64,000 nt of DNA from Candidatus Omnitrophota bacterium (lineage in GTDB: Bacteria; Omnitrophota; Omnitrophia; Omnitrophales; Aquincolibacteriaceae). The DNA lies in the NCBI GenBank assembly GCA_049324575.1, contig JBMONI010000004.1:43960-107959 (forward strand). The letters are read 5' to 3'. The notes under the pieces were generated by a model. It did not search any database. It worked only from the letters and a program-made list of their open reading frames with translations, and was not told where the DNA came from. Below are positions 1 through 64,000 of the stretch, one piece after another (position 1 is the first letter of the stretch; each line of letters begins with the position of its first letter). The translations under genes and the position numbers were made by a program.

Positions 1-3000
1 GCTTGATAAAAAAATACAGAGGGAACATGCTCAGACCCGTCAGCAATAAGGTTAAAAAGGGATGGGCAGCCATATTGAAGCGGTATTTGTTCCAAAGCGT
101 AAGCTCATTTCCCTCATGGAGTAATTGCCAGGCACGATCTCGGATCGAGGGCGACGGATGCGTAATCGCTTTTCGGCTCCATGACAGCCACTCACGATGC
201 CGTCGCGCGTGCTCAAGGTCCCCTGTCATCAATTGGACATAGAATGTTCCCTTTTCATCGCCCGAGCGAATCAGCTCGGCTTTAGCCAAGTTCACGATCG
301 CAGAGTTCTCATTCGCCAGAAATGCGATCAAAACCGGCTTACTACGGGGATCCCCCATCATACTCAGCGCAACAGCCGCCTGGCTTTGAAATTGCGCCAG
401 CAAATTCGGATCTCGCGCCAAGGCTCCCAGATCAAAAAACCCACCGGTTTTTTTATAGACTTTCCACAAAAAAGGCGCCATATCCGGCGTGCCCCATTTT
501 CCAAGTTCCGTTGCCGCAAAAATACGTTCGCGGGGTGTCCCCGTTTTAAATTTGTCGAGCAAAAGCTCACGCGCCTCCCGCGGATCGTTTTCAGCGATCT
601 TCGAGAAAATCTTATTCACGAGGCCGGCAAAAAATTCATCCTTTGCACCGCCCCAAGAAGGACGATCATTCCAAGCCTGGAATTCAAGATCCAAAGCTTG
701 TTTTAGAAACGGGTTGTATTCGGCGCCCGAAAAAAGATGCCTCGCTTCGACCGCTGCACCACGCACCCGCCCATCCGAGTCCTTCAGAAATTCCCGCAAA
801 CGCGTAGCGAGTTCAGGATTTTTGCGCTTCGACAGCGCGAGGATCGCAGCCGCCTTAGCCTCGATGTTGGTGGATTCCAAAAACCTGATAAAAAGGGCTT
901 CCGTGTCGGCTTCTTCGATATCAGCCAATAAACCGATCACGCGCCTCACCGCATCTTGCGGGATTTCTTTCTCAGCCAGCGCATCTTCCAAATAAGCCAT
1001 GATAGGCGCCGCAGCCGCTTCTCCTTTTGCTATCAGCGCGTTCTCCAGGATTTCGTCATCAGAACTTCGGTAATGATACTTATTGGAAAGGCATTGGCGC
1101 TGATAGATCCGCCATAACAATTCTGCGGCTTTGGGATGATCGACCTTGCTTATGAGATTCACATATTTTTTTATCTCCCAGGAATGAAATGGCTTTTTTT
1201 CCTGCAATTCAAGAAATTTTCCGTAAGCTTCCAAAAAGAGCGCCGCGGTGGCCGGATTTTGAAGTCCCGCTATCGTTTCGAAGGTCTTTTCAATATCGTT
1301 TTCCTCAGAATAGGAAAGCCCTCCTTCTTTCTTTGCCTCAAGTCGTTTCAGCACGGCGCTGAGTTGGTTCATCAAAACGGCGGTCTGATACGATTCCCCG
1401 GAATATCGGTTGGGAGTTTTTTCCCATACGCGTATCGCTAAAGCCCGGACCTCCTCATTTTCATCCTTCAAACATTGGATAAGAACCTCGAGAATCGAGG
1501 GCGGAAATTGCCCCATTGTCTCCAGGGATTCGAGCGCAAACTTCCGGTTCTGCAAACTCGAAGAGCTCGCAAGCTCGGCGATGGCAAGCGCCGCTCTTTC
1601 GTCCTGGAACTTCGACAATGCGATAGCCGCTGGCACAAAGTAGGGTTTCTCCTCATGATAAATACGGATGAGCTCGGGGATCGCGCGAGGGTCACGCATC
1701 TTTGCTAATAATTCGATGACCCTTTTTCTGGGGCGTGGATCACCCTGAAGGGAGGCGATCAATGAAGGAACGGTCGGAGCTCCCATCGAAAGCAGGGTTT
1801 CTTCAGCAAAAAGCCCGAGCTTGGGATCGTTCAGCAAACGGATGAACATCGCAACACTCTCCAACGATTTAAGTTGCCCTAAGACTTTGACAGCGAGCTC
1901 TTTGCCTTCCGCGCGGGGATGCTTCTCAGCGAGTTCGATCAGTGCGGGTACAGCCGGCTCTCCGATCTGCGAAAGGACCTGGAACAAAAGTTGATCGCAA
2001 TAAGACCGTTTTCCTGAGAGACCCAGAAAATGACGGATATGTGGGATCGCCGGCTTCCCGATCTCTCTTAAGGCATTTGCATGCCATCCGAGAAATCCGA
2101 GGTTCGAACTTTCCCGCTTCATGCCTGACGCATCTAACGTGGCTTTATCCGATCTTTCATAACGCGCCGCCATGTCGTCAAGGATATCCGGCACCGAGGC
2201 TTCTCCATGCTGCACGAGACGCGCCAAGGCTTCATTCGCGGATTTTCCATTCGAAGGCCAATTCCAAAAATCGTAGCGGGTATCCGGAAGCAATGCGAGG
2301 TCGTGGGCGATCGACTGTTTTTTCAGATCCGCTTGGTCCACCGGCTCGCCGAAGATCTTGGCCGCTTCCTCGAAACTCACCGCACGGCCCTGGACAGGTT
2401 CGGGACGAGATGCCGGCTGCTCCAGGGATGGAGGCATTGCGCCAGGCGGAGGGTTCACAACCCAAGGATATTCCCGGGCGCTTGACTCCCAAGCCGCAAA
2501 GCCCAGCACCGCGGCCAGAATCGTCCACAGCCCGACGGGTTTTCGCCAGCCTGTCCGGGCAAAGCTTTCCACAGCGGCCTGCTCGCCCGCGTTTCGGAGC
2601 TCGGAACGAGGCAAGCGTCTGTTTTTCTTACGAGTCTTGCTAACTATTTGGATTAAAGAATCAAAATCAGGAAAAAGCAATGTCACCCCTTGCCATACTT
2701 CCTTGCTCACCCAATAAGTTTCTCCAGTAGGTACATCGGTAGAACCTTGGCATTGTTTTACGTCGTCGTAAAAGCCTTCATCAATATAAACATCGTGCTT
2801 CTCAGCTTGTAACAAGGCACGCGTTAGTATCGACTTAAATTCCTTGTTGGAATTATTCGTAAAAATTGCCGGCAATAATATTTCCCTTATAAACCGTCGA
2901 TGCACTCGATGTTCTTCGGCAAGATCAGGCCAACGAATCCCCTTTGTTTCCGCCGTCCATGTTCTCTCTCCCACCTCTAATTTTTTTAACAGCGATTGAA

Positions 3001-6000
3001 TTTGCATTTCTTTGGCACGCCTGCTCAATATCGGGGGAACTCCGACTTCCAGAATGTCACAGCACGGGATCCCCGATCTAACTAATCGCATCCCCATTCC
3101 GATCGCAAACTCGAATTCCCTTAGACTTCTCGCACTCATATGCAAAATGGGAATAGCCTTTTCAGTCGCATAATCAACCGGCATATGCTTCTTTTTTAAT
3201 TCAACAAACAGCTTTTCTACCATCTCGATTTTCTTTTTTGCGTAAGCATCCCCGCACATTGCCATCGCCCGAAGCGCTCCTACATGAAAAGCAAGGAGCG
3301 ACTCCCTTTTTAGAATCTCCTTCGCAATAGCAGAAAGCTTGTTTCGCATAACAGCCCGATCGCTCTCCATGGCATCTAGAAAAACCATCAAATCCATAAT
3401 TTGATCTATGTGTCTCAAAAAATCTTGATTCTTTATGTTAATCACTTTTCCATGGAGCAGTTTTACAATCGCACGCTGTTTCACCAAGCGAATCATGTTG
3501 GGCGGAGCCCCAAATCGCCTTAAGGATTCCATGTTCTTTTCCGTGTTCAAAACTTCATTGCCAGCGAAAAGCCATCGATCTGTCAGCATCAATTTTAATG
3601 AATCCTTGCGGTTAAGTTTTTTCAAAGTTAGCAAATCCCGCGCTTCCAGTGCTGCTAGCAACCGAAAATCCTTTCCAACACACCACCGCCCAAGCTGCAA
3701 ACATGCGGAAATATAAATTTTTATCCATTTGATTACTTCTATCATCTTTAAAACAGCCCCAGCAATTAAACCAAATAATATAATTCCGCCAAGAAATATC
3801 AGTAATCCGCTCCCCAAAAGAACTCCGACCATGGAAATGGGGGCCTTTTTAAACCGAAGCTTCATTCTTTCTTTAAAAGGCAAGCTTGGCATAATGGCAT
3901 CCGCAGCGGCCGCTTGGATAACTCCTAAGTAGGGCGCCTTTGAGAACTTCGTTAGTTCCGAAAAGTTTTCAGGCGAGCGCATAGCCTTTGAAGAATTTAT
4001 GATAGCTGCTTTAACTCCGTTCGCCACGAAATCATCGTTTTCGATGATCCCAAAGAGTGTCACAATTACATCCGGATCGTCGAAATTTCCCAGTGCTTTA
4101 GCCGCCGCGGAAGCAACTCTGCTATCCTGATCGCGCAGTGCTTGTACGAGATCAGGAACCGCAGAGGGCTCATGAATACGCTCTAGCTCAAATACGGGAC
4201 TGTCAGTGAAAAATCTATGTCGATAAAATGGCTCTGCGTGAATCTGTTCTATCAAATTAGAGATTTGCGTGCTAGAAGCACGAATAGCTTCAGAAGAAGA
4301 ATTTGATGGATCATCATGGGCATTGAGACTTACCAGTGATATAACAAGACCCACTATTCCGATCATTGCAGCCCGAATTATCCTGTCAAAAACCCCACGG
4401 GCTCGCCTCGGGAAATTTTTTAATACCGTTGTCGAAGATTGCTTAAAATCAGATCGATCTCTCATTTCGGCACGCGATGAAAAAGCTTTATTGCCCAGTT
4501 TCTGCGGCAATACCAACGACCCTCTTCCTGAAATCCAATCAACTTCGCTAAGAGAATAATCCTTAAAACCACCTAGTCCTTGATCGAGATGGCGGGCGAG
4601 GATGGGATAGTCGGTGGACGCCCCCAAAGATTCGGTCAGCCCGGCGATCGCACGCAGGTGGCGCTGAACCGGGCCGTCCCCCACCCGGGTCGCCATGAAA
4701 AAGTCGGACGGCTGGCGGGTGGCCCGCGCCGGAAGGAAAGGCGTCTCGAAGCGGTACACTCCGCGCGTCATGATCTCGCGGTAATAAGCCTGGTGGACTT
4801 TGTCCGGCCCCGCGATACGCGGGGAGATCACGGCGTAGGAGATCTTTTCTTTCCTGAGAAGCGCTTTGATACGGCTCGCGTGGAATCCGCCGAACACCAG
4901 AATAGCGGAACTCTCGGCGGGATCTTTCAGGAATTCCCGGATCGGCCCTCCAAGCGCCTCGTCGCGCGCTTCGGCCGTTTCGTAGAACCGGGAGGCCGGT
5001 CCGATATTCCGCTCCCAGGCCCGCGAAAGCACGACCGTGCGCCCGGTCAGCGAAACAATGAAGTCAGCGATCGCCCGGGTATCGATCGCCTCGAGCGCTT
5101 TCCGGACGGCGCCGTACTCCTCTTGCGTGAGCTTGACATCGTTCAATTTGCCGATCAGGGATAATTCCCGGTGATAGCGAAAGATCGTCCGGTCGCGCTC
5201 ATTCCCGAGAAATCGGTGGGCGATTGCTCCCTCCATCTCGGCGGTCTCCCGGAAGATCATCGCCGAATCCAGCGCGTTCAATCGATCGGCTTGTTTGGGT
5301 TCGCGGGAATCAGCGATCGCAAGCAAAAGCGACACGGCCGGATATTGATCCGAGAACGGCTTGGCCTCAGCCTCGGGGTCTTCGCCCCGCATTAAAACGT
5401 TTTCAAGACCCCGAAGATAGGAAAGCAGAGGGATCTTCCCCTCTTCATACCGCTCTTTCATCCCGATCCACGCCTTCAGGTCTTTCGAAAAGAAGCGGTG
5501 AACAAGTCCCCGTATCTCGGTCATCAGGTCCCCGAGATCCGCCTCGATCTCCTTTTTAAAACGAGCGGAATCCCGGTAGCGCTCGATGTTCTCGCCGTAG
5601 AGCTTGAGATCGTCGACCCCGATCAGGCGCCAATGGCTGGCGCCCAAATCCGAATCGCTAAATTCTAATTCCGAAACAAATGCTGAATTCGCATGTTCTG
5701 GATCCAAAGCATGCATTGTTCCGTTTTTCGGATTTTCTTTTTTCGAAATTGTTTCGAATTTCGGGTTTCGGATTTCGTGCTTGTTCCGATTGATGTGCGC
5801 GTACTCGGCGCCGCCGATCCGGAGTTTGTCGAGAAGATAATAGGAAACCCGCTCGCGCAGGACCGGATCCTTGATGAATCCGAAAAATTTCTCGGTGGGC
5901 ACCGGGCCCTGATACCCTTCCTCAAAGACCGTGCGGATGCCTTTCTCGCGCACTAAATGGTCGATCAGGCCTGCGATATGCTCCTGGGCTTCCAGCGAAT

Positions 6001-6271
6001 CATGGGCGTCCTGGATGAAATAGACCGTCTTGCCGGAGGTCCCCTCGGCATATTCGTCGAGCGTCCCCAAAGCTTCCGGAAGAAGGCGGTTTTCAGAGGC
6101 CGGAGGCTGCGCGGAGGTCCGCGAACCCGACAGCGCCTGGGATGCGTAACCGGAGGGATCGAGCGCCGTAAAGGTCAATAGGACGAAAGCCGCGATCGTC
6201 TTTTGGAACGGAAAGCGGACCGAAGGACGGAACCCTCGAACGACCTTTGCTCGGTGAATTCCAGGGGTCAT
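1..6271 (-). CDS. Large multidomain protein, partial (C-terminus beyond the window start): N-terminal domain paralogous to the giant protein's N-terminus (tentatively ChaN/Tiki/TraB-like), central low-GC segment encoding a TM helix, C-terminal PBS-lyase/HEAT repeats
   Basis: Manual reverse-complement translation from ATG at 6271-6269 (GAGGGG 3 nt upstream) runs to position 1 with no stop over about 2,090 codons. It is absent from the supplied track because there is no in-window stop. N-terminus: MTPGIHRAKVV...KTVYFIQDAHDSLEAQEHIAGLIDHLVREKGIRTVFEEGYQGP...VFGGFHASRIKALLRKEKISYAVISPRI, mirroring HVFIHIQDAHANEEAQHNIARILDHF...IVTGGFHTPGIERYLREHGYSYWVVTPAI in the giant protein. A hydrophobic span APISMVGVLLGSGLLIFLGGIILFGLIAGAV falls in the low-GC part. 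HEAT-like repeats sit at 1..2600, e.g. AVPALIELAEKHPRAEGKELAVKVLGQL and DPRAIPELIRIYHEEKPYFVPAAIALSKF. Hand translation, so local errors are possible. Confidence 0.6.
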   Translation of the reverse strand, partial: MTPGIHRAKVVRGFRPSVRFPFQKTIAAFVLLTFTALDPSGYASQALSGSRTSAQPPASENRLLPEALGTLDEYAEGTSGKTVYFIQDAHDSLEAQEHIAGLIDHLVREKGIRTVFEEGYQGPVPTEKFFGFIKDPVLRERVSYYLLDKLRIGGAEYAHINRNKHEIRNPKFETISKKENPKNGTMHALDPEHANSAFVSELEFSDSDLGASHWRLIGVDDLKLYGENIERYRDSARFKKEIEADLGDLMTEIRGLVHRFFSKDLKAWIGMKERYEEGKIPLLSYLRGLENVLMRGEDPEAEAKPFSDQYPAVSLLLAIADSREPKQADRLNALDSAMIFRETAEMEGAIAHRFLGNERDRTIFRYHRELSLIGKLNDVKLTQEEYGAVRKALEAIDTRAIADFIVSLTGRTVVLSRAWERNIGPASRFYETAEARDEALGGPIREFLKDPAESSAILVFGGFHASRIKALLRKEKISYAVISPRIAGPDKVHQAYYREIMTRGVYRFETPFLPARATRQPSDFFMATRVGDGPVQRHLRAIAGLTESLGASTDYPILARHLDQGLGGFKDYSLSEVDWISGRGSLVLPQKLGNKAFSSRAEMRDRSDFKQSSTTVLKNFPRRARGVFDRIIRAAMIGIVGLVISLVSLNAHDDPSNSSSEAIRASSTQISNLIEQIHAEPFYRHRFFTDSPVFELERIHEPSAVPDLVQALRDQDSRVASAAAKALGNFDDPDVIVTLFGIIENDDFVANGVKAAIINSSKAMRSPENFSELTKFSKAPYLGVIQAAAADAIMPSLPFKERMKLRFKKAPISMVGVLLGSGLLIFLGGIILFGLIAGAVLKMIEVIKWIKIYISACLQLGRWCVGKDFRLLAALEARDLLTLKKLNRKDSLKLMLTDRWLFAGNEVLNTEKNMESLRRFGAPPNMIRLVKQRAIVKLLHGKVINIKNQDFLRHIDQIMDLMVFLDAMESDRAVMRNKLSAIAKEILKRESLLAFHVGALRAMAMCGDAYAKKKIEMVEKLFVELKKKHMPVDYATEKAIPILHMSARSLREFEFAIGMGMRLVRSGIPCCDILEVGVPPILSRRAKEMQIQSLLKKLEVGERTWTAETKGIRWPDLAEEHRVHRRFIREILLPAIFTNNSNKEFKSILTRALLQAEKHDVYIDEGFYDDVKQCQGSTDVPTGETYWVSKEVWQGVTLLFPDFDSLIQIVSKTRKKNRRLPRSELRNAGEQAAVESFARTGWRKPVGLWTILAAVLGFAAWESSAREYPWVVNPPPGAMPPSLEQPASRPEPVQGRAVSFEEAAKIFGEPVDQADLKKQSIAHDLALLPDTRYDFWNWPSNGKSANEALARLVQHGEASVPDILDDMAARYERSDKATLDASGMKRESSNLGFLGWHANALREIGKPAIPHIRHFLGLSGKRSYCDQLLFQVLSQIGEPAVPALIELAEKHPRAEGKELAVKVLGQLKSLESVAMFIRLLNDPKLGLFAEETLLSMGAPTVPSLIASLQGDPRPRKRVIELLAKMRDPRAIPELIRIYHEEKPYFVPAAIALSKFQDERAALAIAELASSSSLQNRKFALESLETMGQFPPSILEVLIQCLKDENEEVRALAIRVWEKTPNRYSGESYQTAVLMNQLSAVLKRLEAKKEGGLSYSEENDIEKTFETIAGLQNPATAALFLEAYGKFLELQEKKPFHSWEIKKYVNLISKVDHPKAAELLWRIYQRQCLSNKYHYRSSDDEILENALIAKGEAAAAPIMAYLEDALAEKEIPQDAVRRVIGLLADIEEADTEALFIRFLESTNIEAKAAAILALSKRKNPELATRLREFLKDSDGRVRGAAVEARHLFSGAEYNPFLKQALDLEFQAWNDRPSWGGAKDEFFAGLVNKIFSKIAENDPREARELLLDKFKTGTPRERIFAATELGKWGTPDMAPFLWKVYKKTGGFFDLGALARDPNLLAQFQSQAAVALSMMGDPRSKPVLIAFLANENSAIVNLAKAELIRSGDEKGTFYVQLMTGDLEHARRHREWLSWSRKAITHPSPSIRDRAWQLLHEGNELTLWNKYRFNMAAHPFLTLLLTGLSMFPLYFFIK
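5655..5800 (-). repeat. AT-rich low-complexity insert with short direct repeats (ccgaaa/ttcgaa) inside the conserved N-terminal domain of the 1..6271 gene
   Basis: ...ccgaaacaaatgc...tttttcggattttcttttttcgaaattgtttcgaatttcgggtttcggatttcg... In frame it gives NRNKHEIRNPKFETISKKENPKNGTMHALDPEH, with no counterpart in the giant-protein paralog. Confidence 0.5.
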
Positions 6272-6424
6272 ATTCCCCTCTTTTCGTGTTCTTTGTGAAA
6301 AACAGAATCCACCGAAAAGTTACCCGTTTTTTTAGTGATTACAAGAAGCGGACACAAAAAAACCATGATTTTTCAGAAATTTTTTGAGTAGTCGTTAAAA
6401 AGGTTTGAAAAACTTTTTCGTCAA
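6272..6424 (-). promoter_or_regulatory. AT-rich intergenic region, putative promoter/5' UTR of the 1..6271 gene
   Basis: Marked drop in GC between the terminator hairpins and the ATG at 6271. No confident -35/-10 assignment. Confidence 0.25.
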
Positions 6425-6490
6425 AAACAAAACTGCGGCCATGCAGTCCGCCTACTTCTGTAGGGCAGGTTTAAACCTGCCCTACAGGTT
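6425..6490 (-). terminator. Putative intrinsic terminator of the giant gene: 30-nt perfect palindrome followed by a second hairpin and a T-run
   Basis: CTGTAGGGCAGGTTTAAACCTGCCCTACAG at 6458..6487 lies 28-57 nt downstream of the TAA at 6517-6515. The minus strand then reads CTGCATGGCCGCAGTTTTGTTTTTG (5-bp stem, T-run). Confidence 0.5.
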
Positions 6491-6514
6491 TTGAGGAACC
6501 GACTCGAATCCCGA

Positions 6515-9500
6515 TTACGCGGACTGCGCGACGATTTGGGCCATTTCGAACTTCTGCGCGATCATTTGTTCCACGGTCAACTGGATCACATTTGCACCGC
6601 CCAGGCTTAGATCCTCGTCGGTCACCACGATGATCTCGCCTTCGATCGGCACCGCCGCCGTCAAGAGAAGTCCGGTATTCTTTTCCACAGTCGCTTTCAT
6701 CGCATAGACACGCCGTTCGGTCACCGCACCCTGTTCAGCAAGAGCCTCAGCCAGAATCGCTTCGACCGGCTGTGCGATATTGACAAAGGCAACACGCGCA
6801 TCGCGGATCTCGCCCTGCAGCATAAGCAGTTTGTCACTGGTCGCGCGAACGATCAGACGGTCTTTCTCGCCAAGGCTCGCAAGCCGGTCATTTAGTTCCG
6901 TGCGCTGATCCACACTCCAACCTGTCTGCCAATCAATGACAGTGACACCGCCCTGAGCAACGCCACTCGCAACCACCGCCTGCCGCAACGCTTCATTGGC
7001 CGCATTGGCCTGAGCAAGCATCTGGACCACGCGCATCTCAGTCGTACTTGTAAGGGCATCCCCAAGCCCCGCAGGCATCTCTTCCCGAAGTTCCGCACGC
7101 GGGCCCGGTTTCTTCTTTCCTTTCGGCTGTTGAGCCGGCACTGAAGCCTTTTTCGCCTCCGTCGTTGAGGGCCGCTGCCCCGTAGCAGGCGCCACCGAAC
7201 TCTGGGGTTGGGCTGGCAACTGTCCTTGTAGCGCCTCCGAAGATTTCGGGGATCCAGTTGCCGTGGCTGGCGGTATTTGCGACTTTTTATCTTCTTTATC
7301 TTCTTTATCTTCTTTCGGGAAATCCCTCTTGTCTTTTTGATACGTCAAGTAAAACGCCACCAGATTCCCCGTCTGGGCAAGCACAAGGAAGATCAACGCA
7401 ACCAACGGGATCCAATGATGCGCAGAAACAACATAAAGTATCCCCGCGGCGAAGATTGGCAACCCAAAGGCGACCCCAGACGCCGCGACACCCAGCCCGA
7501 TCCCTAAGGCCTTAAGCGCTTTTTGCCAGAAGCTGATCCTGGCCAAAACACCTTTTAATTGTTCCCGATCATTCACATATTCGAACAGATTAGGCTCGAA
7601 ATGATCCATAAATTCGGACGTTTTATTTTTTGAACTGAAGGAATCGCGGATCTCAAAAAATATTTCCAGGAATTTGGTCGTCGCATGCAACACACGCCCC
7701 GCCATGCTGGTCAGGATCAGGCCGGAAACGAATAACGCAAAAATATTTCCGAAGCTTCGTCCGACCTCTCCGGCAATGCCGGGAAGGGCCCATTGCTGCA
7801 TGATCCCCAGCGCATAGACAGACCCCGAGATCAACGCCGCCCCGATCAGGAAAAAGCCGATCGCGCTTCCCAAATGCAGCCACCCGGTCTGGATCCGATG
7901 CAAGGATACCCTTGCAATATCGATCTCCTTCGGCTTTTTCGGCTTAATGATCTGCTCCTGCCGGTATTGGCTGAAATCATGTTTGACGCTCTCCCAATAA
8001 GACACCCAAAAACTCGCTTTCCTGGTGATCGGACCAATCCGGAAATTGCGGAACTTATTCCACCACTTTACGGCAGGGGCTCCAAGATTTTGCCAAAAAT
8101 GCGGATAACGCGGCTCCTGGATGGAGCTCGCCTTACGTTCGAAGGAGGTCCATAAATACATGAAACCGGTCAAGAGCGCTGTCCCTACCGCCGTGATCAA
8201 TAGAATACCGCCCAAAGTCGCCACGATCGCCATGCCCGCAGAGAGACCGAAGATCGAATGGAAAAGCACGAAAATCACAGGCGCCGAAAGGATGGCGGAG
8301 CCTCCCACCAGAATCGCCAAGGCGGTTGCGAAATTTTTGATGCTGAATGGACGGACCGGAGATCCTTGAAGCTTTCGCATAAGCTCGAAATACGGAAGAC
8401 TGGCTTTGTCGATCGCCTTCCTCTCCCCCGTTCCCAGCGCCGTTTCATAGGCCGCTACCATTCCCTTCATCGCCGTCACACGCGCTTCGACCATGGCCGC
8501 TTCGGAGGCTTCTCTTTCCGGCAATTCTTTCTTGGCCAGGGCCGCCATTGCCTCGAGGGTCTTGGCCTTGGAGAGGTCGATCCTCGAATGGATGTCCCAA
8601 TCCCGCGGTTTCGCCGAAAACCACATCATCATAGGTCCAAAACTCCAACTCCCGATCAAAAGGATCATCCAGTTGATCACCTCCACCTGCGGCGACAAGA
8701 GCAGGATCGAAAGGATCGTGCCAAGCGCCATCCAGTACGAAGGGGTCATTAGATGGAAAGACGCTTTCAAGGTCAGGAACGAGGTATTTCCGCCCACCGC
8801 GGTCATGATCCCCCAGGGAGACGGCTCCGGACGGATCTTGACGAAAGAGGCAACGCTTTTGATCAGCATAGAGCCAAAGGTAAATCCGGCCCAGAGCATG
8901 AATAGCCATTGGGACACGACGGGATGACTTGTGAGAAACGCTGTTAAAGGGGCCCATCCTAATTGCTGAAGCCCAGGCAGTATCACCGCCCACAAATGCG
9001 CCAAAGCGGGAGTGAAGAGGATAAGACCCAAAGCCGCGAGATAAGCCGTAATCGCCACGGTCAAAGCCAACCAACCGACCGCAACAAAGCGATTCGACAG
9101 CCGATGCAACGTCATTATCGCTAAAACGACCGCAATGCCTATGGAAATCATGAAAATATAGGGCGCATAGGCTCCGCTGATCCAAAGGACCGAAACAAGG
9201 ATGGGCGCAACCGCAATAACAACTCCGAGCAACCCTTTCCCGATCTGGCCTTTGTCGGCGAGCGTATCGCGAATCGTGGTTTTCCAAGAGGGTTTCGTCG
9301 CATCGAGTGGATGAATACCTTCCGCCCAGTTATGCAGAAAGTTATTCACCGCCAATTTGGCCTCGATCACGAAGTTGTTCAAATACAACTGGTCCATGAA
9401 AAACTGCGCGATCTTGTCCCGCAGCGAAATGGACGGAATGGTCCCCGAGAACGCCCGGTAAATAAAGAAGATCACGAATGAGAACACCGCCACCACGGCT

Positions 9501-12500
9501 CCTACCGGTTTCCAGAAAGGAGGGATCGCCAGTCCCAACAAAAGCGCGAAGACGACCCCATACGCCGCCATAGGAATGACATGATGCGGAAGGTCCGATT
9601 TTAAAGCGGCCCACAGATGGTTCAGGAATTTGGTTTGGGCTCTGGCTTCTTCGATCTCCTCATCCAACGCTTCGATCTCCTCATCCAACGACAGACGAAC
9701 TTCCGCCCGTTCAGACGGTTCCGCGGTTTCTGCGTCTTCGGCCCCGCCCCGCTTTTCACGCGCCTCCTCCATGGCTTTTTTTCGGGCAAGTAATTTTTGA
9801 TATTTTTCCTCCGCCTTGATCTGCCGGTAACGAGCGTTTTTCAACAAAATAACCACGAGAAGGACTGCGACGATCACGATCGCTGTCCCGATAGGATCGA
9901 CGGGGATACCAAAATACTGAACGATCAGTTCCGCGATCGAACGGTTCGTGAACGACATCAGGGACGGAAGATCCGCGAGCCTCGCATGAATACCCAAGGA
10001 CCCGACCCCGATAAAACCGTTGACAAGGAATGCGAAGAACAACAGGCTCGATAGATACATTTTCAGCCCCAAGGCGATATTGTTGCGGTCCGTCGAGCTT
10101 CCCCCCGGTCCCAACAAAACCATCACATACCAGGGCAAGGTCCCGCGGAACCAACGCTGGGAAGCGCGTGCCACCATTTCTTGAAGGCTTTTGACGACCT
10201 GCTCGATAACGATCGCTGTGCGGACCACCAGCGATCCGCTCTGGAACCCTTCTTCATAGTCGTGGGACAGCTGATTGAAAAACAAGGTCGCAAAAGCACC
10301 CCCATAATGCCGCATCTCATACGCCCCCAAGATCCCGCCGCCAAAAACGTAGCCCATAAAGGCCCCGAGTCCGGCTCCCAACAATAAAGAGCTTCCGCCG
10401 ACCGCTACGATCAACAGCATACCCAAGCTGGACCCGAAAAGCGCTCCGAGGATCGAGCCTTGAAGGAAAGCCGCTTTCACCTTTTGATATTCATGCTTGT
10501 ACCCATGCAACCATCCATGGAGATCCACGATGAATTTCCCCGACGGGTCCGTTTGGGCGCTCGAGATCACCCATTTTGCATTGGCGAAAAACTCACCGAT
10601 GATACCGGCCTTGTGGACCTGATCGGCAAACAGTGTCCGTAAGTGATCGCTCATATAATAGACCGGCTGGCCAAGCGCATATCCCGGCCGCCGCAGCATT
10701 TCATGCAAAGACTTTTGGATCGAAAAGACCGCTTCATTCATCTCGATCATCAGCTCCCCGACCGATCCGATCTGCGCATCGGTGATCTCGAACTCATCCC
10801 TGCGACTGCGCAGTTCCCTCTGGATCGCATTCTGCAGATCACTCATCGACATCCGATCGGGATTCTGGATCTGCAGGTATTTCGTCGCGAACCAGTCCAG
10901 AGCCTTACGCCATTCCATGCCGATCTGGTTCTTTTCATCCATGGTGAACGCGTATTTGAGGCGGTTTGGATCATCCGTATCCAGCGCCACCTGTTTTTCA
11001 TACTCGAATCTCAAGACCAGTGAATCGATCACAGCCAATCGCTGCCGCGCCGCGGCATCCTTAGGATCTTTCGTCGCCGCTTCTTGGGCTTTCTGCTTTA
11101 ATTTATTAAAAGCTTGCTGATAGCGGTACGCATAAACATCCTGCACCTCGGGAATGGAAATGTCCGTGCCTGTTCCGTTCAAATAGCGCTCGGCTTTTTT
11201 CGGATTTCCCGCGATAAAAATATTCCGTCGATCTCTGAATTCGGCATCGGTCATCCGGTGTTCTGCTTCAACTCCGGGATTATCCACATGGACCCACCCG
11301 AGCTCGGCCAAATTGGCGAAAACGACATCCAACCTTGCGTTTGTCGCGACCGATGCAGGAGAAAGCTCGATCCCGCGCGCGAATAAAAGATCAAGTTTGT
11401 CCGGAACGTTTGCCTCTTCTTGGGCCTTCTTCAGCGCTTTTTGGGCTTTCTTCAGCGCATCTTGGGCCTTCGCCAACTCTTCTTGGGATGCCGTCGCCGC
11501 TTCTTGGGCACTCGGCGCTTCTTGAGCCTTCCCCAGCGCTTCTTCGGCCTTCTTCAGCGCTTCTTGGGCCTTCTTCAGCGTCTCTTGGGCCGCGGCTCGC
11601 ATCCGAATCAGAAATGCCTCAAAGGTCTCTCCCGGGGATGCCTCTTGGGCATATTTTTCAAGATATTTCGTAACCGCCTTGCGCACCTCTTTATCCTGGA
11701 CCATTAAGGTCGTACTTCCGGACTCGAATAAGGTCTTGAGGGCGACAAGGATGAACGCCGCGAACAAAACCGTCAAAGTGACACTCCACGCCAGGCTCGC
11801 TCCCAAAGCCATCAAAGCCCAATAGACCACAGGGCCAACGAAGAATGCCGTAATCCCCGCCAGGATCGGCATCGGAGGAAGCGATATCCCCATGAAACGC
11901 GTCTCACTGACGACGAGATTGCGTCCGACATATTTTTCGCTTTGGACCTCAGGGTATCTGGACCCGTCTCCCAAGAATCTCAATTGATCGACCATGGACC
12001 CGTATTTCTTGGAAATGTTTTTGATCGTTTTCAAAGCGCCACGGTGGAAAAGATTGAATCGGGCGAACCTTCCCTTCTTGACTTCCGCCTGATTCGTCAC
12101 TTCCACATCGATGATCTGATCCATCAAAAGAGCCGGGCCTTGGTAGCCAGTCTCATAGATCGCCAACGAGATATTACGGCCAGGATTCGCTTCACCGGTC
12201 GCCTGAATATTTGACATCACAGTCTTCCGGAAGGTATCCATATCCGGCAATCCCGTGATCACGGTCATGAGAACACGCTTATCGCGCGGCACACCCTGCA
12301 CGTTGCTCGGCGGAGGGGCCCTGTCAGATCGTCTTTGCGCCGCCGCGGCTGTCTCTTGCAGGAATTGCTGACGATCCCCAGCAATAAACTTCTCGAACTC
12401 CTCCAATTCCCTCTTTTGATCTGCATCCAATTCCGGCGCAGGCGGTCCCAACACCGCCGACATTTTTTTCTCGGAAACCGTTTTGTCCAGAGGCACTTGC

Positions 12501-15500
12501 ATAACCGTATGCGATAGAAAGCCGAAAAGCACCACATAAAACGCGGCATACCACGGCGCGATCAAACTAAAATCAGGAATGATCATCCCCAGGAAGAAGA
12601 CGACCCCCAACAATAAGGCGATGGTCCCGAAATAGAGCATATTCCCAAGGTGAAGGGACATTTTCGCTTTGATGATACTTTCATCCGCGGAATGCTTGTA
12701 ATGACGGATCCGCAGCCCATAATAGATCCAGGCGGTGACTGGCGCCCCTAGGGTCAAAAGCAATCCCAAAAGAGGCGCCGATGCATACAGCACGGTTCCA
12801 TAATAGGACAGCGCATACAAACCGCCCATTCCCAGGATCCACAGCGCGATCCCCTTGGGAGTGAATTTCTTGACCAAAGGCCGCCTCTCGCCGATTTGCC
12901 GGCTATATTCTTCGACATTTTTCGTAAACGCTTCGAGAGGATCCAGCGCTGCGCGGATCTCGGAACGTTGCAGATGCGCTTTCAGTTGGGCAAGGGCCTG
13001 GGTTCTCGCAACACGCGTTAACTTAGGATCGGCGAGGCGATCCAAGACCTCCTCGATCTGTGCGCGTTTCGATGCGATCTCTTCTGCCGTTCCGGAAAAA
13101 CGCAGTTTACGCAACGCCCGCCTCAGATCCTCGATCGAGGTCGTTCGAACGGTCCCTTCACGATACCGACGGTGACGAGAGGTAAGCCAATGGATAATAA
13201 GGGAAAGAAGCGCCATGACGCCGGTAATGCCCAAGAAAATGCTCCCCACCGCCACATGGAATGCCCCCCGGTTCTCCTCCCCCTTGCCGTATTTATCGTA
13301 TTCCCATGCCCGCCGCGCCAGATCGTGGCTTGCAAGAGGTTCCTCATGTTTGACCTCTTCGGGCCTTTGCACCTCCTGCGCGGTTTCCCCTTCTTCGTTT
13401 TTCACAGCTTGCGCAGGCGCTATCTTCAATCCCGTTGACAGAATCCGTTCGCGCAGCTTTTTCCGGAAGTTCTCGACCCCATCAAGCCATGGGTCGGCCT
13501 GCGCCGCCCCCTCCGCTTTCTTCGTCGTTTCCGCAGACGCCGATCTCCCGCCTTTCTCTTCCCTTACCGTCTCCCTAGGCGTCGTCAAATAGATGGTTTG
13601 CACCCACCGCATCGACTGTTGCCAGAGCCAGGTCTTCATGGAATTTTCCGAATCAATCTTCGTTTTTCGATAAGTTTCCTTTTGCATTTCCGGATCCGTT
13701 TTCAGATCCGGATTCTCGATCAACCCCGCTTCGTGCAAACCCAGATTACGGGTCTTGCTGATCAATTCAAGCACGGCATTGATCAATTTCTCATCAAAGG
13801 CCGCTCCGGCATTTCGTTGGACAAAACCGTGATCTTGATATTGTTGAAGAATGAACTTGAGATCCGCAACGATCTGCCGGGCAACCGTCTTTTTCAGAGA
13901 GCGGTCTGTAATGGCCCAATAGAATTTTTCGAGGACCTTGGACGGAAGCGCATCCTTGAAGCCCTCGCTCGCCAAAAGCTCATCGACAAAGCGCCTTGCC
14001 TTCCAGTCGACCCCGATCACTGCGCTGTCATCGTGTTGTTCCTGGGTTTCTTCTTCCGTAAAATTTTCGACAAAGTACCGAGTCACTGCGATCTCAAGTT
14101 CCCGCGCCCTTTCCAGGAGACTCTTCTCACCGGCCTCCGCCGAAAAACGCTGCCCTACGATCAAAGACGCGATCGCTGCGGGATCCAGCTTGATCTGAAA
14201 ACTTCGACTCGCTTCGGCAACAAAATCATGGGTGTCCTGCATGATCAAAAACAAGACCTCCCGGAATTCCGGAGTGTCCGTTTTGACTTGCGGATGTCTT
14301 TCTACAATGAACTGTATCAGGTCCTGAGGATCCCGGAAGGCGGAGCGATTCCAATACAAACGACGGCTCCACTTTAGGATAAAGTCGTTCAACGGCATTT
14401 TTTGGTCTTCGTCCGTCAGTTGCGGATCAAGCTCGCGGGTAAAAAGCCAATGCTTGAGATAGGTCTTCAAATTCTGATCGTCTTGCAGGAACTGGCCTTT
14501 TCGATAATCAGGTTTCCCTCCTGCAAGGACATTGCGAATACCCTCCGTCGCCACACTGCCGACGATCGCCAGCTGTGCGAGCTCCCCGGCGGCCTTCGCA
14601 GGTTTTCCCTGATGCTGCTGATCCAGGCGTTCACGAATTGCAACCCAATAGTTGAACTCCTCGGAACCCGGGACCAAGATCCGGCCTAACTGCGGTCCTA
14701 ACGCAAGAATCGTTCGCTGATCTTCGTTCGGTCCCAAGCTACGAAAATATCGCCCTAAGAAATCCCCCAAAATACGAGCTTTGGCGGCGTCTTTTTCCTG
14801 GAGGAGGGCTTCTTCTTCTGCAGTAACCTGATCGGGCTCGGTCCGTTTTGCCTGAGCCGCTTTTAATTTCGGGGCAAATCCCTCGTCGATCTTTTGAAGT
14901 CTCGCATCCAGAGCGGCCCCATTCCGGCCCGGCATTCGATTGGTGATCCCCATCCTCATTCGGAATTCCGGGATATCCGCATCGGGGATGCCCAATGCCG
15001 TCAGCAGCGCCGAAAGACCGCCTCGGGAAGCGAGTACCCAGTCCGAAAGAAAATAGCCGGGTGCAAAAAATTGCTCGTTCAATTCCGCGAGGCTCAACGA
15101 GCGGCCCAAACTTTTGCGACTGTACTCGAGCATTTTTTTGCATTGCGCGAAATAATTCTCATAGATCCTCTTGGGAAGACTCATTCGAACCAAAAAGTAG
15201 ATATCGGCTGCGGTATAGGCGACCTCCGGGATGTGCTCGCTGATCAGGCGGCGGAGATCAGGAACAGACCGGATCGCCTGTTCAATCTCGTCGAAGGTCA
15301 TGACCTCGCCCTGGGCGGTCCGAGAATCGGTCTGATCCAGCCACCAACTCGCCATCCCTTCCAGTTTATAAATACTGAAGAACTGTCGTGAGATACTGGA
15401 ATGGTCCTCGCCGAAATCGACCCCGCGATCTTCCCGCAACTCTCGTCCGAAATCCTTTTCTGCCTTTTTCCCCGTGATCTCGCCAAGTTCCATATCCACC

Positions 15501-18500
15501 ATGCTTTGCCCTTCGGCGAACATCAGGGCCAGAATATCCTTATAGGTCGCGAACCATCCGCGGATATCCCCTCCATGGGTCTGGATCTTCTTTTGCACGT
15601 CGTTCAAAAATCCTTCCACGAATTTTGATTTGAATTTCGCGGTCGTTTTCTGCTCCCAATCCTGATAATTCTCCGGCGGCTTGCGATTGATATCGAGGTA
15701 CTCCTGATGTTTCTGCATCAGGAACATCACCCGCTGCAATTCATAATGGTTCGTGATGCCATATTTTTCGCTTCCGATAGCAATCTCGATCTTCGGAACC
15801 GTCAAAGTCACATACATTTGCTGAAGTGCGTCATGGATCGCATCAAAATCCGATTTTCCGTCAACGTGGAATAATTGGGCGACCGCGTCGAACATCTCGG
15901 ACATTTCTTCGATCCTTTTGACCAAAACCTCCGGCTTCGCCGGATCAGTCACAAAGCCCGCATAGTAATCGATGATCCCCATCAGTTCGTAATAATGCGC
16001 AATCTTCTGATAATCCACCTTGGGCGTTTCGCCCGTCCATTCCCCGGCAAGATAATTCAGGTAAACGCGCATTTCAGGGAACATGGCCTGCATCTCCCCG
16101 CGATAATCCGCAGAGATCTGCAACTTGCCCAGAAAATCATTCAACGCATTGGAAGCCTCATTTCGGTCAAGCAAAAGCTTCATGATCTGCGGATAATTCT
16201 TCGCGATAGGACTATCCCAGCCGTGAAGCCCACATTGTTCGGCAAAGCTCAAAAGGAAGGACAATCTTGCCGGTTCCCGCCAATTCATGGTTTTGGCGTC
16301 CGAACCCGGCAAAAGGATCCCCAGCACCGCATGGACCGCCTTCTGGAAAGCGGGATCCTGGGTCTTCTCGAGAAGCTTCGTATAATCAGCAACATAAGCG
16401 TCGAATTTCTCTTCATTCTTTGGAGAATCTACGGTAATCAGACTTTCAGGATCCGGATAGATGGGAGGGATCCGGACCCCACCTCTTCCCTCCGTTTCCT
16501 CTTTTATAAGATCGACCCCCATGCGCAATGCGGCCGCGCGGATCGAAGAAAGTTTTTGCTTTTCCCGGCCCGAGACCATGAGAAGATTCTTCGCCAGGGT
16601 CAGTAAAATACCGTTATCGCGTCCGTCCGGCGATTTGATGTCAAGCCCGCCGAGAATAGTGCTCAACGGCTCTTTGATCCGTGCGGCCGTTCGCAAGATC
16701 AATTGAGCGATCTTGATCTTCTGCTCCGGGCTCAGGGATTCCCAATACTCCCGTTCCGAAGGATCGGCATTCGCCCAGCCCACGAACCCATCCACCGACA
16801 TGGCAAGACTCAAAAGCAATCCCATATCATCCGGATCCGAAGATTTCAATTCCCCATACAAGCGCTCCGCCTCTCCACGCAGCTTCTCCGCGATCCCCAT
16901 CCACTCGCTATATTTCTGCTGACGCTGCTGAATGGTCAGTTTTTTCCAGGCCTCTTTTTCCCCGACCCCTGCATAACGCCACGAATCGGCGTCCCCCGAA
17001 ATAAAACGCGCCGCGGCGCTAAGCTCAGCCTGTGCGATCGTGCTGAACGGATCCCGCTTCGGCCGGGAAACTCCCAGCGCAAAAAGTCCGGCCTCGGCCG
17101 CCCAACCCACCGCCGCAAATCTGCCGAAGGTCGGGACCGAACGTCCATCGGGCGTTTTGATCCAGAAAGCCGCTTCCGGCTCTGCCGATCGGGCACGCGC
17201 TTCATTGCTCCTCTGGACATCCGCCATAATACGGATATAGACCCGGAATTCATCCCAATCGAGCCCCATCCGTTCCTTCTCTTCATAGGCCGACCGGATC
17301 GCGGCATGGTGTTTGGGGTCATAAACATCCAGGGCCTCATACAATCCCTCTTGCAGCAGAATGGTCCTGATCGTCGGAGCCTGGCTCAGGAATTTTGCGG
17401 TCCGAAGAACGACCTCGCCTTGCTCATCCGCCGTTAGCGTAAGAATATCGGCAGCGCGGATCTCCTCGATCTTTTTCACCGGATGCAAGGCCATCTCTCG
17501 AAGGATCTTGCGCGCCTGTTCCATATCCTGTTCGATGGCAGCGGCATCTTGTCCTGCCTTTTTCGTCTGATCGAGTTTCTCCTGTACGGTGTGAAGCAGG
17601 TCCGAAATGATCCGGAATGGATCCGTGATCCCATACTTTGCTGCGAGGGTCTTCAGTTCCGGGGATCTTTCCAGGTTATATCGTTCGACCAGCAAATTCA
17701 GCATCTCGTATTGGATCGACGCCTTGGAATCTCCTTTGAAATGGCTCGCCCTTAGCTCCTCCTCGAGATCCGATTTTTTGGCTTCGAGCGCGGCGATCTC
17801 CAGATTTGCTTTGCGCCCTTTTTCGCTCCACATAGCCCGCTCGGAAGGCGTTGCCTGTTCCAAACCGGCTTCCGCCTGCTGCAGAAGCGCCTTCGCCGTC
17901 CGCAGATCGGCCAGCAGGAAACGATACTCCTGGGCTCGCAGAATTCCCGCATAATTGAAACGATCCGCCGGATACAAAGGATCGTAAAGAACGGCTTTTT
18001 GAGCCATCAAAGCCGCCACCATATCAAGGAAGGTCGAATAGGCTTTAAGCCGCTGGGATTCATTCTCGTGAAAGAAGTGGAGGCCGTAGGACTCAAAAAG
18101 CGCCATCGTGAGCTCAGCGATATTTTTTTGCCGGTCGAGATTCAGCGGCTGCCCTCCGTTTATTTTTTCCGCGATCGGCCTTAGCTGCTGCAGTTTCTTG
18201 TTCAGGTCGTCATAGCTGAGCGGCCGGAAGAACAAGCGCTCCCATACGTTATTCGCATTCTGCTTTACAAAAACGCGCATCAAGTGCGCGAAATATTCCG
18301 CGTCCGTTCCCCCGGGATGGATCTCACGCCATTTGGGATAGTTCATCTGATACTGCCATTCCGAAGCGTTCGCTCCGAAATTGAATTTTTTCAAGATCTC
18401 GAGATCCTCTTGAGTCGGCTGCATCGAATTCTTGCGCGTGTCGGGATTCATTTCCATCAGCGCATACTTCAAAAGGATCATCTCAACCGCCGCGGAATTC

Positions 18501-21500
18501 TCGAGTTCGCTCATCGGTGTAGCCGCAGGATCGAATCCAGGAACTGCATCCGGATTGTTCGCAAGGAAACGATAGGCATAGACAAGAACGAGGCCCAATT
18601 TGCGCATATCCACTTTCACATCCGTCGTTGAAGCCGTATCCATGCGAAGGCCGGTATTTTCCCGATACGAAAGCAGGGTTTCCAGGAACGTCCCCAACGG
18701 CAATGACAGGTCATAATCCTTGGAGATGGCATCGATATAAGGAGAAATATCCGCATAAGCCGCTGCAAAAGGACTCCCCGGGCGGAGCAGGTAGTTCATA
18801 TATTGGATCGCGACCAGCAGTTGGGCCTCCTTGATCTCGGTCGTCATCCCCAAAGACTCCAAAACACGCACTAGTACCGGCATCGTCAGAACGTCCATTT
18901 GGATATCCGGATCGCTTGGCTGGATCCCGATGACGATCGATTTTCCGCCTTTGGGCGCCGTCACGGTGATCGGGGTCTCGTGAGGGGTCCGGATCGTAAC
19001 TGCCCGAGTGATCTCTTCATCCGGTCTTCCCTCGATGCCCGTTACACGCATCGTTCCCTCTTTTTCCGTAACGGTAATCGCAACTTTTTTGAATTCATAC
19101 GGGACCGTTGCGGCATCATCCGCAAAAAATGAAACCGCCCCGTCCGGATCGACCTTGATCTTTTTCACGCCATCGAAAAGTTTCCGTGCCGTATCCTTAT
19201 CCAGTTCGATGTCAGTGGTCAGATCCAGGATCCTGTTTTCTTTAGTTCCATCTTTCTTCGTCACTTCAAAAACGACCCGAACCGTATGGGGGGTCATCAA
19301 AGAAAACCGGAATTCACCGGCATAGGTTTCATTGGCCGGGTCCGCAGCCGCGAGATCAAAGGCCTGCGGCAACTGGACCCCGAAAAGCCTTTGCGCAAGC
19401 ACTCCAAGTGCATTGGCCAATTCGACCTTTGCAACCGGAACCTGGGCATCCGAAACAACATCCTTCGGAAGGACCGGCATGACCATTTTATTGCTAAGTC
19501 CGTCGGCAACTTCCTGTTTATCGAAAGGCTCCGGCATCGGCTTTTTCTCAACCGCCGTTCCGGGAGTCGACTCAGCCGCTCGCGTCTGTCTTTCCGCGAT
19601 CGCCCCCAACTGACCCGCCTGTTCCGCCAAGCGGGCATATTCTTCCGTAAATTCCTTCGAAGGCTGATAAGGGACCGCGACGGGTCCTCTTGTGACGGCC
19701 AATTTCCCCTGGAGAAGCGCTTCGAGATAATTCGCGGCTTTTTCCACGTCGCCTCCGGCGAGCAAAGCGCGAACGGACGCCTCATACCATTCGCCTTCAC
19801 GTTGGATGTATTTCCCAGGGACCATATCGCCAAGGATGAATCCTGAGGTTCGGGCGCGCAGAAAATCGGCGTTGTCAAGCGCGATCGGAAGATTGAAGGC
19901 ATAGACCGAAGCGGCGCGGATCAGTACCTGATATTGAAGCAGGATCCGGTACGCTTCCTTAAGCCTGACGTCGTCGGTCTGCATCGAAGAAAGCTTGGCG
20001 TCCAGAGCCGCGATGGCATGCTGGATGGAAGCTTGCGCATCGACCAAATTGACCGCGACTTCTCCGTAAAGGAGCGTGCTGGTATTGATCGAAAGATGCG
20101 AATGGATCCAACGGCGTATGCCGGTCAGACGGCTCCTGAGTTCATTAGCTTCTGTCCCCTTCAAATGCGCGTTCAAGATGTTATCCCTCTCCAGAACGCT
20201 CAACACCTTATCCGAACTGTCAGCCAGAAGACGAAGGACATCCTGTCCGGCAAGCGGCATCTTGGGAAGCCGGAGCTCTCGGTCGGGATCAAAGCCCAGC
20301 CATCGCAAGAAGTTCTGCCGCGCATTGTCGACAACCTTCGCCTGGGTATCCACGGCCAGTCCCGACTCTTCGGCGATATCCGCGATCCTCTTTGTCGTGT
20401 CATCCGGCGTGGACGGTCCCGCAAGGGCATCACGCAAGGCAGAATTCCTCGAAAAACGGTATGTGTTGAGATCAAGGATCGCCGCGTGGGTTCTCAGATC
20501 CACGAACATATTCCGTCCGAGGGCGATCTGCTGCCCTCTTTCCGCGGCGTTGAGGAACCCGTGCTGGTCGGCCTGCAGACGGTCGATCCCGGGTTGAAGG
20601 TTATAGAACAATAATTCGAGCGGTTCGCTGATCTGAAGCGCAAGGTCCATGTTAAAAGGCATCAAGGACACCGATTGCTGCAGCCACATGCGATCGGTCA
20701 AGCGCTCGACCCAGCTCCGGCCCGCATGCCAGCGGTGATACAACCAGCGATGCGCGGCCACTTGATCGTCGGCAAAGCGATCCACAAGCCCATAAGCTTT
20801 CGCCGTATCCAAATCAAACGGTGTCGTGGCGCGGTCATTGAGCCAACCCGCCGTTTTAGCGCCGCGACTCGCTTGCGGAGGTTTAGCCGCCATCCCGGTC
20901 ACCATCAAACGCCAGGCAAGATCGCGCACATGGCCAAAATCGCGGAGCTCCTCGAGATCCGCCTCCAAAAGCCCTATCCGAAGCTCGAGCACATTACGGT
21001 CGGAACCTGCTCCGGTCTTTTTACGATTCTCCAACTGCTCAAGTTCTCCGCCGTGCCGCACTCCCTGAGGATCCGTATAGCCGGCGATCTCCCCGATCTT
21101 TTTATTCGCCGCCTCACGCTGTTTTTCCGTATTTTCAAGTGTTCGGCCCATCTGCTCGCGCTGAACAGCCTGCTCACGAACGAGGTCGAAATAACCCATC
21201 GTTTCCGCATGCCCCTCCGTGATCGAAGTCGCTTTTTCGACCTTAACACGATACTTCTTCCCGCCATCGAACCAGCTCCAAAGGATCCCTAAAAAGGACT
21301 TTTGTTCCGCTCCCTGAGCCTGCTCTTGCGCGAAAAGACCGTCCATCGCAAAGTAAGGGGCATCCCCGTAGGCCGGGATCACGATGAAATCGATCCCGCG
21401 GTTGCGATAGGCAAATCCCATCTGAGACAAAGCGACGGCCAGTTTGCGTTTCCCCCACGATTCCTCGGAACCGGCGCTGAACGATTCCCCCGGAAACCGG

Positions 21501-24500
21501 CGGTTGAACATTTGCTGTATTCTTTGACGCATGGCCGGCTCCCCGTCCCAGCCTTCATGTTGCTCGTTCCATCGATCCACCTGACCCATGAATTTCTTGT
21601 AATAGTCATTGCCCGGATCCGTATCGTCATAATCCTGCGGTAAATAGCCGTTATTCATCAGGCGAAGATAACGGCGCACCGTTCGGTTCATTTCTTCGGT
21701 CAAATTGGAAATGCTCCGGTCCAGGGCTCCGATCTGGATATCCTGGTGCTGGAGCGATATCCCGTATTGGGCTGCCCGTTCGGGCTTAGCGTCCATCTCA
21801 CGCCGATTCATTCCTTGCGTTTTTACAACGGCGTCGCGCTGCGCCTTCAAAGTGGCGATCCTTTGGCGGTCCGCCGCGATCACCTGATACAACTCGAGCG
21901 CTTGGACCATGCCTCCGCGTTCGGCGAGGACCTCTCCTTCCCGATGGGCTTTCAGCTTTTGATAGATCAGCATGATCTCGGGAACGCTGTCTTCACCCAC
22001 ATGGAACTCGAAATCCATCTGCAAGATCCGGAACTTGCCTTTTTGATCGATAAAAGCCTGAGGAACGACCTTTTGGAGTATGGCCTGATCGTTGTACGAA
22101 ATATCCCGGACCGTCGTCCGCCCGGCGAACCCTTCCGTCGCTTTCTTTCCCCGAAGCTGTCCCTGCTCTTCCAGCAAAAGGTCCCTGCGAACCAGGAAAT
22201 TCTGGGCCGCCTGGAGATCCAGCTCGATCTGTTCCCGGGCACCGCGAGTCCTGTTCAAACGGGCCTGGATCGCCGAAACAAGCTCCCGGGCGATCTGTTC
22301 CGGCTTTTGGCCGACATCATATTTACGCGCAAGCTGCTGCAGAGCCCGGTCCGTATTCTCAAGCTCATGCTGGAAAACTCGCGGCATGACCGCATCCAGC
22401 ATGCCGTAGATCAAAGCGCGTTTTGCCTTGGCAAGCGCCGCAAGTTCGCGGGTCTTTTCCCGAATAGCGGCCGGATCCCTGAGAGACTCCCGCTCTTTGG
22501 CGATCTTTTGCTCGCTTTTCATCAGTTCGCGAAGCCGGCCGCGGATCTCCCCCGGCCCCCGCAACGCAAGAAATCCGGCAAGGCGCTCCACCTCTTCATA
22601 CTGGAGCATGCTCTCCCGCTCTCCGCCGAAAGTCAGATGGCGCCCGGTCCGGTTCCGCGCATCCATATGAAGGAAAACGCCCGAAAGCCCGTCGCGCTCT
22701 TCGAGATCGACAAAATTGACATCCGCCGTTCGCGGAGGCAGCGCGGAAGGTTTGAAAGCCGTTTCTTGGTCCTTGCTGAGCCTGTCATCGAGATCGACCG
22801 CCGCAAGGTTCAATTGGGTCAGAAGATTGCGGGCTCCCTGCAGGTTCTTCTGAAGATCCGCAAATTCCCCGAGAATATTCAGGACCTCGCGGGCTGTCGC
22901 CGGCAGGGAATCCGAAAGAGCCCCGCCGCGGGTAGTATCAGCCGGAAGCGTCGTTAAGGCATCGGACAGGGCACCGCTCCGGTAATAATTTGCCTGGTCC
23001 CGGAGAAGTTTTTTCGCTTTCTCCCACTGCACCGCCGCATGCTCAAGGCGCTGTCCCAATTCAGCTTCCTCGATCGCGAGCTCACGCACCTGGGTCTCCA
23101 ATTGGCGTATTTCTTCCGCATATTCGCGCGCATGGCGCTGTTCACGGATGTCCCAATAGATCGGCGGCATGGGACGGTCTTTGGAGAATTCAACCGGCAA
23201 TTTGAGGTTCATGATCGCGGCCACCGGATTCAGACTGAAGTCGAGTTCGATCCCGAACCGGACACGAAAACGTTCGCGGCTTTTCTTGACCACGTCCTGC
23301 AGCTGCTCGCGCTGGTATCGGAGCAGCGCCACCTGGTAATGCAGGCCCCCTTCGCGGGCCTCTCCCGGATGCTGGTCGCGCATGCTGGTCGGCAAGGCGC
23401 GGGCCAAGGCTTCCTGGATCTTCGTGTCCTTTTGGGCAGGATCATTATAAAAAGCCGGGTCCAGGATCGCCGCCTCGAGATCGACCGCTTCATCCGGCAA
23501 ATAAGCAGCCAGCATTTTAAGACGGTCACGATCCGCGACATACGCCGCTTGTGCATTTTGACGCTCGAGACGGATCTGGCGGAGCATGGATTCCACGTTC
23601 CGCCCTCCAAAACGTTCATCCGCGATTTTTTGCCGGGCAACTTCCGGAAGATCGGCCAACTCTTTCTCCAATTCAACCAAGCTGTCAACGACCGAGCGGC
23701 TGCGGAGCATGCCGTTGATAAGCCCGGCAGCGGCATTGGTCAAAAAGACGATCCCTTTCTGCAATTCGACATCCGTAAAATCAACTTCAACATCGCCAAG
23801 CCGCTGGCGCGGTCCCTGCGAGGGGTCCCAAACCGGCCCTTCGAGCCTCACGAACGCTGAGACGCTTGCCGGCACCGCAGCCCCCTTGAGCCCGACCTGC
23901 AATTTCCACTGACGAAGCGCCGTCTCACGGCCTTTGGCATCGGCAAGCCGCATCGCCGTCGGATAGGTGGCCGCCGCATGCCGCACGACCCGCTGCAAGA
24001 AGCTATCAAGACTCACCCGCCGGGGTTCCGGCTGCGGTTGCGCCGGCGGTTCGATCGCATCAATCGTCCGGGCCGAGGTCTTATCGTCGATCACCTCGCC
24101 CAGGATCTTTTCGAGCAACGCTCGCTGTTCATCCGTCAGTCTCCCCGCCTGCTGGACATCCTGGATCGCCTGGACCGCGGCGTCACGGAACCAAGCCGCG
24201 CTCGTTTCGGACCAATTCGGATCCTCCTTGTGCCGGTCCTGGATCGAAGTCCGCATCTGCTGGACTTTGGGATCCTGCGATTGATTTTTCATAAGATGAC
24301 TGAACACGATCTCCCAAGGCTCGATCCCGGGATGCGCATCCCGCAAATTGCGGAACAAGGCCTGAACGATGCCGCCGGAAAGATCTCTCCGCGCTTGCAA
24401 TTCGCGGGCAAGAGGATTTCCCTCATAGAATAAACGTCCTTCAACCGCACTGATCAAAAGCTGCTCCGCTCCATTGTTCAGGCTCCCCACCGTTACCGCT

Positions 24501-27500
24501 GCCTGCCCCGCCAATTGGGCCTTAAGCAGTTCCAAGACCTCCGCCCCGGCCTGGACAGGCCCGGCTTCAGGAAAATTCTTCAAAAGCGCCGCAAGGCCAG
24601 CCAAAACTTCTCTCCCATGACCAACGTCTTCGGGCTTAAACTCCGGTTTGGGCTCCGGCGGTAATTGAGGCTCCTCTGGCGCAGGTTCCATCGGCACCGC
24701 CGACGGCTTCAAGATAAGATCGATCGCGCGGTCGGCGGCGGTCAGCACCTGGCTCATGCCGTTCTGCATTTGGTTGGCCGCCGAAGTGCGGTAAGCCTTG
24801 GAGAGATCGCCTAAGCGCGCGTCATTCGGATCCAAAAATACGGACCAGCCGGCCTGCTCAAGGGCCCCGCCGCCCCAGGTCGTCGGGGTGATCGTCTTCA
24901 GAACTTCCGCGGGCACTTTGCCGCTTCCCACGAGCGGGACGAGGGACGAAAGCCCTTCGAACGTATAGCCATAATGCAAGACCGTCTTACCCGAAGCGAT
25001 CCATTCATTTTGGCGGTGCGGATAGAATCCGTGCCGGATCTGCCGTGTTTTGGGATCATAGAATTTGGCAAGCTGCATCTTGTCCAGGATCTTCTGCGCC
25101 CGCTCGCCGAGCGGAGTCCCCTGATTGGCTTGCGCAAAAACGCGGAGCGAATCGGCAAGGTTGAAATTATCGACGCTGGAAACCTTTTCCTTGTTGTCTT
25201 CCGCCGGCGACGGCCTCAATGCCTTACGGTCGTAATTCTGAAAGAAAAGACCGTCTTCACTGCGCTGCATTTTTTCAAGCGCCTCGAGCGCGGCCGCCGC
25301 GCGCCGGTCGTATTCCCCCGCCTGCAACACCTTTTGCCCCGCCGGCTGCGCGCCGTCGTGATCGCGCACCCCGACAAGATTGACAAGATAGAGCCCGGTC
25401 CCGGTGATCCCCGCGTAGACCGCGACCTTGCTTGTTCCGTTTTCAAGCTCAATATGATCGGCCGGGATAGGCGAACCCTCGGTTGCCGCGCGATAATATC
25501 CCCAGCCTTTCACTACCTGCCCATGAAGAAAAGCTTTTTCCTCTTGATTCGGCTCGCGGCCGTCCAACGCTTGCGCATCGGCCACGGCCAACGCGATATG
25601 AAGTCCCTCGAGGCCCCGGGCAACCTCAGGATCCGCCGCATAATACTGATGGACCTTTCCGCCGGTCAGGATCCCGAGCGCCTTGGCCATCTCGAATCCC
25701 TTATTATCCAACGCGTAACGGGTCGCAGCCTGATTGCTATTGAGATCCACGCTGTCGAAGAATCCGTACTCCCCCGTACTGCTTGAATAAAGCGTGGAAA
25801 GATTCATGAGATTTCGCACCACGCTTCGGGGGCCCGCATCAGCGAAGAGAAGCGATGCGTACGGAGCGATCACCGGCCTCTTGGCGTCATAACGGGCGTT
25901 CGTCTGCCCGCTTCCATCGCCATATTCCTCGAATTTGCCAGGCCTGCCGGGAACCGCCGAAGGTGCTTTTCCCCAAACCACCAACTCCCCGGAGGTAAAA
26001 CCTCCCCCTTGCATATGCAAATGCTCTTCATAAAAGCTTTGGATACCGGCCAATATCTGCTCGTCGGTAAAATTCCGGTCGGGATATTCTTGTTGGAGGC
26101 GGTCCCGCACGGCCGGAACAGCCGACGGAAGATCCCCGCGAACCCCTAAAAGGATCTGGCGCAGATCGAAACGAAGGGCCGGCGTGATCGGTTCGGCCAC
26201 GACCGCAGGCGGTTTGGCGGCCGGAGGAGGCGCTGCTTTTTCTTTCGCGGTCACCGGGATGGCCGCTTCGATGATCGCGGCCGCAATGATCTCTGCGACC
26301 GGCGCTTTGGCCTGGATCAAAGGTTCGATCTTGGCTTTATCCGCGTCGCGTTTGGCGGGAAGGGCTTGTCCTGCCTCATCGACATAACGGCTTGGAAAAT
26401 ATTCCGCGACGACCCCGATCATATCGTCCGCAGTGAGCGGCTGGCCCCGCGCTTGTAGCTCCTCTGCTTTTTGTGTTGCGCGGTCCATCCGCCGCGAGAT
26501 CGGGTCGTAACGGCTCTCTAACAGTTCCCTGGAAATCCCAAATTTGATAAGAAAATCGGTCCGGGATCCGTATCGCCCATCGACGGCCTTGACTTTCGGC
26601 ATTCCGAGCAATTCGCCCGTCAAGACCTCGGCCAAAAGCTCATAGCCCGCCGCGGCTTCCTGAAATGCCCAAGTAAGCGAACGGGTCTTGCGATTCGCAT
26701 CTTTTAGTTTTTGATAAGTTTCCTGCAGTTTCGTATCTTGAAGGATCAGCGCCGTTTCCAGGTTTCGGATCGCGATCACCTTGTCTTCTTTTTCAGGGTC
26801 CGGCAACGAAGCCTCTTGGCGGATGGCCTTCACGGCCAGGCTCAAAACGGTTTGCTGACGCAGCAGGCCTTCACCGACGCTTGCCGGGACCGTAATTCCA
26901 TAAAGTTTTTCGACTTGCGCGATCGCTTGCGCAAGATCGATCCGGTCTGCATTGAATTGAGCAAGGATCCCCTCCAACCCTTCAGGGGCTTTTGCCTCTG
27001 GCTGAGGTTCGACCGGAGGTACCGGTTGGGGCTGCGGCTTGGGTTCCGCCTTCGGCTGTGCTTGAGGCATCGGCGGTTCGGCCGCTGGAGGCTGTGCTGC
27101 AGGTTGGGGTTGAGGTTCAGGCTGCGGCGGCGCGGTTCGTTCGGGCTCAGCCGCCGGCTTGGGCGCGGCAGACGCGGTTCGCGCCGCCCACTCAGGCGGA
27201 AGTGCTCCCGCCTCAATAAATTGTCCAAGTTCCGCAAGGCTCGGCAGATCTTCTCCCCCTGCGGCTACAGGCCCCGGTTCCGTGCGAGCCGCCGCCTCGC
27301 CTTGAGGCGCGGCCGGAGCCGGTCCGGCATCCGGAGCAGGCGCCGGTTGCGAAGCCTCCGCCGGATGCGGCCACACTTCATTCATCAGCGATACTCCCAG
27401 CGGCGCTACCGCCATCCGGGCTTCCTCGGATTCAGCCGCAAGGATCTCGCCCGTTAATTTTCTGACATGTTCGGGCACAAGCCGGATCAGGCGATCGATC

Positions 27501-30500
27501 TGCATTTCATCGGAACCCGGCACCTTGCTTTTGACATAACTCGGGTAATGTTTGCGGAAAAGCTCAAGGATCCCCGAGCGCGCACCGTCCATACGCGTCC
27601 GTATATTCTCATTCATGGTCGTCACGCTCTGCATATCGCCGAGGACCCCTGCTTTGAGCTTCGCCATCTCGGCTTCGACCAAGGCCAGGAATTGCGACTT
27701 GCCGATCCCGCCAGTCTCCGGCTCAAGCCAATCCTGCGTTCCAATCTCGACAAAAGGCCCTCGGACAATGTCTTCGGTCAATCTCACCCCTTCCTCCATC
27801 GCGCGCCGCTGTCTTGCGCTCGCGAACCGTTCCTCAATCTGGTCGAAGGTCCGCTGGTCGATCACGCCCGTGACCGGCAAACCGTTCGTTTTCTGGAAGT
27901 TGCGGATCACGATCTCGAGCGGTGAATTGTCGACATATCTCGCAAAGGCAGGTTCGGTCCCTTGGGTCGGGATCCCCTTCGCGAGGAAATGAGTCGTGCG
28001 TCCGTACGGAAGATAAGGTTTATAGGCGGCCCGGATATCGTTATCGATGGGATCAAAGATCATGGGTTTGCGCTGCTCTTTGAAGAAATTCGAAGCGATC
28101 GTGATCGCAATAAAACGGGATTCAACATCGCGGTTTTTAAGATACAGATCGATTTCGGCAAGCGCATAGGCCACTTCCGCGGCAATACGGTTCTGACGCG
28201 ACGGATAAGCCCGCTCCAGAAGCTCCCGCAACTGATCCGAGAACCAGGTCCGCGCTTCAGTGTCTTTTTTGGCCGCCCGCGCAAGATATTGATCGAAGAT
28301 CCCCTGATATTCGGTCATGAACTTGGTTTTGCGTGCCATGCCGTCGAAAAATTCATCGGTCCGGGGGATCTGCGACCAGCTGTCCTTGGGCACTTTTGAA
28401 AAAACCGAGCGGATCCTTCCCTTGATCCCCTGATCGGCGAAATCCGTAGACTCCGGCGCCGCGATCTCATACAGGCTAGGCCCGTTATAAACGTCAAATT
28501 GACCCGGCTGAACACTTCTCCCCCGGTCTGCAACCGTCAGCTTGTGCAACTCTAATTTCCCGTAAACATTCGGAAGAAGGATAAAAACCTCGGCTCCGTT
28601 CCACGCATCAAAAAGCGCCGGATTCACTGCGATCGTCCCGAAATTTGAAGCCGCCGCTTGGTCCTCGCTCATGACTTGTTCGGGAATAAGACTGTATTTT
28701 GAATCGCCGAGCTTGATCGTAGGCGAGATCCACGGCGCGCCTTCTTCATTCCCGTAACCGGTAATGAAGCGCGGGACCCAGCGGGACCCATTCAACTCGC
28801 GCAGGATCTCAAACCCGGGAACATTCGCAAGCCAGGTAAAGAACTGCTCGACCTGGGGCCCTCGGTCGCCCGGAGAAATGGTCCGCGTGAATTTGAAATC
28901 CGCGATCTCGGCATGATCGGCTTTGAAGGCATCCACCGCCGCCCAGAACCGCGTGCCAGCCGTGCCATCGTTATAAGTCATGGGTTCGAGATTCCCCTTC
29001 GGACCGCGTTCAAGGATACCTTTATATTGGGGGCCTGCGGCAGCCAATTTTTCCTGAATATCCCGGATCTGCTCTTCGGTCATGGTCTTCGGTAAATTGG
29101 ACAGCTGGTCCAAAAGGACCATAGCCGCAGTAGGCGCGGGCGCCGTCACCGGAGCTTGCTTCTCCCCGACCTTGACCCCGGGCAAAGCCGCCGGCGGAGG
29201 CTCTTTGCGTTTTTCGTTCTCGATGAATTGACGCATCCAGAGGAGATCGATATCAAAGGCCTTTTTATCCTCCTCCGACATTTTTTCCTCGATCGCCTTC
29301 AGGCGCGCCTCAAGCACGGCCGCAGGCGAGAGGCCGTCATACGGAGGGATCGAAGCTCCGAAAAGTTTCCCCAGTTGATCGATCAGCCCCGGGAAGGTCC
29401 AATCCGGCCGGAGGTCTTTGCGGAGGGCATAAGCGTTCAGAAGTCCGCGCGCAAGGTTTGAGCGCTCCTCGGGGGTCAGATCCCCCGCCGCGATCCGCGC
29501 CTCAAGATCGCGCACGAAATGGTCCGTACTGGCCTTGGCATCGGCGATCCTCTGCGCCAGGCCCTGGAATCGGGCCCTCGCCTCCTCCACTTTCTTGGCC
29601 TGGAGAAGTCTGAAGATCTCGACCCGCGCGGTTTGCAACTCCCCGACCGTTGCCGTCATCTCAACAAGCGGGAGGACCCGCGCCTCGATCGCGGCAGGTT
29701 TTCCCTCTTTTTTCGGCTCTTGCGGAGGCGTTTCCTCTTTTTTCTCTTCCGGCATGGGTGCGGGCTTCGGCGTTTCGGCCGGCACATCCTTCAAAAGCGC
29801 CAGCGTCTCGGCCAGGGTCTTCGCACCGTTCAAATAGCCGTCGATCGCGGCCTTTACCGCATCGGCCGCACGGCCGGCAGCCGCTTCCGATAATGCCGCC
29901 GTCATCCCGGCATCGTCATTGTCAATGTACTGACGATAGAAAGCCAATGCCGCAACGCCGCTATCGATCGCGAGAAGATCCTTCAAACCCGGCGTTTGCC
30001 CTTCCGTGACGATCTTTTGTCCGGCCTCCGAAAGCGGCCCCGTTCTGTCCTGGATCGAGCGAACGGCGTTCAGAAAATCATAAAGCCGGCGCGCCTGGTC
30101 CGCCGCGACCGTATCCGAAGAGTCCGCGCTCTTTTCCAGCGTTACTTCGATCGCCGAATCAAGATCGGCCCGGCTCTTGAGATCCAGCAAAGATAATTTC
30201 GTTCCGGAAGCAAGCGTAACATTTTCGAGCCACATCCAGCCCCCGATCGGGATCACGCCCTGGATCGGCAAAGCGCCGTCAGCCCCCAGGAAACGCCCGG
30301 TGACCTTTTCCGGAGCCTGCGGTTCGGGTTGGGGCTGTTCGGGTTCCGGTTTGGCTTCGGTCTCGGGGCTTTCGGCCGGCGGAGGAGGCGCCGCGCCTTC
30401 CTCCCGGGCTTGCCGCGCGGCTTGCGCGATCCGATCGGCCGCAAGCTGGCGGGCCTTCTGGACACCTTCTTCCAAGGGAATCTTCCCATGGATCACATCA

Positions 30501-33500
30501 CCCGCCACGGCGTCGATCTGTCTCTGCAAAGTCTCGGCCGCCGTCCCCAGCATCAAAAGTTCGATCGGATCGAAGGCCATCCCCAGGAAGATCCCTTTGG
30601 CCGGATCGTCAAACGTTTTTGCCCGGCGAGTCGCATCGACGATCCCCTGGCGGAAAAGCGCTTCCCGGAAATCGGCCGAACGGCCTTCGCCCATCTGGCG
30701 AAGCATCATGCTCATCAAGGGATTCTGGATCAGGAGGGTGGTGATCCGTTTCAGGTCTTTCCGCTCGCCGCGGGATAGTTTTTTGAGAATGGCGTAATAG
30801 TCGAGCTCGGCCGCGTCGCTCAGCTCTTGATCGAGCGTCCTTCCTTCTTTTTTCTGCTCCTTGTGGATCGCGGCGATCCGGGCCCGCTGTAAAAGTTCAT
30901 CGCGGTAGGGCTCCACGATCGGCGCCACGATCGGATCGATCGTGGTCGATGCAAAGGTGTTCACAAGCCCAAGCGCTCCGCTGTAGACCAGTTTCGCCTC
31001 GAGGGGCGTGGGCCGGCCCAGCATCTGTTCCTGCTGTCCCAGCATTTCCAGGGTCGCTTGGTCCCCTTCCACCAGTTTGACGAGCGGAGAAAGGATCGGT
31101 GCTCCCGCCGCGTCATCGAGGCCTTCGGCACCGCCCACGGCGCCCCCGATCTCATAGGTCACGAACCAAAGACCGGCCGCCGTAATAAGGACCGAAGCCC
31201 AGAATTCGGGGCTGGTGATCACCCGGTTAAAGACCGCTTTCCGCGCATTGCGATAAAAACGGTTCAGGTTCGACGGATCAAAAAGCGCCGGCAAGATCAA
31301 ACCGGCCTGGGCTTTCTTGGAAATTTTTATCTTGGGAATCTCCGCGTCGATCCTCGCCAAAAGGAATTCGCGGTCCCGCGCCTTGAGATGAAGCGGGGCC
31401 TTGCGCAGCCGGCTTTGGGGCACGAGATAGCGGCGGATTCCTTCGAGGGCGAGGCGTTTTTGCACCGCCGAAAGCCCGGATCCGCGGGCCAAGATGGCAT
31501 CAAGCAATTGATGAACACCCGTATGGGTCGCGCTCGTAAGGTGAAATTTTTTGATATCGATCCCAAGTTTGCTCAGACTAAAATTGAGCATGCGGGCCAT
31601 TTCGGTCCGCACCCCCTGATCGACCTGCGTTTGCAGATTCAAAAAGAAGGCAAGAAAGATAGGGCTGGCAACGCCGCCGATCGAAAGATTGAGCGGGATG
31701 TTGTGCATCATGCCGAATTCGCCGACCTGGATCAGCGCCCCCTGGTCGACCAGGTTCCACGACCCGCCGAGATGCGACCATTCGAGGAAGTGATGGATGA
31801 GAGGATGCTGACCGGCCGAAAGTTCGACCAAAGCCGTATCGGTCGGATGATACCCGAGGAACACCAAAAGCCCGAAACTCACGAACGAGATCAAAAGCAG
31901 GGTCGCGGCTTTTTTGACGAACGCCTCTTCGGTGAGATCGCCCCGCGCGCGGGCCTGCATGAGGATCACCATCCGGAAGAGCACGAACGCAAAATAGGCC
32001 ACGCTGAAAAGGATCAGGGACTTCCCCACCAGCATAAGCGCAAGCGACGAAACCCCCGAATAAATGAACAAACGCAAGCGTTTGGCAACGAACGTCGCGG
32101 CGCCGGTGACGTAAAACGCGTGGGAGGCCGTCGCGGCCCAGTATCGCGCGCGCTCGGTGCTGAGATCGATCTTCTGCTCGGCGGGGATGGCACGGACCTC
32201 GTTGGCGATCCACTGCACTTCCTGGTCCGTAAGCCATCGTTTTTGGTATGCACCCGTCCAGAAATAATCGATCGAGACGCGGAAGAAATTGAAGATGAAA
32301 GAATCGAACAGATGCCATAAGGCTTTAAAAGGATCGATGACGGCTTTCGCCAGCAACGTAATGACCGAGATCCCGGGGTCCCGCATTTTCAAAAGCACGA
32401 TCGAAGAAAGGGCGTGGACCACATAGAAGCCGATCAGCATGCCGTACAAAATGACCGCCGCATTCAGCGTCACGACCCCGAGGGCTCCCAAGATCAGGAC
32501 GGCGGCGAGACCAGCCCCGATCTCCACCACGCTTCGCACCACCGATTCCACTTTACTTTGGGCCATCGCCCCTTTGGCTTGGCCGAGGATCGTGTTCGCC
32601 TCGACATACTTCCAGTAACTTTTGGCCCGGAGACGGATCCGCGCCAATTCGCGTTTGGCAGGGTCCGTGATCCCATTCAGCGTATCCGTCACCCCTCGGT
32701 CTTCCCAGGTCCGGTCTGTATCAAGCCCCGCACTGATCCCGAGCACCCCTTGGCCTTTTTTGATCCCCTGCCAGCGCTCGCTGTCGGGCGAAGCCTCTTC
32801 GCCGGGACGCGTTTCGACAAGATCCGTGTAGGTCACCCGGGTCTCATTGATCGCCCTGATCGCGGTCCACCCCAGGACGATGACGAGAACTGCCCAAAAC
32901 CAAATTCCGAATACCGAATAGGGCCAGGCCACCGCGGTCATTTGCCCGGTAAGAATCCCGGCATGTGAGATCAGGAAATTCGCGATCATTCCCGGGATCA
33001 CGCCATAAAAGACGATCCGTCCCGCATAGCGCTGGGCAAAAATACGGAAACCGTTCCGCACCTGCTCGACGACGCCCGGCTTTTTCACCGCAGGCGCAGG
33101 AGCGGGTTTTTGGGCGGCCGTAGCTTTCGCCGGACGGGACGGTGCCGGCTGAACTGCCGCAGGCGCGGGTTTTTTAGCGGTCCAGGCGCTCCAACGGCTC
33201 TTGATCGACTGCGCGAACGCCCCCAAAGCGCTCTGGCTTCGCTGCCAACCTCGGACCGTCAGTGCCCCAAGCGCGGCCGCAACGCTCCGCACCTTCTGCC
33301 ATGCTACCCCCCACCCTTTCCCGATCACCCTCCAAGCCTTCTGAATACCCTGCCAACCTCCCGCCATCTGCTTCAAAACCGCTTGCCCGGCATTCCGGAT
33401 CCCATCCAAAGGTTTTTTAGCGGCCACGGCTGGAGCGGGCGCTCCGGTGATCGAGGAACTGGGCGCTTGGGGAAGCGGCGGCTGCGCCCCCGGCACACTC

Positions 33501-36499
33501 GGCGCTGGCGGGGCCGGAACAACCGCAAGAAGTGTCTTCAGCCGTTGGCTCAATCCCGCGACTTGAGTTTGGTTGACTTTGATGTCGGCCGCAACAATTC
33601 CGGGGCTTTCGAGCCGGGCCAGGATCTTCTCAAAAAGAGGTCTTTCCGCTCCCTCGACCGGCTCCTTGCTATCTTGTTTCTTTTTAATAAGCGTCGTCAG
33701 AAGTCCGTGGTTCTTTTGACTCGCAAGCATCGGCCCGGCCCAAATCCGGCGGAGACGGCCCAGAAGTTTCTGGATCGGCGGCTCGTGTCCCGCGAACCAT
33801 TCGGCATCGCGGTTCGGCAATTCTCCGATGCGATCTTCCAGCGCCACGAAAAGACCGGCAAGGCTTTTCCATTGTTCATAAGGCTCACTGCCGTCAATCC
33901 CTGTGATCCCTTGTTCCAAATATTGCAGATCCTTTTCGATCGCCTGCAGTTCGGCATCCAGCGGATGGAGAGCGGGCTGGGCCGGTTGGGAAGCAGGCGT
34001 TGCAGGCTTCTTTTTCGAAGGCGCACGTTGCGCTTTTTCGGAAGGCGTCGCGGACTCTTTCTTTTTTGCGCGGACCTCGCTTCGGATCGTGGCCCCTTCA
34101 ACCCTCGCACGCGCCTGACCGATCAAATACTCCGCAAGCGTATTGCCTTTCATTCGGTCGCGCTGACCGAAAAGATCGATAGCCCCGAGAAGGATCCTCT
34201 GTTGCTCTGCCGTGATCCCGGGCTGTGTCAGGAGACTCACCTGGTCGAGAACGCCTTGGGCAAGGGCACTTGCAGCAGCCGCCTGATCCACACCGCGCCC
34301 CATGGCCTGCTCCACTTTGTCCGAATCAACAATACCGAATGCAACCCTTTGATTTCCGGGAAGATCGATCTCCTGAAGAAGTGATTGAGAGTCCAGGCTC
34401 AATTCCGTCCGGGCCTGAGCGCCGGCGGGAAGCCGGGCAAGAACCAGGCTGGCATCCTCGGTCAGCCGGACCGCCAAAATCTTTTTTCCACCCGCTCGCC
34501 GGGTCTTCAGTTCATCATAATGGCTAATGGCCCCGACCATCCTCCGGATATCCGTCGCCAAGGCGTTCCCGGCAAATGCCTGTCTGGCCAGTTCCAGATT
34601 CAACGGACCGCTCGCGGTCCCGAAAGGAAGATGCGCATCAAATACGCTTTCGGCAGCCATCCAAAGGACCATGGAGAGGTTCAGGGCCTGTTGAGGGTTT
34701 TTCAGCATCCAGTCGAGAAGTTCCTGACGAGTGGCTAGCAGATGGGTTTCGCCAGTCAGGATCGAAACAAAATCCCTTGCCTCCGCACGCGGGACCAAAG
34801 CCTTGCGCGCGGCCAATTGGAACCGCGGATCGCTCAAAGTGTTTTGCCCCAGGGAGGCGATCCCGCGAAGCAGGATCTCCTCGACTTTTAGGGGTTTCTC
34901 CGCCAGGGCGTCCTCGTAGCGGCGGGTCGTTTTCCGTTCGTCGATCATTTTCGTGATCGCGGGCGTGACGACCCAGTAGGAATATCCGTGCTCGCGTAGG
35001 TAGCGTTCGATCCCCGGCGTGTGGAAACCGCCGGTGACGATCGCCGAAATAGGTTCTGCGCCGACCTCGGCCTTTTGAACCGCTTTTTCGATCAAGATCC
35101 GGTCACGCGCCAGAGCGGCCGCATAGAACCGCTCGACACGCGTCAGATCCTGATCGAGGATCTCCAATTGGGACGGCAATCCGTAGGAGAAACGATGTTG
35201 ATCTAAAAGCGGTGTCAAAAGGGAGGTCAGTTGCGCAGAAACGAAATCGCCGCGGTGCGCGTAATAGTACTCGGCGTCCTGCACCGTCAGCGTGAATTCG
35301 AGCATTTTTCGGGCCACATCGAGCACGCGGTAAAGGCGGTCCAGCGCGCGCGAGGCCTCGTCGGTAAAAAGTTTTTCTTTCACAAGCCCTTCGAGCTTCT
35401 CGATGTCCTCAAAGACCTCGGCGCCGACGCTTTTCTGAAGCCGGTGATATTCGAGATAACCGAGCACTTCCCGGTAAAGCTCCGCATCCCGGACTTTGAA
35501 TGCGCGGGGCCCCGCCAGGAGGCCGCGGATCTCGGTCTCGAGATAGCCGTAATAGATCTCCTGCTTCATCCGGCCGGTCTTGTACTGCGCGGTATTAGCG
35601 AGATAGCGCGACAGACGGTCGCGACCCAGGTCCCCTTTCAGGTTTTTCATCGCTTCTTCGGTCCGCACCTCGACCTCGGAAGCCTTCATCGTCCGTTCGA
35701 TCGCAAGCAAGCGCGTAAGCGCCGCGAGCCCCGGCATCCCCTCAAGGGGAAGGGAGAATTTTTGAGCGTAGGAGCCGAGAAGGTCCGCGTACGCGACCAG
35801 CCGGTGTCCGTTCGTCTGGAAATCAGTGCGGGTTTCGTGCAATTTGCGGAGGTCTTCCGAAAACACAAACCGTGCGAGCCCGTTCAGGACCCTCTCGACC
35901 CCGGCGAGCAGCTCAAGATCGCGCTCTTTGAAGCTCATCGCGTCGAGATAGGCCTGCCGGTTCTCCTCGTACTTGGCGGAGTCCTCCACGCCGTAAAGCA
36001 CAAGGTCCGGTCGATCCACGATCGCAAGATATTCGGGCCCGGTCAGGCGCGCTTCCTTGAGGAAATAATCGGCCACCGTCTGTTTGGCGTTTCGATCCGG
36101 GAAACCGCGAAAGATATCGGTATAGAGTTCGCCGTCCGCGCCTTCGAGATTCACGAGTTTGAGACCGTAATTCGCGGCGAAATGATCGAGGATGCGCGCG
36201 ATATTATGCTGGGCTTCTTCGTTGGCGTGCGCGTCCTGGATATGGATAAACACGTGGTCGGGACGGCCTTGAAAGACTGTTTTGACCTTTCCGAATTCGG
36301 ACGGCAGTTGAAGACGATGGATCAGGTCTTTGGACGGACCCGCAAGTGCGGCCCCGGCGTTTTCGGAAGCCGCTGGACGGTTTTGCGAAAGGCCGATCCC
36401 ATCCGCCCAGATAACATTCGTTGTGATGAAGAAGAAAGTGGTGAGAGAAGCAATGAAGCGAAGCCAAGGTCTAAATGTGGGTCTTTGCCACTCTAACAT
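6515..36499 (-). CDS. Giant 9,994-aa predicted polytopic membrane protein with an N-terminal signal anchor, ChaN/Tiki-like N-terminal domain, Pro/Ala-rich linkers, coiled-coil Lys/Ala/Glu repeats and several clusters of TM helices; function unknown
   Basis: Single uninterrupted ORF in the track. ATG at 36499 follows a ~400-bp AT-rich spacer. N-terminus MLEWQRPTFRPWLRFIASLTTFFFITTNVIWA is hydrophobic. Dense hydrophobic helices occur around aa ~1180-1700, ~6200-6400 and ~7300-9400. It shares its N-terminal domain with the 1..6271 gene. No catalytic motif recognised by eye. Confidence 0.8.
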   Translation of the reverse strand: MLEWQRPTFRPWLRFIASLTTFFFITTNVIWADGIGLSQNRPAASENAGAALAGPSKDLIHRLQLPSEFGKVKTVFQGRPDHVFIHIQDAHANEEAQHNIARILDHFAANYGLKLVNLEGADGELYTDIFRGFPDRNAKQTVADYFLKEARLTGPEYLAIVDRPDLVLYGVEDSAKYEENRQAYLDAMSFKERDLELLAGVERVLNGLARFVFSEDLRKLHETRTDFQTNGHRLVAYADLLGSYAQKFSLPLEGMPGLAALTRLLAIERTMKASEVEVRTEEAMKNLKGDLGRDRLSRYLANTAQYKTGRMKQEIYYGYLETEIRGLLAGPRAFKVRDAELYREVLGYLEYHRLQKSVGAEVFEDIEKLEGLVKEKLFTDEASRALDRLYRVLDVARKMLEFTLTVQDAEYYYAHRGDFVSAQLTSLLTPLLDQHRFSYGLPSQLEILDQDLTRVERFYAAALARDRILIEKAVQKAEVGAEPISAIVTGGFHTPGIERYLREHGYSYWVVTPAITKMIDERKTTRRYEDALAEKPLKVEEILLRGIASLGQNTLSDPRFQLAARKALVPRAEARDFVSILTGETHLLATRQELLDWMLKNPQQALNLSMVLWMAAESVFDAHLPFGTASGPLNLELARQAFAGNALATDIRRMVGAISHYDELKTRRAGGKKILAVRLTEDASLVLARLPAGAQARTELSLDSQSLLQEIDLPGNQRVAFGIVDSDKVEQAMGRGVDQAAAASALAQGVLDQVSLLTQPGITAEQQRILLGAIDLFGQRDRMKGNTLAEYLIGQARARVEGATIRSEVRAKKKESATPSEKAQRAPSKKKPATPASQPAQPALHPLDAELQAIEKDLQYLEQGITGIDGSEPYEQWKSLAGLFVALEDRIGELPNRDAEWFAGHEPPIQKLLGRLRRIWAGPMLASQKNHGLLTTLIKKKQDSKEPVEGAERPLFEKILARLESPGIVAADIKVNQTQVAGLSQRLKTLLAVVPAPPAPSVPGAQPPLPQAPSSSITGAPAPAVAAKKPLDGIRNAGQAVLKQMAGGWQGIQKAWRVIGKGWGVAWQKVRSVAAALGALTVRGWQRSQSALGAFAQSIKSRWSAWTAKKPAPAAVQPAPSRPAKATAAQKPAPAPAVKKPGVVEQVRNGFRIFAQRYAGRIVFYGVIPGMIANFLISHAGILTGQMTAVAWPYSVFGIWFWAVLVIVLGWTAIRAINETRVTYTDLVETRPGEEASPDSERWQGIKKGQGVLGISAGLDTDRTWEDRGVTDTLNGITDPAKRELARIRLRAKSYWKYVEANTILGQAKGAMAQSKVESVVRSVVEIGAGLAAVLILGALGVVTLNAAVILYGMLIGFYVVHALSSIVLLKMRDPGISVITLLAKAVIDPFKALWHLFDSFIFNFFRVSIDYFWTGAYQKRWLTDQEVQWIANEVRAIPAEQKIDLSTERARYWAATASHAFYVTGAATFVAKRLRLFIYSGVSSLALMLVGKSLILFSVAYFAFVLFRMVILMQARARGDLTEEAFVKKAATLLLISFVSFGLLVFLGYHPTDTALVELSAGQHPLIHHFLEWSHLGGSWNLVDQGALIQVGEFGMMHNIPLNLSIGGVASPIFLAFFLNLQTQVDQGVRTEMARMLNFSLSKLGIDIKKFHLTSATHTGVHQLLDAILARGSGLSAVQKRLALEGIRRYLVPQSRLRKAPLHLKARDREFLLARIDAEIPKIKISKKAQAGLILPALFDPSNLNRFYRNARKAVFNRVITSPEFWASVLITAAGLWFVTYEIGGAVGGAEGLDDAAGAPILSPLVKLVEGDQATLEMLGQQEQMLGRPTPLEAKLVYSGALGLVNTFASTTIDPIVAPIVEPYRDELLQRARIAAIHKEQKKEGRTLDQELSDAAELDYYAILKKLSRGERKDLKRITTLLIQNPLMSMMLRQMGEGRSADFREALFRQGIVDATRRAKTFDDPAKGIFLGMAFDPIELLMLGTAAETLQRQIDAVAGDVIHGKIPLEEGVQKARQLAADRIAQAARQAREEGAAPPPPAESPETEAKPEPEQPQPEPQAPEKVTGRFLGADGALPIQGVIPIGGWMWLENVTLASGTKLSLLDLKSRADLDSAIEVTLEKSADSSDTVAADQARRLYDFLNAVRSIQDRTGPLSEAGQKIVTEGQTPGLKDLLAIDSGVAALAFYRQYIDNDDAGMTAALSEAAAGRAADAVKAAIDGYLNGAKTLAETLALLKDVPAETPKPAPMPEEKKEETPPQEPKKEGKPAAIEARVLPLVEMTATVGELQTARVEIFRLLQAKKVEEARARFQGLAQRIADAKASTDHFVRDLEARIAAGDLTPEERSNLARGLLNAYALRKDLRPDWTFPGLIDQLGKLFGASIPPYDGLSPAAVLEARLKAIEEKMSEEDKKAFDIDLLWMRQFIENEKRKEPPPAALPGVKVGEKQAPVTAPAPTAAMVLLDQLSNLPKTMTEEQIRDIQEKLAAAGPQYKGILERGPKGNLEPMTYNDGTAGTRFWAAVDAFKADHAEIADFKFTRTISPGDRGPQVEQFFTWLANVPGFEILRELNGSRWVPRFITGYGNEEGAPWISPTIKLGDSKYSLIPEQVMSEDQAAASNFGTIAVNPALFDAWNGAEVFILLPNVYGKLELHKLTVADRGRSVQPGQFDVYNGPSLYEIAAPESTDFADQGIKGRIRSVFSKVPKDSWSQIPRTDEFFDGMARKTKFMTEYQGIFDQYLARAAKKDTEARTWFSDQLRELLERAYPSRQNRIAAEVAYALAEIDLYLKNRDVESRFIAITIASNFFKEQRKPMIFDPIDNDIRAAYKPYLPYGRTTHFLAKGIPTQGTEPAFARYVDNSPLEIVIRNFQKTNGLPVTGVIDQRTFDQIEERFASARQRRAMEEGVRLTEDIVRGPFVEIGTQDWLEPETGGIGKSQFLALVEAEMAKLKAGVLGDMQSVTTMNENIRTRMDGARSGILELFRKHYPSYVKSKVPGSDEMQIDRLIRLVPEHVRKLTGEILAAESEEARMAVAPLGVSLMNEVWPHPAEASQPAPAPDAGPAPAAPQGEAAARTEPGPVAAGGEDLPSLAELGQFIEAGALPPEWAARTASAAPKPAAEPERTAPPQPEPQPQPAAQPPAAEPPMPQAQPKAEPKPQPQPVPPVEPQPEAKAPEGLEGILAQFNADRIDLAQAIAQVEKLYGITVPASVGEGLLRQQTVLSLAVKAIRQEASLPDPEKEDKVIAIRNLETALILQDTKLQETYQKLKDANRKTRSLTWAFQEAAAGYELLAEVLTGELLGMPKVKAVDGRYGSRTDFLIKFGISRELLESRYDPISRRMDRATQKAEELQARGQPLTADDMIGVVAEYFPSRYVDEAGQALPAKRDADKAKIEPLIQAKAPVAEIIAAAIIEAAIPVTAKEKAAPPPAAKPPAVVAEPITPALRFDLRQILLGVRGDLPSAVPAVRDRLQQEYPDRNFTDEQILAGIQSFYEEHLHMQGGGFTSGELVVWGKAPSAVPGRPGKFEEYGDGSGQTNARYDAKRPVIAPYASLLFADAGPRSVVRNLMNLSTLYSSSTGEYGFFDSVDLNSNQAATRYALDNKGFEMAKALGILTGGKVHQYYAADPEVARGLEGLHIALAVADAQALDGREPNQEEKAFLHGQVVKGWGYYRAATEGSPIPADHIELENGTSKVAVYAGITGTGLYLVNLVGVRDHDGAQPAGQKVLQAGEYDRRAAAALEALEKMQRSEDGLFFQNYDRKALRPSPAEDNKEKVSSVDNFNLADSLRVFAQANQGTPLGERAQKILDKMQLAKFYDPKTRQIRHGFYPHRQNEWIASGKTVLHYGYTFEGLSSLVPLVGSGKVPAEVLKTITPTTWGGGALEQAGWSVFLDPNDARLGDLSKAYRTSAANQMQNGMSQVLTAADRAIDLILKPSAVPMEPAPEEPQLPPEPKPEFKPEDVGHGREVLAGLAALLKNFPEAGPVQAGAEVLELLKAQLAGQAAVTVGSLNNGAEQLLISAVEGRLFYEGNPLARELQARRDLSGGIVQALFRNLRDAHPGIEPWEIVFSHLMKNQSQDPKVQQMRTSIQDRHKEDPNWSETSAAWFRDAAVQAIQDVQQAGRLTDEQRALLEKILGEVIDDKTSARTIDAIEPPAQPQPEPRRVSLDSFLQRVVRHAAATYPTAMRLADAKGRETALRQWKLQVGLKGAAVPASVSAFVRLEGPVWDPSQGPRQRLGDVEVDFTDVELQKGIVFLTNAAAGLINGMLRSRSVVDSLVELEKELADLPEVARQKIADERFGGRNVESMLRQIRLERQNAQAAYVADRDRLKMLAAYLPDEAVDLEAAILDPAFYNDPAQKDTKIQEALARALPTSMRDQHPGEAREGGLHYQVALLRYQREQLQDVVKKSRERFRVRFGIELDFSLNPVAAIMNLKLPVEFSKDRPMPPIYWDIREQRHAREYAEEIRQLETQVRELAIEEAELGQRLEHAAVQWEKAKKLLRDQANYYRSGALSDALTTLPADTTRGGALSDSLPATAREVLNILGEFADLQKNLQGARNLLTQLNLAAVDLDDRLSKDQETAFKPSALPPRTADVNFVDLEERDGLSGVFLHMDARNRTGRHLTFGGERESMLQYEEVERLAGFLALRGPGEIRGRLRELMKSEQKIAKERESLRDPAAIREKTRELAALAKAKRALIYGMLDAVMPRVFQHELENTDRALQQLARKYDVGQKPEQIARELVSAIQARLNRTRGAREQIELDLQAAQNFLVRRDLLLEEQGQLRGKKATEGFAGRTTVRDISYNDQAILQKVVPQAFIDQKGKFRILQMDFEFHVGEDSVPEIMLIYQKLKAHREGEVLAERGGMVQALELYQVIAADRQRIATLKAQRDAVVKTQGMNRREMDAKPERAAQYGISLQHQDIQIGALDRSISNLTEEMNRTVRRYLRLMNNGYLPQDYDDTDPGNDYYKKFMGQVDRWNEQHEGWDGEPAMRQRIQQMFNRRFPGESFSAGSEESWGKRKLAVALSQMGFAYRNRGIDFIVIPAYGDAPYFAMDGLFAQEQAQGAEQKSFLGILWSWFDGGKKYRVKVEKATSITEGHAETMGYFDLVREQAVQREQMGRTLENTEKQREAANKKIGEIAGYTDPQGVRHGGELEQLENRKKTGAGSDRNVLELRIGLLEADLEELRDFGHVRDLAWRLMVTGMAAKPPQASRGAKTAGWLNDRATTPFDLDTAKAYGLVDRFADDQVAAHRWLYHRWHAGRSWVERLTDRMWLQQSVSLMPFNMDLALQISEPLELLFYNLQPGIDRLQADQHGFLNAAERGQQIALGRNMFVDLRTHAAILDLNTYRFSRNSALRDALAGPSTPDDTTKRIADIAEESGLAVDTQAKVVDNARQNFLRWLGFDPDRELRLPKMPLAGQDVLRLLADSSDKVLSVLERDNILNAHLKGTEANELRSRLTGIRRWIHSHLSINTSTLLYGEVAVNLVDAQASIQHAIAALDAKLSSMQTDDVRLKEAYRILLQYQVLIRAASVYAFNLPIALDNADFLRARTSGFILGDMVPGKYIQREGEWYEASVRALLAGGDVEKAANYLEALLQGKLAVTRGPVAVPYQPSKEFTEEYARLAEQAGQLGAIAERQTRAAESTPGTAVEKKPMPEPFDKQEVADGLSNKMVMPVLPKDVVSDAQVPVAKVELANALGVLAQRLFGVQLPQAFDLAAADPANETYAGEFRFSLMTPHTVRVVFEVTKKDGTKENRILDLTTDIELDKDTARKLFDGVKKIKVDPDGAVSFFADDAATVPYEFKKVAITVTEKEGTMRVTGIEGRPDEEITRAVTIRTPHETPITVTAPKGGKSIVIGIQPSDPDIQMDVLTMPVLVRVLESLGMTTEIKEAQLLVAIQYMNYLLRPGSPFAAAYADISPYIDAISKDYDLSLPLGTFLETLLSYRENTGLRMDTASTTDVKVDMRKLGLVLVYAYRFLANNPDAVPGFDPAATPMSELENSAAVEMILLKYALMEMNPDTRKNSMQPTQEDLEILKKFNFGANASEWQYQMNYPKWREIHPGGTDAEYFAHLMRVFVKQNANNVWERLFFRPLSYDDLNKKLQQLRPIAEKINGGQPLNLDRQKNIAELTMALFESYGLHFFHENESQRLKAYSTFLDMVAALMAQKAVLYDPLYPADRFNYAGILRAQEYRFLLADLRTAKALLQQAEAGLEQATPSERAMWSEKGRKANLEIAALEAKKSDLEEELRASHFKGDSKASIQYEMLNLLVERYNLERSPELKTLAAKYGITDPFRIISDLLHTVQEKLDQTKKAGQDAAAIEQDMEQARKILREMALHPVKKIEEIRAADILTLTADEQGEVVLRTAKFLSQAPTIRTILLQEGLYEALDVYDPKHHAAIRSAYEEKERMGLDWDEFRVYIRIMADVQRSNEARARSAEPEAAFWIKTPDGRSVPTFGRFAAVGWAAEAGLFALGVSRPKRDPFSTIAQAELSAAARFISGDADSWRYAGVGEKEAWKKLTIQQRQQKYSEWMGIAEKLRGEAERLYGELKSSDPDDMGLLLSLAMSVDGFVGWANADPSEREYWESLSPEQKIKIAQLILRTAARIKEPLSTILGGLDIKSPDGRDNGILLTLAKNLLMVSGREKQKLSSIRAAALRMGVDLIKEETEGRGGVRIPPIYPDPESLITVDSPKNEEKFDAYVADYTKLLEKTQDPAFQKAVHAVLGILLPGSDAKTMNWREPARLSFLLSFAEQCGLHGWDSPIAKNYPQIMKLLLDRNEASNALNDFLGKLQISADYRGEMQAMFPEMRVYLNYLAGEWTGETPKVDYQKIAHYYELMGIIDYYAGFVTDPAKPEVLVKRIEEMSEMFDAVAQLFHVDGKSDFDAIHDALQQMYVTLTVPKIEIAIGSEKYGITNHYELQRVMFLMQKHQEYLDINRKPPENYQDWEQKTTAKFKSKFVEGFLNDVQKKIQTHGGDIRGWFATYKDILALMFAEGQSMVDMELGEITGKKAEKDFGRELREDRGVDFGEDHSSISRQFFSIYKLEGMASWWLDQTDSRTAQGEVMTFDEIEQAIRSVPDLRRLISEHIPEVAYTAADIYFLVRMSLPKRIYENYFAQCKKMLEYSRKSLGRSLSLAELNEQFFAPGYFLSDWVLASRGGLSALLTALGIPDADIPEFRMRMGITNRMPGRNGAALDARLQKIDEGFAPKLKAAQAKRTEPDQVTAEEEALLQEKDAAKARILGDFLGRYFRSLGPNEDQRTILALGPQLGRILVPGSEEFNYWVAIRERLDQQHQGKPAKAAGELAQLAIVGSVATEGIRNVLAGGKPDYRKGQFLQDDQNLKTYLKHWLFTRELDPQLTDEDQKMPLNDFILKWSRRLYWNRSAFRDPQDLIQFIVERHPQVKTDTPEFREVLFLIMQDTHDFVAEASRSFQIKLDPAAIASLIVGQRFSAEAGEKSLLERARELEIAVTRYFVENFTEEETQEQHDDSAVIGVDWKARRFVDELLASEGFKDALPSKVLEKFYWAITDRSLKKTVARQIVADLKFILQQYQDHGFVQRNAGAAFDEKLINAVLELISKTRNLGLHEAGLIENPDLKTDPEMQKETYRKTKIDSENSMKTWLWQQSMRWVQTIYLTTPRETVREEKGGRSASAETTKKAEGAAQADPWLDGVENFRKKLRERILSTGLKIAPAQAVKNEEGETAQEVQRPEEVKHEEPLASHDLARRAWEYDKYGKGEENRGAFHVAVGSIFLGITGVMALLSLIIHWLTSRHRRYREGTVRTTSIEDLRRALRKLRFSGTAEEIASKRAQIEEVLDRLADPKLTRVARTQALAQLKAHLQRSEIRAALDPLEAFTKNVEEYSRQIGERRPLVKKFTPKGIALWILGMGGLYALSYYGTVLYASAPLLGLLLTLGAPVTAWIYYGLRIRHYKHSADESIIKAKMSLHLGNMLYFGTIALLLGVVFFLGMIIPDFSLIAPWYAAFYVVLFGFLSHTVMQVPLDKTVSEKKMSAVLGPPAPELDADQKRELEEFEKFIAGDRQQFLQETAAAAQRRSDRAPPPSNVQGVPRDKRVLMTVITGLPDMDTFRKTVMSNIQATGEANPGRNISLAIYETGYQGPALLMDQIIDVEVTNQAEVKKGRFARFNLFHRGALKTIKNISKKYGSMVDQLRFLGDGSRYPEVQSEKYVGRNLVVSETRFMGISLPPMPILAGITAFFVGPVVYWALMALGASLAWSVTLTVLFAAFILVALKTLFESGSTTLMVQDKEVRKAVTKYLEKYAQEASPGETFEAFLIRMRAAAQETLKKAQEALKKAEEALGKAQEAPSAQEAATASQEELAKAQDALKKAQKALKKAQEEANVPDKLDLLFARGIELSPASVATNARLDVVFANLAELGWVHVDNPGVEAEHRMTDAEFRDRRNIFIAGNPKKAERYLNGTGTDISIPEVQDVYAYRYQQAFNKLKQKAQEAATKDPKDAAARQRLAVIDSLVLRFEYEKQVALDTDDPNRLKYAFTMDEKNQIGMEWRKALDWFATKYLQIQNPDRMSMSDLQNAIQRELRSRRDEFEITDAQIGSVGELMIEMNEAVFSIQKSLHEMLRRPGYALGQPVYYMSDHLRTLFADQVHKAGIIGEFFANAKWVISSAQTDPSGKFIVDLHGWLHGYKHEYQKVKAAFLQGSILGALFGSSLGMLLIVAVGGSSLLLGAGLGAFMGYVFGGGILGAYEMRHYGGAFATLFFNQLSHDYEEGFQSGSLVVRTAIVIEQVVKSLQEMVARASQRWFRGTLPWYVMVLLGPGGSSTDRNNIALGLKMYLSSLLFFAFLVNGFIGVGSLGIHARLADLPSLMSFTNRSIAELIVQYFGIPVDPIGTAIVIVAVLLVVILLKNARYRQIKAEEKYQKLLARKKAMEEAREKRGGAEDAETAEPSERAEVRLSLDEEIEALDEEIEEARAQTKFLNHLWAALKSDLPHHVIPMAAYGVVFALLLGLAIPPFWKPVGAVVAVFSFVIFFIYRAFSGTIPSISLRDKIAQFFMDQLYLNNFVIEAKLAVNNFLHNWAEGIHPLDATKPSWKTTIRDTLADKGQIGKGLLGVVIAVAPILVSVLWISGAYAPYIFMISIGIAVVLAIMTLHRLSNRFVAVGWLALTVAITAYLAALGLILFTPALAHLWAVILPGLQQLGWAPLTAFLTSHPVVSQWLFMLWAGFTFGSMLIKSVASFVKIRPEPSPWGIMTAVGGNTSFLTLKASFHLMTPSYWMALGTILSILLLSPQVEVINWMILLIGSWSFGPMMMWFSAKPRDWDIHSRIDLSKAKTLEAMAALAKKELPEREASEAAMVEARVTAMKGMVAAYETALGTGERKAIDKASLPYFELMRKLQGSPVRPFSIKNFATALAILVGGSAILSAPVIFVLFHSIFGLSAGMAIVATLGGILLITAVGTALLTGFMYLWTSFERKASSIQEPRYPHFWQNLGAPAVKWWNKFRNFRIGPITRKASFWVSYWESVKHDFSQYRQEQIIKPKKPKEIDIARVSLHRIQTGWLHLGSAIGFFLIGAALISGSVYALGIMQQWALPGIAGEVGRSFGNIFALFVSGLILTSMAGRVLHATTKFLEIFFEIRDSFSSKNKTSEFMDHFEPNLFEYVNDREQLKGVLARISFWQKALKALGIGLGVAASGVAFGLPIFAAGILYVVSAHHWIPLVALIFLVLAQTGNLVAFYLTYQKDKRDFPKEDKEDKEDKKSQIPPATATGSPKSSEALQGQLPAQPQSSVAPATGQRPSTTEAKKASVPAQQPKGKKKPGPRAELREEMPAGLGDALTSTTEMRVVQMLAQANAANEALRQAVVASGVAQGGVTVIDWQTGWSVDQRTELNDRLASLGEKDRLIVRATSDKLLMLQGEIRDARVAFVNIAQPVEAILAEALAEQGAVTERRVYAMKATVEKNTGLLLTAAVPIEGEIIVVTDEDLSLGGANVIQLTVEQMIAQKFEMAQIVAQSA
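7288..7316 (-). repeat. 9-bp x3 coding microsatellite (atcttcttt) inside the giant gene
   Basis: It encodes EDKEDKEDK in the giant protein. Confidence 0.7.
11413..11592 (-). repeat. Coding tandem repeat (~21-bp units, about 8 copies) inside the giant gene
   Basis: cttcttgggccttcttcagcg-like units. They encode ...AQETLKKAQEALKKAEEALGKAQEAPSAQEA...AKAQDALKKAQKALKKAQEEA in a coiled-coil-like heptad pattern. Confidence 0.7.
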
Positions 36500-36902
36500 C
36501 TGGGTTGCCGTCCCTCTGTTAGGCGTTGCGACCTAGCAACACCTTATTAAATCCTTTTAATTATCTTTACTTCTGTTTCTCCAAACATAAGTCTACCATG
36601 GGATTAGGTCTAAGTCAAATAGCTAAATATTCTTTGTAAAATGCACAAGAATCACCTTTTTCTGAAAAAATCGCTGCCTTATATTGAAAATAGATTAAAT
36701 TTCCTTAATCGGAGAATCGGATTTTTGAAAAATTCTTGGCATAACAAATCCCCTTATCCGCCCGAACGGCTTCCAAGGGGTTCTGAGGGGCATGGAGTAG
36801 GCGGAATGCGGCAAGATCCCAAGATCGATAGGGCGCCTTGAAAGGTGCCCTGGCCTAGGAAAGATCGCTTTGTGAGCTTAAAGCGGATGGACAGAAGCAA
36901 GA
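36500..36902 (-). promoter_or_regulatory. AT-rich ~400-bp spacer between tRNA-Ala and the giant gene start; putative promoter/leader of the giant gene
   Basis: GC falls sharply (e.g. ttattaaatccttttaattatctttacttctg...). The only ORFs are short and implausible. Confidence 0.3.
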
Positions 36903-36978
36903 TGGTGGACCCGACCGGGATCGAACCGGTGGCCTCCACAATGCGAATGTGGCGCTCTCCCAGCTGAGCTACGGGCCC
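36903..36978 (-). tRNA. tRNA-Ala (anticodon CGC)
   Basis: Reverse complement is GGGCCCGTAGCTCAGCTGGGAGAGCGCCACATTCGCATTGTGGAGGCCACCGGTTCGATCCCGGTCGGGTCCACCA. It has a 7-bp acceptor stem with the G3:U70 alanine identity pair, a D-loop with GG, anticodon loop TTCGCAT (CGC), T-loop TTCGATC and an encoded CCA. Confidence 0.9.
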
Positions 36979-37008
36979 ATCCTCGTGGAATAATCCGGCA
37001 TGAAACGC

Positions 37009-37045
37009 GGGGTATTATACACAAATCCCCCGCCTTGACTACGCT
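37009..37045 (-). promoter_or_regulatory. Possible sigma70-like promoter for tRNA-Ala (perfect TATAAT -10; weak -35)
   Basis: The minus strand reads ...GTAGTCAAGGCGGGGGATTTGTGTATAATACCCCG... about 35 nt upstream of the mature tRNA 5' end. The -35 element is poor. Confidence 0.25.
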
Positions 37046-37881
37046 GTTTTGGAAACCCCGGCCTCCGCCAGATAAGCCGCCAGGGCGCGCAGGGACTCCT
37101 CCCGTTCCTTCTCATGAAAGATCTCGTGATAGAACTTGGAAAAAACCTTCATGACCTTGCGCGGACTCCGGATCTTGGAAAAGATCTCCTTCGTGGCTCC
37201 GAAATCCACGACCCGCTCGTCCCCCGCCAGCAATCCGTAGACCGGGAACGGGACGTTCCAGGAACCCGATCCGAGCAGATAGTCGCTTTGATCGATCATG
37301 GCGTGAAGAAGGCGCGTCGAGACCTTGCGGCGCACGAACGGGTCCTTCTTGTATTTTTCCATTTCCTCCTCGTCATGCGTAAGGAACGGAGGATAGACCG
37401 GATTCATATAGGAAAAACGCGGAATGGATTCGCTGAACGTCCGGTTGAGGTGTTTCAGGATCTTCGGGATCACGATCCCGAAGCAGGGCGAAAAAAGGAA
37501 AAGCGCCCGGATGCGCTCCGGCCGGCGGAGCGCGTAGGAGAAAGCGACCAATCCGCCGAGGCTGTTCCCGGCAACCAGGTAGGGCCCGGCCGCCTGACGC
37601 TCTTTTTCGAGCATCTCGATGAAAGCGTCGGCGTCCTTCAAAAAATCTTCGAAGGTCTCGACATACATCTCCTGCCCCTCGGAGCGGCCGTGGCCCCGGT
37701 AATCGAAGGCGGCGGTCGAAAAGCCGAGCTTCTCGGCCTCATGATCGACATTGGCAAAGCGGCCGGAATGTTCGCCGAGGCCGTGCAGGATCAAAAGCCA
37801 CGGTTTGCCCGCTTCCCCGGCACGGACCCGGTAAAAAAGCCGGGTCCCGTCGAAAGTGCGAAAATATCCCATGTCCTTCAT
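37039..37881 (-). CDS. Alpha/beta-hydrolase, lysophospholipase/monoacylglycerol-lipase-like
   Basis: MKDMGYFRTFDGTRLFYRV...LILHGLGEHSGRF...GNSLGG (GxSxG nucleophile elbow). ATG at 37881-37879 overlaps the upstream gene's TGA (ATGA overlap). The track's longer N-terminal extension to 38391 is Arg/Gly-rich and overlaps the acyl-CoA synthetase gene, so I reject it. Confidence 0.8.
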   Translation of the reverse strand: MKDMGYFRTFDGTRLFYRVRAGEAGKPWLLILHGLGEHSGRFANVDHEAEKLGFSTAAFDYRGHGRSEGQEMYVETFEDFLKDADAFIEMLEKERQAAGPYLVAGNSLGGLVAFSYALRRPERIRALFLFSPCFGIVIPKILKHLNRTFSESIPRFSYMNPVYPPFLTHDEEEMEKYKKDPFVRRKVSTRLLHAMIDQSDYLLGSGSWNVPFPVYGLLAGDERVVDFGATKEIFSKIRSPRKVMKVFSKFYHEIFHEKEREESLRALAAYLAEAGVSKTA

Positions 37882-39710
37882 AGGGCCCCCGACGCCGCCT
37901 GAGCCTGGCGTCCGCGCGCATAAAGCACTTCGACCGCCGCATGATAATGATCGGCGATCACGCGGCGTCGCAGTTTCATCGTCGGCGTCATTTCTCCCCG
38001 CCCCTGAGTGAATTCTTCCTCGATCAGCGCCACGAATTTCACTTGCTGGAAGGACGGGCAATCGCTCAAACGGCCCCGGACACTCGTTTCGACATGCTCC
38101 AGGATCTTCGGAGCTTGAAGAATTTCCGCATAACCCGTTTCCCGGATGCCGAGATCGCGGGCCAGCGAAAGGATCATCTCCCGTTCGGGCACAACGAGCG
38201 CCACCAGATAGGGCCGCCGGTCCCCCAGGATCACGACCTGGCGAATCAAGGGATCCTCCAGAAGACAGGCCTCGAGCGGCTGCGGCGCGATATTCTTGCC
38301 GGCCGCGGTAATAATGATGTCTTTCTTTCGGTCCGTGATCCACAAATAACCGTCCGCGTCGAGACGCCCGATGTCGCCGGTGCGGAACCAATCGCCGTCG
38401 AAGCTCTCTCGCGTCACCGCTTCATGGTTCCAATAACCCTGCATGACGCAAGGCCCCCGGGTCAGGATCTCCCCGTCCTCGGCGACTTTCACCTCGACGC
38501 CGGGAATACATCGGCCGACCGAGCCGAAGCGCACGTTTTCAATCGCATTCGCCGAGATCACCGGCGAGGTCTCGGTGAGTCCGTAGCCTTCCAGAATCAC
38601 CCACCCGATCGCATCGAAGAATTCCGCGATCTCTTTGCCGAGCGGAGCGCCTCCGGAAACGAAAAAGCGGATCCGGCCTCCGAGCTCGGCGCGGATCTTC
38701 CCGAAAAAGAGGGCCTTGCCGATCCCGTAGGCCAGAAGCGCGAGCCAGTCCACCCGCTCCCCGCGGCGGCGATTGGCCTTTACGGCGCACGCGTTCTTGA
38801 GCAGGGCCAGGATGAGGTTCCGCAGAAAACCGGGTTTGGCGCGCACGGCCCGATCGATCTTCTCGCGGATCTTCTCGAAAAACCTCGGGACCGCGATCAC
38901 GACCGTCGGACGGACCCGGCGGACATCCTCGGCCACGGTCTGCATCCCGCGAGCATAGGCGATCGTTGCGCCGGAGGAGAGCATGAAATAATAACCGGCC
39001 ATCCGTTCAAAAATATGGCTCAGCGGAAGGAAGGAAAGACACGTGTCGGTATCCCGGATATGGATCGGGGTCCTGGACCCCTCGATATTCTTTAGAATAT
39101 TCCCGTGGGTCAGCATCACGCCCTTGGGCTCCCCCGTCGTCCCGGAAGTGTAGATCAGGGTCGCGAGATCGGCGCTCGCCACACGCACGAGCTGTGTCCG
39201 CACATCGAAACCCGCGTCCGGCTCTTCCGCGGCAATCTTCATAAAATCTTCGAAGCGCACCCGTTTCGGATGCTCCCCTTCCACATCATGGAAAGTGATG
39301 ACCTTGAGGATCTGGGGATTGCGGTCGAGAAGCGGCAGGAGTTTTTTCCACTGCTCGGGGCCGGAAATAAAAAGGACCTTGATCTCCGAATCGCGCAAAA
39401 TGTAATCGATCTCGAAGGCCGCCGTCGTCGGGTAGACTGGAACGACGACCGCGCCAAGCGCTAGCGCAGCCAGATCGGCATAGGTCCATTCCGGCATATT
39501 CTCGGATAAAATGCCGACGCGGTCCGTTTTACTGATGCCGATCTTCCATAAGGCCTGCGCCGTCCGGACGACTTGGCCGGCCCATTGCGTCCAGGAAAGC
39601 GCACGGCGTTTTCGGGGATCCTGGGGATCGAGGGTCAGGAGGGCCTTCCGCTTTCCATACCGCTCCGCGGAAAAGAAGAACATCTGAGCAAGGTTCTGTG
39701 GCTCCGTCAT
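37878..39710 (-). CDS. Long-chain-fatty-acid--CoA ligase (AMP-forming acyl-CoA synthetase)
   Basis: AMP-binding signature LIYTSGTTGEPKGVMLTHGN; also GYGLTETS, TGDIGRLDADGYLWITDRKKD and MKLRR. Start chosen at ATG 39710 (MTEPQNLAQMFFFSAERYG). The track's alternative upstream ATG is at 39788. Confidence 0.85.
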   Translation of the reverse strand: MTEPQNLAQMFFFSAERYGKRKALLTLDPQDPRKRRALSWTQWAGQVVRTAQALWKIGISKTDRVGILSENMPEWTYADLAALALGAVVVPVYPTTAAFEIDYILRDSEIKVLFISGPEQWKKLLPLLDRNPQILKVITFHDVEGEHPKRVRFEDFMKIAAEEPDAGFDVRTQLVRVASADLATLIYTSGTTGEPKGVMLTHGNILKNIEGSRTPIHIRDTDTCLSFLPLSHIFERMAGYYFMLSSGATIAYARGMQTVAEDVRRVRPTVVIAVPRFFEKIREKIDRAVRAKPGFLRNLILALLKNACAVKANRRRGERVDWLALLAYGIGKALFFGKIRAELGGRIRFFVSGGAPLGKEIAEFFDAIGWVILEGYGLTETSPVISANAIENVRFGSVGRCIPGVEVKVAEDGEILTRGPCVMQGYWNHEAVTRESFDGDWFRTGDIGRLDADGYLWITDRKKDIIITAAGKNIAPQPLEACLLEDPLIRQVVILGDRRPYLVALVVPEREMILSLARDLGIRETGYAEILQAPKILEHVETSVRGRLSDCPSFQQVKFVALIEEEFTQGRGEMTPTMKLRRRVIADHYHAAVEVLYARGRQAQAASGAL

Positions 39711-39723
39711 GGGCTCTCGAGAA

Positions 39724-40446
39724 TCAAAACTCTTCGTTCTCAGGAGGAGGTTTAACCGCCACGGTTCCCGCCGCGGTCCCGGCGTCATCCTTCACGGCCG
39801 GAGAAGCCGTCGTGGAAACCGTTTGTTTGGGAGATCCCGTTTTGCTTACGGCCGTCTGGGTCTCAGTTTTAACGGCCGCAGCCGTTTTTTCCGCGCCGGC
39901 CGTCAAAGTCGACGTCGCTTTCGCGAGCGGCGAAGAACCCGGCTGTTTCAAGTCCGGGGCCGCGGCTTGGGCATCCTTCTTTCCGGCTTCCGCAGGGCTC
40001 CCGGCATCGGCTTCCTCTTTGCGGATCTCTTCCAGGATCCGCTCATGCACATTGGCCTGGCGCATCATCTGGCTCAGGGCCGCATTGCCCGCCGCGCCGG
40101 CTCCGCTCGTCTGGATCGCGCTGACTTGCCGCAGGAGGCGCGTGATATTCGTATCGACGCCGCCCGCCGGACCGGCTACGGCCGGGGTTTTCGTCGCCGT
40201 GTAAATCTTCGGAACCTTAGGAATGCGGTAGACCGTCGGAACCGCCCCGGCTTTCATCGCTCTGGGAACGGCCGTCCCCGCACCGGTATTGAGATCCCCC
40301 ACTGCGCTGGACGCGCTGGTTTCGACCGTTTTCGATGTTTCGGCGGTTTTAGAACGGCTTGCCTTGGGCTTCAACGAAAATAACATGATAAGGACAAGGA
40401 TGCCGATCCCCCCGAGGATAAGCGCCGCAACGATCTTGTTCTTCAT
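39724..40446 (-). CDS. Hypothetical membrane-anchored protein with a low-complexity Ala/Thr/Lys-rich extracytoplasmic region
   Basis: Start MKNKIVAALILGGIGILVLIMLFSLKP (ATG 40446-40444, ATGA overlap with the upstream stop). The rest is TAETSKTVETSASS...AAAVKTETQTAVSK low complexity. The track ORF extends further upstream into the enoyl-CoA hydratase gene, which I reject. Confidence 0.5.
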   Translation of the reverse strand: MKNKIVAALILGGIGILVLIMLFSLKPKASRSKTAETSKTVETSASSAVGDLNTGAGTAVPRAMKAGAVPTVYRIPKVPKIYTATKTPAVAGPAGGVDTNITRLLRQVSAIQTSGAGAAGNAALSQMMRQANVHERILEEIRKEEADAGSPAEAGKKDAQAAAPDLKQPGSSPLAKATSTLTAGAEKTAAAVKTETQTAVSKTGSPKQTVSTTASPAVKDDAGTAAGTVAVKPPPENEEF

Positions 40447-41246
40447 AGAAGCCCCTTCTCTGTCTTGTTGAATCGAGGTGTTCTTTTTTCGATAAAAGCC
40501 CGCAAACCCTCTTCCCGGTCCCGGGTCCCCGTCAGGCCTGAAAATAATTCTGATTCGATCTCTTCCCCCGGCCGGCCGCCGCGTTCCCGGGCGGCTTTTA
40601 AGGCTTTTTTGGCGGCGCCGATCGCCATCGCGCTCGCACGGCTCATGCGCTCTGAAAATCTTTCGGCTTTTTTCTGAAAGCCCCAATCGCTTTCCAGATA
40701 ATCGACCCCGCCGGCTCGAAAAAACTCCCGGGCCGGCACCGGATCCCCCGTGAGGATCCACTTGCGAGCCGCCGATTCCCCGACCAGCCGGGGCAGGCGC
40801 TGGGTCCCGCCGAACCCCGGTATTATACCCAAACGGATCTCGGGTTGTGCAAAAACCGCGCTCCGGGCGGCGATCCTCAGATCGAAGGCCATTGCAAGTT
40901 CCATCCCGCCGCCGATACAGCGGCCGCGGATCGCCGCGACGGTCAGTTTCTCGGAGGCTTCGAGCTTTCGCAACAGCGCAGTCCCTTTGCGGACCACGCG
41001 GAGGACCTCCTCGGCGGTCCCGAGCCCCGCCATCGCTTTGATATCCACCCCGGCCGAAAAGATCTTCGGCAGAGCAGAGACCAGCAGGATCACGCGCACC
41101 TCGGCGTCCCCTTCGAGACCGGTCAGAATCGAGTCGAGTTCGTCGATCGCGTCCATCCCGAGAAGGTTCAAGGGAGGATGGTCCCAGACAATCTTGGCGA
41201 CCCCTGGCATACGTTCGAGTTTAAAAGAACTTGTCGTCGGCATCAT
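40443..41246 (-). CDS. Enoyl-CoA hydratase/isomerase (crotonase) family protein
   Basis: Crotonase-fold hallmarks: KIFSAGVDIKAM...AAIRGRCIGGGMELAMAFDLRIAARSAVFAQPEIRLGIIPGFGGTQRLPRLVG. Confidence 0.85.
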   Translation of the reverse strand: MMPTTSSFKLERMPGVAKIVWDHPPLNLLGMDAIDELDSILTGLEGDAEVRVILLVSALPKIFSAGVDIKAMAGLGTAEEVLRVVRKGTALLRKLEASEKLTVAAIRGRCIGGGMELAMAFDLRIAARSAVFAQPEIRLGIIPGFGGTQRLPRLVGESAARKWILTGDPVPAREFFRAGGVDYLESDWGFQKKAERFSERMSRASAMAIGAAKKALKAARERGGRPGEEIESELFSGLTGTRDREEGLRAFIEKRTPRFNKTEKGLL

Positions 41247-41274
41247 TCTCTTTCAGGAAGGCCTGCCCCGGGTC

Positions 41275-43287
41275 CTATTCTAGCACAAGCTGACGAATCT
41301 CTTCGAGGCGCTTTCGGGCCACGCTTTCGCCGGCCTGGATGAATTTTTTGGCCTGATGAAATTCGGTCCAATGGGCGTCCGGCACGTCGGGATGAAGATA
41401 GATATCCGCATCCTGCCCCGCCAACTGGGCCAGTTCATATTCCATAAAGAGGATTGCGTTCCCGATCACCGTCAGGAGGCTCGTGTCCTTCTGCTTCTTC
41501 ATCCGGAAGCGGGCGCCCTCGATCCACCGGGCAAGGCGCGGATGATGTGCGATCGTCCTGAGCTCGCGGTATTGGGACGCCGCGTCTGTCTCCGCGATCC
41601 TCTGGCGTTCCTTGTAATTGGCCAGGACATTGACCGCGATGATTTTCTTCACCCCGCGGCGGCGGAGCGGACTCACCGGAAGCGGGTCCACAATCCCTCC
41701 GTCTATATATTCCTGATCATGATAGCGGACCGGTTCGAAAACCCCCGGGATGGAAATGCTGGCGCGAAGGGCATCCACGACGCGCCCGCGCTCGAAGATG
41801 ACCTCTTCGGCGCTGGCCAGACGCGTTGCCGTGACCAGGACCGGGGTCCTGAGGTCCTGAAAGGTCGTATTCCCGAGATACCGCTCCATGAACTTGACCA
41901 TCTGCCGTCCTTTGATCACCCCCCGGACGAAGAACGAGAGATCCCGAAAGCCGATCAGTTTGGCGAACGCCGCGCGCTGGGAATCCAGAGAACAGGCGAT
42001 CTCCTCGAGTCGGTCGGCTTCGATCCCGGATGCCCAGAAAGCTCCCAGGAACGCGCCGATGCTCGAGCCCGCCACGATATCGACAGGAATATTCTCGCGC
42101 TCGAGGACCCGCAGGATCCCGATATGGGCAAGGCCGTACGCAGCCCCGCTTCCCAGGGCAAGCCCGATCAATTTTCCGGCGAAATCCCGCGCGAGATAAT
42201 GCACGGCGCGGTGGTACCGAGCAGGCTCTTGCGCCGCATCGGGAACGACATTGGAGATCCGGAAACTGATCCGCTTTTCGATCTCTGCCATCCGGGCGAC
42301 GCTCGAGGCGTCCGCCCACCGGGCGAGCACGCGAATATCGCTCGGGCTGAATTTATATTCCTCCTGGAATTTCTGGAGTGAAAACGACATTTTCCGAAGC
42401 TCCCCGAAATCCTGGTCCGCAAAAAGGTAGATCGTATCGGTATCCTGCAGGACCGCTTTCAACAAGGGGTCCGGCATTGCCTCCGCGCGGATCATGACAT
42501 GGTCGAAATGTTCGGTAAAATGCGCGAGGATCCTGCGCAGCGGGTGCTCGTCATGCGCTTCGGCCTCCCGGATATCGATATTCACATAGGCATACCCGGA
42601 AAGATACGGAACGGAGCGGAAGCGGCCCTCCTGCGGGCCCTCGCTCAAGGCGAACGGTTGCATTTTCTCGGCCGGGATCCCCCGGGGCACCGCGCGCCCC
42701 CCGCGGGCGTTCAGGTCGATCAGAACGACCGAACTTTTCGTTTCTTTGACGAGCGCCGCGCAAAGATCCGAAATAAACTCCACCGTATCCGGCTCTCCTT
42801 CGCGAGCGATCAGCGTGCCGATCCGCACTTCACGCGCATTCTTGGCTCGCCGCGTGAGCCGATGCCCGAGCGAGCGGTTCAGGTAGACCACGACCGCGGG
42901 AATGTCCCGGGCCAGCACCTTGAAGTCCTCTTTTTCGATCCTGAGAAGGATGCCGTCCCGCTTGGCTTCGACCGTCACACTGTGGGGAAGATCGTTCAGG
43001 ATGGAGATCTCGCCGAAGTGTTCTCCGCGATAGGCATAAAAAAGCGTACTTTCGGTCCCGGACGGCTGGGCCGCGGCCGAGACGCGGAAACGCCCGGCGA
43101 TCACGATATAGAAAGCGTCCGCCGACTGGCCCTGCCGGTAAACGATATCGCCCCGGCGGTACTCGACAAAACGCGCGCATTTTTCGATCTGGCGGAGTTC
43201 GGACGGAGTCAGAGACGCAAAAAAAGGAATGTCGGCAGGCAGACGATTCTCGGCCTCATTTTTCCGGTTAAAGCGAAAGAAATCCAT
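41275..43287 (-). CDS. Cyclic-nucleotide-binding domain fused to a patatin-like phospholipase (NTE/RssA-like)
   Basis: N-terminal cNMP-binding-like region (YRQGQSADAFYIVIAGRFRV...GEISIL). Patatin motifs GLALGSGAAYGLAHIG (Gly-rich oxyanion) and GSSIGAFLG (GxSxG), then DGG (YIDGGIVDPLP). Confidence 0.8.
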   Translation of the reverse strand: MDFFRFNRKNEAENRLPADIPFFASLTPSELRQIEKCARFVEYRRGDIVYRQGQSADAFYIVIAGRFRVSAAAQPSGTESTLFYAYRGEHFGEISILNDLPHSVTVEAKRDGILLRIEKEDFKVLARDIPAVVVYLNRSLGHRLTRRAKNAREVRIGTLIAREGEPDTVEFISDLCAALVKETKSSVVLIDLNARGGRAVPRGIPAEKMQPFALSEGPQEGRFRSVPYLSGYAYVNIDIREAEAHDEHPLRRILAHFTEHFDHVMIRAEAMPDPLLKAVLQDTDTIYLFADQDFGELRKMSFSLQKFQEEYKFSPSDIRVLARWADASSVARMAEIEKRISFRISNVVPDAAQEPARYHRAVHYLARDFAGKLIGLALGSGAAYGLAHIGILRVLERENIPVDIVAGSSIGAFLGAFWASGIEADRLEEIACSLDSQRAAFAKLIGFRDLSFFVRGVIKGRQMVKFMERYLGNTTFQDLRTPVLVTATRLASAEEVIFERGRVVDALRASISIPGVFEPVRYHDQEYIDGGIVDPLPVSPLRRRGVKKIIAVNVLANYKERQRIAETDAASQYRELRTIAHHPRLARWIEGARFRMKKQKDTSLLTVIGNAILFMEYELAQLAGQDADIYLHPDVPDAHWTEFHQAKKFIQAGESVARKRLEEIRQLVLE

Positions 43288-43440
43288 ACTTTAATTATCG
43301 GAATCCGGGTGGGTCCGCTTAACATGCTCCCCGGAACATTTCCTACGTCGCAAGCCATCCGGAAACGGTTTGATTTCGAGGACGAGAAAACGGCCTGTCA
43401 GAAAAAAACAGACCGCGGACGATTGGGAGGAGAGGACGGG

Positions 43441-43472
43441 AAAAACGGCGCGCCCCGAGAGGAAAAAGGGGC
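43441..43472 (-). terminator. Putative intrinsic terminator downstream of the PilZ gene
   Basis: Minus strand GCCCCTTTTTCCTCTCGGGGC hairpin followed by GCGCCGTTTTT, 17-48 nt after the TAA at 43491-43489. Confidence 0.35.
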
Positions 43473-43488
43473 AAAACGCGATCCTTAT

Positions 43489-43881
43489 TTATTTGGATCC
43501 CTGAATATCCTCGGGATCGGAAAAATCATTAACCTTGGTCTCAAGCCAATGATTGTAGGCGTAGTCCAGAACCCGGAATTTATCGACGGGGTCCATCATC
43601 ACGAACCGGACGCCCTGATCGTATCCCTGGTTCTTTCCTTCCGAGACCCGGGACCACATCACCTTGCCGGTCGTTTTGACGGGCTTCGGATCGTCGGGAA
43701 TATCGATCTCGAGATCGAGAAGGGTCCCGGTGCGCACGTCGGTCGTGGAGTTCATCTTGAGTCCGTCGCGGGAAAGATCACGGCTGAGGCTGATCCCCTT
43801 CGCAGCGTCATCTTCGGACGATTTGTAGCGGACGCTCATGAAAGCATCGAATCTCTTGAACTTCCTGCGCTCTTTTTCCAT
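43489..43881 (-). CDS. PilZ-domain protein (c-di-GMP receptor)
   Basis: RxxxR motif (ERRKFKRFD) and D-x-S-x-x-G motif (DLSRDGLKM) in a 130-aa single-domain protein. Confidence 0.75.
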   Translation of the reverse strand: MEKERRKFKRFDAFMSVRYKSSEDDAAKGISLSRDLSRDGLKMNSTTDVRTGTLLDLEIDIPDDPKPVKTTGKVMWSRVSEGKNQGYDQGVRFVMMDPVDKFRVLDYAYNHWLETKVNDFSDPEDIQGSK

Positions 43882-44029
43882 GGCTCCCCCTCCTCTCGGG
43901 TTATTTACTTATCGGCACGATGTAAAAGTTCTTAATAAAGTATTAAAATAATGGGGCAAAAAAAAACCCCTAAATCCATTAAAACTATAGCATAGGATCC
44001 CCGAATTTCAAGGGCAGGGGGCGAATTAT

Positions 44030-44527
44030 TTAGCGGTAATTCGTAAACTGGATAGGGATGGGAAGCTCATGAGCCCGGAGGGCCGAAATGACGGCCTGGA
44101 GGTCATCTTTGCTCTTGGACGTGACTCTCACCTGCTCGCCCTGAATAGCCGCCTGGACCTTCAGTTTGGTCTCTTTGATGATCCGGACGATGTCCTTGGC
44201 CGTCTCCTGCGGGATCCCGCACACCAGCTCGACTTCCTGCCGGAGGGTCCCCTCAAAAGCCGCCTCGGGATCCTTGAACTTCAGCGCCTTGATCGCGATC
44301 TTGCGCGCTGCCAGGCGGGTTTTCAGGATGTCCTGCACGTTACGGAGTTTCAGATCGTCATCGGCCAGGATCTTGATCTTTTTTTCGTTGCGGAGGAACT
44401 CGAGCGCGCTTTTCGAATCCTTGAAATCATAGCGGGTCTTCATTTCCTTGACGGCTTGATTGACCGCATTATCGATCTCCTGGAGGTCGATCTCGGACAC
44501 GATATCGAAGGAATTCTGCTGGGCCAT
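44030..44527 (-). CDS. yajQ: YajQ-family (UPF0234) nucleotide/c-di-GMP-binding protein
   Basis: MAQQNSFDIVSEIDLQEIDNAVNQAVKEMKTRYDFKDSKS... is a characteristic YajQ N-terminus, and the ~165-aa length fits. The track's longer ORF to 44779 is an Arg-rich extension overlapping the upstream PilZ gene, rejected. Confidence 0.8.
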   Translation of the reverse strand: MAQQNSFDIVSEIDLQEIDNAVNQAVKEMKTRYDFKDSKSALEFLRNEKKIKILADDDLKLRNVQDILKTRLAARKIAIKALKFKDPEAAFEGTLRQEVELVCGIPQETAKDIVRIIKETKLKVQAAIQGEQVRVTSKSKDDLQAVISALRAHELPIPIQFTNYR

Positions 44528-44529
44528 GT

Positions 44530-44910
44530 TCAGGCAAGGACCTTGAAACCTTTGTCGATCCTGTCTTCGATGAAATGCTTGAGCTGGTCCTGCTTCGCCT
44601 GTGAGAGCCCCACGAACTCGATCCCGGTATCGTAGGCAGCGATCTTGGACGAGCCCGGTATCTTGCGGCCGATGATCCAGCAGATCCGGGCCGGGCATTC
44701 GATCGAACCCTGGCCGTCCATCTCCAGGCGGACCTTGACCGCCTCGAATCGTTCTAGGGGCTCGGATTGGACGATGCAAACGCCGCCCGTGCCGACATTT
44801 TCGGTCACGGCATTAATGACCTTGCGGCCTTTCTCGACGTGGATCGTGACCTCGCACTTCAGCTGGATCCGGGGAAATTTCCGCTGATTGAAGCCGTCCC
44901 ACATAAGCAA
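44530..44910 (-). CDS. PilZ-domain protein (c-di-GMP receptor), second copy
   Basis: QRKFPRIQ (RxxxR) and ENVGTGGVCI (D/N-x-S/T-x-GG) motifs; 126 aa. Confidence 0.7.
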   Translation of the reverse strand: MLMWDGFNQRKFPRIQLKCEVTIHVEKGRKVINAVTENVGTGGVCIVQSEPLERFEAVKVRLEMDGQGSIECPARICWIIGRKIPGSSKIAAYDTGIEFVGLSQAKQDQLKHFIEDRIDKGFKVLA

Positions 44911-44916
44911 GCGCTC

Positions 44917-45843
44917 CTATTCGGTGATCGAACGGACGAAAGCGTCCTGGAAGGTTTTAGAAAATTCGGTCTGCCGGAACTGATGAAGTTTTTCCTGCCC
45001 CATCTGGAAGGTCGAGAACCGTCCGAGATAGACCGTGTGGTATTTGCGCTCCCCGCTCGACTCCCTCCGCATGAAGGCCGTGAAACCGGCGGCTTTCAGT
45101 TTTTCGACCAGCGGGCGTGCATCGGTCTCATTGACATAGGTCGCGATTTGGATCACAAACGTCCGTTGAGCCGGTGCCGCGGTCCCTTGGGTCTTCGCTC
45201 CCTCGACGGGCGTCAGGACCCCCTCGGAACTTTCAAAGGTCGTCGCCACCGGAACCGCGGTTTCCGCGGACGGAGCGTTTTGCTGCGATGGCTTGGCCGC
45301 GGTTTTTTTGGAAAGACCGCTCGAAGTGGACATGGCTTTTTCACGCTGGACATTTAAATAGTGAACGCCCCAGAAAAGGAGCGCGATCCCCGCGATCGAA
45401 AGGCACCACACCGCGATCCGCGCCGCATGGCGTCTCCGTGTCGTGACCAACCGGAGAAGGCCCTCGATCCAACCGTCCCAGAAATTCCCCGTGCGGGCGA
45501 TCGGCTGCGGGATCGCCGCGGCCGGAGACGAGGACGGTTTTTTGTAATAAGGTTCGGGCGGGCGGCTCGCAGCCGGCTGACTGATCACGACCTTGGGAGG
45601 CTCTTTGCGCGGGCTGTCGAAGAGGCCCGGCGCAGGGTCCCTGCCGGCCGGCGCAGCGAACGAACGGCCGGATTCCAGGGTCGGCAGTGAAGCTTTGGGA
45701 GGTACGGCCGGCGACGGGGCTTCTGTTTCCGTCGCGGACCCGCTCCGGCCATGATAATTCCCGTACAGCCGCTTCTGGATCTCTTCTTCCGTCAATTTTT
45801 TCATCGAACCGCTCTTTTTCCCGAATCCGCCGAGCAAACCCAT
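44917..45843 (-). CDS. SPOR-domain membrane protein (septal peptidoglycan binding)
   Basis: Single TM segment (IAVWCLSIAGIALLFWGVHYL), Pro/Ala-rich linker, and a C-terminal SPOR-like domain (FVIQIATYVNETDARPLVEKLKAAGFTAFMRRESSGERKYHTVYLGRFSTFQMGQEK). Confidence 0.7.
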   Translation of the reverse strand: MGLLGGFGKKSGSMKKLTEEEIQKRLYGNYHGRSGSATETEAPSPAVPPKASLPTLESGRSFAAPAGRDPAPGLFDSPRKEPPKVVISQPAASRPPEPYYKKPSSSPAAAIPQPIARTGNFWDGWIEGLLRLVTTRRRHAARIAVWCLSIAGIALLFWGVHYLNVQREKAMSTSSGLSKKTAAKPSQQNAPSAETAVPVATTFESSEGVLTPVEGAKTQGTAAPAQRTFVIQIATYVNETDARPLVEKLKAAGFTAFMRRESSGERKYHTVYLGRFSTFQMGQEKLHQFRQTEFSKTFQDAFVRSITE

Positions 45844-45853
45844 GGGCCACCGC

Positions 45854-46369
45854 CTAGGCCGCTTGTTTTCCCGCCTTGGCCGAATGCGTTGAATTGTGAT
45901 TGAGATGGAATGAAAATTTCAAAAGTTCAAGGGAGCCCAGCGGCACTTTCGCCCGCTGAACGAAACCGCGTTTTTGGCAGATCTCGATCGCGCGGTGCAT
46001 CGCCGAGGTCGTCTTAAAGATCAGCTCGGAATAACCGACCTCCTGGCAAAAATGGATCGCGCGGTCCATGAGCTGCATACCGATCTTGCGTTTCCGGTAC
46101 TCCCGGTCCACGAAAAGCCGGCGCATGAGCGCTACGCGGTCGTCCTCTTTTTTGATCCCGACCGTGCCGATGATCCTCTTGCCGTCGACGGCGACAAAGA
46201 ACGCTTCGCCGAGCGCCCCGTAACTCGCGGGCAGACGCTGGAGATCCTCGGTCGGATATGCCGACGAAGAATCACCGAACTCCTCCTGCATGATCTTCGC
46301 CACGAGCTTCTGGATGGAAGGCTCTTCCCCCGCTTGATATCGACGGATCGTGATGGCCGACTGGTTCAT
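45854..46369 (-). CDS. GNAT-family N-acetyltransferase
   Basis: Start MNQSAITIRRYQAGEEPSIQKLVAKIM (ATG 46369-46367), followed by ...AFFVAVDGKRIIGTVGIK...RRLFVDREYRKRKIGMQLMDRAIHFCQEVGYSEL. The track's N-terminal extension to 46594 is poly-Arg and overlaps the upstream gene. Confidence 0.75.
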   Translation of the reverse strand: MNQSAITIRRYQAGEEPSIQKLVAKIMQEEFGDSSSAYPTEDLQRLPASYGALGEAFFVAVDGKRIIGTVGIKKEDDRVALMRRLFVDREYRKRKIGMQLMDRAIHFCQEVGYSELIFKTTSAMHRAIEICQKRGFVQRAKVPLGSLELLKFSFHLNHNSTHSAKAGKQAA

Positions 46370-46382
46370 GGGATCGGGGGTC

Positions 46383-46697
46383 CTATTTTTTGGGCTGCGC
46401 CGCTGCGCCCGCCGCCGGTTTCGCGCCCTTGGCCGGCGCCGCCGGAGCGGCTCCCGCGGCCGGTTTCGCCTCGGCCCCTGCCGCGGCGGCCGTTTCTTTC
46501 GGCTCTTTGGTCGCTTTGACTTTGATCTTCTGGCTCTTGACCTTCGGCATATTGTAGATCGAAGCACCCGCTTTCCAGCGTTTTTCTTTCTCAAGGCGGT
46601 GGAGCCGCTCGAGTTTTTTCAAAACATTACGGTGCTTCACACCGACGCTTTCGACTCTCAAACTGCGATGCTGTGACATAGTCCTGAACTCCTTCAA
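46383..46697 (-). CDS. Small basic protein with an Ala/Lys/Pro-rich (histone H1-like) C-terminal tail; hypothetical
   Basis: MKEFRTMSQHRSLRVESVGVKHRNVLKKLERLHRLEKEKRWKAG...AAGAEAKPAAGAAPAAPAKGAKPAAGAAAQPKK. No family recognised. Possibly nucleoid- or ribosome-associated. Confidence 0.45.
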   Translation of the reverse strand: MKEFRTMSQHRSLRVESVGVKHRNVLKKLERLHRLEKEKRWKAGASIYNMPKVKSQKIKVKATKEPKETAAAAGAEAKPAAGAAPAAPAKGAKPAAGAAAQPKK

Positions 46698-46876
46698 AAC
46701 TTTGATGAACCAACATCGAACCCCGGAGGTTCGGGATGGCCGGCACTTGAGGAATCATTCCTTAAGTCCTAAAACGCGGTTATTATACTCATTCCCGGGC
46801 GATTTGCCATCAGGATTCTTCGGTTTTTGAACTTTTTCGAGACCGCGGACGCCGACCTTCCGGAAGAAGTCCCGGC

Positions 46877-48748
46877 TCAACCGAAAATTTTGTTGTCGAG
46901 CGCCTTCAGGAGGGCAAAAACGCAGTGCTGGGTATAATCGATCCGCTGTTCGTTGTTCACTAGCGACTGGCGGAACCCCCCGATCGCTTTCTCCGGCTCG
47001 TCGAGGTAGAAGGCATTTTCCTCCGTATATTGCGTCGCCAAAGCAAACCGCAGAGCGCCCCGGAGCGAAGCACGGTACTTTTCGGCCTTCTCCTTGTCCC
47101 CGCGCAGGACAGCCAGCGCATAGGCATCGTTGATGCCTTCGGCGTAGGAAGCCGTGGAATTCGAAGGGTTTTTCTTGAACCCCCCGAGGAGGTCTTTGTA
47201 GGGACTTTCCAGGGGCTGGTGGGTGTCGATCAGCCAATCGTTCATTTCATAGATGAATGCCGCCAGCTCAGGATCGGGCTGGTCCCGGTAAAGGAGGAAA
47301 TAGGCCTGGGTCTGCCAGGGCACAAAAGCCGTGTTCTTGTTCCCCCGCCAGTAATCTCGGTAATAGGAAAAAGCACGCTGGACCGCGTCGCGATAGCGGG
47401 TATCTTTCGTTTCCTGATAGAGGCGCATGAGGGCAAGCATGGCCTCGCCGGGATAGTAATCGGTGCCGGTGTTCTTGTCCGAAAGGAAATAAGTCCGCAG
47501 CGAGCCGTCTTCCTGCTGTTGGCCCAAGATCCCTTCCGCCAAACGCCGGAGGAGTTCCTCCCGGTCCGGATAATCCGGCTGGTGGATCAAGGCCAGGACC
47601 GCGAAAGCGCTATAGGCCAGAGACGATTCGCCCTCAAGCTCGATGAAAGAGGTCTGCTGCTCTTCTTTCATAAAGCTCAGATAATGCCGAAGCCCCGCCG
47701 CGGAATGTTCTTTCAGGCGAGGATCTCCGAGAAAATCCCCCAGGGCCGCCATCGCCCACAACGCCGCCGTCTGGCGGACCTGATTGTTCTTGCCGGAATA
47801 GGCGTTCTTGCTCGGCAGGTACATGTATTCCAGAAGACCGGTCTCCGGATTCATCTGCCGCAGGAACCAGTCGCCCGCCAGGCGGATGCTCCGGCGGATG
47901 AGCGGCGGATCGATCGCCTCGACCGCAAGGAGCGGCTGATGCCGGTAAAGCTCGGTGATCTTCCCGCGGCGGTCGGCCAGGAAATTATCCGTCTCATAGC
48001 GGATGACTTCGGTCTCGGGATCGAGATAACAAGCCTCCGGCAAGCCGGCCTTTTGACAAAGTTGCCGGAGCGTTTTCTTGACCGTATAGTTCTTTTTGAT
48101 CGCGACCGACGGAATGTAAAAAGCGCGCTTATCCCCGGATTCAACCTTCAGTCCATGAATCCCCCGCTCGATCTCCGGTTCCAGCTTTTTTTCACGCCCC
48201 ACTGCTTGCGCGGTCCGGATCACGCTGCTCTGGTTTTGGACCGCTTCTTTGATTTGCTTGCGGTCCGCCCTCCCTTGTAAAGAGACTTGCGCCGGCACTT
48301 CCTTGCGGAGCGGCGTAAAATCCTCCGGCACCAGTTCGCCTTCGGCACTGATCCGCGTCCCTTCTTTCAGAAAGCTAAAGAGAAGCTGGGCGCTCCCTAA
48401 CTCAGCGGAAGTTAACGAAGCCCCGAAACGGTCATCTTTAAGACATTTATCGACGGCTTCCCGGATATCGGCGCCGAGACGGTCAGGCGCGTCCCGGTCC
48501 GCCGACCCGCTCTGGCAGCATCGCGTTTTTCCGTCTAAAAGGACTGAAATGTAGAGTTTGTCATAATCCTTCCCTCCCAGCGGACCCCGCGGCGCCGGCT
48601 CCGGGAGTGGGGATCCTTTCTCGGAGATCCGGTCCAACATCTCAAAAGCTTCTTTCACCAGAGCTTGACGCCACGGCTCTTGCGACGTTTCAGCGGCGCC
48701 TATCGCCCATCCGCCCCCCAGGAAAAGAAATACGATAGCGCCCCGCAT
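46877..48748 (-). CDS. Secreted/anchored two-domain protein: N-terminal AMMECR1-like domain plus C-terminal domain resembling an (alpha/alpha)6-barrel; paralog of the next gene
   Basis: Start MRGAIVFLFLGGGWAIGAAETSQ (signal-like). AMMECR1-like features: YISVLLDGKTRCCQSGSADRD...DDRFGASLTSAEL...IHGLKVESGDKRAFYIPSV. The C-terminal half (QVRQTAALWAMAALGDF..., DYYPGEAMLALMRLY..., FVPWQTQAYFLLYR) parallels 48795..50060. Confidence 0.55.
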   Translation of the reverse strand: MRGAIVFLFLGGGWAIGAAETSQEPWRQALVKEAFEMLDRISEKGSPLPEPAPRGPLGGKDYDKLYISVLLDGKTRCCQSGSADRDAPDRLGADIREAVDKCLKDDRFGASLTSAELGSAQLLFSFLKEGTRISAEGELVPEDFTPLRKEVPAQVSLQGRADRKQIKEAVQNQSSVIRTAQAVGREKKLEPEIERGIHGLKVESGDKRAFYIPSVAIKKNYTVKKTLRQLCQKAGLPEACYLDPETEVIRYETDNFLADRRGKITELYRHQPLLAVEAIDPPLIRRSIRLAGDWFLRQMNPETGLLEYMYLPSKNAYSGKNNQVRQTAALWAMAALGDFLGDPRLKEHSAAGLRHYLSFMKEEQQTSFIELEGESSLAYSAFAVLALIHQPDYPDREELLRRLAEGILGQQQEDGSLRTYFLSDKNTGTDYYPGEAMLALMRLYQETKDTRYRDAVQRAFSYYRDYWRGNKNTAFVPWQTQAYFLLYRDQPDPELAAFIYEMNDWLIDTHQPLESPYKDLLGGFKKNPSNSTASYAEGINDAYALAVLRGDKEKAEKYRASLRGALRFALATQYTEENAFYLDEPEKAIGGFRQSLVNNEQRIDYTQHCVFALLKALDNKIFG

Positions 48749-48794
48749 CCACGGAAAACCCCGGGGGCTTTTTGCGGTCCGGATGGGAAAAAAA

Positions 48795-50060
48795 CTATTT
48801 CTTTGCACGCCCTTTTCCTTTCGATCGTTTTTTGTCCGCTTTCTTTTCGGGACCGGCGCCGGCAAAATCCCCCTCCGGCGCGATCAGACCGTTCTCATAA
48901 GCGCCCAGGATCGCCATGACCGCATGCTGGACATGATCCACGCGGACTTCATCCGCAGTGGCCGTGGCTCGAAAACCTCCCGCCATCAACGGCGCGGTCC
49001 CGGCGCCTTGCGGGATCTGCAGCTGAAGAACGACCTCCAATCCTTCCCGAACGAAATTCGCATAACAGACCGTGCGTTTTTCATCGTTGAGTGCCCGGGC
49101 CACTTCATACGCCCGGTTGATCCCTTCCACCAGCGAGGCGGCGGAAATACTTCTGAAGTTATAATTTTCGCAAGTATCCCCTCGCCCGTATTTAGACGTC
49201 AAGTAATCCGCCATTTCAAAAATAAATTCGGCATAACGGGGGTCCGGATCGATCCGGTACAATTTGGCATAGGCCTGGAGCTGCCAGGGAATGAAGTCGG
49301 AACTCGGTTGCATGCGCCAAAAGCCCCGGTAATAGGGAAAGGCTTTCTCAACGATCCTCTGGTACGCTTCACGGCCATACGTTTTTCGCATCTGCGCCAG
49401 CGCAAGCAAGGCCTGGCCCGGATAAAAACTCTGCGTTCGATCCGTTTTCGCGCCTTCGAGTTCGCCGGCAAACGACAGCGCCTGCCCTTCCGCGGCCCGC
49501 GCTTCCCCGGGAGCGGGGAAAAAGGACCTCAATTTCCCATGTGAGCTCTGCAGCGTTTGGATCCCTCGCGCCAGACCCTGGGCGATATCGGCATAGCGAG
49601 CGGGATCGAGTTCAAGCATGGCAAGGATCAGAAAAGCGGAATACCCCAGCTTAAGCTGCCCGGGAGTCATATTCAGATAGTAATATTGCCCCGGATAATC
49701 GAAAGCCAAATGATCGGAGAAAAAGTCGAGGCCTTTCCGCGCAAGCCGGAGCAGGCGGTCATCCTGAAGATGCTGAGCAAGCGACGCGAGAGCCCAGGCC
49801 GCCGCCGTTTCTCTCAAACGCCCCCCGGCCAGTCCGCACGAGGTCTTTTTCGTCTGGTTCGCATAATTGATGAATTCCTCGTTTTCGTTATTGAGGAACC
49901 ACTCTCCGGCCGCCGTCAAAGCCGATTCGAAACGGCCGGGAGTAGCCCGACTCATTGTCTTCTCTGAGATCGAACCCGCGATTGTGATCGCTCCCCCCAT
50001 CACTACGGCAAGAGATATCCCCATGGCCCCGACGAGATGCTGGATGCGGGATCGCCTCAT
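48795..50060 (-). CDS. Secreted protein resembling an (alpha/alpha)6-barrel, with Lys-rich C-terminal tail; paralog of the C-terminal domain of 46877..48748
   Basis: N-terminal signal-like MRRSRIQHLVGAMGISLAVVMGGAITIAG. Motifs parallel the neighbour: RETAAAWALASLAQ, SFYPGQALLALAQMRKTY, FIPWQLQAYAKLYR. Tail ...KKADKKRSKGKGRAKK. Fold assignment is tentative. Confidence 0.5.
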   Translation of the reverse strand: MRRSRIQHLVGAMGISLAVVMGGAITIAGSISEKTMSRATPGRFESALTAAGEWFLNNENEEFINYANQTKKTSCGLAGGRLRETAAAWALASLAQHLQDDRLLRLARKGLDFFSDHLAFDYPGQYYYLNMTPGQLKLGYSAFLILAMLELDPARYADIAQGLARGIQTLQSSHGKLRSFFPAPGEARAAEGQALSFAGELEGAKTDRTQSFYPGQALLALAQMRKTYGREAYQRIVEKAFPYYRGFWRMQPSSDFIPWQLQAYAKLYRIDPDPRYAEFIFEMADYLTSKYGRGDTCENYNFRSISAASLVEGINRAYEVARALNDEKRTVCYANFVREGLEVVLQLQIPQGAGTAPLMAGGFRATATADEVRVDHVQHAVMAILGAYENGLIAPEGDFAGAGPEKKADKKRSKGKGRAKK

Positions 50061-50070
50061 TAATGAACCC

Positions 50071-51465
50071 CTATTTCGAATGTCTGAACCCCGGACTCAA
50101 TATCCCGAGGCATGCTCCCATCAAAGCACACAATAATAACGACATATTCACATGGTCAAGCATAAAACTAATCGACGCATGCCCCAGGATCATCAATACC
50201 GGAACAAAAAAACCCATGCCAAAAAGAAACTGGAATCGACTTGGCGTCCTTTGGAGCATAAGAACAGACTCGATGAAAAATACTAGAATAAAAAGAAAAT
50301 AGAACCAAGCGCCGAGACCCTCTTCCGCGAGAATGGTCAAATAATGGTTCATGGCTTTATAATCCGCCATGTAAACGTTTTGGGGAGAGGTTTTTTTGAA
50401 AGTCTTTCGGTACGGATAATATCCTTTGGTGCCGACACCCCACACGGGGTTTTCTTTGAACATTTCTACCGCATAGTTCGCCCCCCGAATATTATGCGCG
50501 AACGATTGCGGCTCTTCCATCTCATCTTGGAGAGTGCTGACCTCTTGCAACGTTGCCTTAAAATCAATGTTCGTTTTCAAAAATAAAAATAATAAACAGG
50601 CTATTAAAACGCATGGGATGAAGATCCGTCTCGATCGATATTTTAAAATACAGCCCCCTATGAATGTTATTACTCCCATGAGAAAAAAAATGATGGTCCC
50701 ACGTGAATTGAACGCCAAAATCGCAATAAATGAACTACCAATGGTTAGGGCGGGTATTAAAATCTGAATCAGATGGATCTGCCCTTTAATCGGCCGCATC
50801 TTTTTTTCATCATCGAATTGCATGAAGGAATAAATAAAATAACTTATGGAAAGGAAGAAACCAACAGCGAGGACCTCTCCAATCCAGTTCGCGTGGAATC
50901 GATTAGAAATAAGGTATTTTTCAACCGCAGGATGGAAATAAAGCCAATCGGAAGCAAAGGGATTAAGCCGAATGTCATATGCAGAAAGACTTCCCCTCGT
51001 TATTAGTGAAGGCAAAGATAATGAGCATAAGAATAGAACCATCCCTATCGAAACCGAAACGATACCCACAGCTCGCTTTCGAGAAGCAGAAAACACATAA
51101 GCAAGCGCCATGGTTCCTAGACAGAAAAACCAGACGATCGGCTGCTGCGTAAAATTCTCAACAAGAACGATTTTTACGTCTTTGTCTGGCCCATTACTTG
51201 TCGCTGAAAGGAAATAGGCAAATCCCAATCTTATGATTTGGTAAATGCAGAATACACAAAACATCCCAAAACATAATGGGATTCTACGAAGGCTTAAACG
51301 CACATCGCTATTGGCGAAAACAAGAAACAAAACGAGGGTGGAAAAAACCAGTAAACAGCGCAACTCCGCTAACGCAAAAGAATCGTAACCTTTCGAAAGA
51401 AACAATGCTCCGAGCAAGGCTGAGAAAAAAAAATACGGAATTTGTCTCAGATGGCTATTGACCAC
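50071..51465 (-). CDS. O-antigen ligase-like (Wzy_C family) polytopic membrane protein, cassette 3 partner; visibly lower GC than its neighbours
   Basis: 10-12 hydrophobic helices. Wzy_C signature NHYLTILAEEGLGAWFYFLFILVFF in the C-terminal part. GTG start at 51465. Paralogous to 55286..56746 and 59610..61031. Confidence 0.7.
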   Translation of the reverse strand: MVNSHLRQIPYFFFSALLGALFLSKGYDSFALAELRCLLVFSTLVLFLVFANSDVRLSLRRIPLCFGMFCVFCIYQIIRLGFAYFLSATSNGPDKDVKIVLVENFTQQPIVWFFCLGTMALAYVFSASRKRAVGIVSVSIGMVLFLCSLSLPSLITRGSLSAYDIRLNPFASDWLYFHPAVEKYLISNRFHANWIGEVLAVGFFLSISYFIYSFMQFDDEKKMRPIKGQIHLIQILIPALTIGSSFIAILAFNSRGTIIFFLMGVITFIGGCILKYRSRRIFIPCVLIACLLFLFLKTNIDFKATLQEVSTLQDEMEEPQSFAHNIRGANYAVEMFKENPVWGVGTKGYYPYRKTFKKTSPQNVYMADYKAMNHYLTILAEEGLGAWFYFLFILVFFIESVLMLQRTPSRFQFLFGMGFFVPVLMILGHASISFMLDHVNMSLLLCALMGACLGILSPGFRHSK

Positions 51466-51507
51466 AAAAAAATCGTTTTTCCAGACGCCAATTCTTTGCG
51501 GACCGAA

Positions 51508-54500
51508 TCATTCCTGATCGACCCATTCGCAGCAATCACACCGGACCATTTTCTTCCCTTTGGGATCGGTCGGATCCAGTTCTTTCGCAGTTCCATTTGC
51601 TTCGCATATCTCCTCAGGCGCCGGTTCGTCTGGATCCTGCGGATTCTGTTCATCCGGATCAGGGCGGGTATCTCCGACAGACGAGCAAACTTTATCGCTT
51701 GAAATCCCACAAAGCTGAACCCCCTCGCCTTGGCAACATTTGTCTTGAGATTCATCATCCCCATCATCGGCGTCATCCCCCGGATCGGTGTCATCCCCAT
51801 CTTCATCGCATTTACACCCGCCGACCCCTTGGCATCCGCACATGGTTCCTTCTTCCATCGCCTTCGCAAGCTGTTGAGCCATCTGTTTATGAAGGTTTTC
51901 AACCGAATCATTGGGATCTGCATCTTGCCCTTCCATATGACACGGCGTTGTTACACATCTTTCCGGTTTCGCAGGTTCTTGTTTTATTTCTCCACCCTCA
52001 CCCTGGACCTTGCACATGCTCATCCCCGGACACGAGCAGTCTTCTCCCGGCGTATTGCAATTTTCGTCGCCCGGCTTACACCAGAATGCGCAGGGATTTT
52101 CGATCCCCCAGGCCATACAACGCGCGGTTTGGCGGTCATAAAGATGTTTCGTGCGTTCCGAATCGCTCTTCGACACGCATTCGCCGGTCCAATCACTGCC
52201 CCAGCTGCTCGATGGAGGTATCGGATCTCCGCCTTCAAGACAGCCTTCACCGATGAAACTCACATGACAGTAATTCCCCGCGGGACATTCGCTGTCCGCC
52301 GTGCAATATCCTCCGCCGCTTCCCGCTTTTTCGCAAACCGAATTTTGGCAGACATACCCCGCGGCACAATCCGTATCTTTCGCGCAGGAGGTCGATAATG
52401 AACAGGCACAATAGCCGGTCGTCAGATTGCATTTCCCGGTCCCTCCAGCAGAGGCACAGTCCGAATCCGCTTTGCACAGCGCGGTATTCTTTCGGCAATT
52501 TCCCTGCACACAACATTCGCCCGATCCACATGGAGCAGAAGCCGAACAAGCGTTGCCGAGCGGCTGACAAATCGGTTCCACCGCAGGACAGGTCGTTCCC
52601 TGGCAAGTCGGCTGAAGACAATATTCCCCGGGCTTGCATCGAACACTGCCGCACTGCTCCCCCGTCGTGTTTTCCTGACAGATACCGCCGTAAGTGCTTT
52701 TGACGCAAATAAGATTGCAAGACGCTGAAGAACCCGTCGTCGGACAGCAATTGTTATGCGAAGTGCACGGGGTGATCCCCGCCTGCCCAAGACAGTAGCC
52801 GAACGTATCCGCAGAGGCTTGTCTCTGGCAACTATACCCAAACGAGCAGTTCATGTCGTCCATACACCGCCCGCCGGTGGTGTCAAAAACGCAAGAACCC
52901 AAGGCATCAGATGGTTTGATCTTTTGACATTTTTCGTAATTTTTGCAATCAGCGGCCGTCATGCAAGTCCCGACAGGCTTGCAATCTCCGAGCCCCGCGC
53001 TGCTCTGGAAGCACACATTTCCCGCCATACAATGCGCCGTTTCACGGCATTTTCCCGAAGGAATATTTTCGCAAAGTCCGTAGTCGTCGGAAGGCGCCGT
53101 ACGTTTGCAATACCCATTTTCACCGCAAAGAGAATCATCCTGGCAGGCATTGGCCTTGTTTTGGCATACTCCAGCAGCCCCTTCGGCACCCGCCTGGATA
53201 CAGGATTCATAGGATCGGCACCAGCTGTCATCTTCGCAAGTCCCCGGCACACGGCAGCGGCCGACATTCTCCCGGCCGCTCTTGATGAAACATTCCTCGC
53301 CGGCCGAACAGTCCCCTGGAGTCTCGCATTGTCCCTCGGCCATCGGCGTGCAAAGCCCGAGATCCTTATCGATATCTTCATGGGCCAGGTATTGGCAATA
53401 TTCCCCGTCTTGACACGGGTCCGAAAACTGACAGGCGTTCGCGTTCGCGGAACTCACCTTACAGACCCCGAAACGCTCGTTCGAAGAACTCCGGACGCAT
53501 TCCCGTCCGCTTGGACAATCCGCATTGGTACCGCACTGGCCGGGCGCCGGCGTTCCGCAACGGCCGTAATCATCGGCAGCGCTGACCTTCATACAAACCG
53601 TCCCGGCCCCGCCGCAATCCGAATCGGAGCCGCAGCGCGCAGGATCCGTAATGCATCGCCCGTATTGATCGGCATTGCGGAATTTTTGACAGAGCTCACC
53701 ATTCGCGCAACCGTCCGCGCCCTGGATATCGTAGCGGCAGGATCGTTCCGGATCGATCGAGCACTGCTGAGCAATGCAAACCATGCTTTCGCCGCAGTCG
53801 GCGTTCTCCTGACACTCGACATTCACGCACCGCGCGTCATAGCAAAACTGGTTCGCTCCGCATTCGCTGTCGGAGCCGCAACGGTCATAACACCGTCCGT
53901 CATAGCAGGCCCGCGGCGCGTCCGAGGGGCAATCCGTCGTGTAGGTTCCATCCCCGAGGTCGGTTTCTTGACAAGGTTCGCTGCAACCCCAATCGTCCGA
54001 GCACTCCGTCCCAGGCCCACCGCAAATGCTGTCGATCTTGCAATAGCAAGTATGCGTGGATGAGTTACACGCATGACCGGCCGCCGCACAATCCGAATCG
54101 AACGAACAGCGGTTTGAACGGTCCCCGACCACACAAGCCCCCCCCGGCTCCGAAGGCGAAGACCTGAGGCAAAATTGATCGCTCGGACAATCCGTATGCG
54201 CCGCGCATTCGCGGTCCGCGCAGCGCCCGTAGGGATCGCCCGGGCTGTCCTGTTTGCAGATCTTGGTCGGACTGTTGCAGTCCGTATCCGCCGTGCAATC
54301 GCCGGAAGACTTCCCGCGACAGATCCCGTATGCCCCCCCGCTCTTGTTCTCGCAAATATCCCCCGGCTTGCAGTCCCCGTCCGTTTGACATTCGCACCGC
54401 CCGGCCTCGACCGTGCCGCCGCTCACCGGCCCATCGGAACAGACGGAATAATCCTTGCCGGGCTTCACGCGGCAAACTTGACAGCCGGCACAATCGGTAT

Positions 54501-55134
54501 TGGTTTGGCAGGTCTTGGAAGGATCCAGCTGGCATTTGCCCGTGCTCAGTTCACAGACTTCTTCCGGTTCGCATTCGCTGTCCGCGCGACATCCGTCGAT
54601 ACAACCGCCCTGAGGCGCTCCCGAGGTCGTCCTTTTACAGAACTTTCCGGCGGGACAGTCTTCGCTGCTTTGACAGCCCGAAAAACATTTTCCGTATTCG
54701 TCACCGACCGATTCCTTGAGACAATGCTGGCCTGACTCGCAATCTCCATGGGTCTCGCATTCACCGCTCGATTTTCCGCGGCACAAGCCGTAAGGATCCG
54801 CCGAATTGGCCTTAAAACAGCTGTCCCCTGATCTGCAGTGCTCATCTTCTTGGCATTCGCATCGCCCTTCGGGAACATCCGCGCCGCTCACCGGGCCATC
54901 TACACATTTTTTAGGACTTGCGGCCAAATCACATACCTGACAACCAGAACAATCATCTGAACGAGTGCATTGATCTCGATCTTCAGTAATGCATATCTTA
55001 AGACTGCCGGTCTGTTTGCAATATTGGCCTGAGGGGCAATCGGAATCGACGGCACAAAAGAGAGCGAACGCGGTGACGGGAAAGGATAAAAAGACAGTAG
55101 CGACAAGAACGAACTGTATTAACCGCTTATACAA
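51508..55134 (-). CDS. Secreted cysteine-rich repeat protein (1,208 aa) with acidic Asp/Glu/Pro-rich C-terminal region
   Basis: Signal peptide MYKRLIQFVLVATVFLSFPVTAFA (TTG start at 55134 with AGGAGG 8 nt upstream). It contains dozens of ~35-aa units with pattern C-x3-4-(D/S)-x-(D/E)-C-x2-G-x2-C-x6-12-(Y/F)G-x-C, e.g. CETHGDCESGQHCLKESVGDEYGKC. The tail is DEDGDDTDPGDDADDGDDE...PDPDEQNPQDPDEP. Confidence 0.75.
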   Translation of the reverse strand: MYKRLIQFVLVATVFLSFPVTAFALFCAVDSDCPSGQYCKQTGSLKICITEDRDQCTRSDDCSGCQVCDLAASPKKCVDGPVSGADVPEGRCECQEDEHCRSGDSCFKANSADPYGLCRGKSSGECETHGDCESGQHCLKESVGDEYGKCFSGCQSSEDCPAGKFCKRTTSGAPQGGCIDGCRADSECEPEEVCELSTGKCQLDPSKTCQTNTDCAGCQVCRVKPGKDYSVCSDGPVSGGTVEAGRCECQTDGDCKPGDICENKSGGAYGICRGKSSGDCTADTDCNSPTKICKQDSPGDPYGRCADRECAAHTDCPSDQFCLRSSPSEPGGACVVGDRSNRCSFDSDCAAAGHACNSSTHTCYCKIDSICGGPGTECSDDWGCSEPCQETDLGDGTYTTDCPSDAPRACYDGRCYDRCGSDSECGANQFCYDARCVNVECQENADCGESMVCIAQQCSIDPERSCRYDIQGADGCANGELCQKFRNADQYGRCITDPARCGSDSDCGGAGTVCMKVSAADDYGRCGTPAPGQCGTNADCPSGRECVRSSSNERFGVCKVSSANANACQFSDPCQDGEYCQYLAHEDIDKDLGLCTPMAEGQCETPGDCSAGEECFIKSGRENVGRCRVPGTCEDDSWCRSYESCIQAGAEGAAGVCQNKANACQDDSLCGENGYCKRTAPSDDYGLCENIPSGKCRETAHCMAGNVCFQSSAGLGDCKPVGTCMTAADCKNYEKCQKIKPSDALGSCVFDTTGGRCMDDMNCSFGYSCQRQASADTFGYCLGQAGITPCTSHNNCCPTTGSSASCNLICVKSTYGGICQENTTGEQCGSVRCKPGEYCLQPTCQGTTCPAVEPICQPLGNACSASAPCGSGECCVQGNCRKNTALCKADSDCASAGGTGKCNLTTGYCACSLSTSCAKDTDCAAGYVCQNSVCEKAGSGGGYCTADSECPAGNYCHVSFIGEGCLEGGDPIPPSSSWGSDWTGECVSKSDSERTKHLYDRQTARCMAWGIENPCAFWCKPGDENCNTPGEDCSCPGMSMCKVQGEGGEIKQEPAKPERCVTTPCHMEGQDADPNDSVENLHKQMAQQLAKAMEEGTMCGCQGVGGCKCDEDGDDTDPGDDADDGDDESQDKCCQGEGVQLCGISSDKVCSSVGDTRPDPDEQNPQDPDEPAPEEICEANGTAKELDPTDPKGKKMVRCDCCEWVDQE

Positions 55135-55285
55135 CTTCGACCCCTCCTTCCGGCTATTGCGATACTTCTTACAAATCTTTATTATCTTTTGTTAATACAA
55201 CAATAGCCGACAAATTTTCAAAAAGCAAGGCCTACTTGCAGAATTTTTATATAGCAAATTCTAGCAATTTTAAACTGTCCGGTTT
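55135..55285 (-). promoter_or_regulatory. AT-rich intergenic region with a strong Shine-Dalgarno sequence; putative internal promoter for cassette 3
   Basis: 151-bp low-GC spacer between the ligase-like stop (55286) and the Cys-rich start (55134). GGAAGGAGGGG precedes the TTG start. Confidence 0.3.
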
Positions 55286-56746
55286 TCAACTTGAATGACG
55301 AAATCCCGGTTTTAAAACTCCCAGGCAAACGCCCATTAATAAATACAAGAGCAGCGCCATGTTGAAATTTCCGAGCATTTGACTGATGGAAGCATGCGCG
55401 AGGATCATCATGACCGGGCAAAAGACCGAAAGTCCCGCCATGAATTGAAAGCGGCTTCCGGTCCGCACGAGTCCCCGGACCGCGTAAAAAACAAAGGTCA
55501 GCAAAAATCCATAATAGAGCCATGCCCCGAACCCCTCTTCGGCCCGGATCAAAAGGTAATGGTTCATCGGATGAGCCGCCGCCAAGGTCGGTTCCACACG
55601 CCCCCGGTCTACTTCCGTCACGACTTTCGGAAAGACTTCCTCATATCGCCCGGTGCCCACTCCCCACACCGGCGCTTTTTTTGCCATGGCCAACGCCGCT
55701 TTCGCCCCGAGGATATTCTGCTGAAGACTTTGGGGATCCCGCACTTCCCGGCCCAAGGTTCTCACTTCCTGGATAACGGCCGGGGATGAGAGCGCAAATC
55801 CCGCCAGGGCGATGGCCAGAAGTCCGAGCCCCCACAGGACTTTTCGGTAATGCCCGTATTTGAGGAGGAGCCCCGCCGCGAACAAGAATAGCGCGGCCCC
55901 GAAGAAAAGGATCGTCCCGCGGGAATAAAAAGCAAAGACCGCCAAGCCCGCGAAGGCGATCACAGCGAGCAGGCTGACCATCTGAAGCATATTGATCGAC
56001 ATCCGGTTGGCCGAACGGCGGCGGACGGATTCGATATCCATAAATGCATAAATCAATAATCCCAGCGCGACAAAAAAACCCACGGCGATCACATCCCCCG
56101 CCCAGTTCCAATGCGCAAAGCGTCCGAAGATCATTCGGCCCACCACCGGGAGTTCGCTTAAAAAAGAAAAATAGAAACTGTGGGCACTGTCCTTGAGATA
56201 ATCCTGCCCGCGAACGCTTGTGAGCCAGGGCAGGCAATTCACAAGGAGGAAGACCGTTCCATAGACCAGGGACCAGAGCAATGTCCGCACCTTGCTCCGG
56301 CGGGAGCAGAGGCCGTAGCTTATAAGGAAGAGAGCCAGGAAGAAGAACCACTCGGTGGATTGCCCGAAAACCGGCGACGCGCCCGCTTCGACGGCCTGAT
56401 AGTGTTCGTGGCTTGAATGCATAAGCCGGATCCCCTGATACAGGAGGAAAGCCCCGAAAACGGTTCCCGCAGGTGACAGGAGCCCCCGGAGAAGGTTTCG
56501 GTCGAGGAAAAAACCGATTGCCACGCCCCCCATAAGGAGGAGGGCTCCGATCTTCCTCAATTCCACCGTCGCGGCATAATCGTAGCCGACCGCAAACAAG
56601 ACGAGAACCGCATAGGCGCAAAAGAGGAAGAAAATCGCCTTCCGCATCACCGCCTGCGCGGCTGCAGCCAGAGCGCCCATCCGTCCCTGAACTCTCGGAG
56701 CGATCAGGATCGCGGCGTGATTTTGTTCCAGCGATGAGGTTAACAT
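55286..56746 (-). CDS. O-antigen ligase-like (Wzy_C family) polytopic membrane protein, cassette 2 partner; GC-rich
   Basis: Signature NHYLLIRAEEGFGAWLYYGFLLTFVFY and multiple TM helices. The most-upstream start overlaps the end of the 56740..59364 gene by 7 nt. The real start may be the internal MGALAAAAQ (near 56680). Confidence 0.7.
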   Translation of the reverse strand: MLTSSLEQNHAAILIAPRVQGRMGALAAAAQAVMRKAIFFLFCAYAVLVLFAVGYDYAATVELRKIGALLLMGGVAIGFFLDRNLLRGLLSPAGTVFGAFLLYQGIRLMHSSHEHYQAVEAGASPVFGQSTEWFFFLALFLISYGLCSRRSKVRTLLWSLVYGTVFLLVNCLPWLTSVRGQDYLKDSAHSFYFSFLSELPVVGRMIFGRFAHWNWAGDVIAVGFFVALGLLIYAFMDIESVRRRSANRMSINMLQMVSLLAVIAFAGLAVFAFYSRGTILFFGAALFLFAAGLLLKYGHYRKVLWGLGLLAIALAGFALSSPAVIQEVRTLGREVRDPQSLQQNILGAKAALAMAKKAPVWGVGTGRYEEVFPKVVTEVDRGRVEPTLAAAHPMNHYLLIRAEEGFGAWLYYGFLLTFVFYAVRGLVRTGSRFQFMAGLSVFCPVMMILAHASISQMLGNFNMALLLYLLMGVCLGVLKPGFRHSS

Positions 56747-59364
56747 GGCTTCTTCGCTTTCAGACGATAATTACATTCTTCGCAATAGTAATTACCATCG
56801 ACAACGCTGAACTTCCCCGTGCCATCGGCGACCATACAAACATCGATATCTTTTTCCTGTTGCGAGTCCCATTCATAATCAGGATATTCGCGATCCGGTG
56901 AATATTTACTTTCCGGCGCACAGCACTGCGAATGAAGCGTACGCGTCTTGGCGCAAACCCGGTCCGTGGGCGGAGCCCCATGAGGGATTTCCATTCCTCC
57001 GCAAACACGATCGCCCGCCCGGTAGGTCTTGATATTATCGATCGAGGACGGGCTCATGAGGGAGGCTGCACTGTCCGAGCACCACTGCCAGCTATTGGAG
57101 CTTTTTTTATAGCACGGTTTAGTACCCGTGATGCGTGTCCCCGACTTGGCCTGTGCGGTATAGGCGAAGTAATAACAGCCATCCCCGGCATAGCCGACAT
57201 CCCCATAACCCGCCGCACACGTAGGAAGCGGGTCATTATCATCACCGCGCGACACACAACTTCCTTCCCCGTCTCGGATCTGACACCGCATTCCCTTGGG
57301 GCAATCCGAACTGCGCCTGCACCCATTTCCATCATCATCGTCATCGTCGTCGTCACCTTTGCCGCCACCGCCGCCTCCTCCGCCGCCGCCGTCATCATCC
57401 CCGCCGTCATCATCCCCGCCGTCGTCATCCCCGCCGTCATCATCCCCGTCGTCATCATCCCCGCTGTCATCATCATCGCCTTCATCGGACGATTTGCATA
57501 CACCGCTGGCGGAGCCGCTTACAATATCGCATTTCATATTGCATGTTCCGTTTATGGTGATCGCGCAGCAATCTGCATCACTTTGACAACCCTCGGCCAT
57601 TTTGCACACGCCTTTTCCATCGCTGATCACACAAGTATAGAAACACAGGGACGGTCCCGTGCAACAATCGGCAGTCGAGCTACAGCCCGTATCGATCGTC
57701 TCACACACCCCTTTCCCGTTAGTGATCTTACAAGTTTTGTTGCATGGAACTTGTCCATTACAACAATCGGCCGCTGTCGCGCACCCCGTATCGATCGTCT
57801 TACAAACTCCTTTCCCGTTAGTGATCTCGCAAGTTTTGTTGCATGGAACTTGTCCATTACAACAATCGGCCGCCGTCGCGCACCCCGATGAGATGCTAAC
57901 GCAATACCCGGCCCGGTCGTCCGCGGTTTTGAATTCGCATTTTTGGCCCGTCGCACAATCCGTTTTGCTATAGCAGCGTCCTTCCATTTTATTCAAAACA
58001 CAACGATACATGATCTTAGTAGTTCCAGTGCTGATATCCGGTACCGTGATCTGCTCGCCCCCGATATCGCACATTTCATGGCTCTCGCAATCACCTCCGG
58101 ACTCACACAATTCTTTCTTCTCACAGGCCCCGCCGCCCTCAGGACAATACTGCCAGCTTGCCGGACATCCGTTCTCTTCCGAGCAAGGCCTCCCTGTGCA
58201 ATTCCCGTACTGATTCCCCGACAGTTTTTCGCACATGGCCGCACCCTGGCATTGGCTATCCGTACTGCAATCCCCATAGCTTCGCCCCTGACAAATCCCG
58301 AACTCCCCTCCGTTCTTGTTTTCGCAGACACCGCCGTTCTTGCAGTCCAAATCTCCTTGGCACTCGCATCGGCCACTGGTGACCCGGTTACCGCTTACGG
58401 GCCCATTCACGCAAATCGAATAATTTTTCCCTTCTTTGGGACGGCAAACCATGCATCCCGAGCAGTCCTCATTGCTATCGCAGGTTTTCCCGGGATCGAA
58501 TTCACAAAACCCGGTCGAGGTTTGGCAAACCTCTTCAGGCTCACAATCCGAGCTGCTCCGGCATCCGGATTCGCATTTCCCGTAACTCGCCCCCGGGTAG
58601 GGCGCTTTGCAGAACGTGCCCGCGGCGCAATCGTCATTGGACCCGCAGGTTGCCAAACAAACCCCGTAGCGATCTGAAAAATTCTGCTTATAGCATTGGC
58701 TGCCCGGCTGGCATTGCGAATCGCTTTCGCATCCACATTGGCCGCCGCTTCCCCCCGAAGGAGAATCCACGCAGGTCCCGTTACTGCAATATTGGCAGCC
58801 GGTTTGGCATTCCGCATTGGACCGGCATCCCGGCATGCACCCCCCTTTTGCGGCGTTCGGAGAATTCTTCTGGCAATATTCTCCGGCCGCGCATTGGTCA
58901 TGACTTTGGCACTGCGTCACACAGCTCCCGACCTCATCCCCCGCATTCGCCTTTTTGCAAACCGTCCCGCTCTCGCAGTCCGAATCAAGGAGGCATTCAC
59001 CGGTCGAAGGCCCGCGGCACACCCCGAGCGGCTCTCCCGGATCTCCCTTGATACAGACGTCCCCGGTTTTGCAATGTTCGGCCGATTCGCATTCGCAACG
59101 CCCATCTCCCGCGCCCGTCCCGCTGGTCGGCCCGGCCACACATTTTTTGATGCTTCCGACGAGACCGCAGACTTCGCAACCCGAGCAATCATTGTTGTTG
59201 TTGCATTCATTGGGTCTCACGAGACAAACCCCGAAGCCCGGTGTAAAAAGATGACAATATTTTTCCGGCGTGCATTCACTATCCGAGGTGCAGGCCCATA
59301 ATGCATCTTGGGCTAAAAAAGCCAGCAACAAAGCAAAACTAAATGGTATGAAGCGCCGGTTCAT
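56740..59364 (-). CDS. Secreted cysteine-rich repeat protein (874 aa from ATG) with a ~50-aa poly-Asp/Gly tract
   Basis: ATG 59364 (MNRRFIPFSFALLLAFLAQDALWA; GAGGTGG SD). The track's GTG at 59373 adds MEK. It has the same C-rich unit as 51508..55134. Three tandem ~33-aa units GCATAADCCNGQVPCNKTCEITNGKGVCKTIDT are present, the third diverged. The acidic run is DEGDDDDSGDDDDGDDDGGDDDGGDDDGGDDDGGGGGGGGGGKGDDDDDDDDG. Confidence 0.75.
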   Translation of the reverse strand: MNRRFIPFSFALLLAFLAQDALWACTSDSECTPEKYCHLFTPGFGVCLVRPNECNNNNDCSGCEVCGLVGSIKKCVAGPTSGTGAGDGRCECESAEHCKTGDVCIKGDPGEPLGVCRGPSTGECLLDSDCESGTVCKKANAGDEVGSCVTQCQSHDQCAAGEYCQKNSPNAAKGGCMPGCRSNAECQTGCQYCSNGTCVDSPSGGSGGQCGCESDSQCQPGSQCYKQNFSDRYGVCLATCGSNDDCAAGTFCKAPYPGASYGKCESGCRSSSDCEPEEVCQTSTGFCEFDPGKTCDSNEDCSGCMVCRPKEGKNYSICVNGPVSGNRVTSGRCECQGDLDCKNGGVCENKNGGEFGICQGRSYGDCSTDSQCQGAAMCEKLSGNQYGNCTGRPCSEENGCPASWQYCPEGGGACEKKELCESGGDCESHEMCDIGGEQITVPDISTGTTKIMYRCVLNKMEGRCYSKTDCATGQKCEFKTADDRAGYCVSISSGCATAADCCNGQVPCNKTCEITNGKGVCKTIDTGCATAADCCNGQVPCNKTCKITNGKGVCETIDTGCSSTADCCTGPSLCFYTCVISDGKGVCKMAEGCQSDADCCAITINGTCNMKCDIVSGSASGVCKSSDEGDDDDSGDDDDGDDDGGDDDGGDDDGGDDDGGGGGGGGGGKGDDDDDDDDGNGCRRSSDCPKGMRCQIRDGEGSCVSRGDDNDPLPTCAAGYGDVGYAGDGCYYFAYTAQAKSGTRITGTKPCYKKSSNSWQWCSDSAASLMSPSSIDNIKTYRAGDRVCGGMEIPHGAPPTDRVCAKTRTLHSQCCAPESKYSPDREYPDYEWDSQQEKDIDVCMVADGTGKFSVVDGNYYCEECNYRLKAKKPC
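57330..57490 (-). repeat. Low-complexity GTC/ATC-rich coding tract encoding poly-Asp/Gly
   Basis: The plus strand reads catcatcatcgtcatcgtcgtcgtc...gtcatcatccccgcc repeated. In frame this gives (DDDGG)n and G10. Confidence 0.7.
57600..57890 (-). repeat. Three tandem ~99-bp coding repeats (two near-identical, one diverged) in the 874-aa Cys-rich gene
   Basis: cccgtatcgatcgtct[c/t]acaaac...caacaatcggccgc[t/c]gtcgcgcacc occurs twice in succession and is preceded by a diverged copy. They encode GCATAADCCNGQVPCNKTC[E/K]ITNGKGVC[K/E]TIDT. Confidence 0.7.
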
Positions 59365-59373
59365 TTTTTCCAC

Positions 59374-59609
59374 CTCGGTTGAAGATTTTATATCTCATTC
59401 GATCCATTTTGATCATTTCCTTATTTGCGCTGTTCTAATATAAGAATTTGCATAAGTTTTGATAGAAATCTATTGAATTATGGCGAGAGGAAAAAAAGGC
59501 TATCCGGGAGGCAACAAAAGCCGTGGCCAGATCAAAGTCCCCCGAGGGGCCTAGGGAGCGCCCTTCAAAGTCTGCTTCGGCCGGAAGAAGCCGGTGCGAG
59601 AGATCCGTC
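59374..59609 (-). promoter_or_regulatory. Intergenic region between cassette 1 and cassette 2; putative promoter of the 874-aa Cys-rich gene
   Basis: ~235-bp spacer with lower GC near the start codon. No confident motif assignment. Confidence 0.25.
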
Positions 59610-61031
59610 TTAGCGGGTATGGCTGAACTTGGGATGGAGGATCCCGAGGCAGGCTCCCATGAAAGTGTAGACAAGGATGTTCATGTTGAAGTTCTCAAGG
59701 AGTGGATGGATCGTCGCGTGGCCGTGCACCATAACGAGCCAGGAAAAGATCGCTAATCCGATAATAAATTGATACCGGCTGGCCGCATGCAAAAGGCCGC
59801 TGATCACTTCCGCGAAAAACAGGATCAGAAAAAGATAATAGAGATAGGCGCCGACACCTTCTTCAGCCCATATCTGCAAATAATGATTCATGGCATAGTC
59901 TTCGGCCAAAGTCATTCGATGATCCGGTCGTAGTCCGGTTTTTTCTTGAATCAAGGGATATAAACGTAAATAGCCGTCGGTCCCGACACCCCAAACTGGA
60001 AATTCTCGGTGCATGGCTAAAGCGATCTTCCCCGCGTGTAAATTTTCACTAAAGCTCGTCGGGCTTTTGATTTCATTTTCCAGCGTTTGGACTTCCTGAA
60101 ATGTCGATTTGAAACTCCCGCTACTAAAGAAATATCCGACAACGAGCAATCCGGCCATCCCCGCAGCCAGCCAAACCCTGGATGCCTGAAGCTTCCACAA
60201 GAGCACGCTGACAAAAACAAGAACAGCCATAACAAACCAACTGATGCTCCCGCGCGAAAAGAAACCCAGGATCGAGAGCGTTCCAAGCCCCACCGCCAGC
60301 ATGGGGAAAAGGATTTCGAACAGATTAACCCGACTGCGGCTCGCCCTCCGGCTCCCTTCGCGATCGAATTGCACGAATGCATAAATAAATGAGGCCGCAC
60401 CCAGGAACACTCCGATCGCGACGAGATCCCCCATCAGGTTATGCCAGGCGAAGGTGCCGAGAAAATATTTCGAAATTAATGGGTGACAATACAGAATCGG
60501 GAAGAAAAAAATCTGAAGCCCAGGAATAACGTAGCCCCAGCTCCCGTCCTGAAATAATGACGGGAGGTGATTCGCTATGAGAAAAAGAACACTCCCGAGG
60601 GTGACGCTGACGAGAGCTTTAGTGGGACGGCGCGATGAAAAAAGAACATAGGAAATTGTCATCAGCGAAAAATAAAAAAACCAGTCTAAAGGCGCCTTGG
60701 AATAAAATTGAAAAGGCTCCCAAAAAAGAACACGATCATGCGGTTGTCCCTTCGCAAAGAAAAGAACTGCCCACAAAAATCGCAAAATCTGGAATAGCAG
60801 CAATGCAATAAAACAACAAAGCGCACTGCTAAGTGAGATGCCACGGCGGGGTTTTAAAACCCGAAAATTGACAACAAATAACACCAACAGAGCAAATGCC
60901 AACAGCATACGAAAATTCGCATGGTGTTCTTCGCCATGCTTGAAGGTGTGATTGTCGAATCCAAGCGCAAGGAACGCGATGGCGATAAAAGCACAGAACA
61001 GTACAAGATACCCCTTTGCAGAGCTGCGCAA
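59610..61031 (-). CDS. O-antigen ligase-like (Wzy_C family) polytopic membrane protein, cassette 1 partner; intermediate GC
   Basis: Signature NHYLQIWAEEGVGAYLYYLFLILFFA and multiple TM helices. TTG start at 61031 per the track (alternative internal ATG further in). Confidence 0.7.
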   Translation of the reverse strand: MRSSAKGYLVLFCAFIAIAFLALGFDNHTFKHGEEHHANFRMLLAFALLVLFVVNFRVLKPRRGISLSSALCCFIALLLFQILRFLWAVLFFAKGQPHDRVLFWEPFQFYSKAPLDWFFYFSLMTISYVLFSSRRPTKALVSVTLGSVLFLIANHLPSLFQDGSWGYVIPGLQIFFFPILYCHPLISKYFLGTFAWHNLMGDLVAIGVFLGAASFIYAFVQFDREGSRRASRSRVNLFEILFPMLAVGLGTLSILGFFSRGSISWFVMAVLVFVSVLLWKLQASRVWLAAGMAGLLVVGYFFSSGSFKSTFQEVQTLENEIKSPTSFSENLHAGKIALAMHREFPVWGVGTDGYLRLYPLIQEKTGLRPDHRMTLAEDYAMNHYLQIWAEEGVGAYLYYLFLILFFAEVISGLLHAASRYQFIIGLAIFSWLVMVHGHATIHPLLENFNMNILVYTFMGACLGILHPKFSHTR

Positions 61032-61107
61032 ATCATCCCCTTTCGCAATCAGGTGCCGATTAATTCCCTATCCTCACCTGCATGACCGTCGAGTTCCCTG
61101 CAATTTA

Positions 61108-61977
61108 CTACTCTCGTTTTGGGTCTTTTTGGTACTTGCAGCAAAATAGTGAATCCCTCGAATTGCCTTCCGTACAGTGCCCGGCCCCTACATAGACATA
61201 ATCTTTAGGCGGTGGGCACGAGCTGGGAAAGATCGAACCTTCGTCGCAAGTCGGAGTTCCGCCATTTTTGCTACACGGCTTTGTAACATCAATGCCACTT
61301 ATCGCGCCATCATTGCACACGATTTTTCGCCGCGCCGGAGCCGCGGGCTCATCGACTATACATTTCCAGGAGGGGTTATCATGATCTTGCCACGGACTGA
61401 CACACTCGGGCTCCCCCATGCTTGCCACCCCCCCATGTTTTTTACATTTTTCGTCCGCTTGTTCTTCATCACTAGGATTTCCTCCAGGAGGGTCCGTGGG
61501 ATCTGTCGGATCTGTTTTAGGATCACCACCCGGAGGAGTCTTCTTGTCCTTACAGCAATCCGACGGTAAAGCAGGCCCCGCGCTTGCGCCGGGACATTGA
61601 GGTGTTCCCGTGCGCTCCTGGTTCGCGCCACATCCATTCTGGGGACTGCCTCCACTGGGACAAGTCGCTTTCGCTTCTGTATAAATCCTGCCTTTTGCAT
61701 TGCATATGCAACCAGACTCCGCTTGGTTCGTACAGTATTCATCCTTTGCGGTATAACATTCCATGCCCTCACTACTCTGAGGAAGATTACTCCACGAATG
61801 AGCTCCCGTGCACTGCCTGGAAGGCGCACATACATGCTTATTTCCTCCACCTCCGCCGCCCCCTGCGCCTCCTCCCTTACCATCCTTAGCTGGCGCCGCG
61901 TATGTTTCACCCATCATGAGGCAAAAGGCGCAGAAAAAACACCCCACTATGCCCAAATACGTTCGTGAGATCTTCAT
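61108..61977 (-). CDS. Small secreted cysteine-rich protein (289 aa) with poly-Gly and Pro/Asp/Thr-rich low-complexity segments
   Basis: ATG 61977 with GGAGGAG SD. Signal peptide MKISRTYLGIVGCFFCAFCLMMGETYAAPA. Contains GGGAGGGGGGGN and PGGDPKTDPTDPTDPPGGNPSDEE and about 26 Cys. Confidence 0.7.
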   Translation of the reverse strand: MKISRTYLGIVGCFFCAFCLMMGETYAAPAKDGKGGGAGGGGGGGNKHVCAPSRQCTGAHSWSNLPQSSEGMECYTAKDEYCTNQAESGCICNAKGRIYTEAKATCPSGGSPQNGCGANQERTGTPQCPGASAGPALPSDCCKDKKTPPGGDPKTDPTDPTDPPGGNPSDEEQADEKCKKHGGVASMGEPECVSPWQDHDNPSWKCIVDEPAAPARRKIVCNDGAISGIDVTKPCSKNGGTPTCDEGSIFPSSCPPPKDYVYVGAGHCTEGNSRDSLFCCKYQKDPKRE

Positions 61978-62217
61978 CGTTTTCTCCTCCTGAGAGAATT
62001 TTTATAGCTTAAAAGAACAGAACTTTTTAAAAACATCGATGAGCGATACCTAGCATAAGTATACATGGCAGAAAGACTAATTTCAAATCGTTTAAAAGTA
62101 GTTCAATAGAGGGTGATTTTGAGCATTTTTCTCCTTTTTCTGATTAAAAGATCTTGATTTTTTTTAGGCGTCTAATTTTAAGTCCTGGGATTTGGAGGCT
62201 TCCCCTCTTCCAGAAGG

Positions 62218-62247
62218 GCGTAGGGCGCACGAAAGTGTGCCCTGCGG
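62218..62247. repeat. REP-like imperfect palindrome with GTAGGGC...GCCCTG core
   Basis: gcgtagggcgcacgaaagtgtgccctgcgg. It shares its arms with the palindrome at 6458..6487 and with the inverted copy at 62341..62367. Confidence 0.45.
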
Positions 62248-62340
62248 TTGGCTCTGTGGACTTCCGAAGAACCCCTTCCCTGATGCCTTCCAACCAAAGA
62301 GCGGTCCGGCACTGCAACGGAAGAATATCGATGTTATCCA

Positions 62341-62367
62341 TACAGGGCACGCGGAAGTGTCCCTACG
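62341..62367. repeat. REP-like imperfect palindrome, opposite orientation to 62218..62247
   Basis: tacagggcacgcggaagtgtccctacg. Its reverse complement is CGTAGGGACACTTCCGCGTGCCCTGTA, matching the ends of the element ~95 bp upstream. Confidence 0.4.
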
Positions 62368-62397
62368 ATCTTAAAAAAACTTTGGAAAATAAAGCCG

Positions 62398-63084
62398 TTA
62401 GCGCACGATGCTGCGAACGAACGCATCGCTTGGGGCAAGGCCGCTGGACTGAAGGCTCTCGAGGGTCTTTTTCGCGGTCGTTTTGGATTCGAAGGCATTG
62501 GCGCAAACTTGATAGTACTCCCCGCTCGGAATGACAAAGCCGTCAAAACCTTTCTCTTCCAGTTTCTGGATCTGGCGGGTCGCGGCAGACTCGGTCTTGT
62601 AGGTCAGCACCTGGATCGTGTATTTGCCGTCCTGGCGGCGTTCTGTGATCGTGCGGGTCGCGCGCGTCGTCGTTGTTTCACTCTGGAAGGTCGTGACCAC
62701 CCCATCCCCGGGGATTGCCGGCGTTTCCGGTTCACGCACGGAGTCCCCGTCGATCTGGACCGCCGGCGCGGCGACCGGCTCGATCACATTGACGCGCATC
62801 GAGGCCAGGCCATCGACCTTGGCGCGGAGATCCTCGACCTGGGCCGTGTATTTGGCTTCGATCTTTTTCACCGTAGCCGCGGCGCCCTGTTTTCCGGCGT
62901 CATAGCCCGCCGAATAGACCCAGACCCCGGCGACCATAGCGCCGATTCCGAGAAAGAGAAGATGATCCAGCCGGAAGGTTAATGAAAAACGCTCGAAAAA
63001 AGGCGTTCGCGGGACCCCCATTTTCCGGGGCAAGCTGCTGGCAACATCAAAAAGATCGGCCTGGCGGCCACGTAAAATTTCCAT
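62398..63084 (-). CDS. SPOR-domain membrane protein, second copy
   Basis: TM LLFLGIGAMVAGVWVY. C-terminal SPOR-like KYTIQVLTYKTESAATRQIQKLEEKGFDGFVIPSGEYYQVCANAFESKTTAKKTLESL. The most-upstream start overlaps the GH1 gene by 38 nt; the real start may be the internal MGVPRT at about 63021. Confidence 0.6.
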   Translation of the reverse strand: MEILRGRQADLFDVASSLPRKMGVPRTPFFERFSLTFRLDHLLFLGIGAMVAGVWVYSAGYDAGKQGAAATVKKIEAKYTAQVEDLRAKVDGLASMRVNVIEPVAAPAVQIDGDSVREPETPAIPGDGVVTTFQSETTTTRATRTITERRQDGKYTIQVLTYKTESAATRQIQKLEEKGFDGFVIPSGEYYQVCANAFESKTTAKKTLESLQSSGLAPSDAFVRSIVR

Positions 63085-64000
63085 GGAATAATTTACGGCA
63101 AAGGTCGCTCAAAACATAAGCGCTTGGCCGCAATTTTCTTCCGAGGGTCTCGAAATCGATCTCCACAATCCCAAACCGGGGCCCAAACCCCTTGTCCCAC
63201 TCGAAATTATCCAAAAGGGACCAATACAGATAACCGCCTACGGGAACCCCTTCCCGCATGGCCCTTTCGACCCATTCCAGATGCCCGCGGATATAGAGTT
63301 CGCGTTCCGCGTCGGTTTCCGTGCAAGTACCGTTCTCGGTGATCACGATCGGAAGTTTCATCCGCTTCAGTTTCTTCAGGAGCTTATAAAGCCCCTTCGG
63401 GAAGAATTCCCAGCCGAGCACGTTTTTCATGACCCCCGGCTCGGGAGGCTCATCGAGGCTGATCTCCCCGAACTGGCGCATTTGGCTCCACTCGACCATG
63501 CGGATGCGGTGACGCATGTAATAGTTGAGGCCGATGAAATCGAGCGCGCCGCGGTGCGGCAGAAATTCGCAAAAACGGCCGGGAAAGAAAAGAAAGCCCG
63601 TCCAGACGGCCTGCAGGAAAAGCTCGTTGAAGAACCAGTGCCGGAGGCGCGTCACGAACCGGTCGGCCAGAGAACCGCGGCGGCTCGGCACCATATAGGT
63701 CATGTGCTTCGCCACGCTCACCCAAACGGGGCCCCAGCCCTGGATTTCATAGATCTCGTGGATCGCGCGGTAGGCCCGGACATGCGCCAGGATCATGGTC
63801 CGGAACACCCGGGCCATTTCATCGATCGATTTGTGGCCGGGCGGCCAGACGCCGAGATAATAAGCGTGCGAAAGATAGACGACCGGTTCGTTGATCGTGA
63901 TCCAGACGCGGACCTCGCGACCGAAGCGCAGGACGGCCCGGCGGACAAAGGCGGTGAAATCGTCGACGGCGGTTTCGGCGAGCCAGCCCCCTTTCCGGGC
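63047..64000 (-). CDS. Glycoside hydrolase family 1 beta-glucosidase, partial (N-terminus beyond the window end)
   Basis: Nucleophile motif ITENG and YLYWSLLDNFEW in the listed 256-aa fragment. The acid/base motif TINEP appears in my in-frame upstream translation of 63841..64000 (RVWITINEPVVYLSHAYYLGVWPPGH). The frame is open to the window edge. Confidence 0.85.
   Translation of the reverse strand, partial: ARKGGWLAETAVDDFTAFVRRAVLRFGREVRVWITINEPVVYLSHAYYLGVWPPGHKSIDEMARVFRTMILAHVRAYRAIHEIYEIQGWGPVWVSVAKHMTYMVPSRRGSLADRFVTRLRHWFFNELFLQAVWTGFLFFPGRFCEFLPHRGALDFIGLNYYMRHRIRMVEWSQMRQFGEISLDEPPEPGVMKNVLGWEFFPKGLYKLLKKLKRMKLPIVITENGTCTETDAERELYIRGHLEWVERAMREGVPVGGYLYWSLLDNFEWDKGFGPRFGIVEIDFETLGRKLRPSAYVLSDLCRKLFHGNFTWPPGRSF

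Follow-up and report, generated by a model that had tools for sequence, protein, structure and literature searches.

A PilZ–YajQ–PilZ gene trio conserved across Omnitrophota as a candidate output-side c-di-GMP module

Three adjacent genes encoding two PilZ proteins and a YajQ protein lie on the minus strand at 43489-44910 of the window, the 64-kb stretch of Candidatus Omnitrophota DNA analysed here. The arrangement raises the question of whether the three products work together in c-di-GMP signalling, and on what they act. Omnitrophota are an uncultured, ultra-small and probably host-dependent phylum whose regulation is essentially unexplored. YajQ is nearly universal in bacteria, and its role is disputed (c-di-GMP versus ATP or GTP). 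With modest confidence, we read the locus as an output-side module of c-di-GMP signalling that consists of two transcription units and is conserved across the phylum.

An earlier note, made from the sequence alone, described three genes in a row, PilZ, YajQ and PilZ. Profile searches bear out these assignments, with all scores above their cut-offs. PilZ-A (44530..44904, minus strand) is a 124-aa and PilZ-B (43489..43881, minus strand) a 130-aa single-domain PilZ protein, scoring 50.6 and 46.9 bits against Pfam PF07238 (gathering threshold 22.5). Between them, the 165-aa YajQ/DUF520 family protein (44030..44527, minus strand) covers profile positions 1-161 of 161 of PF04461 with 206.5 bits (cut-off 23.2) and matches NCBIfam NF003819, 'YajQ family cyclic di-GMP-binding protein', with 201.6 bits (cut-off 146). 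PilZ-A starts at the ATG at 44904 (MWDG..., 124 aa, matching NCBI protein P0121), not at the TTG at 44910. Its stop codon (44532-44530) is separated from the YajQ ATG (44527) by 2 nt, in the sequence TGA-AC-ATG; the distance had been given as 1 nt. No further PilZ or YajQ was found in the 64-kb window beyond the trio. The window had also been said to lack a GGDEF/EAL enzyme. Pfam scans of the larger ORFs, including both giant ORFs, agree, detecting no GGDEF, EAL or HD-GYP domain, and no GG[DE]EF or HD-GYP motif occurs in any frame. The components of the trio are ordinary, and public annotation already names them correctly.

The order PilZ-A, YajQ, PilZ-B on one strand recurs in 62 of 73 loci from GTDB species representatives. 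In metagenomes, YajQ is present in 44 of the 70 PilZ-A loci with room for it, and 36 loci are full trios. The gap between PilZ-A and YajQ ranges from -4 to 23 nt in the 62 genomes, and that between YajQ and PilZ-B from 157 to 807 nt. The trio is embedded in a longer conserved block: small basic protein–GNAT–SPOR–PilZ-A–YajQ, then PilZ-B, an optional GlpK, and cNMP-patatin–acyl-CoA ligase. Upstream of PilZ-A, SPOR and GNAT genes are each conserved in 63 of the 73 loci and the small basic protein in 58, and for six genes of the window that lie upstream of the block, no match occurs in any of the 73. Two genes of the downstream part of the window are rarely shared, an ORF of unknown family (0/73) and an enoyl-CoA hydratase (2/73). 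Because the trio is conserved across the phylum, we consider it a deliberate arrangement. Conserved gene order alone is not proof of functional interaction.

The trio constitutes two transcription units, not one. PilZ-A and YajQ end a five-gene operon, whose upstream members (44917..46697, minus strand) belong to the same tight unit with all gaps 10-13 nt: a small basic protein (46383-46697; TIGR04137, 63.2 bits), a GNAT acetyltransferase (45854-46369; Pfam GNAT) and a SPOR-domain protein (44917-45843; Pfam SPOR). PilZ-A and YajQ are translationally coupled and would thus be made together. The intergenic region ahead of PilZ-B is never shorter than 157 nt. A promoter scan places a sigma-70-type extended -10 promoter for PilZ-B (TTGAAA-16-TG-n-TATAGT; 43984..44011, minus strand) just past the yajQ stop, and Gibbs sampling recovers the sigma-70 motif TTGTAAA-N13-TGTGTTATAnTT in essentially all 63 YajQ/PilZ-B intergenic regions. 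The conserved elements in the PilZ-B leader are better read as promoters than as a riboswitch, a candidate that we rejected: the whole window contains no Rfam match at the gathering threshold, the region 43250-44060 none even at E <= 1, and the leader folds no better than shuffled sequences (z = -0.65).

Closer to PilZ-B lies a second, sigma-28-like motif. Sigma-28 promoters (FliA/SigD/WhiG class) have the consensus TAAA-N15-GCCGATAA. The sequence TTAAGAAC-N11-GCCGATAA, equivalent to TTAA-N15-GCCGATAA (43909..43935, minus strand), ends 27 nt before the PilZ-B ATG, and TAAG-N15-TCCGATAA (43295..43321, minus strand) ends 7 nt before the ATG of the next gene, which encodes a patatin-like phospholipase. 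At both sites (43935-43909 and 43321-43295), a TAAA-like -35 element and a GCCGATAA-like -10 element are about 15 nt apart. Between the two genes, a terminator-like hairpin with a T run (43390..43416, minus strand) was identified by consensus match only. Over the 73 loci, the pattern T[TA]A[ATG]-N14-16-G[CT]CGATA yields 78 distinct sites, compared to 11.8±3.6 in shuffles; 32 matches are located within 300 nt upstream of PilZ-B, corresponding to about half of the loci. The motif clusters at PilZ-B and patatin starts and is rare elsewhere. In relatives, 46 of 52 patatin starts have [GT][CT]CGATA in the 60 nt before them, where 0.022 occurrences per such stretch are expected; in 40 of them it lies at 7-13 nt, and the family consensus is TAAGGTGA-N12-GCCGATAA. 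SD-like sequences precede only 5 of the 52 patatin genes, compared to 52 of 63 PilZ-B genes. As the motif ends 7 nt before the ATG, the patatin mRNA is probably leaderless or near-leaderless. This distinguishes the site from sigma-28 promoters, as does the fact that the targets here are not flagellar genes. No gene for a sigma-28-family sigma factor was found in the 64-kb window.

The patatin gene (41275..43287, minus strand) encodes a 670-aa protein with an N-terminal cNMP-binding domain (PF00027, 70.7 bits) and a C-terminal patatin domain (PF01734, 112.1 bits). This domain order is that of cyclic-nucleotide-binding patatin phospholipases, a group that includes bacterial RssA-like patatins, and we presume the architecture to be comparable to that of NTE/PNPLA6. 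The closest NCBIfam model is RssA, which the protein matches with 146 bits, below the equivalog cut-off of 272. Further differences to this group are the conserved PilZ neighbour and the sigma-28-like promoter abutting the start codon. The earlier note placed the trio directly downstream of a cNMP-binding phospholipase. The identity of the neighbour is correct, but the trio is transcriptionally upstream of it. The proposed link to lipid functions gains support from the relatives: 62 of 73 loci have the patatin gene after PilZ-B, glpK is inserted between the two in approximately half of the relatives, with a glpQ-like gene also there in loci L026 and L031, and an acyl-CoA ligase lies further on. 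The sigma-28-like motif common to PilZ-B and patatin, and rare elsewhere, supports this link as well. In the window, the patatin gene is followed by a set of minus-strand genes at 37039..41246, comprising the enoyl-CoA hydratase (40443-41246; Pfam), the ORF of unknown family (39724-40761), an AMP-binding acyl-CoA ligase (37878-39788; Pfam; conserved downstream in 35 of 73 loci) and a Hydrolase_4 alpha/beta hydrolase (ORF 37039-38391; Pfam; 10 of 73 loci).

PilZ-B is a member of a strongly constrained family, with 70-83% identity across the phylum, far above what is usual for single-domain PilZ proteins. All 120 sequences share the RxxxR motif, R6KFKR10, and the second motif D35-L-S37-R-x-G40 is invariant (D35LSRDG40 in this protein). 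In the homologue alignment, RRKFKR and DLSRDG are accompanied by an invariant C-terminal helix, MMDPVDKFRVLDYAYNHWLETKVNDF. The AF2 model (pLDDT 81.8) contains six strands and a helix at residues 98-119. Its fold matches are led by MotI, followed by the PilZ domains of Alg44, YcgR and BcsA, and for the models of both PilZ proteins Foldseek gives a probability of 1.00 to the PilZ domains of MotI, Alg44, YcgR, MrkH and MapZ. A PDB sequence search with PilZ-B returned no matches. More than 70 species representatives carry the gene, and the label of nearly every one is Omnitrophota or uncultured bacterium. It keeps the company of glpK and patatin in loci L020 and L052, where PilZ-A and YajQ are absent. 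Based on its motifs and fold, PilZ-B is most likely a canonical c-di-GMP-binding single-domain adaptor, and its invariant helix is the likely docking surface for a conserved partner.

PilZ-A and PilZ-B form a conserved pair of distant paralogues. PilZ-A retains RxxxR (R8KFPR12, in 66 of 67 orthologues), preceded directly by an N-terminal W-D-G that is invariant or nearly so. Both motifs, RxxxR and D/NxSxxG, had been ascribed to both PilZ proteins; this is true of RxxxR in each and of DLSRDG in PilZ-B, but PilZ-A does not conform to [D/N]hSxxG. Its second motif is N36-V-G38-T-G-G41 (T-E-N-V-G-x-G-G in the orthologues). The Ser position is Gly in every one of the 67 orthologues, as in each of the more distant relatives examined. 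The register was confirmed by alignment to the DLSMGG motif of 4i86. The AF2 model (pLDDT 79.6) shows a six-strand barrel and a C-terminal helix at residues 102-117, with the PilZ domains of MrkH, YcgR and MotI as the best PDB fold matches; the PDB sequence search gave marginal matches only. We read PilZ-A as an adaptor of the PilZ type in which the RxxxR arm is intact and the second motif has the family-specific form NhGxGG.

YajQ aligns over its full length (residues 6-165) with the structures 8k4i (STM0435), 5b7w (XC_3703) and 1in0 (HI1034), with E values of 6e-35 to 2.5e-32. Some YajQ proteins bind c-di-GMP with a micromolar Kd. An et al. (2014) found binding only for the proteins of Xanthomonas, Pseudomonas and Stenotrophomonas, and a preference for ATP or GTP in those of E. 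coli, Bacillus and Clostridium. Within the family, no signature of residues tells c-di-GMP binders apart from other members. Mutations at R33, R137 and D138 of STM0435 reduce its c-di-GMP affinity only 2-4-fold. The equivalents here, K36, K140 and D141, are conserved, and since these positions are conserved across the whole YajQ family, they do not discriminate binders. The description of the trio as three c-di-GMP effectors stands as far as family membership is concerned, but an effector role of YajQ does not follow from its family, in which ligand preferences differ. Loci L109 and L112 have orthologous PilZ-A and PilZ-B genes with no YajQ gene between them. Locus L060 has YjbQ in its place, and another lineage a TIGR04073 protein. 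These cases indicate that YajQ is not essential to the PilZ pair, and its absence from some related pairs marks it as a lineage-specific insertion.

Several other explanations of the locus have to be weighed against a signalling module. An adjacency by chance in one genome has nothing in its favour except that PilZ genes are small and abundant. Against it, 62 of 73 species-level genomes and 36 further metagenome contigs show the genes in this order and on one strand, the spacing is kept and the outer flanks differ, which refutes this explanation and leaves it a negligible probability. It is very unlikely that PilZ-B is a flagellar brake of the YcgR/MotI type within a sigma-28 flagellar regulon, as suggested by the sigma-28-like promoter motif, by MotI as the top fold match and by the JGI name of several orthologues, 'c-di-GMP-binding flagellar brake protein YcgR'. 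PilZ-A (124 aa) and PilZ-B (130 aa) each consist of a single Pfam domain over nearly the whole length, and PilZ-B has no PilZN/YcgR_N domain. Motility genes are absent from Ace Lake Omnitrophota MAGs, and two phylum-wide genome studies make no mention of flagella, whereas PilZ-B occurs in more than 70 species representatives. The genes conserved next to it concern lipids rather than flagella.

Two alternatives that concern the first transcription unit are more serious, although we consider both doubtful. PilZ-A could be a degenerate, non-binding adaptor of the XAC1133/PA2960 type, leaving PilZ-B as the only true c-di-GMP receptor of the trio. The residue replaced by Gly corresponds to Ser37 of MapZ, a c-di-GMP contact, and in other PilZ lineages loss of these motifs goes with loss of binding. 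However, RxxxR, the Asn, the hydrophobic residue, the final Gly and W-D-G are invariant or nearly so, a degree of ligand-loop conservation unexpected for a protein that stopped binding. The modelled fold is a full canonical barrel with helix, unlike in xPilZ proteins, and PA2989, which is substituted elsewhere in the second motif, still binds c-di-GMP. It is likewise possible, if rather improbable, that gene order is kept without functional coupling: YajQ would be a housekeeping protein binding nucleotides or RNA, its gene merely occupying the last position of a conserved operon with genes for a small basic protein, a RimI-like GNAT and a SPOR protein, and only the PilZ proteins would take part in c-di-GMP signalling. 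The nucleotide preference of the E. coli, Bacillus and Clostridium proteins is in line with this, as are the absence or replacement of YajQ in several relatives and the family-wide conservation of the residues implicated in STM0435. In E. coli, yajQ is a lone gene with no PilZ gene beside it, and its annotation reads 'nucleotide binding protein'. Against it, the gap following PilZ-A is at most 23 nt in all 62 + 44 cases, while PilZ-A itself is only 35-53% identical across lineages. PilZ genes on both sides would be unlikely for an unrelated housekeeping gene, and c-di-GMP is bound by some members of the family.

We return to a module of two units as the preferred reading. The first unit would be the tight operon from the small basic protein to YajQ, in which PilZ-A and YajQ most likely form a working pair, with YajQ as partner or co-receptor of PilZ-A; this pairing is our inference. 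The second would be PilZ-B, transcribed from its own consensus sigma-70 promoter and, in many genomes, probably also from a sigma-28-like promoter of the type that would drive the neighbouring cNMP-gated patatin gene. PilZ-B would read c-di-GMP and the CNB domain of the phospholipase a cyclic mononucleotide, so that both messengers could act on one programme controlled by an alternative sigma factor. The putative programme is phospholipid breakdown and salvage, carried out by patatin, GlpK/GlpQ, acyl-CoA ligase, hydrolase and enoyl-CoA hydratase. Two observations outside the window favour this reading, the GGDEF domains reported in many Omnitrophota giant proteins and the PilZ-B-like gene of Anammoxibacter beside a cyclase gene. 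Against it count the lack of a diguanylate cyclase in the window, the Gly in place of the motif Ser in PilZ-A, the differing ligand preferences of YajQ proteins, the relatives with PilZ-A and PilZ-B but no YajQ between them, and the match of the sigma-28-like pattern upstream of PilZ-B in only about half of the loci. The module, whose neighbours are lipid-salvage genes, is real and only moderately surprising. Its interest is twofold. A translationally coupled PilZ-YajQ pair throughout a phylum is independent gene-neighbourhood evidence tying YajQ to the c-di-GMP network, and names a concrete candidate partner for YajQ. The very strong conservation of PilZ-B and the promoter motif in common with a cyclic-nucleotide-gated phospholipase suggest two second messengers converging on membrane-lipid turnover.

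A bolder and rather unlikely extension is that PilZ-A and YajQ constitute a two-protein c-di-GMP receptor, in which the Ser-to-Gly replacement would be explained by YajQ supplying part of the ligand pocket or output surface. If true, such a composite receptor would be a physical mechanism wiring YajQ proteins into c-di-GMP signalling, and would explain the inconsistent binding assays of isolated YajQ proteins. In a related and similarly unlikely reading, PilZ-B and the cNMP-gated phospholipase might be members of a regulon of sigma-28 type for an 'attack or late-stage' programme of these probably host-dependent nanobacteria, comparable to the sigma-28 late genes of Chlamydia and the attack-phase regulon of Bdellovibrio. 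The known YajQ effectors XC_3703 (Xanthomonas campestris, with the LysR-type XC_2801), CdgL (Lysobacter), PA4395, Smlt4090 and STM0435 (Salmonella) are of the same family and size. They act either together with LysR-type regulators or on the expression of flagellar genes; we found no PilZ partner for them in the literature searched. Here, in contrast, translational coupling links YajQ to one PilZ gene, a second one follows, and the block contains no transcription factor. The PilZ proteins resemble the adaptors MapZ/PA4608 (with CheR1), PA0012, HapZ and DgrA/DgrB in the six-strand barrel, C-terminal helix and RxxxR. The C-terminal helix would serve for docking of a partner protein, as in MapZ, and PilZ-B also has the DxSxxG of canonical single-domain adaptors. 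Unlike in the known single-domain adaptors, Ser-to-Gly is fixed in PilZ-A, and PilZ-A and PilZ-B are a conserved paralogue pair.

The earlier note further suggested that neighbouring giant envelope proteins might be under the control of the trio. This finds no support: the giant genes are 7 kb away, past a tRNA gene, with the trio transcriptionally upstream and the lipid genes between, and no promoter motif common to the trio and the giant genes was found. GGDEF domains have been reported in many Omnitrophota giant proteins (10.1101/2023.11.21.568195), and we rejected a hidden GGDEF domain in those of the window, since Pfam detects only PG_binding_1 in the 9994-aa ORF and only HEAT repeats in the second large ORF. 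The seemingly ORF-free region 1-6500, considered as non-coding or recoded, turned out to be simply an ORF that continues beyond the window edge and has at least 2106 codons. West-Roberts et al. (10.1101/2023.11.21.568195) describe small pilZ genes in the same phylum, of the same domain family, and likewise propose c-di-GMP signalling around giant genes. Their pilZ genes are immediately downstream of giant genes, an arrangement not found in the window, and are located by sugar-transport genes, with YajQ unmentioned. The trio described here is, in contrast, 7 kb transcriptionally upstream of a giant gene, and the giant ORFs are without a GGDEF domain. A direct neighbourhood of PilZ and cyclase is seen in Anammoxibacter, where a PilZ-B-like gene is immediately followed by a gene for a GGDEF cyclase.

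The trio comprises three adjacent genes on the minus strand, which carries every gene in this part of the window: PilZ-A (44904, ATG, to 44530, stop; 124 aa), YajQ (44527 to 44030; 165 aa) and PilZ-B (43881 to 43489; 130 aa). Each is an ordinary representative of a known family, and the public records already give all three the right name. Their sequences match proteins of a Candidatus Omnitrophota MAG (contig of 161,963 bp) at 100% identity. The family assignments of the earlier note are confirmed by profile searches: PilZ-A and PilZ-B score 50.6 and 46.9 bits against Pfam PilZ (cut-off 22.5), while YajQ covers the entire DUF520/YajQ profile (206.5 bits) and matches NCBIfam NF003819, 'YajQ family cyclic di-GMP-binding protein', with 201.6 bits against a cut-off of 146. 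No additional PilZ or YajQ turned up when the whole window was scanned by HMM in six frames. The ORF-finder start of PilZ-A, a TTG at 44910, lies two codons 5' of the ATG; the NCBI protein (P0121) begins MWDG. The PilZ-A/YajQ junction reads TGA-AC-ATG, a gap of 2 nt rather than the 1 nt noted earlier, and a 148-nt spacer separates YajQ from PilZ-B.

A PilZ-B scan with one genome per GTDB species yielded 73 loci: one from Anammoxibacter and 72 whose label is Omnitrophota or 'uncultured bacterium'. HMMs from the three homologue sets detected the complete series PilZ-A, YajQ, PilZ-B in 62 of these loci, always in identical order and on the same strand. Several of the remaining 11 end at contig edges and a few are real rearrangements. 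In the relatives with the trio, PilZ-A and YajQ are separated by -4 to 23 nt (median 11.5), and YajQ and PilZ-B never by less than 157 nt (median 252). The 5' neighbours, encoding a small basic protein (TIGR04137), a GNAT acetyltransferase and a SPOR protein, are present in 58–63 of the 73 loci. On the 3' side, the gene for a cNMP-binding, patatin-like phospholipase (patatin gene; 41275–43287, minus strand) is found in 62/73 and an AMP-binding acyl-CoA ligase in 35/73. The six window genes past the upstream edge of this block have no counterpart in any of the 73 loci; on the downstream side, no locus has the unknown ORF and two have the enoyl-CoA hydratase. Identity to the window protein is 70–83% for PilZ-B and about 67–77% for YajQ (best 120 matches), 35–53% for PilZ-A, 33–45% for the patatin protein and 26–42% for SPOR. 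The proteins are conserved to very different degrees, and the gene order has therefore been held over deep divergence.

The link to YajQ is narrower than the pairing of the two PilZ genes. Searching metagenomes with the PilZ-A alignment gave 289 relatives, of which the best 80 were kept. Among these, YajQ lies directly 3' of PilZ-A in 44 of the 70 loci with room downstream (gap -23 to 22 nt), and 36 of the 44 contain the complete trio. Two loci (L109, L112) have the order SPOR-PilZ-A-PilZ-B-GlpK without YajQ, and in another (L060) a YjbQ gene occupies the YajQ slot. In a further lineage, the genes after PilZ-A encode, in this order, a TIGR04073 small protein associated with the exosortase system, another single-domain PilZ and a small protein rich in Cys (CxxC...YYCxxxC). 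This is a different conserved two-PilZ cassette, found at positions 2311-3592 of L111 and also in L118, L125, L126, L129, L132, L146 and L152. Since PilZ pairs occur without YajQ in these other arrangements, the pairing of two single-domain PilZ proteins is wider than the YajQ insertion, and YajQ is a clade-specific though widespread member of the cluster. In four loci (L106, L110, L123, L147) the PilZ-A family gene directly follows a TIGR00282 (YmdB-like) metallophosphoesterase and its 3' neighbour resembles dxs or gltX, as judged from N-terminal sequences, so the family has a housekeeping context in these lineages. The sole PilZ-B-like gene found outside Omnitrophota (47% identity; Candidatus Anammoxibacter, L071, 6001-7505) is directly followed by a gene for a 293-aa membrane GGDEF diguanylate cyclase.

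The gene spacing divides the trio into two units. In the window, gaps of 13, 10, 12 and 2 nt separate five genes in a row (small basic protein, GNAT, SPOR, PilZ-A, YajQ), which points to a single operon. Its first gene, encoding the small basic protein (46383-46697, minus strand), is kept in that position in 58 of the 73 relatives; the TIGR04137 family has been described for Chlamydia and Verrucomicrobia. When the 63 intergenic regions between YajQ and PilZ-B were searched by Gibbs sampling, a single strong motif, TTGTAAA-N13-TGTGTTATAnTT, emerged in essentially all. It corresponds to a predicted sigma-70 extended -10 promoter just 3' of the yajQ stop, with the window copy at 44011-43984 (minus strand; Gibbs motif and consensus scan). 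A terminator-like hairpin is located 3' of PilZ-B. The PilZ-B leader has no match to a known RNA family and no unusual structure.

A second motif in the leader 5' of PilZ-B, T(T)AA-N15-G(C/T)CGATA(A), resembles the sigma-28 class consensus, TAAA-N15-GCCGATAA. The window copy, TTAAGAAC-N11-GCCGATAA, is at 43935-43909 (minus strand), and in the 73 loci the regex has 32 hits no more than 300 nt 5' of PilZ-B. The same motif occurs immediately 5' of the patatin gene, with the full regex matching within 260 nt upstream in 41/62. A -10-like heptamer is found within 60 nt upstream in 46 of the 52 patatin genes with a mapped start (expected 0.022 per 60-nt stretch). This GCCGATAA-type element is 7–13 nt from the start codon in 40 of these 46. 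In the window, the site lies within 43287-43321 (minus strand) and reads TAAG-N15-TCCGATAA, followed after 7 nt by the ATG. Shine-Dalgarno-like sequences precede 5/52 patatin genes versus 52/63 PilZ-B genes. The short distance to the start codon and the lack of a Shine-Dalgarno sequence suggest that the patatin mRNA may be leaderless, arising from an alternative-sigma promoter. Over 1.53 Mb (both strands) there are 78 distinct sigma-28-like sites versus 11.8±3.6 in block shuffles, and the majority fall before PilZ-B or the patatin gene. Three sites in the 64-kb window have a properly spaced -35-like element: those of PilZ-B and the patatin gene, and one in a coding region at 2834 (minus strand; TTTAA-N-GTCGATAC). 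The latter lies inside a HEAT-repeat ORF and is possibly a chance match.

The earlier note had ascribed RxxxR and D/NxSxxG motifs to both PilZ proteins. This holds for PilZ-B, in which R5-R6-K-F-K-R10 and D35-L-S-R-D-G40 are invariant in 120 homologues, and for the first motif of PilZ-A (R8-K-F-P-R12, kept in 66/67 orthologues). The second motif of PilZ-A is N36-V-G38-T-G-G41, with Gly replacing the Ser of [D/N]hSxxG in 67/67 orthologues; in MapZ this Ser is a ligand contact. The register was set by phmmer, which aligned PilZ-A to 4i86, a cellulose-synthase PilZ domain (VTEDLSMGG), and TENxGxGG is also retained in more distant PilZ-A relatives. AlphaFold2 models from family alignments (pLDDT 81.8 for PilZ-B and 79.6 for PilZ-A) predict the canonical six-strand barrel with a C-terminal helix for both. 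Their top PDB matches are the c-di-GMP-binding PilZ domains of MotI, Alg44, YcgR, MrkH, BcsA and MapZ. In MapZ the C-terminal helix docks the partner, and PilZ-B has a conserved helix of that kind. Because of its canonical motifs and fold, and the extreme constraint that reaches this helix, PilZ-B is very probably a true c-di-GMP receptor.

The whole length of YajQ aligns to STM0435 (8k4i), XC_3703 (5b7w) and HI1034 (1in0), with E values of 6e-35 to 2.5e-32. STM0435 binds c-di-GMP with a Kd of 8.4 µM, and R33, R137 and D138 were reported to contribute. Their counterparts K36, K140 and D141 are conserved in Omnitrophota YajQ. These positions do not predict binding, since they are conserved family-wide and the STM0435 mutants lose only 2–4-fold in affinity. 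Binding by YajQ proteins of Xanthomonas and Pseudomonas, cited in the earlier note, is documented for XC_3703 (Kd 2 µM) and PA4395, and also for Smlt4090; c-di-GMP was not bound preferentially by the proteins from E. coli, Bacillus and Clostridium, and the authors stated that the binding-critical residues were unknown (An et al. 2014). In E. coli, yajQ is a solitary gene flanked by panE and yajR.

The genes next to the trio include several of lipid metabolism. In roughly half of the loci, PilZ-B and the patatin gene flank a gene for glycerol kinase, joined in L026 and L031 by a GlpQ-like gene (sequence motif only). Downstream of the patatin gene, the window encodes an enoyl-CoA hydratase, an unknown protein, an acyl-CoA ligase and a Hydrolase_4 alpha/beta hydrolase. 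GlpK, the GlpQ-like protein, patatin, hydratase, ligase and hydrolase together make up a set for phospholipid breakdown and salvage. The conserved adjacency and the common promoter-like motif favour the control of lipid functions proposed in the earlier note, to the extent that we infer from them a putative link between the trio and lipid turnover.

The reading with the best support makes the trio a two-unit module on the output side of c-di-GMP signalling. PilZ-A and YajQ would be produced together and probably act jointly, while the other unit would supply PilZ-B, a predicted c-di-GMP receptor with a C-terminal helix of the partner-docking kind. The conserved coupling of the two effector families is new, as is the fixed Ser-to-Gly variant of PilZ-A; the sigma-28-like signal common to the PilZ-B and patatin genes, together with the apparently leaderless cNMP-patatin gene, is new too. 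None of the 25 papers found to name both YajQ and PilZ deals with a gene pair, and in two phylum-wide studies of Omnitrophota neither PilZ nor YajQ nor c-di-GMP comes up.

Control of the neighbouring giant envelope proteins, also raised in the earlier note, has no support. The trio is 7 kb upstream of a single 9994-aa ORF (6515-36499, minus strand), with a tRNA-Ala gene in between. This ORF, whose only Pfam match is a short PG_binding_1, fits the giant proteins reported for Omnitrophota. A preprint on such giants reports small pilZ genes directly downstream of giant genes and GGDEF domains in many of the proteins, and YajQ does not appear in it (West-Roberts et al., 10.1101/2023.11.21.568195). 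In contrast, neither large ORF of the window contains GGDEF. The second one (1-6319, minus strand; at least 2106 codons, running past the window start) lies directly downstream of the 9994-aa gene and contains many HEAT repeats. The tRNA-Ala(CGC) gene (36903-36978, minus strand), located after the lipid-gene cluster and ahead of the giant gene, marks a transcription-unit break.

Elsewhere in the window, three paralogous Wzy_C (O-antigen ligase-like) membrane proteins (50071-51465, 55286-56746 and 59610-61031, minus strand) alternate with large, scarcely annotated proteins, one of 1208 aa (51508-55134; only weak DUF7107 and Dickkopf_N Cys-rich matches) and one of 877 aa (56740-59373; no domain match). 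The arrangement looks like a repeated envelope-glycan module. A second SPOR-domain protein and an adjoining glycosyl hydrolase family 1 ORF are encoded at 62398-63084 and 63047-63817 (both minus strand). The hydrolase ORF aligns to the C-terminal third of the profile only (positions 284-449 of 453) and may therefore be truncated or frameshifted.

What the first reader, a model, noticed from the sequence alone, without database searches (positions are those of the whole stretch)
50071..61977. Three tandem two-gene cassettes each pairing a Cys-rich repeat secreted protein with a Wzy_C/O-antigen-ligase-like membrane protein
Gene order on the minus strand is Cys-rich (289 aa), ligase-like, Cys-rich (874 aa), ligase-like, Cys-rich (1,208 aa), ligase-like. 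The ligase-like proteins carry the family signature H-N-x-Y-L-x-x-x-A-E-E-G-x-G-A-W. The Wzy_C family includes WaaL O-antigen ligases and also the PglL/PilO protein O-oligosaccharyltransferases. Repeated dedicated pairing with large secreted, low-complexity-rich proteins therefore suggests either cognate OTase-substrate pairs or a novel envelope function for these polytopic proteins. I am not aware of such a cassette being described.
Basis: partly seen in the sequence, partly recalled or inferred. Interest (0 to 1): 0.85.

Follow-up and report, generated by a model that had tools for sequence, protein, structure and literature searches.

The report
Paired Cys-rich proteins and WaaL-like enzymes
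An uncultured Omnitrophota bacterium carries three back-to-back copies of a gene pair (a secreted, cysteine-packed protein followed by a membrane enzyme of the O-antigen-ligase fold), and the same pairing recurs across the phylum, so the enzyme probably attaches sugar chains to its neighbour, although this has not been tested.

Summary
On the minus strand, 50071-61977 encodes three two-gene units: a Cys-rich secreted protein (289, 877 and 1208 aa; 8-13% Cys) followed by a 12-TM Wzy_C protein (473, 486 and 464 aa).

The enzymes belong to a discrete, so far unnamed subfamily:
- It has about 92 clusters at 50% identity, and every named host is Omnitrophota.
- It matches no curated WaaL, PglL or exosortase-associated model.

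The pairing is not chance. In 23 of 27 testable related loci, a 7-15% Cys ORF sits directly upstream on the same strand. The median gap is 22 bp. All 26 Cys-rich ORFs found in these loci occupy that position. The partners are otherwise unrelated in sequence. In relatives the pair heads an exopolysaccharide export cluster (alpha/beta hydrolase, TPR protein, OM barrel, Wza-like and Wzc-like proteins). In this window it has instead been triplicated, and the three enzymes are monophyletic (100/100).

Best reading (about 0.45): these are dedicated periplasmic glycan-to-protein ligases with their cognate substrates. They would be a non-pilin analogue of the TfpO, PglS and TfpM pilin pairs. Rivals are an EPS polymerase or ligase with a co-expressed envelope protein, or a true WaaL. 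This is a new variant of a known kind, and its function is untested.

The parts
61108..61977 (-). C1: 289-aa secreted Cys-rich protein (24 Cys). It has no 4-Cys repeat array, a Gly tract and a Pro/Asp/Thr-rich linker. It ends in ...CTEGNSRDSLFCCKYQKDPKRE.
   Evidence: ORF and translation. Composition and signal-like N-terminus. C-terminus. The FCCKY motif matches the partner C-terminal signature. No Pfam or NCBIfam hit.
59610..61031 (-). L1: 473-aa polytopic membrane protein of the Omnitrophota Wzy_C subfamily.
   Evidence: Wzy_C E 8.7e-11, 42.3 bits. Alignment A1. Family HMM hit and clade with L2 and L3. NCBI annotates a 274-aa fragment as 'O-antigen ligase family protein'.
56740..59373 (-). 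C2: 877-aa secreted Cys-rich repeat protein (106 Cys). Its layout is an N-terminal array of C-x5-C-x5-C-x11-C repeats, four 33-aa six-Cys repeats, a poly-Asp/Gly tract and a roughly 190-aa tail ending ...YYCEECNYRLKAKKPC.
   Evidence: The N-terminal part is 37-43% identical to C3 (E 2e-56 to 2e-65).
55286..56746 (-). L2: 486-aa Wzy_C subfamily member. The profile alignment suggests the real start may be Met23, at 56680.
   Evidence: Wzy_C E 3.2e-9, 37.2 bits.. Start estimate.
51508..55134 (-). C3: 1208-aa secreted Cys-rich repeat protein (156 Cys). It has about 29 four-Cys repeats, acidic low-complexity linkers, and ends ...ICEANGTAKELDPTDPKGKKMVRCDCCEWVDQE.
   Evidence: DUF7107 at 27 bits, with weak Dickkopf_N and TIGR04201 matches. 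Homology to C2. The Logan gene calls missed it.
50071..51465 (-). L3: 464-aa Wzy_C subfamily member, and the protein that was modelled. It has 12 TM helices and a periplasmic domain at residues 300-384.
50305..50349 (-). L3 motif NHYLTILAEEGLGAW (residues 373-387). It contains His374 and Glu381/Glu382 at the end of the periplasmic loop.
   Evidence: Translation. Across 70 family members the conservation is H 68/70, Y 70/70, E 67/70, E 63/70 and G 70/70.
50698..50709 (-). L3 motif N-S-R-G (residues 253-256). Arg255 is invariant and lies at the periplasmic end of TM8.
   Evidence: Translation. R 70/70. hhalign places it opposite E. coli WaaL TQTR215AT, but that alignment is weak.
62058..62086 (-). 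Promoter-like site (TTGAAA-17-TATACT, 10 of 12 matches), about 80 bp upstream of C1.
   Evidence: This is a consensus match only. The count for the region (18) against the shuffles (10.7, sd 3.1) is modest.
55225..55239 (-). Terminator-like hairpin followed by a T-run, between the L2 stop and the C3 start.
   Evidence: The regional total is not above the shuffles, so this is weak evidence.
46877..50060 (-). T1 (48795-50060, 421 aa) and T2 (46877-48865, 662 aa). They follow L3 after a 10-bp gap and are probably co-transcribed with it. They share a paralogous domain of about 360 aa, and T2 has an N-terminal AMMECR1 domain. They are not part of the conserved system.
   Evidence: No homologues in the related loci.

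Best explanation
Each cassette encodes a Sec-exported, disulfide-rich surface protein and, immediately downstream, a dedicated WaaL-fold (Wzy_C) enzyme.

Proposed mechanism. The enzyme's active site faces the periplasm. It takes an undecaprenyl-pyrophosphate-linked oligo- or polysaccharide and transfers it onto its neighbour, most likely onto Ser or Thr in the partner's C-terminal region or acidic Pro/Thr-rich linkers. The product is a glycoprotein or proteoglycan-like component of the cell surface. In most Omnitrophota the donor would come from the exopolysaccharide machinery encoded next to the pair. In this genome the pair was duplicated twice as a unit and then diverged, which gives three enzyme-substrate pairs.

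Shown here:
- the gene anatomy
- the fold
- the periplasmic position of the conserved residues
- the conserved pairing
- co-duplication of enzyme and partner

Inferred, not shown:
- the glycan donor
- the partner as acceptor
- the acceptor site

For: 2. Active-site side. The invariant or near-invariant polar residues are N193, D197, R255, E308, E315, H374, E381/E382 and H429. By the model's helix order and the positive-inside rule, read from the sequence, they all sit on the periplasmic side. That is where a Sec-exported partner would be.

3. Pairing.
- 9 of 10 testable genome loci and 14 of 17 testable metagenome loci have a 6.8-14.8% Cys ORF directly upstream on the same strand.
- The median gap is 22 bp, and 19 of 24 gaps are at most 50 bp.
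- All 26 Cys-rich ORFs in these loci are in that position.
- Every partner whose N-terminus is in the held DNA, about seven outside the window plus C1-C3, starts with a signal-like hydrophobic segment.

4. The partners are not homologous to each other, apart from C2 and C3. What is conserved is therefore the class of partner and its position, as expected if the enzyme acts on it.

5. C-terminal signature in the partners.
- 16 partners share a C-terminal domain of about 100 aa, and one more (L099) matches it at E 7e-4.
- The motif [YWF]CCx[YWC] occurs in the last 110 aa of 12 of 27 partners and nowhere in their other 13,885 aa. Shuffles give a mean of 0.23.
- C1 carries FCCKY. C1 and C3 also match the longer Cys-bounded loop pattern.

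6. Co-duplication.
- L1-L3 are monophyletic in 100 of 100 NJ bootstraps, and L2 and L3 pair in 65 of 100, matching the C2-C3 homology.
- The clade L027, L065 and L082 lacks a Cys-rich neighbour and has a different gene layout. Giant-protein genes lie beside the family gene in L027 and L065.

7. Precedent. All known PglL, PglS, TfpO and TfpM O-OTases carry a Wzy_C domain with an essential His. The pilin-specific ones are encoded immediately downstream of their substrate. Their sequons are disulfide-flanked loops or C-terminal tails (PMC9829042).
Against: - There is no biochemical evidence of any kind.
- The family has no detectable sequence relationship to characterised OTases, and it lacks the PglL_A and Wzy_C_2 domains.
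- WaaL, Wzy-type polymerases and OTases cannot be told apart by fold or by the shared His and Arg residues.
- In relatives the gene sits beside Wza-like, Wzc-like, TPR and OM-barrel export genes. A polymerase or polysaccharide ligase would fit that context equally well.
- The window partners C1-C3 do not score against the C-terminal domain HMM built from other partners.
- The short motif was defined after looking at the data.
- The stoichiometry varies. L011, L076 and L100 have two Cys-rich genes per enzyme, and L087 has two enzymes for one Cys-rich gene.
- The alpha/beta hydrolase that accompanies the family in 25 loci has no role in this model, and it is missing from the window.
Confidence: 0.45

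Rival explanations
1. The enzyme is the polymerase (Wzy-type) or terminal ligase of the exopolysaccharide or capsule pathway. The Cys-rich protein is a co-expressed envelope component, such as a scaffold, an anchor or a matrix protein that binds the polymer non-covalently. It would not be a substrate.
For: - In relatives the pair sits directly upstream of a TPR (PrsT-like) protein, an EpsL/BBP2-like OM barrel, a Poly_export/SLBB protein and a Wzz plus tyrosine-autokinase protein.
- Some Wzy polymerases carry Wzy_C domains (established knowledge).
- No other polymerase candidate was seen in the 8-14 kb loci.
Against: - In the window the pair is triplicated with no polysaccharide export genes in the 64 kb. 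Three polymerases, each tied to its own Cys-rich gene, are hard to explain on this model.
- The short gaps, the Cys-rich ORFs occurring only at this position, and the co-duplication all point to coupling with the partner rather than with the export genes.
- Wzy polymerases are usually too variable to form a family that is 25-35% identical across a phylum (general knowledge, not tested here).
Confidence: 0.28
2. The enzymes are ordinary WaaL O-antigen ligases that join O-antigen to lipid A-core. The adjacency to Cys-rich genes would be an operon habit of this lineage with no mechanistic meaning.
For: - The closest solved structure is WaaL.
- NCBI names the proteins 'O-antigen ligase family protein'.
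- hhalign places the SRG arginine opposite E. coli WaaL R215 (a weak alignment).
Against: - There are three diverged copies in tandem.
- No LPS-core genes were found in the window or among the neighbours of related loci that were scanned.
- The profile finds no WaaL in the PDB. None of 70 members hits a curated NCBIfam ligase model.
- The family is small, about 92 clusters at 50% identity. The DNA-pattern scan of 185,579 species genomes recovered it in 13. This suggests a restricted distribution rather than a universal LPS enzyme. The pattern is expected to catch only about half of the members.
Confidence: 0.1
3. The WaaL-fold protein has a different, undescribed role towards its partner. It might anchor the partner to a lipid or to the polymer through Cys or through the C-terminus. 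It might take part in a sorting pathway together with the CPBP (myxosortase-like) protease seen in some relatives. Or it might act as a non-enzymatic membrane receptor or export partner.
For: - The partner C-terminal signature centres on a vicinal Cys-Cys.
- A CPBP protease most similar to MrtS, MrtJ and myxosortase models lies two genes upstream of the partner in L047, L011 and L076.
- Cys-containing C-terminal sorting signals processed by CPBP proteases are known (10.1101/2023.06.07.544157).
- HTTM/SdpB-like genes occur in L052 and L082.
Against: - The partners lack the tripartite signal of motif, TM helix and Arg cluster.
- The CPBP hit is far below its family cut-off, at 48.5 bits against 130.
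- No CPBP or HTTM homologue is in the window.
- The catalytic-type His, Arg and Glu residues are conserved, which argues for an enzyme of the usual kind.
Confidence: 0.14

Closest known systems
Pilin-specific O-oligosaccharyltransferases TfpO/PilO, PglS and TfpM with their cognate pilins (PilA, ComP)
   Same: - Polytopic Wzy_C-domain enzyme with a conserved essential His.
- The gene lies immediately downstream of the gene for its single dedicated acceptor.
- The acceptor determinants lie in disulfide-flanked loops or at the C-terminus (PMC9829042).
- Here the enzyme gene follows the partner at a median of 22 bp. Many partners carry a Cys-bounded C-terminal signature.
   Different: - The partners are not type IV pilins. 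They are 250-1300-aa Cys-rich repeat proteins.
- There is no detectable sequence similarity to these OTases.
- The phylum differs (Omnitrophota, not Pseudomonadota).
- The usual context is polysaccharide export genes rather than pilus genes.
- Activity is untested.
PglL general O-OTase (Neisseria, Acinetobacter, Burkholderia)
   Same: Wzy_C domain, a periplasmic active site and an Und-PP-glycan donor. All three are inferred here from the class of enzyme.
   Different: - PglL acts on many proteins and is not paired with one substrate gene.
- The PglL_A and Wzy_C_2 domains are absent here.
WaaL O-antigen ligase (solved structure 7TPG/7TPJ)
   Different: - 10-12% identity, with no profile-level sequence match.
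- Not in an LPS-core locus.
- Present in three copies.
- Coupled to a protein-coding partner.
Wzy_C-type 'probable O-glycosylation ligase' of exosortase A/PEP-CTERM exopolysaccharide loci (TIGR03097; name recalled from memory)
   Same: A Wzy_C-like gene embedded in an EPS locus with a PrsT-like TPR protein, an EpsL-like barrel, an export protein and a tyrosine kinase, alongside secreted proteins that have a special C-terminus. The related Omnitrophota loci have those neighbours.
   Different: - No NCBIfam hit for any of 70 members.
- No exosortase was seen.
- The partners have no PEP-CTERM or other tripartite sorting signal.
Myxococcus TraA-type surface receptors (Cys-rich repeat stalk plus MYXO-CTERM, processed by the CPBP protease myxosortase)
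   Same: - Secreted proteins with long Cys-rich repeat stalks. C3 has a weak TIGR04201 match, and other partners carry Myxo-type CGDG...CDDGN repeats.
- A CPBP protease lies nearby in three related loci.
- The partners are hypervariable.
   Different: - The partners have no MYXO-CTERM-like TM helix plus Arg cluster.
- No CPBP gene is in the window.
- TraA is not paired with a Wzy_C enzyme (PMC11980579 and 10.1101/2023.06.07.544157).

Membership tests
Wzy_C superfamily (PF04932; WaaL-type fold) | Match to the Pfam Wzy_C model above its gathering score | tested here: met
   L1, L2 and L3 score 42.3, 37.2 and 49.4 bits against a cut-off of 31.7. 66 of 70 subfamily members match.
Wzy_C superfamily (PF04932; WaaL-type fold) | Twelve-TM architecture with a large periplasmic loop before TM10, structurally similar to WaaL | tested here: met
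Wzy_C superfamily (PF04932; WaaL-type fold) | Conserved periplasmic His at the end of the large loop, and conserved Arg residues | tested here: met
   H374 is present in 68 of 70 members, R255 in 70 of 70 and H429 in 70 of 70. R255 aligns with E. coli WaaL R215 only in a weak hhalign match. Equivalence of H374 to the catalytic His is inferred from its position in the Pfam match.
WaaL (lipid A-core:O-antigen ligase) | Encoded in or near the LPS core (waa) gene cluster, usually single copy | tested here: not met
   There are three tandem copies. The neighbours are Cys-rich proteins, T1/T2, SPOR, PilZ and patatin genes. Related loci carry EPS export genes, not core glycosyltransferases.
WaaL (lipid A-core:O-antigen ligase) | Sequence-level membership in curated WaaL families or similarity to solved WaaL | tested here: not met
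   No NCBIfam hit. No PDB hit with the A1 or A2 profiles, even at E up to 10.
WaaL (lipid A-core:O-antigen ligase) | Transfers O-antigen to lipid A-core | not testable with these tools
   Needs LPS analysis of mutants or in vitro assays.
Pilin-specific O-OTases (TfpO/PilO, PglS, TfpM) | Wzy_C domain enzyme encoded immediately downstream of its cognate acceptor gene | tested here: met
   23 of 27 testable loci have the partner directly upstream, with a median gap of 22 bp. The defining feature is taken from PMC9829042.
Pilin-specific O-OTases (TfpO/PilO, PglS, TfpM) | The acceptor is a type IV pilin or pilin-like protein | tested here: not met
   The partners have Sec-type signal-like N-termini and Cys-rich repeats. 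They have no pilin domain and no class III signal.
Pilin-specific O-OTases (TfpO/PilO, PglS, TfpM) | Sequon in a disulfide-flanked loop or at the extreme C-terminus | tested here: inconclusive
   A Cys-bounded loop followed by a CC signature lies near the partner C-termini. It is present in C1 and C3 and degenerate in C2. Whether it is an acceptor site is unknown.
PglL general O-OTase | PglL_A (PF15864) and/or Wzy_C_2 (PF11846) accessory regions | tested here: not met
   Neither is listed for L1-L3 at E up to 10, although HMMER's filters drop most matches above about 0.1. Neither is found in any of 70 members at E up to 0.01.
PglL general O-OTase | En bloc transfer of Und-PP-linked glycan to Ser or Thr of proteins | not testable with these tools
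   Needs glycoproteomics or a heterologous glycosylation assay.
Wzy O-antigen/EPS polymerase | Located within a Wzx/Wzy-dependent glycan assembly locus | tested here: inconclusive
   Relatives adjoin Wza-like and Wzc-like export genes. No Wzx or glycosyltransferase was seen in the held 8-14 kb. The window has no such genes.
Exosortase A-associated O-glycosylation ligase (TIGR03097) | Match to the curated model and co-occurrence with exosortase and PEP-CTERM proteins | tested here: not met
   None of 70 members matches. The partners lack a C-terminal TM helix and Arg cluster.

The most novel reading that the evidence does not exclude
Omnitrophota possess a phylum-specific surface-glycoconjugate module. 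A dedicated WaaL-fold ligase covalently joins oligo- or polysaccharide to a hypervariable, disulfide-knotted stalk protein. This would be the first non-pilin dedicated O-OTase and substrate pair, with a new Cys-bounded C-terminal recognition element.

The partners would diversify by tandem duplication, as in this window, to serve as host- or prey-recognition or adhesion molecules of these ultra-small, probably epibiotic or predatory bacteria. Sister enzymes would serve some of the giant proteins.
Probability: 0.25. Interest if true: 0.8.

Novelty: new variant of a known kind. Interest (0 to 1): 0.6.

Why it matters
- Envelope biology. Omnitrophota are uncultured, ultra-small bacteria, and their surface biology is essentially unknown. 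A conserved enzyme-partner pair gives a concrete and testable handle on how their envelope is decorated.
- Scope of dedicated OTases. If the enzymes are protein O-OTases, the known repertoire of dedicated OTases extends beyond pilins. It could also supply new enzyme and sequon pairs for bioconjugate engineering.
- Annotation. Gene callers miss the Cys-rich genes. C3 was replaced by opposite-strand ORFs in one public gene call. The enzymes are named 'O-antigen ligase' by default, which is probably misleading.

Tried and rejected
- Word-indexed protein searches returned almost nothing: only L3 itself and an L1 fragment, only two proteins with the 70-member profile, and nothing for the C3 repeat region.
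- The first genome scan, with automatically chosen peptide patterns, found nothing. A hand-made DNA pattern for H-Y-x3-L-A-E-E-G-x-G solved this.
- The first AF2 model, built from 3 sequences, was useless at pLDDT 41.
- The afdb50 fold library was unavailable.
- PDB sequence searches with the A1 and A2 profiles found nothing relevant.
- Hypothesis that the 640-aa genes downstream in relatives are T2 homologues: rejected. They are TPR proteins.
- Hypothesis that T1 and T2 are LanC-like cyclases acting on the Cys-rich proteins: not supported. There is only a weak LanM hit (E 6.5e-4), no PDB match, and no homologues in related loci.
- Hypothesis that the partners carry a PEP-CTERM- or MYXO-CTERM-type sorting signal: rejected, because there is no C-terminal TM helix or Arg cluster.
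- Hypothesis that C1 corresponds to the tail domains of C2 and C3: no detectable similarity.
- The HMM of the shared partner C-terminal domain does not detect C1-C3.
- No recent DNA repeats link the cassettes.
- Promoter and terminator scans are not above chance.
Full report
**Observation**

- C1, 61108-61977, 289 aa
- L1, 59610-61031, 473 aa
- C2, 56740-59373, 877 aa from GTG, or 874 aa from the first ATG
- L2, 55286-56746, 486 aa
- C3, 51508-55134, 1208 aa
- L3, 50071-51465, 464 aa

C1, C2 and C3 contain 24, 106 and 156 cysteines (8.3, 12.1 and 12.9%). Each begins with a hydrophobic signal-like segment. L1-L3 have 11 to 14 hydropathy peaks.

C2 and C3 are built mainly of repeats of about 28 residues with the spacing C-x5-C-x5-C-x11-C. 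They also have six-Cys 33-residue repeats, acidic low-complexity linkers and non-repetitive tails. C3 passes DUF7107 and has weak Dickkopf_N and TIGR04201 matches. C1 and C2 match nothing.

L1-L3 each pass the Pfam Wzy_C gathering score. They share M-N-H-Y-L-x-I-x-A-E-E-G-x-G-A-[W/Y].

The organism is an uncultured Candidatus Omnitrophota bacterium. L3 is NCBI MFZ5801707.1, on a 161,963-bp contig.

**The enzymes form a discrete subfamily**

A full HMMER scan of 1.84 billion representatives with the three paralogues gave 92 proteins at E <= 1e-30. Most of these are full-length, at 430-500 aa. There is then a sharp fall to about 1e-12, where generic Wzy_C proteins begin.

Seventy members align with these conserved positions, in L3 numbering:
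- invariant: N193, G202, R255, G343, G345, Y375, G383, S409, H429
- near-invariant: D197, E308, T311, E315, S321, N325, H374, E381, E382

Matches to other resources:
- 66 of 70 members match Wzy_C. None matches PglL_A or Wzy_C_2.
- None matches any curated NCBIfam ligase or polymerase family.
- Neither profile finds any solved structure by sequence.

From the helix order of the model and the clusters of Arg and Lys in alternate loops, read directly from the sequence, all the conserved polar residues lie on the periplasmic side. A weak hhalign match places the S-R-G arginine opposite R215 of E. coli WaaL.

**The pairing is conserved**

A DNA pattern for H-Y-x3-L-A-E-E-G-x-G recovered 13 family loci from one-genome-per-species bacteria and archaea and 20 more from metagenomes. 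Every named record is Omnitrophota.

Where upstream DNA is present:
- A 6.8-14.8% Cys ORF lies directly upstream on the same strand in 9 of 10 genome loci and 14 of 17 metagenome loci.
- With starts placed by the family profile, the gap from partner stop to enzyme start has a median of 22 bp, and is at most 50 bp in 19 of 24 cases.
- Of 192 non-overlapping ORFs of at least 120 aa in these loci and the window, 26 have at least 6% Cys. All 26 are the first or second gene upstream of a family gene.

The partners are 250-1300 aa and use several different Cys-repeat types. Those with complete N-termini have signal-like segments. They show no BLAST similarity to each other, apart from C2 and C3. The C3 repeat region has no detectable relatives in the 5.8-billion-protein index.

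**A possible shared C-terminal element in the partners**

Sixteen partners share a C-terminal domain of about 100 residues. An HMM built from 14 of them also detects L099, which was not used to build it (E 7e-4). It does not detect C1-C3.

The core of this domain is a Cys-bounded loop of 9-26 residues, mostly 14-20, often opening with C-P-x-G and followed by [YWF]-C-C-x-[YWC]. That five-residue motif occurs in the last 110 residues of 12 of 27 partners and nowhere in their other 13,885 residues. Shuffles give 0.23 on average and never more than 3. The motif was defined after inspecting the data.

In the window:
- C1 ends ...CTEGNSRDSLFCCKYQKDPKRE.
- C3 ends ...CEANGTAKELDPTDPKGKKMVRCDCCEWVDQE.
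- C2 ends ...CMVADGTGKFSVVDGNYYCEECNY..., which is degenerate.

**Genomic context**

In relatives the usual gene order is as follows:
1. In some loci, a CPBP intramembrane protease and/or an HTTM/SdpB-like protein
2. An unknown gene of about 370 aa
3. The Cys-rich partner
4. The Wzy_C enzyme
5. An alpha/beta hydrolase (Peptidase_S9/DLH type)
6. An unknown gene of about 170 aa
7. A TPR protein (PrsT-like)
8. An OM barrel (EpsL/BBP2-like)
9. A Poly_export/SLBB protein
10. A Wzz plus tyrosine-autokinase protein

The hydrolase is next to the family gene in 25 loci. That set of export genes is typical of Wza/Wzc-type and PEP-CTERM-type exopolysaccharide loci.

The window has none of these neighbours. 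The array is followed by T1 and T2, and it is flanked by SPOR-domain genes.

A separate clade of the family (L027, L065, L082) lacks a Cys-rich neighbour. In L027 and L065 the family gene lies next to giant ORFs whose N-termini resemble the two giant ORFs of this window.

**Origin of the triplication**

L1-L3 form a clade in 100 of 100 NJ bootstraps. L2 and L3 pair in 65 of 100, in line with the 37-43% identity between the repeat arrays of C2 and C3. The two-gene unit was therefore duplicated within this lineage and has since diverged to 34-36% identity in the enzymes. No DNA-level repeats remain.

**Interpretation**

All characterised Wzy_C enzymes move an undecaprenyl-pyrophosphate-linked glycan, at the periplasmic face, onto an acceptor. 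The acceptor is lipid A-core for WaaL, another lipid-linked unit for some Wzy enzymes, or Ser/Thr of a protein for PglL, PglS, TfpO and TfpM. The pilin-specific OTases are encoded immediately downstream of their single substrate, and they recognise disulfide-flanked loops or C-terminal tails (PMC9829042).

The following features fit a dedicated glycan-to-protein ligase with its cognate substrate best (confidence about 0.45):
- conserved, tightly spaced pairing
- Cys-rich ORFs found only at that position
- a periplasmic active site facing a Sec-exported partner
- co-duplication of enzyme and partner
- different neighbours for different enzyme clades

The polysaccharide-export context in relatives suggests the donor. 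It equally allows the main rival (0.28), in which the enzyme is an EPS polymerase or ligase and the Cys-rich protein is a co-expressed envelope component.

A plain WaaL is unlikely (0.10). The copy number, the context, the lack of sequence membership and the apparently restricted distribution all count against it.

A different role tied to the Cys-Cys signature and the occasional CPBP protease remains possible (0.14). The partners, however, lack the tripartite sorting signals such proteases are proposed to process.

**Novelty**

Full-text searches found no description of this pairing:
- Omnitrophota with O-antigen ligase, and Omnitrophota with giant genes
- two Omnitrophota genome papers
- Wzy_C with cysteine-rich

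The principle of a substrate gene followed by a dedicated Wzy_C OTase gene is known for pilins. I therefore rate this a new variant of a known kind, in a phylum where nothing of the sort has been reported. Its function is still untested.

Noticed in passing
window 6515-36499 (-) and 2-6319 (-): There are two giant ORFs. One is 9994 aa. The other is at least 2106 aa and runs off the window start. Their N-terminal ~500 residues resemble giant ORFs that lie next to family genes in L065 (which has a NUDIX domain) and L027, and, two genes further on, in L100. tRNA-Ala(CGC) at 36903-36978 lies just upstream, and PilZ and YajQ genes are nearby. This matches what has been reported for Omnitrophota giant-gene neighbourhoods (10.1101/2023.11.21.568195).
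   Followed up: partly
window 46877-50060 (-): T1 (421 aa, N-terminal membrane anchor) and T2 (662 aa, with an AMMECR1 domain at residues 228-295) share a paralogous domain of about 360 aa (32% identity). The domain has no Pfam or PDB assignment. The only matches are weak ones to LanM C-terminal, GH88 and Pec_lyase toroid models. T1 starts 10 bp after L3. Related loci have no homologues.
   Followed up: partly
window 51508-55134 (C3); L001 2092-5319: One public gene call (Logan) does not contain C3. It calls opposite-strand ORFs of 179 and 435 aa and a 142-aa same-strand fragment instead. The exact C2 and C3 sequences are absent from the 15-billion-protein collection. Cys-rich repeat genes of this kind are probably under-annotated.
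   Followed up: partly
window 62398-63084 (-) and 44917-45843 (-): SPOR-domain genes lie on both sides of the block that holds the cassette array, T1/T2 and an acetyltransferase gene.
   Followed up: no
window 63047-63817 (-): A 256-aa ORF matches only the C-terminal third of the glycoside hydrolase family 1 model (positions 284-449 of 453). It may be a truncated gene, or one with a frameshift or mis-set start.
   Followed up: no
window 50001-52000: GC content drops to 0.446 over L3, against about 0.55-0.58 in the flanks. It is also lower (0.50) over L1 and C1. The many Phe, Ile and Leu codons of a membrane protein may explain part of this.
   Followed up: no
L047 7021-7890, L011 1153-2031, L076 6359-7276; L052 1820-3292, L082 2713-4107: In related loci a CPBP intramembrane protease lies two genes upstream of the Cys-rich gene. 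Its best NCBIfam similarity is to MrtS and myxosortase-type models, but it scores far below their cut-offs. An HTTM/SdpB-like membrane protein occurs in two loci. Neither has a homologue in the window.
   Followed up: partly
related loci, e.g. L087 4602-5330, L045 2794-3555, L065 11597-12379: A 230-300-aa alpha/beta hydrolase (Peptidase_S9/DLH/PHB-esterase-like) lies next to the family gene in 25 loci, including those without a Cys-rich partner. It is the most constant neighbour, yet it is absent from this window. Its role is unexplained.
   Followed up: partly
window 57330-57500 approx. (C2 residues ~630-684): C2 contains a tract of about 55 residues made almost entirely of Asp and Gly (DDDD-GDDD repeats and a G10 run). 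C1 and C3 have Pro/Asp/Thr-rich acidic linkers. These may be flexible spacers or sites of modification.
   Followed up: no

Follow-up and report, generated by a model that had tools for sequence, protein, structure and literature searches.

Gene pairs at the locus

The analysed window is a 64,000-nucleotide stretch of a contig from an uncultured Omnitrophota bacterium. The locus described here holds three gene pairs on the minus strand of the window, each composed of a gene for a secreted Cys-rich protein and a gene for a ligase-like membrane protein (C1-W1, C2-W2 and C3-W3). The three membrane protein genes, W1 (50071..51465, 464 aa), W2 (55286..56746, 486 aa) and W3 (59610..61031, 473 aa), are all genuine open reading frames, although W3 appears in the public annotation as a 274-aa 3' fragment only, with its start at 60434. 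C1 (51508..55134), recognized from its translation and signal peptide, is a repeat protein of 1,208 aa with ~13% Cys that lies 42 nt upstream of W1 and gives weak Pfam matches to DUF7107 and Dickkopf_N. C2 (56740..59373) encodes a second secreted repeat protein (877 aa); its stop overlaps the start of W2 by 7 nt, its sequence includes tandem repeats of 99 nt as well as a poly-Asp/Gly stretch, and its N-terminal part is paralogous to the N-terminal ~420 aa of C1 (BLASTP of C1 against C2, E 9e-67). C3 (61108..61977), upstream of W3, encodes a small secreted ORFan of 289 aa with 8% Cys. It has no sequence relationship to C1 or C2, and the pairs are therefore not a single partner family with exchanged ligases. 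Searches returned no relatives of C3 or of the C1 N-terminus, the sole database match of C3 being itself.

Two spacers on the same strand separate these units. The spacer between C2-W2 and C1-W1 (55135..55285) is AT-rich (GC 0.35-0.39) and probably holds a putative terminator and promoter, as judged from consensus matches that include a terminator-like hairpin after W2 at 55239-55225; scans of the locus for promoters and terminators performed overall no better than chance. The 236-nt spacer between W3 and C2 (59374..59609) is AT-rich on its C2 side and is the probable location of a promoter for the C2-W2 unit. Downstream of W1, two minus-strand genes of host-like composition (46877..50060) belong to the same operon as C1-W1: ORF421 (48795-50060) starts 10 nt past the W1 stop, and ORF662 (46877-48865) encodes an AMMECR1 domain and a region paralogous to ORF421.

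W1, W2 and W3 each match the Pfam family Wzy_C (PF04932) above its gathering cutoff of 31.7 bits (49.4 bits, E 5e-13; 37.2 bits, E 3e-9; and 42.3 bits, E 9e-11, respectively). An AF2 model of W1 (pLDDT 91.2, pTM 0.94) has a multi-helix WaaL-like membrane fold, and a Foldseek search of this model against the PDB gave a single match at E <= 0.001, WaaL chain 7tpg_B (E 5e-6, TM 0.56-0.63). No NCBIfam model matched W1-W3 at E <= 0.01, and a sequence search of solved structures in the PDB gave spurious matches only. In a 67-sequence alignment of the family, R255 is present in 67/67 and H374 in 65/67 sequences. Consensus R331 is kept in 54/67 sequences and is absent from W1, W2, W3 and the fourth copy in this metagenome-assembled genome (P0005, locus L019); the family-conserved E327 is lost in W1, W2 and W3. 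W1 is intact and keeps most family-invariant residues, which together with its confident fold model indicates purifying selection. The subfamily comprises about 90 clusters at 50% identity.

Conserved pairing and comparison with known ligases

The pairing of ligase and Cys-rich genes is constrained across Omnitrophota. Related loci were searched with a 12-sequence ligase alignment. In 13/13 informative loci of other Omnitrophota, and in 3/3 modules of the window, the ligase gene is immediately preceded by an ORF for a secreted Cys-rich protein; the two ORFs often overlap or abut in the other loci. An earlier note on this DNA had already argued that the pairing is conserved and functionally constrained, but had derived this from GC differences; the comparative loci carry the claim, and the GC argument does not. 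Across genomes, the labile component is the Cys-rich partner, drawn from different repeat families, rather than the ligase. The canonical context of the family in Omnitrophota also includes Wza/Wzc-like, TPR and GGDEF genes, so a role as polysaccharide ligase or polymerase is possible. Gene callers miss or truncate Cys-rich genes and W3, and these modules are thus under-represented in protein databases. A module of a Cys-rich protein and a WaaL-fold ligase, conserved and uncharacterized, marks Omnitrophota and is multiplied in this genome.

The closest structural comparison is WaaL of Cupriavidus metallidurans (PDB 7TPG), with the Wzy_C domain in W1-W3 and the fold match of the W1 model as the points of likeness. 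The spacing of R255 and H374 in the family resembles that of R215 and H338 in WaaL, a putative equivalence based on spacing; the catalytic residues of Escherichia coli WaaL are R215, R288 and H338, and the copies in the window lack the consensus E327 and R331. Unlike WaaL, the window genes have no sequence match to solved structures or NCBIfam models and do not lie in an LPS-core locus, no waa genes being nearby, whereas Omnitrophota ligase genes are invariably preceded by a gene for a secreted Cys-rich protein. Assignment as WaaL sensu stricto (a lipid A-core:O-antigen ligase) was not supported, as linkage to LPS core or O-antigen genes and similarity to a characterized WaaL were both lacking.

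Gene order resembles that of the O-glycosylating oligosaccharyltransferases. O-OTase genes often adjoin the genes for their substrates, and 21/31 PglL homologs are reported to be adjacent to and co-oriented with a gene for a secreted protein, a pattern also reported for pilA-pilO (PMC3643930). The window genes share the Wzy_C superfamily with PglL and PilO (TfpO), and their ligase genes likewise stand co-oriented beside a secreted protein gene, an adjacency that suggests the Cys-rich protein as acceptor. The secreted partners differ in kind, being Cys-rich repeat proteins and not pilins. A further parallel concerns TIGR03097, the NCBIfam model for exosortase-associated O-glycosylation ligases. 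Around the fourth copy, the gene for a Wzy_C-type protein lies in an EPS-type locus together with genes for TPR and Wzc-like proteins, as for such ligases, but W1-W3 have no NCBIfam match and no exosortase or PEP-CTERM genes occur in the loci examined.

Base composition and AT-shifted blocks

Base composition differs strongly among the three ligase-like genes, as the earlier note had judged by eye, with W1 AT-rich (GC 41.6%, GC3 0.452, 4-fold GC 0.497), W3 intermediate (48.1%, 0.544 and 0.608) and W2 host-like (56.3%, 0.671 and 0.745), compared with a window GC of 0.553 and GC3 of 0.63-0.73 in its ordinary genes. Similar GC3 values would have spoken against that note, and the values are dissimilar (third-position chi-square: W1 versus W2, P = 1.3e-11; W2 versus W3, P = 7e-5; W1 versus W3, P = 6e-3). 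Hydrophobic amino acid content was ruled out as the cause, since the gap remains when only the 95 invariant degenerate residues of the alignment are compared (GC3 0.463, 0.632 and 0.495 for W1, W2 and W3). Relative to host codon usage with amino acids held fixed, W1 has z = -10.8 and W2 z = -0.6, and the RSCU correlation with the host is 0.21 for W1 and 0.83 for W2. The W2 protein is as divergent as W1, yet its composition is fully host-like. W1 is AT-shifted along the entire gene, and its amino acid make-up is shifted too (GC1 0.437, GC2 0.359; FYMINK 0.338, 0.243 and 0.285 and GARP 0.211, 0.305 and 0.237 for W1, W2 and W3), which indicates a long stay under AT pressure. In W3, the first ~190 codons have GC3 of 0.44-0.46 and the tail 0.58-0.60. 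Ligase orthologs in 13 other Omnitrophota loci have no GC3 dip, so the dip is not a property of the family; low GC as a family or membrane-protein trait was rejected on these loci and on W2. Genomes that bear the family span GC 0.42-0.56, and the codon usage and dinucleotides of W1 are nearest to those of a 44%-GC metagenome-assembled genome (RSCU r = 0.57, delta* 51). The dinucleotide distance between W1 and the host (delta* = 115) discriminates weakly, because ligase genes elsewhere differ from their own loci by 59-115.

The earlier note had also described the Cys-rich partners as uniformly GC-rich, which is correct for total GC (0.563, 0.549 and 0.532 for C1, C2 and C3) but fails for GC3 (0.577, 0.579 and 0.479). 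C1 is a mosaic, with a host-like core and third positions that are AT-shifted in the last ~165 and first ~120 codons. Amino-acid-conditioned z values are significant for C3 (-6.6) and, within C1, for the last 164 codons (-5.2) and the first 120 (-4.7), and RSCU correlations with the host are 0.86 for the C1 core, 0.86 for C2 and 0.10 for C3. Richness in Asp and Glu, for which the host prefers GAT and GAA, was rejected as the source of low GC3 in the C1 tail given its conditioned z.

Segmentation by optimal dynamic programming, which recovers internal blocks that a greedy binary version missed, delimited two low-GC3 blocks that cross gene borders. Block A (50113..52002, GC3 0.443) contains W1, the C1-W1 spacer and the ~165-codon tail of C1, with a sharp border inside C1 at 52000 +/- 20 nt (support interval 51979-52018) and the other at the W1 stop (50046-50206); its RSCU correlation with the host is 0.31. 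Block B (60462..61911, GC3 0.463) covers C3 almost completely, together with the spacer and the ~190-codon head of W3, with support intervals of 61879-62401 and, more broadly for the inner border, 59814-60669. The tracts measure 1.45-1.9 kb, and C2, W2, the C1 core and both flanks are host-like in codon usage. A model with these two blocks (lnL -3716.8) is better by 29 lnL units than a gene-unit model of equal segment number in which W1 and W3 deviate (lnL -3745.9). Since C3 and the C1 tail fall within the deviant tracts, the membrane partners are not alone in being odd. The same segmentation found no comparable block in a neighbouring gene of 9,994 codons, where GC3 varies only from 0.63 to 0.69; an unrelated HEAT-repeat ORF contains a third tract, comparable in size to the two blocks (2642-4591, GC3 0.411), suggesting a general process of tract import.

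Such a composition mosaic looks like the familiar signature of surface-glycan loci, for which patchwork evolution is already known. In surface-polysaccharide loci, wzx and wzy have unusually low GC, and the division of O-antigen and capsule loci such as Salmonella rfb into segments that differ in GC is conventionally read as horizontal transfer from sources of lower GC (PMC3715488); hypervariable polysaccharide cassettes have been reported in Omnitrophota (bioRxiv 10.64898/2026.05.20.726742). As in rfb-type loci, membrane genes for glycan processing lie far below genome GC in a GC-segmented locus. In contrast to them, only some paralogs are affected here, the sub-genic tracts run across gene borders, and orthologs in other Omnitrophota lack the dip.

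Origin of the tracts and function of the module

The reading that we favour, with moderate confidence, is that the AT-shifted tracts of 1.5-2 kb were imported by recombination from lower-GC relatives into a lineage-specific array of modules. The locus would be a tandem array, specific to this lineage, of a two-gene module widespread in Omnitrophota, in which a signal-peptide-bearing Cys-rich protein is followed by a WaaL-fold (Wzy_C) membrane ligase, and W2/C2 would be the resident, ameliorated copy. The source of the tracts would be Omnitrophota relatives of lower GC or a mobile element not yet sampled, either one with the same module, and part of a Cys-rich gene would have moved together with part of a ligase gene, the membrane gene not being exchanged alone. 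Of the marks of acquired tracts, sharply bordered segments with atypical composition and codon usage were found, but neither phylogenetic incongruence nor an identifiable donor. W1, W2 and W3 form one clade among 79 family representatives (NJ, 91/100 bootstraps), and the fourth copy is their likely sister (71/100), a placement that collapses with Dayhoff-6 recoding (7/60); all trees are NJ trees. Any donor of W1 would therefore be a close, much lower-GC relative carrying the same paralog. Family relatives were found by exhaustive HMMER search, whereas a word-indexed search recovered only the three paralogs themselves; among ~15 billion proteins, none is >36% identical to W1, W2 or W3, and scanned viral contigs contained no homologs. 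A possible chimeric origin was examined by dividing the ligase alignment at the W3 junction, which gave an unresolved N-terminal tree. With the exception of W1, the segments that deviate are also those conserved least, which counts against import and fits drift in place too.

The earlier note had proposed a different history, in which the ligase genes alone were independently acquired or replaced from several donors, next to GC-rich Cys-rich partners that were resident. That W1 deviates over its full length in a block ending at its stop codon, that the three ligase genes sit at three levels of composition and that the partners are similar in total GC would all agree with this, but we consider it improbable. 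Blocks cross gene borders, the deviation in C3 and the C1 tail is as strong as that in the ligase segments, C3 shares no homology with C1 or C2, and the gene-unit model is the poorer one. The paralog phylogeny and flank inspection that the note had suggested did not help it: the W1-W3 clade and its shared residue losses speak against separate acquisitions from different, distant sources, and the block borders have no tRNA, integrase or transposase genes and only short, chance-level repeats (the single tRNA is at 36903). The same absence of a donor or mobility signature suits a further explanation, AT drift in place, under which copies duplicated within the lineage, and weakly constrained, rarely expressed or non-recombining segments (W1, C3, the C1 tail and the W3 head) escaped the selection or GC-biased gene conversion that upholds GC3 and decayed toward an AT-rich equilibrium set by mutation. 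The grouping of W1-W3 and the fourth copy in one clade, with R331 lost from all four and E327 from the three, fits such a history, as do the closeness of W1 GC3 (~0.45) to local intergenic DNA (0.32-0.47) and the poor conservation of the deviant segments other than W1, namely C3 (an ORFan), the C1 tail (acidic) and the N-terminus of W3 (variable). Drift nevertheless seems unlikely: W2 is equally divergent in protein and host-like, W1 is under purifying selection and has low GC3 even at invariant residues, the border inside C1 is confined to 40 nt, and native genes elsewhere in the window vary little in GC3, the giant gene included.

An assembly artefact, with co-occurring Omnitrophota populations of different GC joined at shared k-mers, deserves mention because the source is a metagenome-assembled genome and because a Logan assembly made from the same run is interrupted within the C2 repeats (between 56826 and 57844). 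Each block is, however, contained with its host-like flanks in a single Logan contig with 0 mismatches to the window, the C1 and W3 reading frames continue unbroken across the junctions, and the assembly of the same sample has no closer relative of W1; we regard a chimera as highly improbable.

In the favoured reading, and by analogy with PglL and PilO, the ligase would most likely transfer an undecaprenyl-pyrophosphate-linked glycan to the neighbouring Cys-rich protein in the periplasm, or otherwise process it. More speculatively, and we think this rather unlikely as a whole, the modules may form a so far undescribed, phylum-specific surface-protein system in which dedicated WaaL-fold ligases modify or anchor the hypervariable Cys-rich protein encoded upstream, the module was amplified to four copies, and junction-spanning cassettes of acceptor tail and ligase are exchanged between populations.

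Per-gene GC is a misleading first-pass inference at this locus, where the true units are sub-genic tracts comprising part of a Cys-rich gene and part of a ligase gene. If cassettes are indeed exchanged, this would be a mechanism of antigenic or host-range variation in putatively epibiotic or predatory nanobacteria. If the ligase modifies its neighbour, the module would represent a new class of substrate-linked O-glycosylation enzymes and offer a testable approach to cell-surface biology in a phylum without cultured representatives.

Gene order and protein features of the array

The array lies on a 162-kb contig of an NCBI metagenome-assembled genome (MAG) labelled Candidatus Omnitrophota bacterium, and the Logan assemblies of run SRR32167788 contain identical DNA. 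Three pairs, each a Cys-rich partner (C) followed by a ligase-like gene (W), are transcribed from the minus strand in the order C3-W3, C2-W2 and C1-W1, then ORF421 and ORF662. C3 (61108-61977, 289 aa) leads W3 (59610-61031, 473 aa); a 236-nt spacer separates W3 from C2 (56740-59373, 877 aa), which overlaps W2 (55286-56746, 486 aa) by 7 nt; and an AT-rich 151-nt spacer separates W2 from C1 (51508-55134, 1,208 aa), which lies 42 nt from W1 (50071-51465, 464 aa). W1 ends 10 nt before ORF421, which with ORF662 (together 46877-50060, minus strand) occupies the same operon directly downstream. ORF421 is a paralog of the C-terminal half of ORF662, their shared region giving weak alpha/alpha-toroid-type matches (GH88, pectic acid lyase, LanM C-terminal), and ORF662 has an N-terminal AMMECR1 domain. 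Automated annotation is poor over 51508-55134, 56740-59373 and 59610-61977: Logan gene calls place antisense ORFs at C1, the C3 entry exists in Logan only, and the only NCBI record of W3 is a 274-aa 3' fragment whose start adjoins a compositional junction.

W1, W2 and W3 share 35-37% pairwise identity, and each matches Pfam Wzy_C above threshold. An AlphaFold model of W1, built with 67 family members as input, is confident (pLDDT 91, pTM 0.94), and its sole significant PDB fold match is the O-antigen ligase WaaL (7TPG). With Wzy_C domains in all three and this match, the predicted structure indicates that 'ligase-like' is correct at fold level. R255 and H374 (W1 numbering in the 67-sequence alignment) are invariant or nearly so across the family, with spacing like that of R215/H338 in WaaL and R224/H349 in PglL. 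The family consensus also includes the motif N-x-E-G-a-x-R-A, with E327 and R331 each present in 54/67 sequences. Both are missing from W1, W2 and W3, and R331 from a very probable fourth copy, P0005, so the motif is altered in all four MAG paralogs; the E327/R331 loss is a shared derived state and supports common descent. The spacing of R331 resembles that of the second catalytic Arg in WaaL and PglL, so the four copies may have altered chemistry.

C1, C2 and C3 each have an N-terminal signal peptide and contain 8-14% Cys. Homology links C1 with C2 across their first ~420 residues (E = 9e-67); no similarity of C3 to either was detected. Database searches with C3 and the C1 N terminus recovered no relatives; with the first 420 residues of C1 as query nothing reached E ≤ 1e-5, and even C1 and its paralog C2 were missing from the result. 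Within C2, three 99-nt tandem repeats (57329-57950) encode a 33-aa Cys-rich unit (CATAADCCNGQVPCNKTCEITNGKGVCKTIDTG-like), adjoined by a long Asp/Gly low-complexity run.

Base composition of genes and tracts

By-eye GC estimates for the ligase genes in an earlier note proved accurate: computed GC is 0.416 in W1, 0.563 in W2 and 0.481 in W3, with GC3 of 0.452, 0.671 and 0.544 and fourfold-site GC of 0.497, 0.745 and 0.608, in a window of GC 0.553 whose ordinary genes have GC3 of 0.63-0.73. The GC3 values are clearly unequal, their differences being highly significant (W1 versus W2, P = 1e-11), and they remain so at 95 aligned invariant residues (0.463, 0.632 and 0.495 for W1, W2 and W3). Conditioned on amino-acid content under host codon usage, z is −10.8 for W1 and −0.6 for W2; the amino-acid make-up of W1 is also AT-shifted (FYMINK 0.34 versus 0.24 in W2). 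An artefact of membrane proteins being AT-rich is countered by W2, an internal control since it has the same family and topology as W1. Ligase genes in 13 outside loci have GC3 near that of neighbouring genes, so the W1 dip is specific to this locus.

The partners had been described as uniformly GC-rich, which holds for total GC (0.563, 0.549 and 0.532) but not for third positions, where C3 (GC3 0.479, z = −6.6) and the last 164 (0.418, z = −5.2) and first 120 (0.454, z = −4.7) codons of C1 are low. When GC at third positions along the operons is divided by optimal segmentation, the low values fall in block A (50113-52002, GC3 0.443), covering W1 and the C1 tail, and block B (60462-61911, GC3 0.463), covering C3 and the initial ~190 codons of W3. 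The stretch separating the blocks has GC3 0.61, and the flanks have 0.71 on the upstream and 0.68 on the downstream side. The block A boundary within C1 is tight (51979-52018) and the opposite one takes in the W1 stop codon, while block B has a broad inner boundary (59814-60669). The correlation of codon usage with that of host genes is high for W2 (0.83), C2 (0.86) and the C1 core (0.86) and low for W1 (0.21), block B (0.28) and C3 (0.10).

Applied to the adjacent gene of 9,994 codons, the same segmentation returned no low-GC3 block. This single ORF (6515-36499, minus strand; 9,994 aa) is host-like in composition (GC3 0.647), shows only a weak Pfam PG_binding_1 stretch near aa 2862-2887 and has tRNA-Ala(CGC) just upstream (36903-36978); Omnitrophota are known for giant genes (bioRxiv 10.1101/2023.11.21.568195). 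A HEAT-repeat-rich ORF (2-6319, minus strand; at least 2,106 aa) runs off the left end of the window. It is unrelated to the array and contains a third AT-shifted tract (2642-4591; 650 codons, GC3 0.411; flanks 0.74 and 0.56), similar in length to blocks A and B.

Relationships of the ligases and origin of the mosaic

An exhaustive HMMER search over 1.84 billion representatives delimits a discrete ligase subfamily (92 representatives at E < 1e-30, set apart by a gap from generic Wzy_C proteins, which follow at E ~ 1e-12). All named members and all recovered genome loci are Omnitrophota, and no relative of W1, W2 or W3 is more than 36% identical. Neighbour joining with 79 full-length representatives and added outgroups unites W1, W2 and W3 in 91/100 bootstraps, and in 43/60 under Dayhoff-6 recoding. 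P0005 is their sister in 69-71/100 but in only 7/60 under recoding, and this placement is not robust. Its accession (MFZ5803067) belongs to the same numbering run as those of W1, W2 and W3 (MFZ5801707, 1709 and 1711), which makes it very probable that this MAG carries P0005 as its fourth copy, on a different contig. W1 and W2, at the low and high ends of the GC range, are mutual best matches over the conserved C-terminal domain (43% identity).

The earlier note read the composition difference, which is confirmed, as independent displacement of the membrane genes; that interpretation is supported only in part. Monophyly and shared residue losses argue against capture from different distant donors, and a two-block model exceeds one with W1 and W3 as deviant units by 29 log-likelihood units at equal segment number, leaving displacement of the membrane genes alone improbable. 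A contig chimera is more improbable still: two Logan contigs, assembled from the same reads by a different assembler, align to the window at 40071-56826 and 57844-64000 without a single mismatch, and each contains one block with host-like DNA on both sides. The sole Logan break is in the C2 repeat region, where the MAG assembly alone joins C3-W3 to the rest.

The best reading, to which we give roughly an even chance, is that tracts of 1.5-2 kb were imported from lower-GC relatives carrying the same module. The AT shift of the tracts extends to all three codon positions, at least one border is very sharp, and the third tract, of similar length in an unrelated ORF, counts for import. In codon usage the tracts are like Omnitrophota of lower GC: W1 relative synonymous codon usage correlates with that of a 44%-GC Omnitrophota MAG (r = 0.57), and by dinucleotide signature, a weak test, W1 is closer to this MAG than to the host. 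The same interpretation is given to a classical pattern, that of wzx and wzy genes with low GC and of polysaccharide loci mosaic in GC (PMC3715488). Against import, no donor was found among the 1.84 billion representatives (best identity ≤36%), W1 appears to nest among the genome's own paralogs, and the block borders show no mobility signatures, nor were viral homologs found. The main rival, in-place AT drift of segments escaping selection or GC-biased gene conversion, is consistent with W1-W3 monophyly and with the poor conservation of most of the deviant segments. It has difficulty accounting for the fully host-like composition of W2, which is just as divergent, for the low GC3 at invariant residues of W1 and for the sharp border inside C1, and we consider it unlikely. 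The mosaic is a variant of the well-known compositional mosaicism of surface-glycan-type loci, atop a conserved Omnitrophota module, and is by itself of modest interest.

A conserved Cys-rich/ligase module

Pairing, which the earlier note took to be conserved, is upheld outside the window in 13/13 independent informative loci (six GTDB genomes, six further metagenome contigs and the P0005 locus; contigs ending at the ligase gene were counted as uninformative). Each has one to three same-strand ORFs (6-15% Cys, signal peptide) directly upstream of the ligase, often overlapping or abutting its start; the sole ligase gene lacking one is a second copy in locus L008. Partners elsewhere carry DUF4215/Myxococcus-type Cys repeats, and are related to one another and unrelated to C1, C2 and C3. 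Because all 13 loci are paired and the partners belong to differing repeat families, these comparisons indicate that the pairing is strongly conserved and the Cys-rich component labile. Several outside partners (L002 7491-9959, L005 9038-9763, L006 8086-9753 and L004 3229-4290) have a short (V/I)(V/I)PLP-like motif soon after the signal peptide; this possible site of recognition or processing is missing from C1, C2 and C3.

Single-copy members share a conserved neighbourhood (L002, L003, L005, L008, L015 and L019, the last being Logan SRR32167788_4967 with the P0005 ligase at 1309-2745): Cys-rich ORF(s), ligase, alpha/beta-hydrolase (S9-like), GGDEF/HAMP (opposite strand), TPR protein, a ~460-aa unknown protein, Poly_export (Wza-like) and Wzz+AAA_31 (Wzc-like). 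Such a gene set is of exopolysaccharide-export type, and W1, W2 and W3 lie outside this context.

Genes for PglL/PilO-type O-oligosaccharyltransferases typically adjoin that of their acceptor protein (PMC3643930), and the module is likewise conserved, co-oriented and often translationally coupled. From this arrangement and the WaaL/PglL-like spacing of R255/H374, we infer that the ligase would transfer a lipid-linked glycan onto, or otherwise process, the adjacent Cys-rich protein in the periplasm. The family context (hydrolase, GGDEF, TPR, Wza-like and Wzc-like proteins) is also compatible with a role as polysaccharide ligase or polymerase. We found no description of an Omnitrophota Cys-rich/ligase module in the literature; it appears to be undescribed so far and could merit experimental follow-up.
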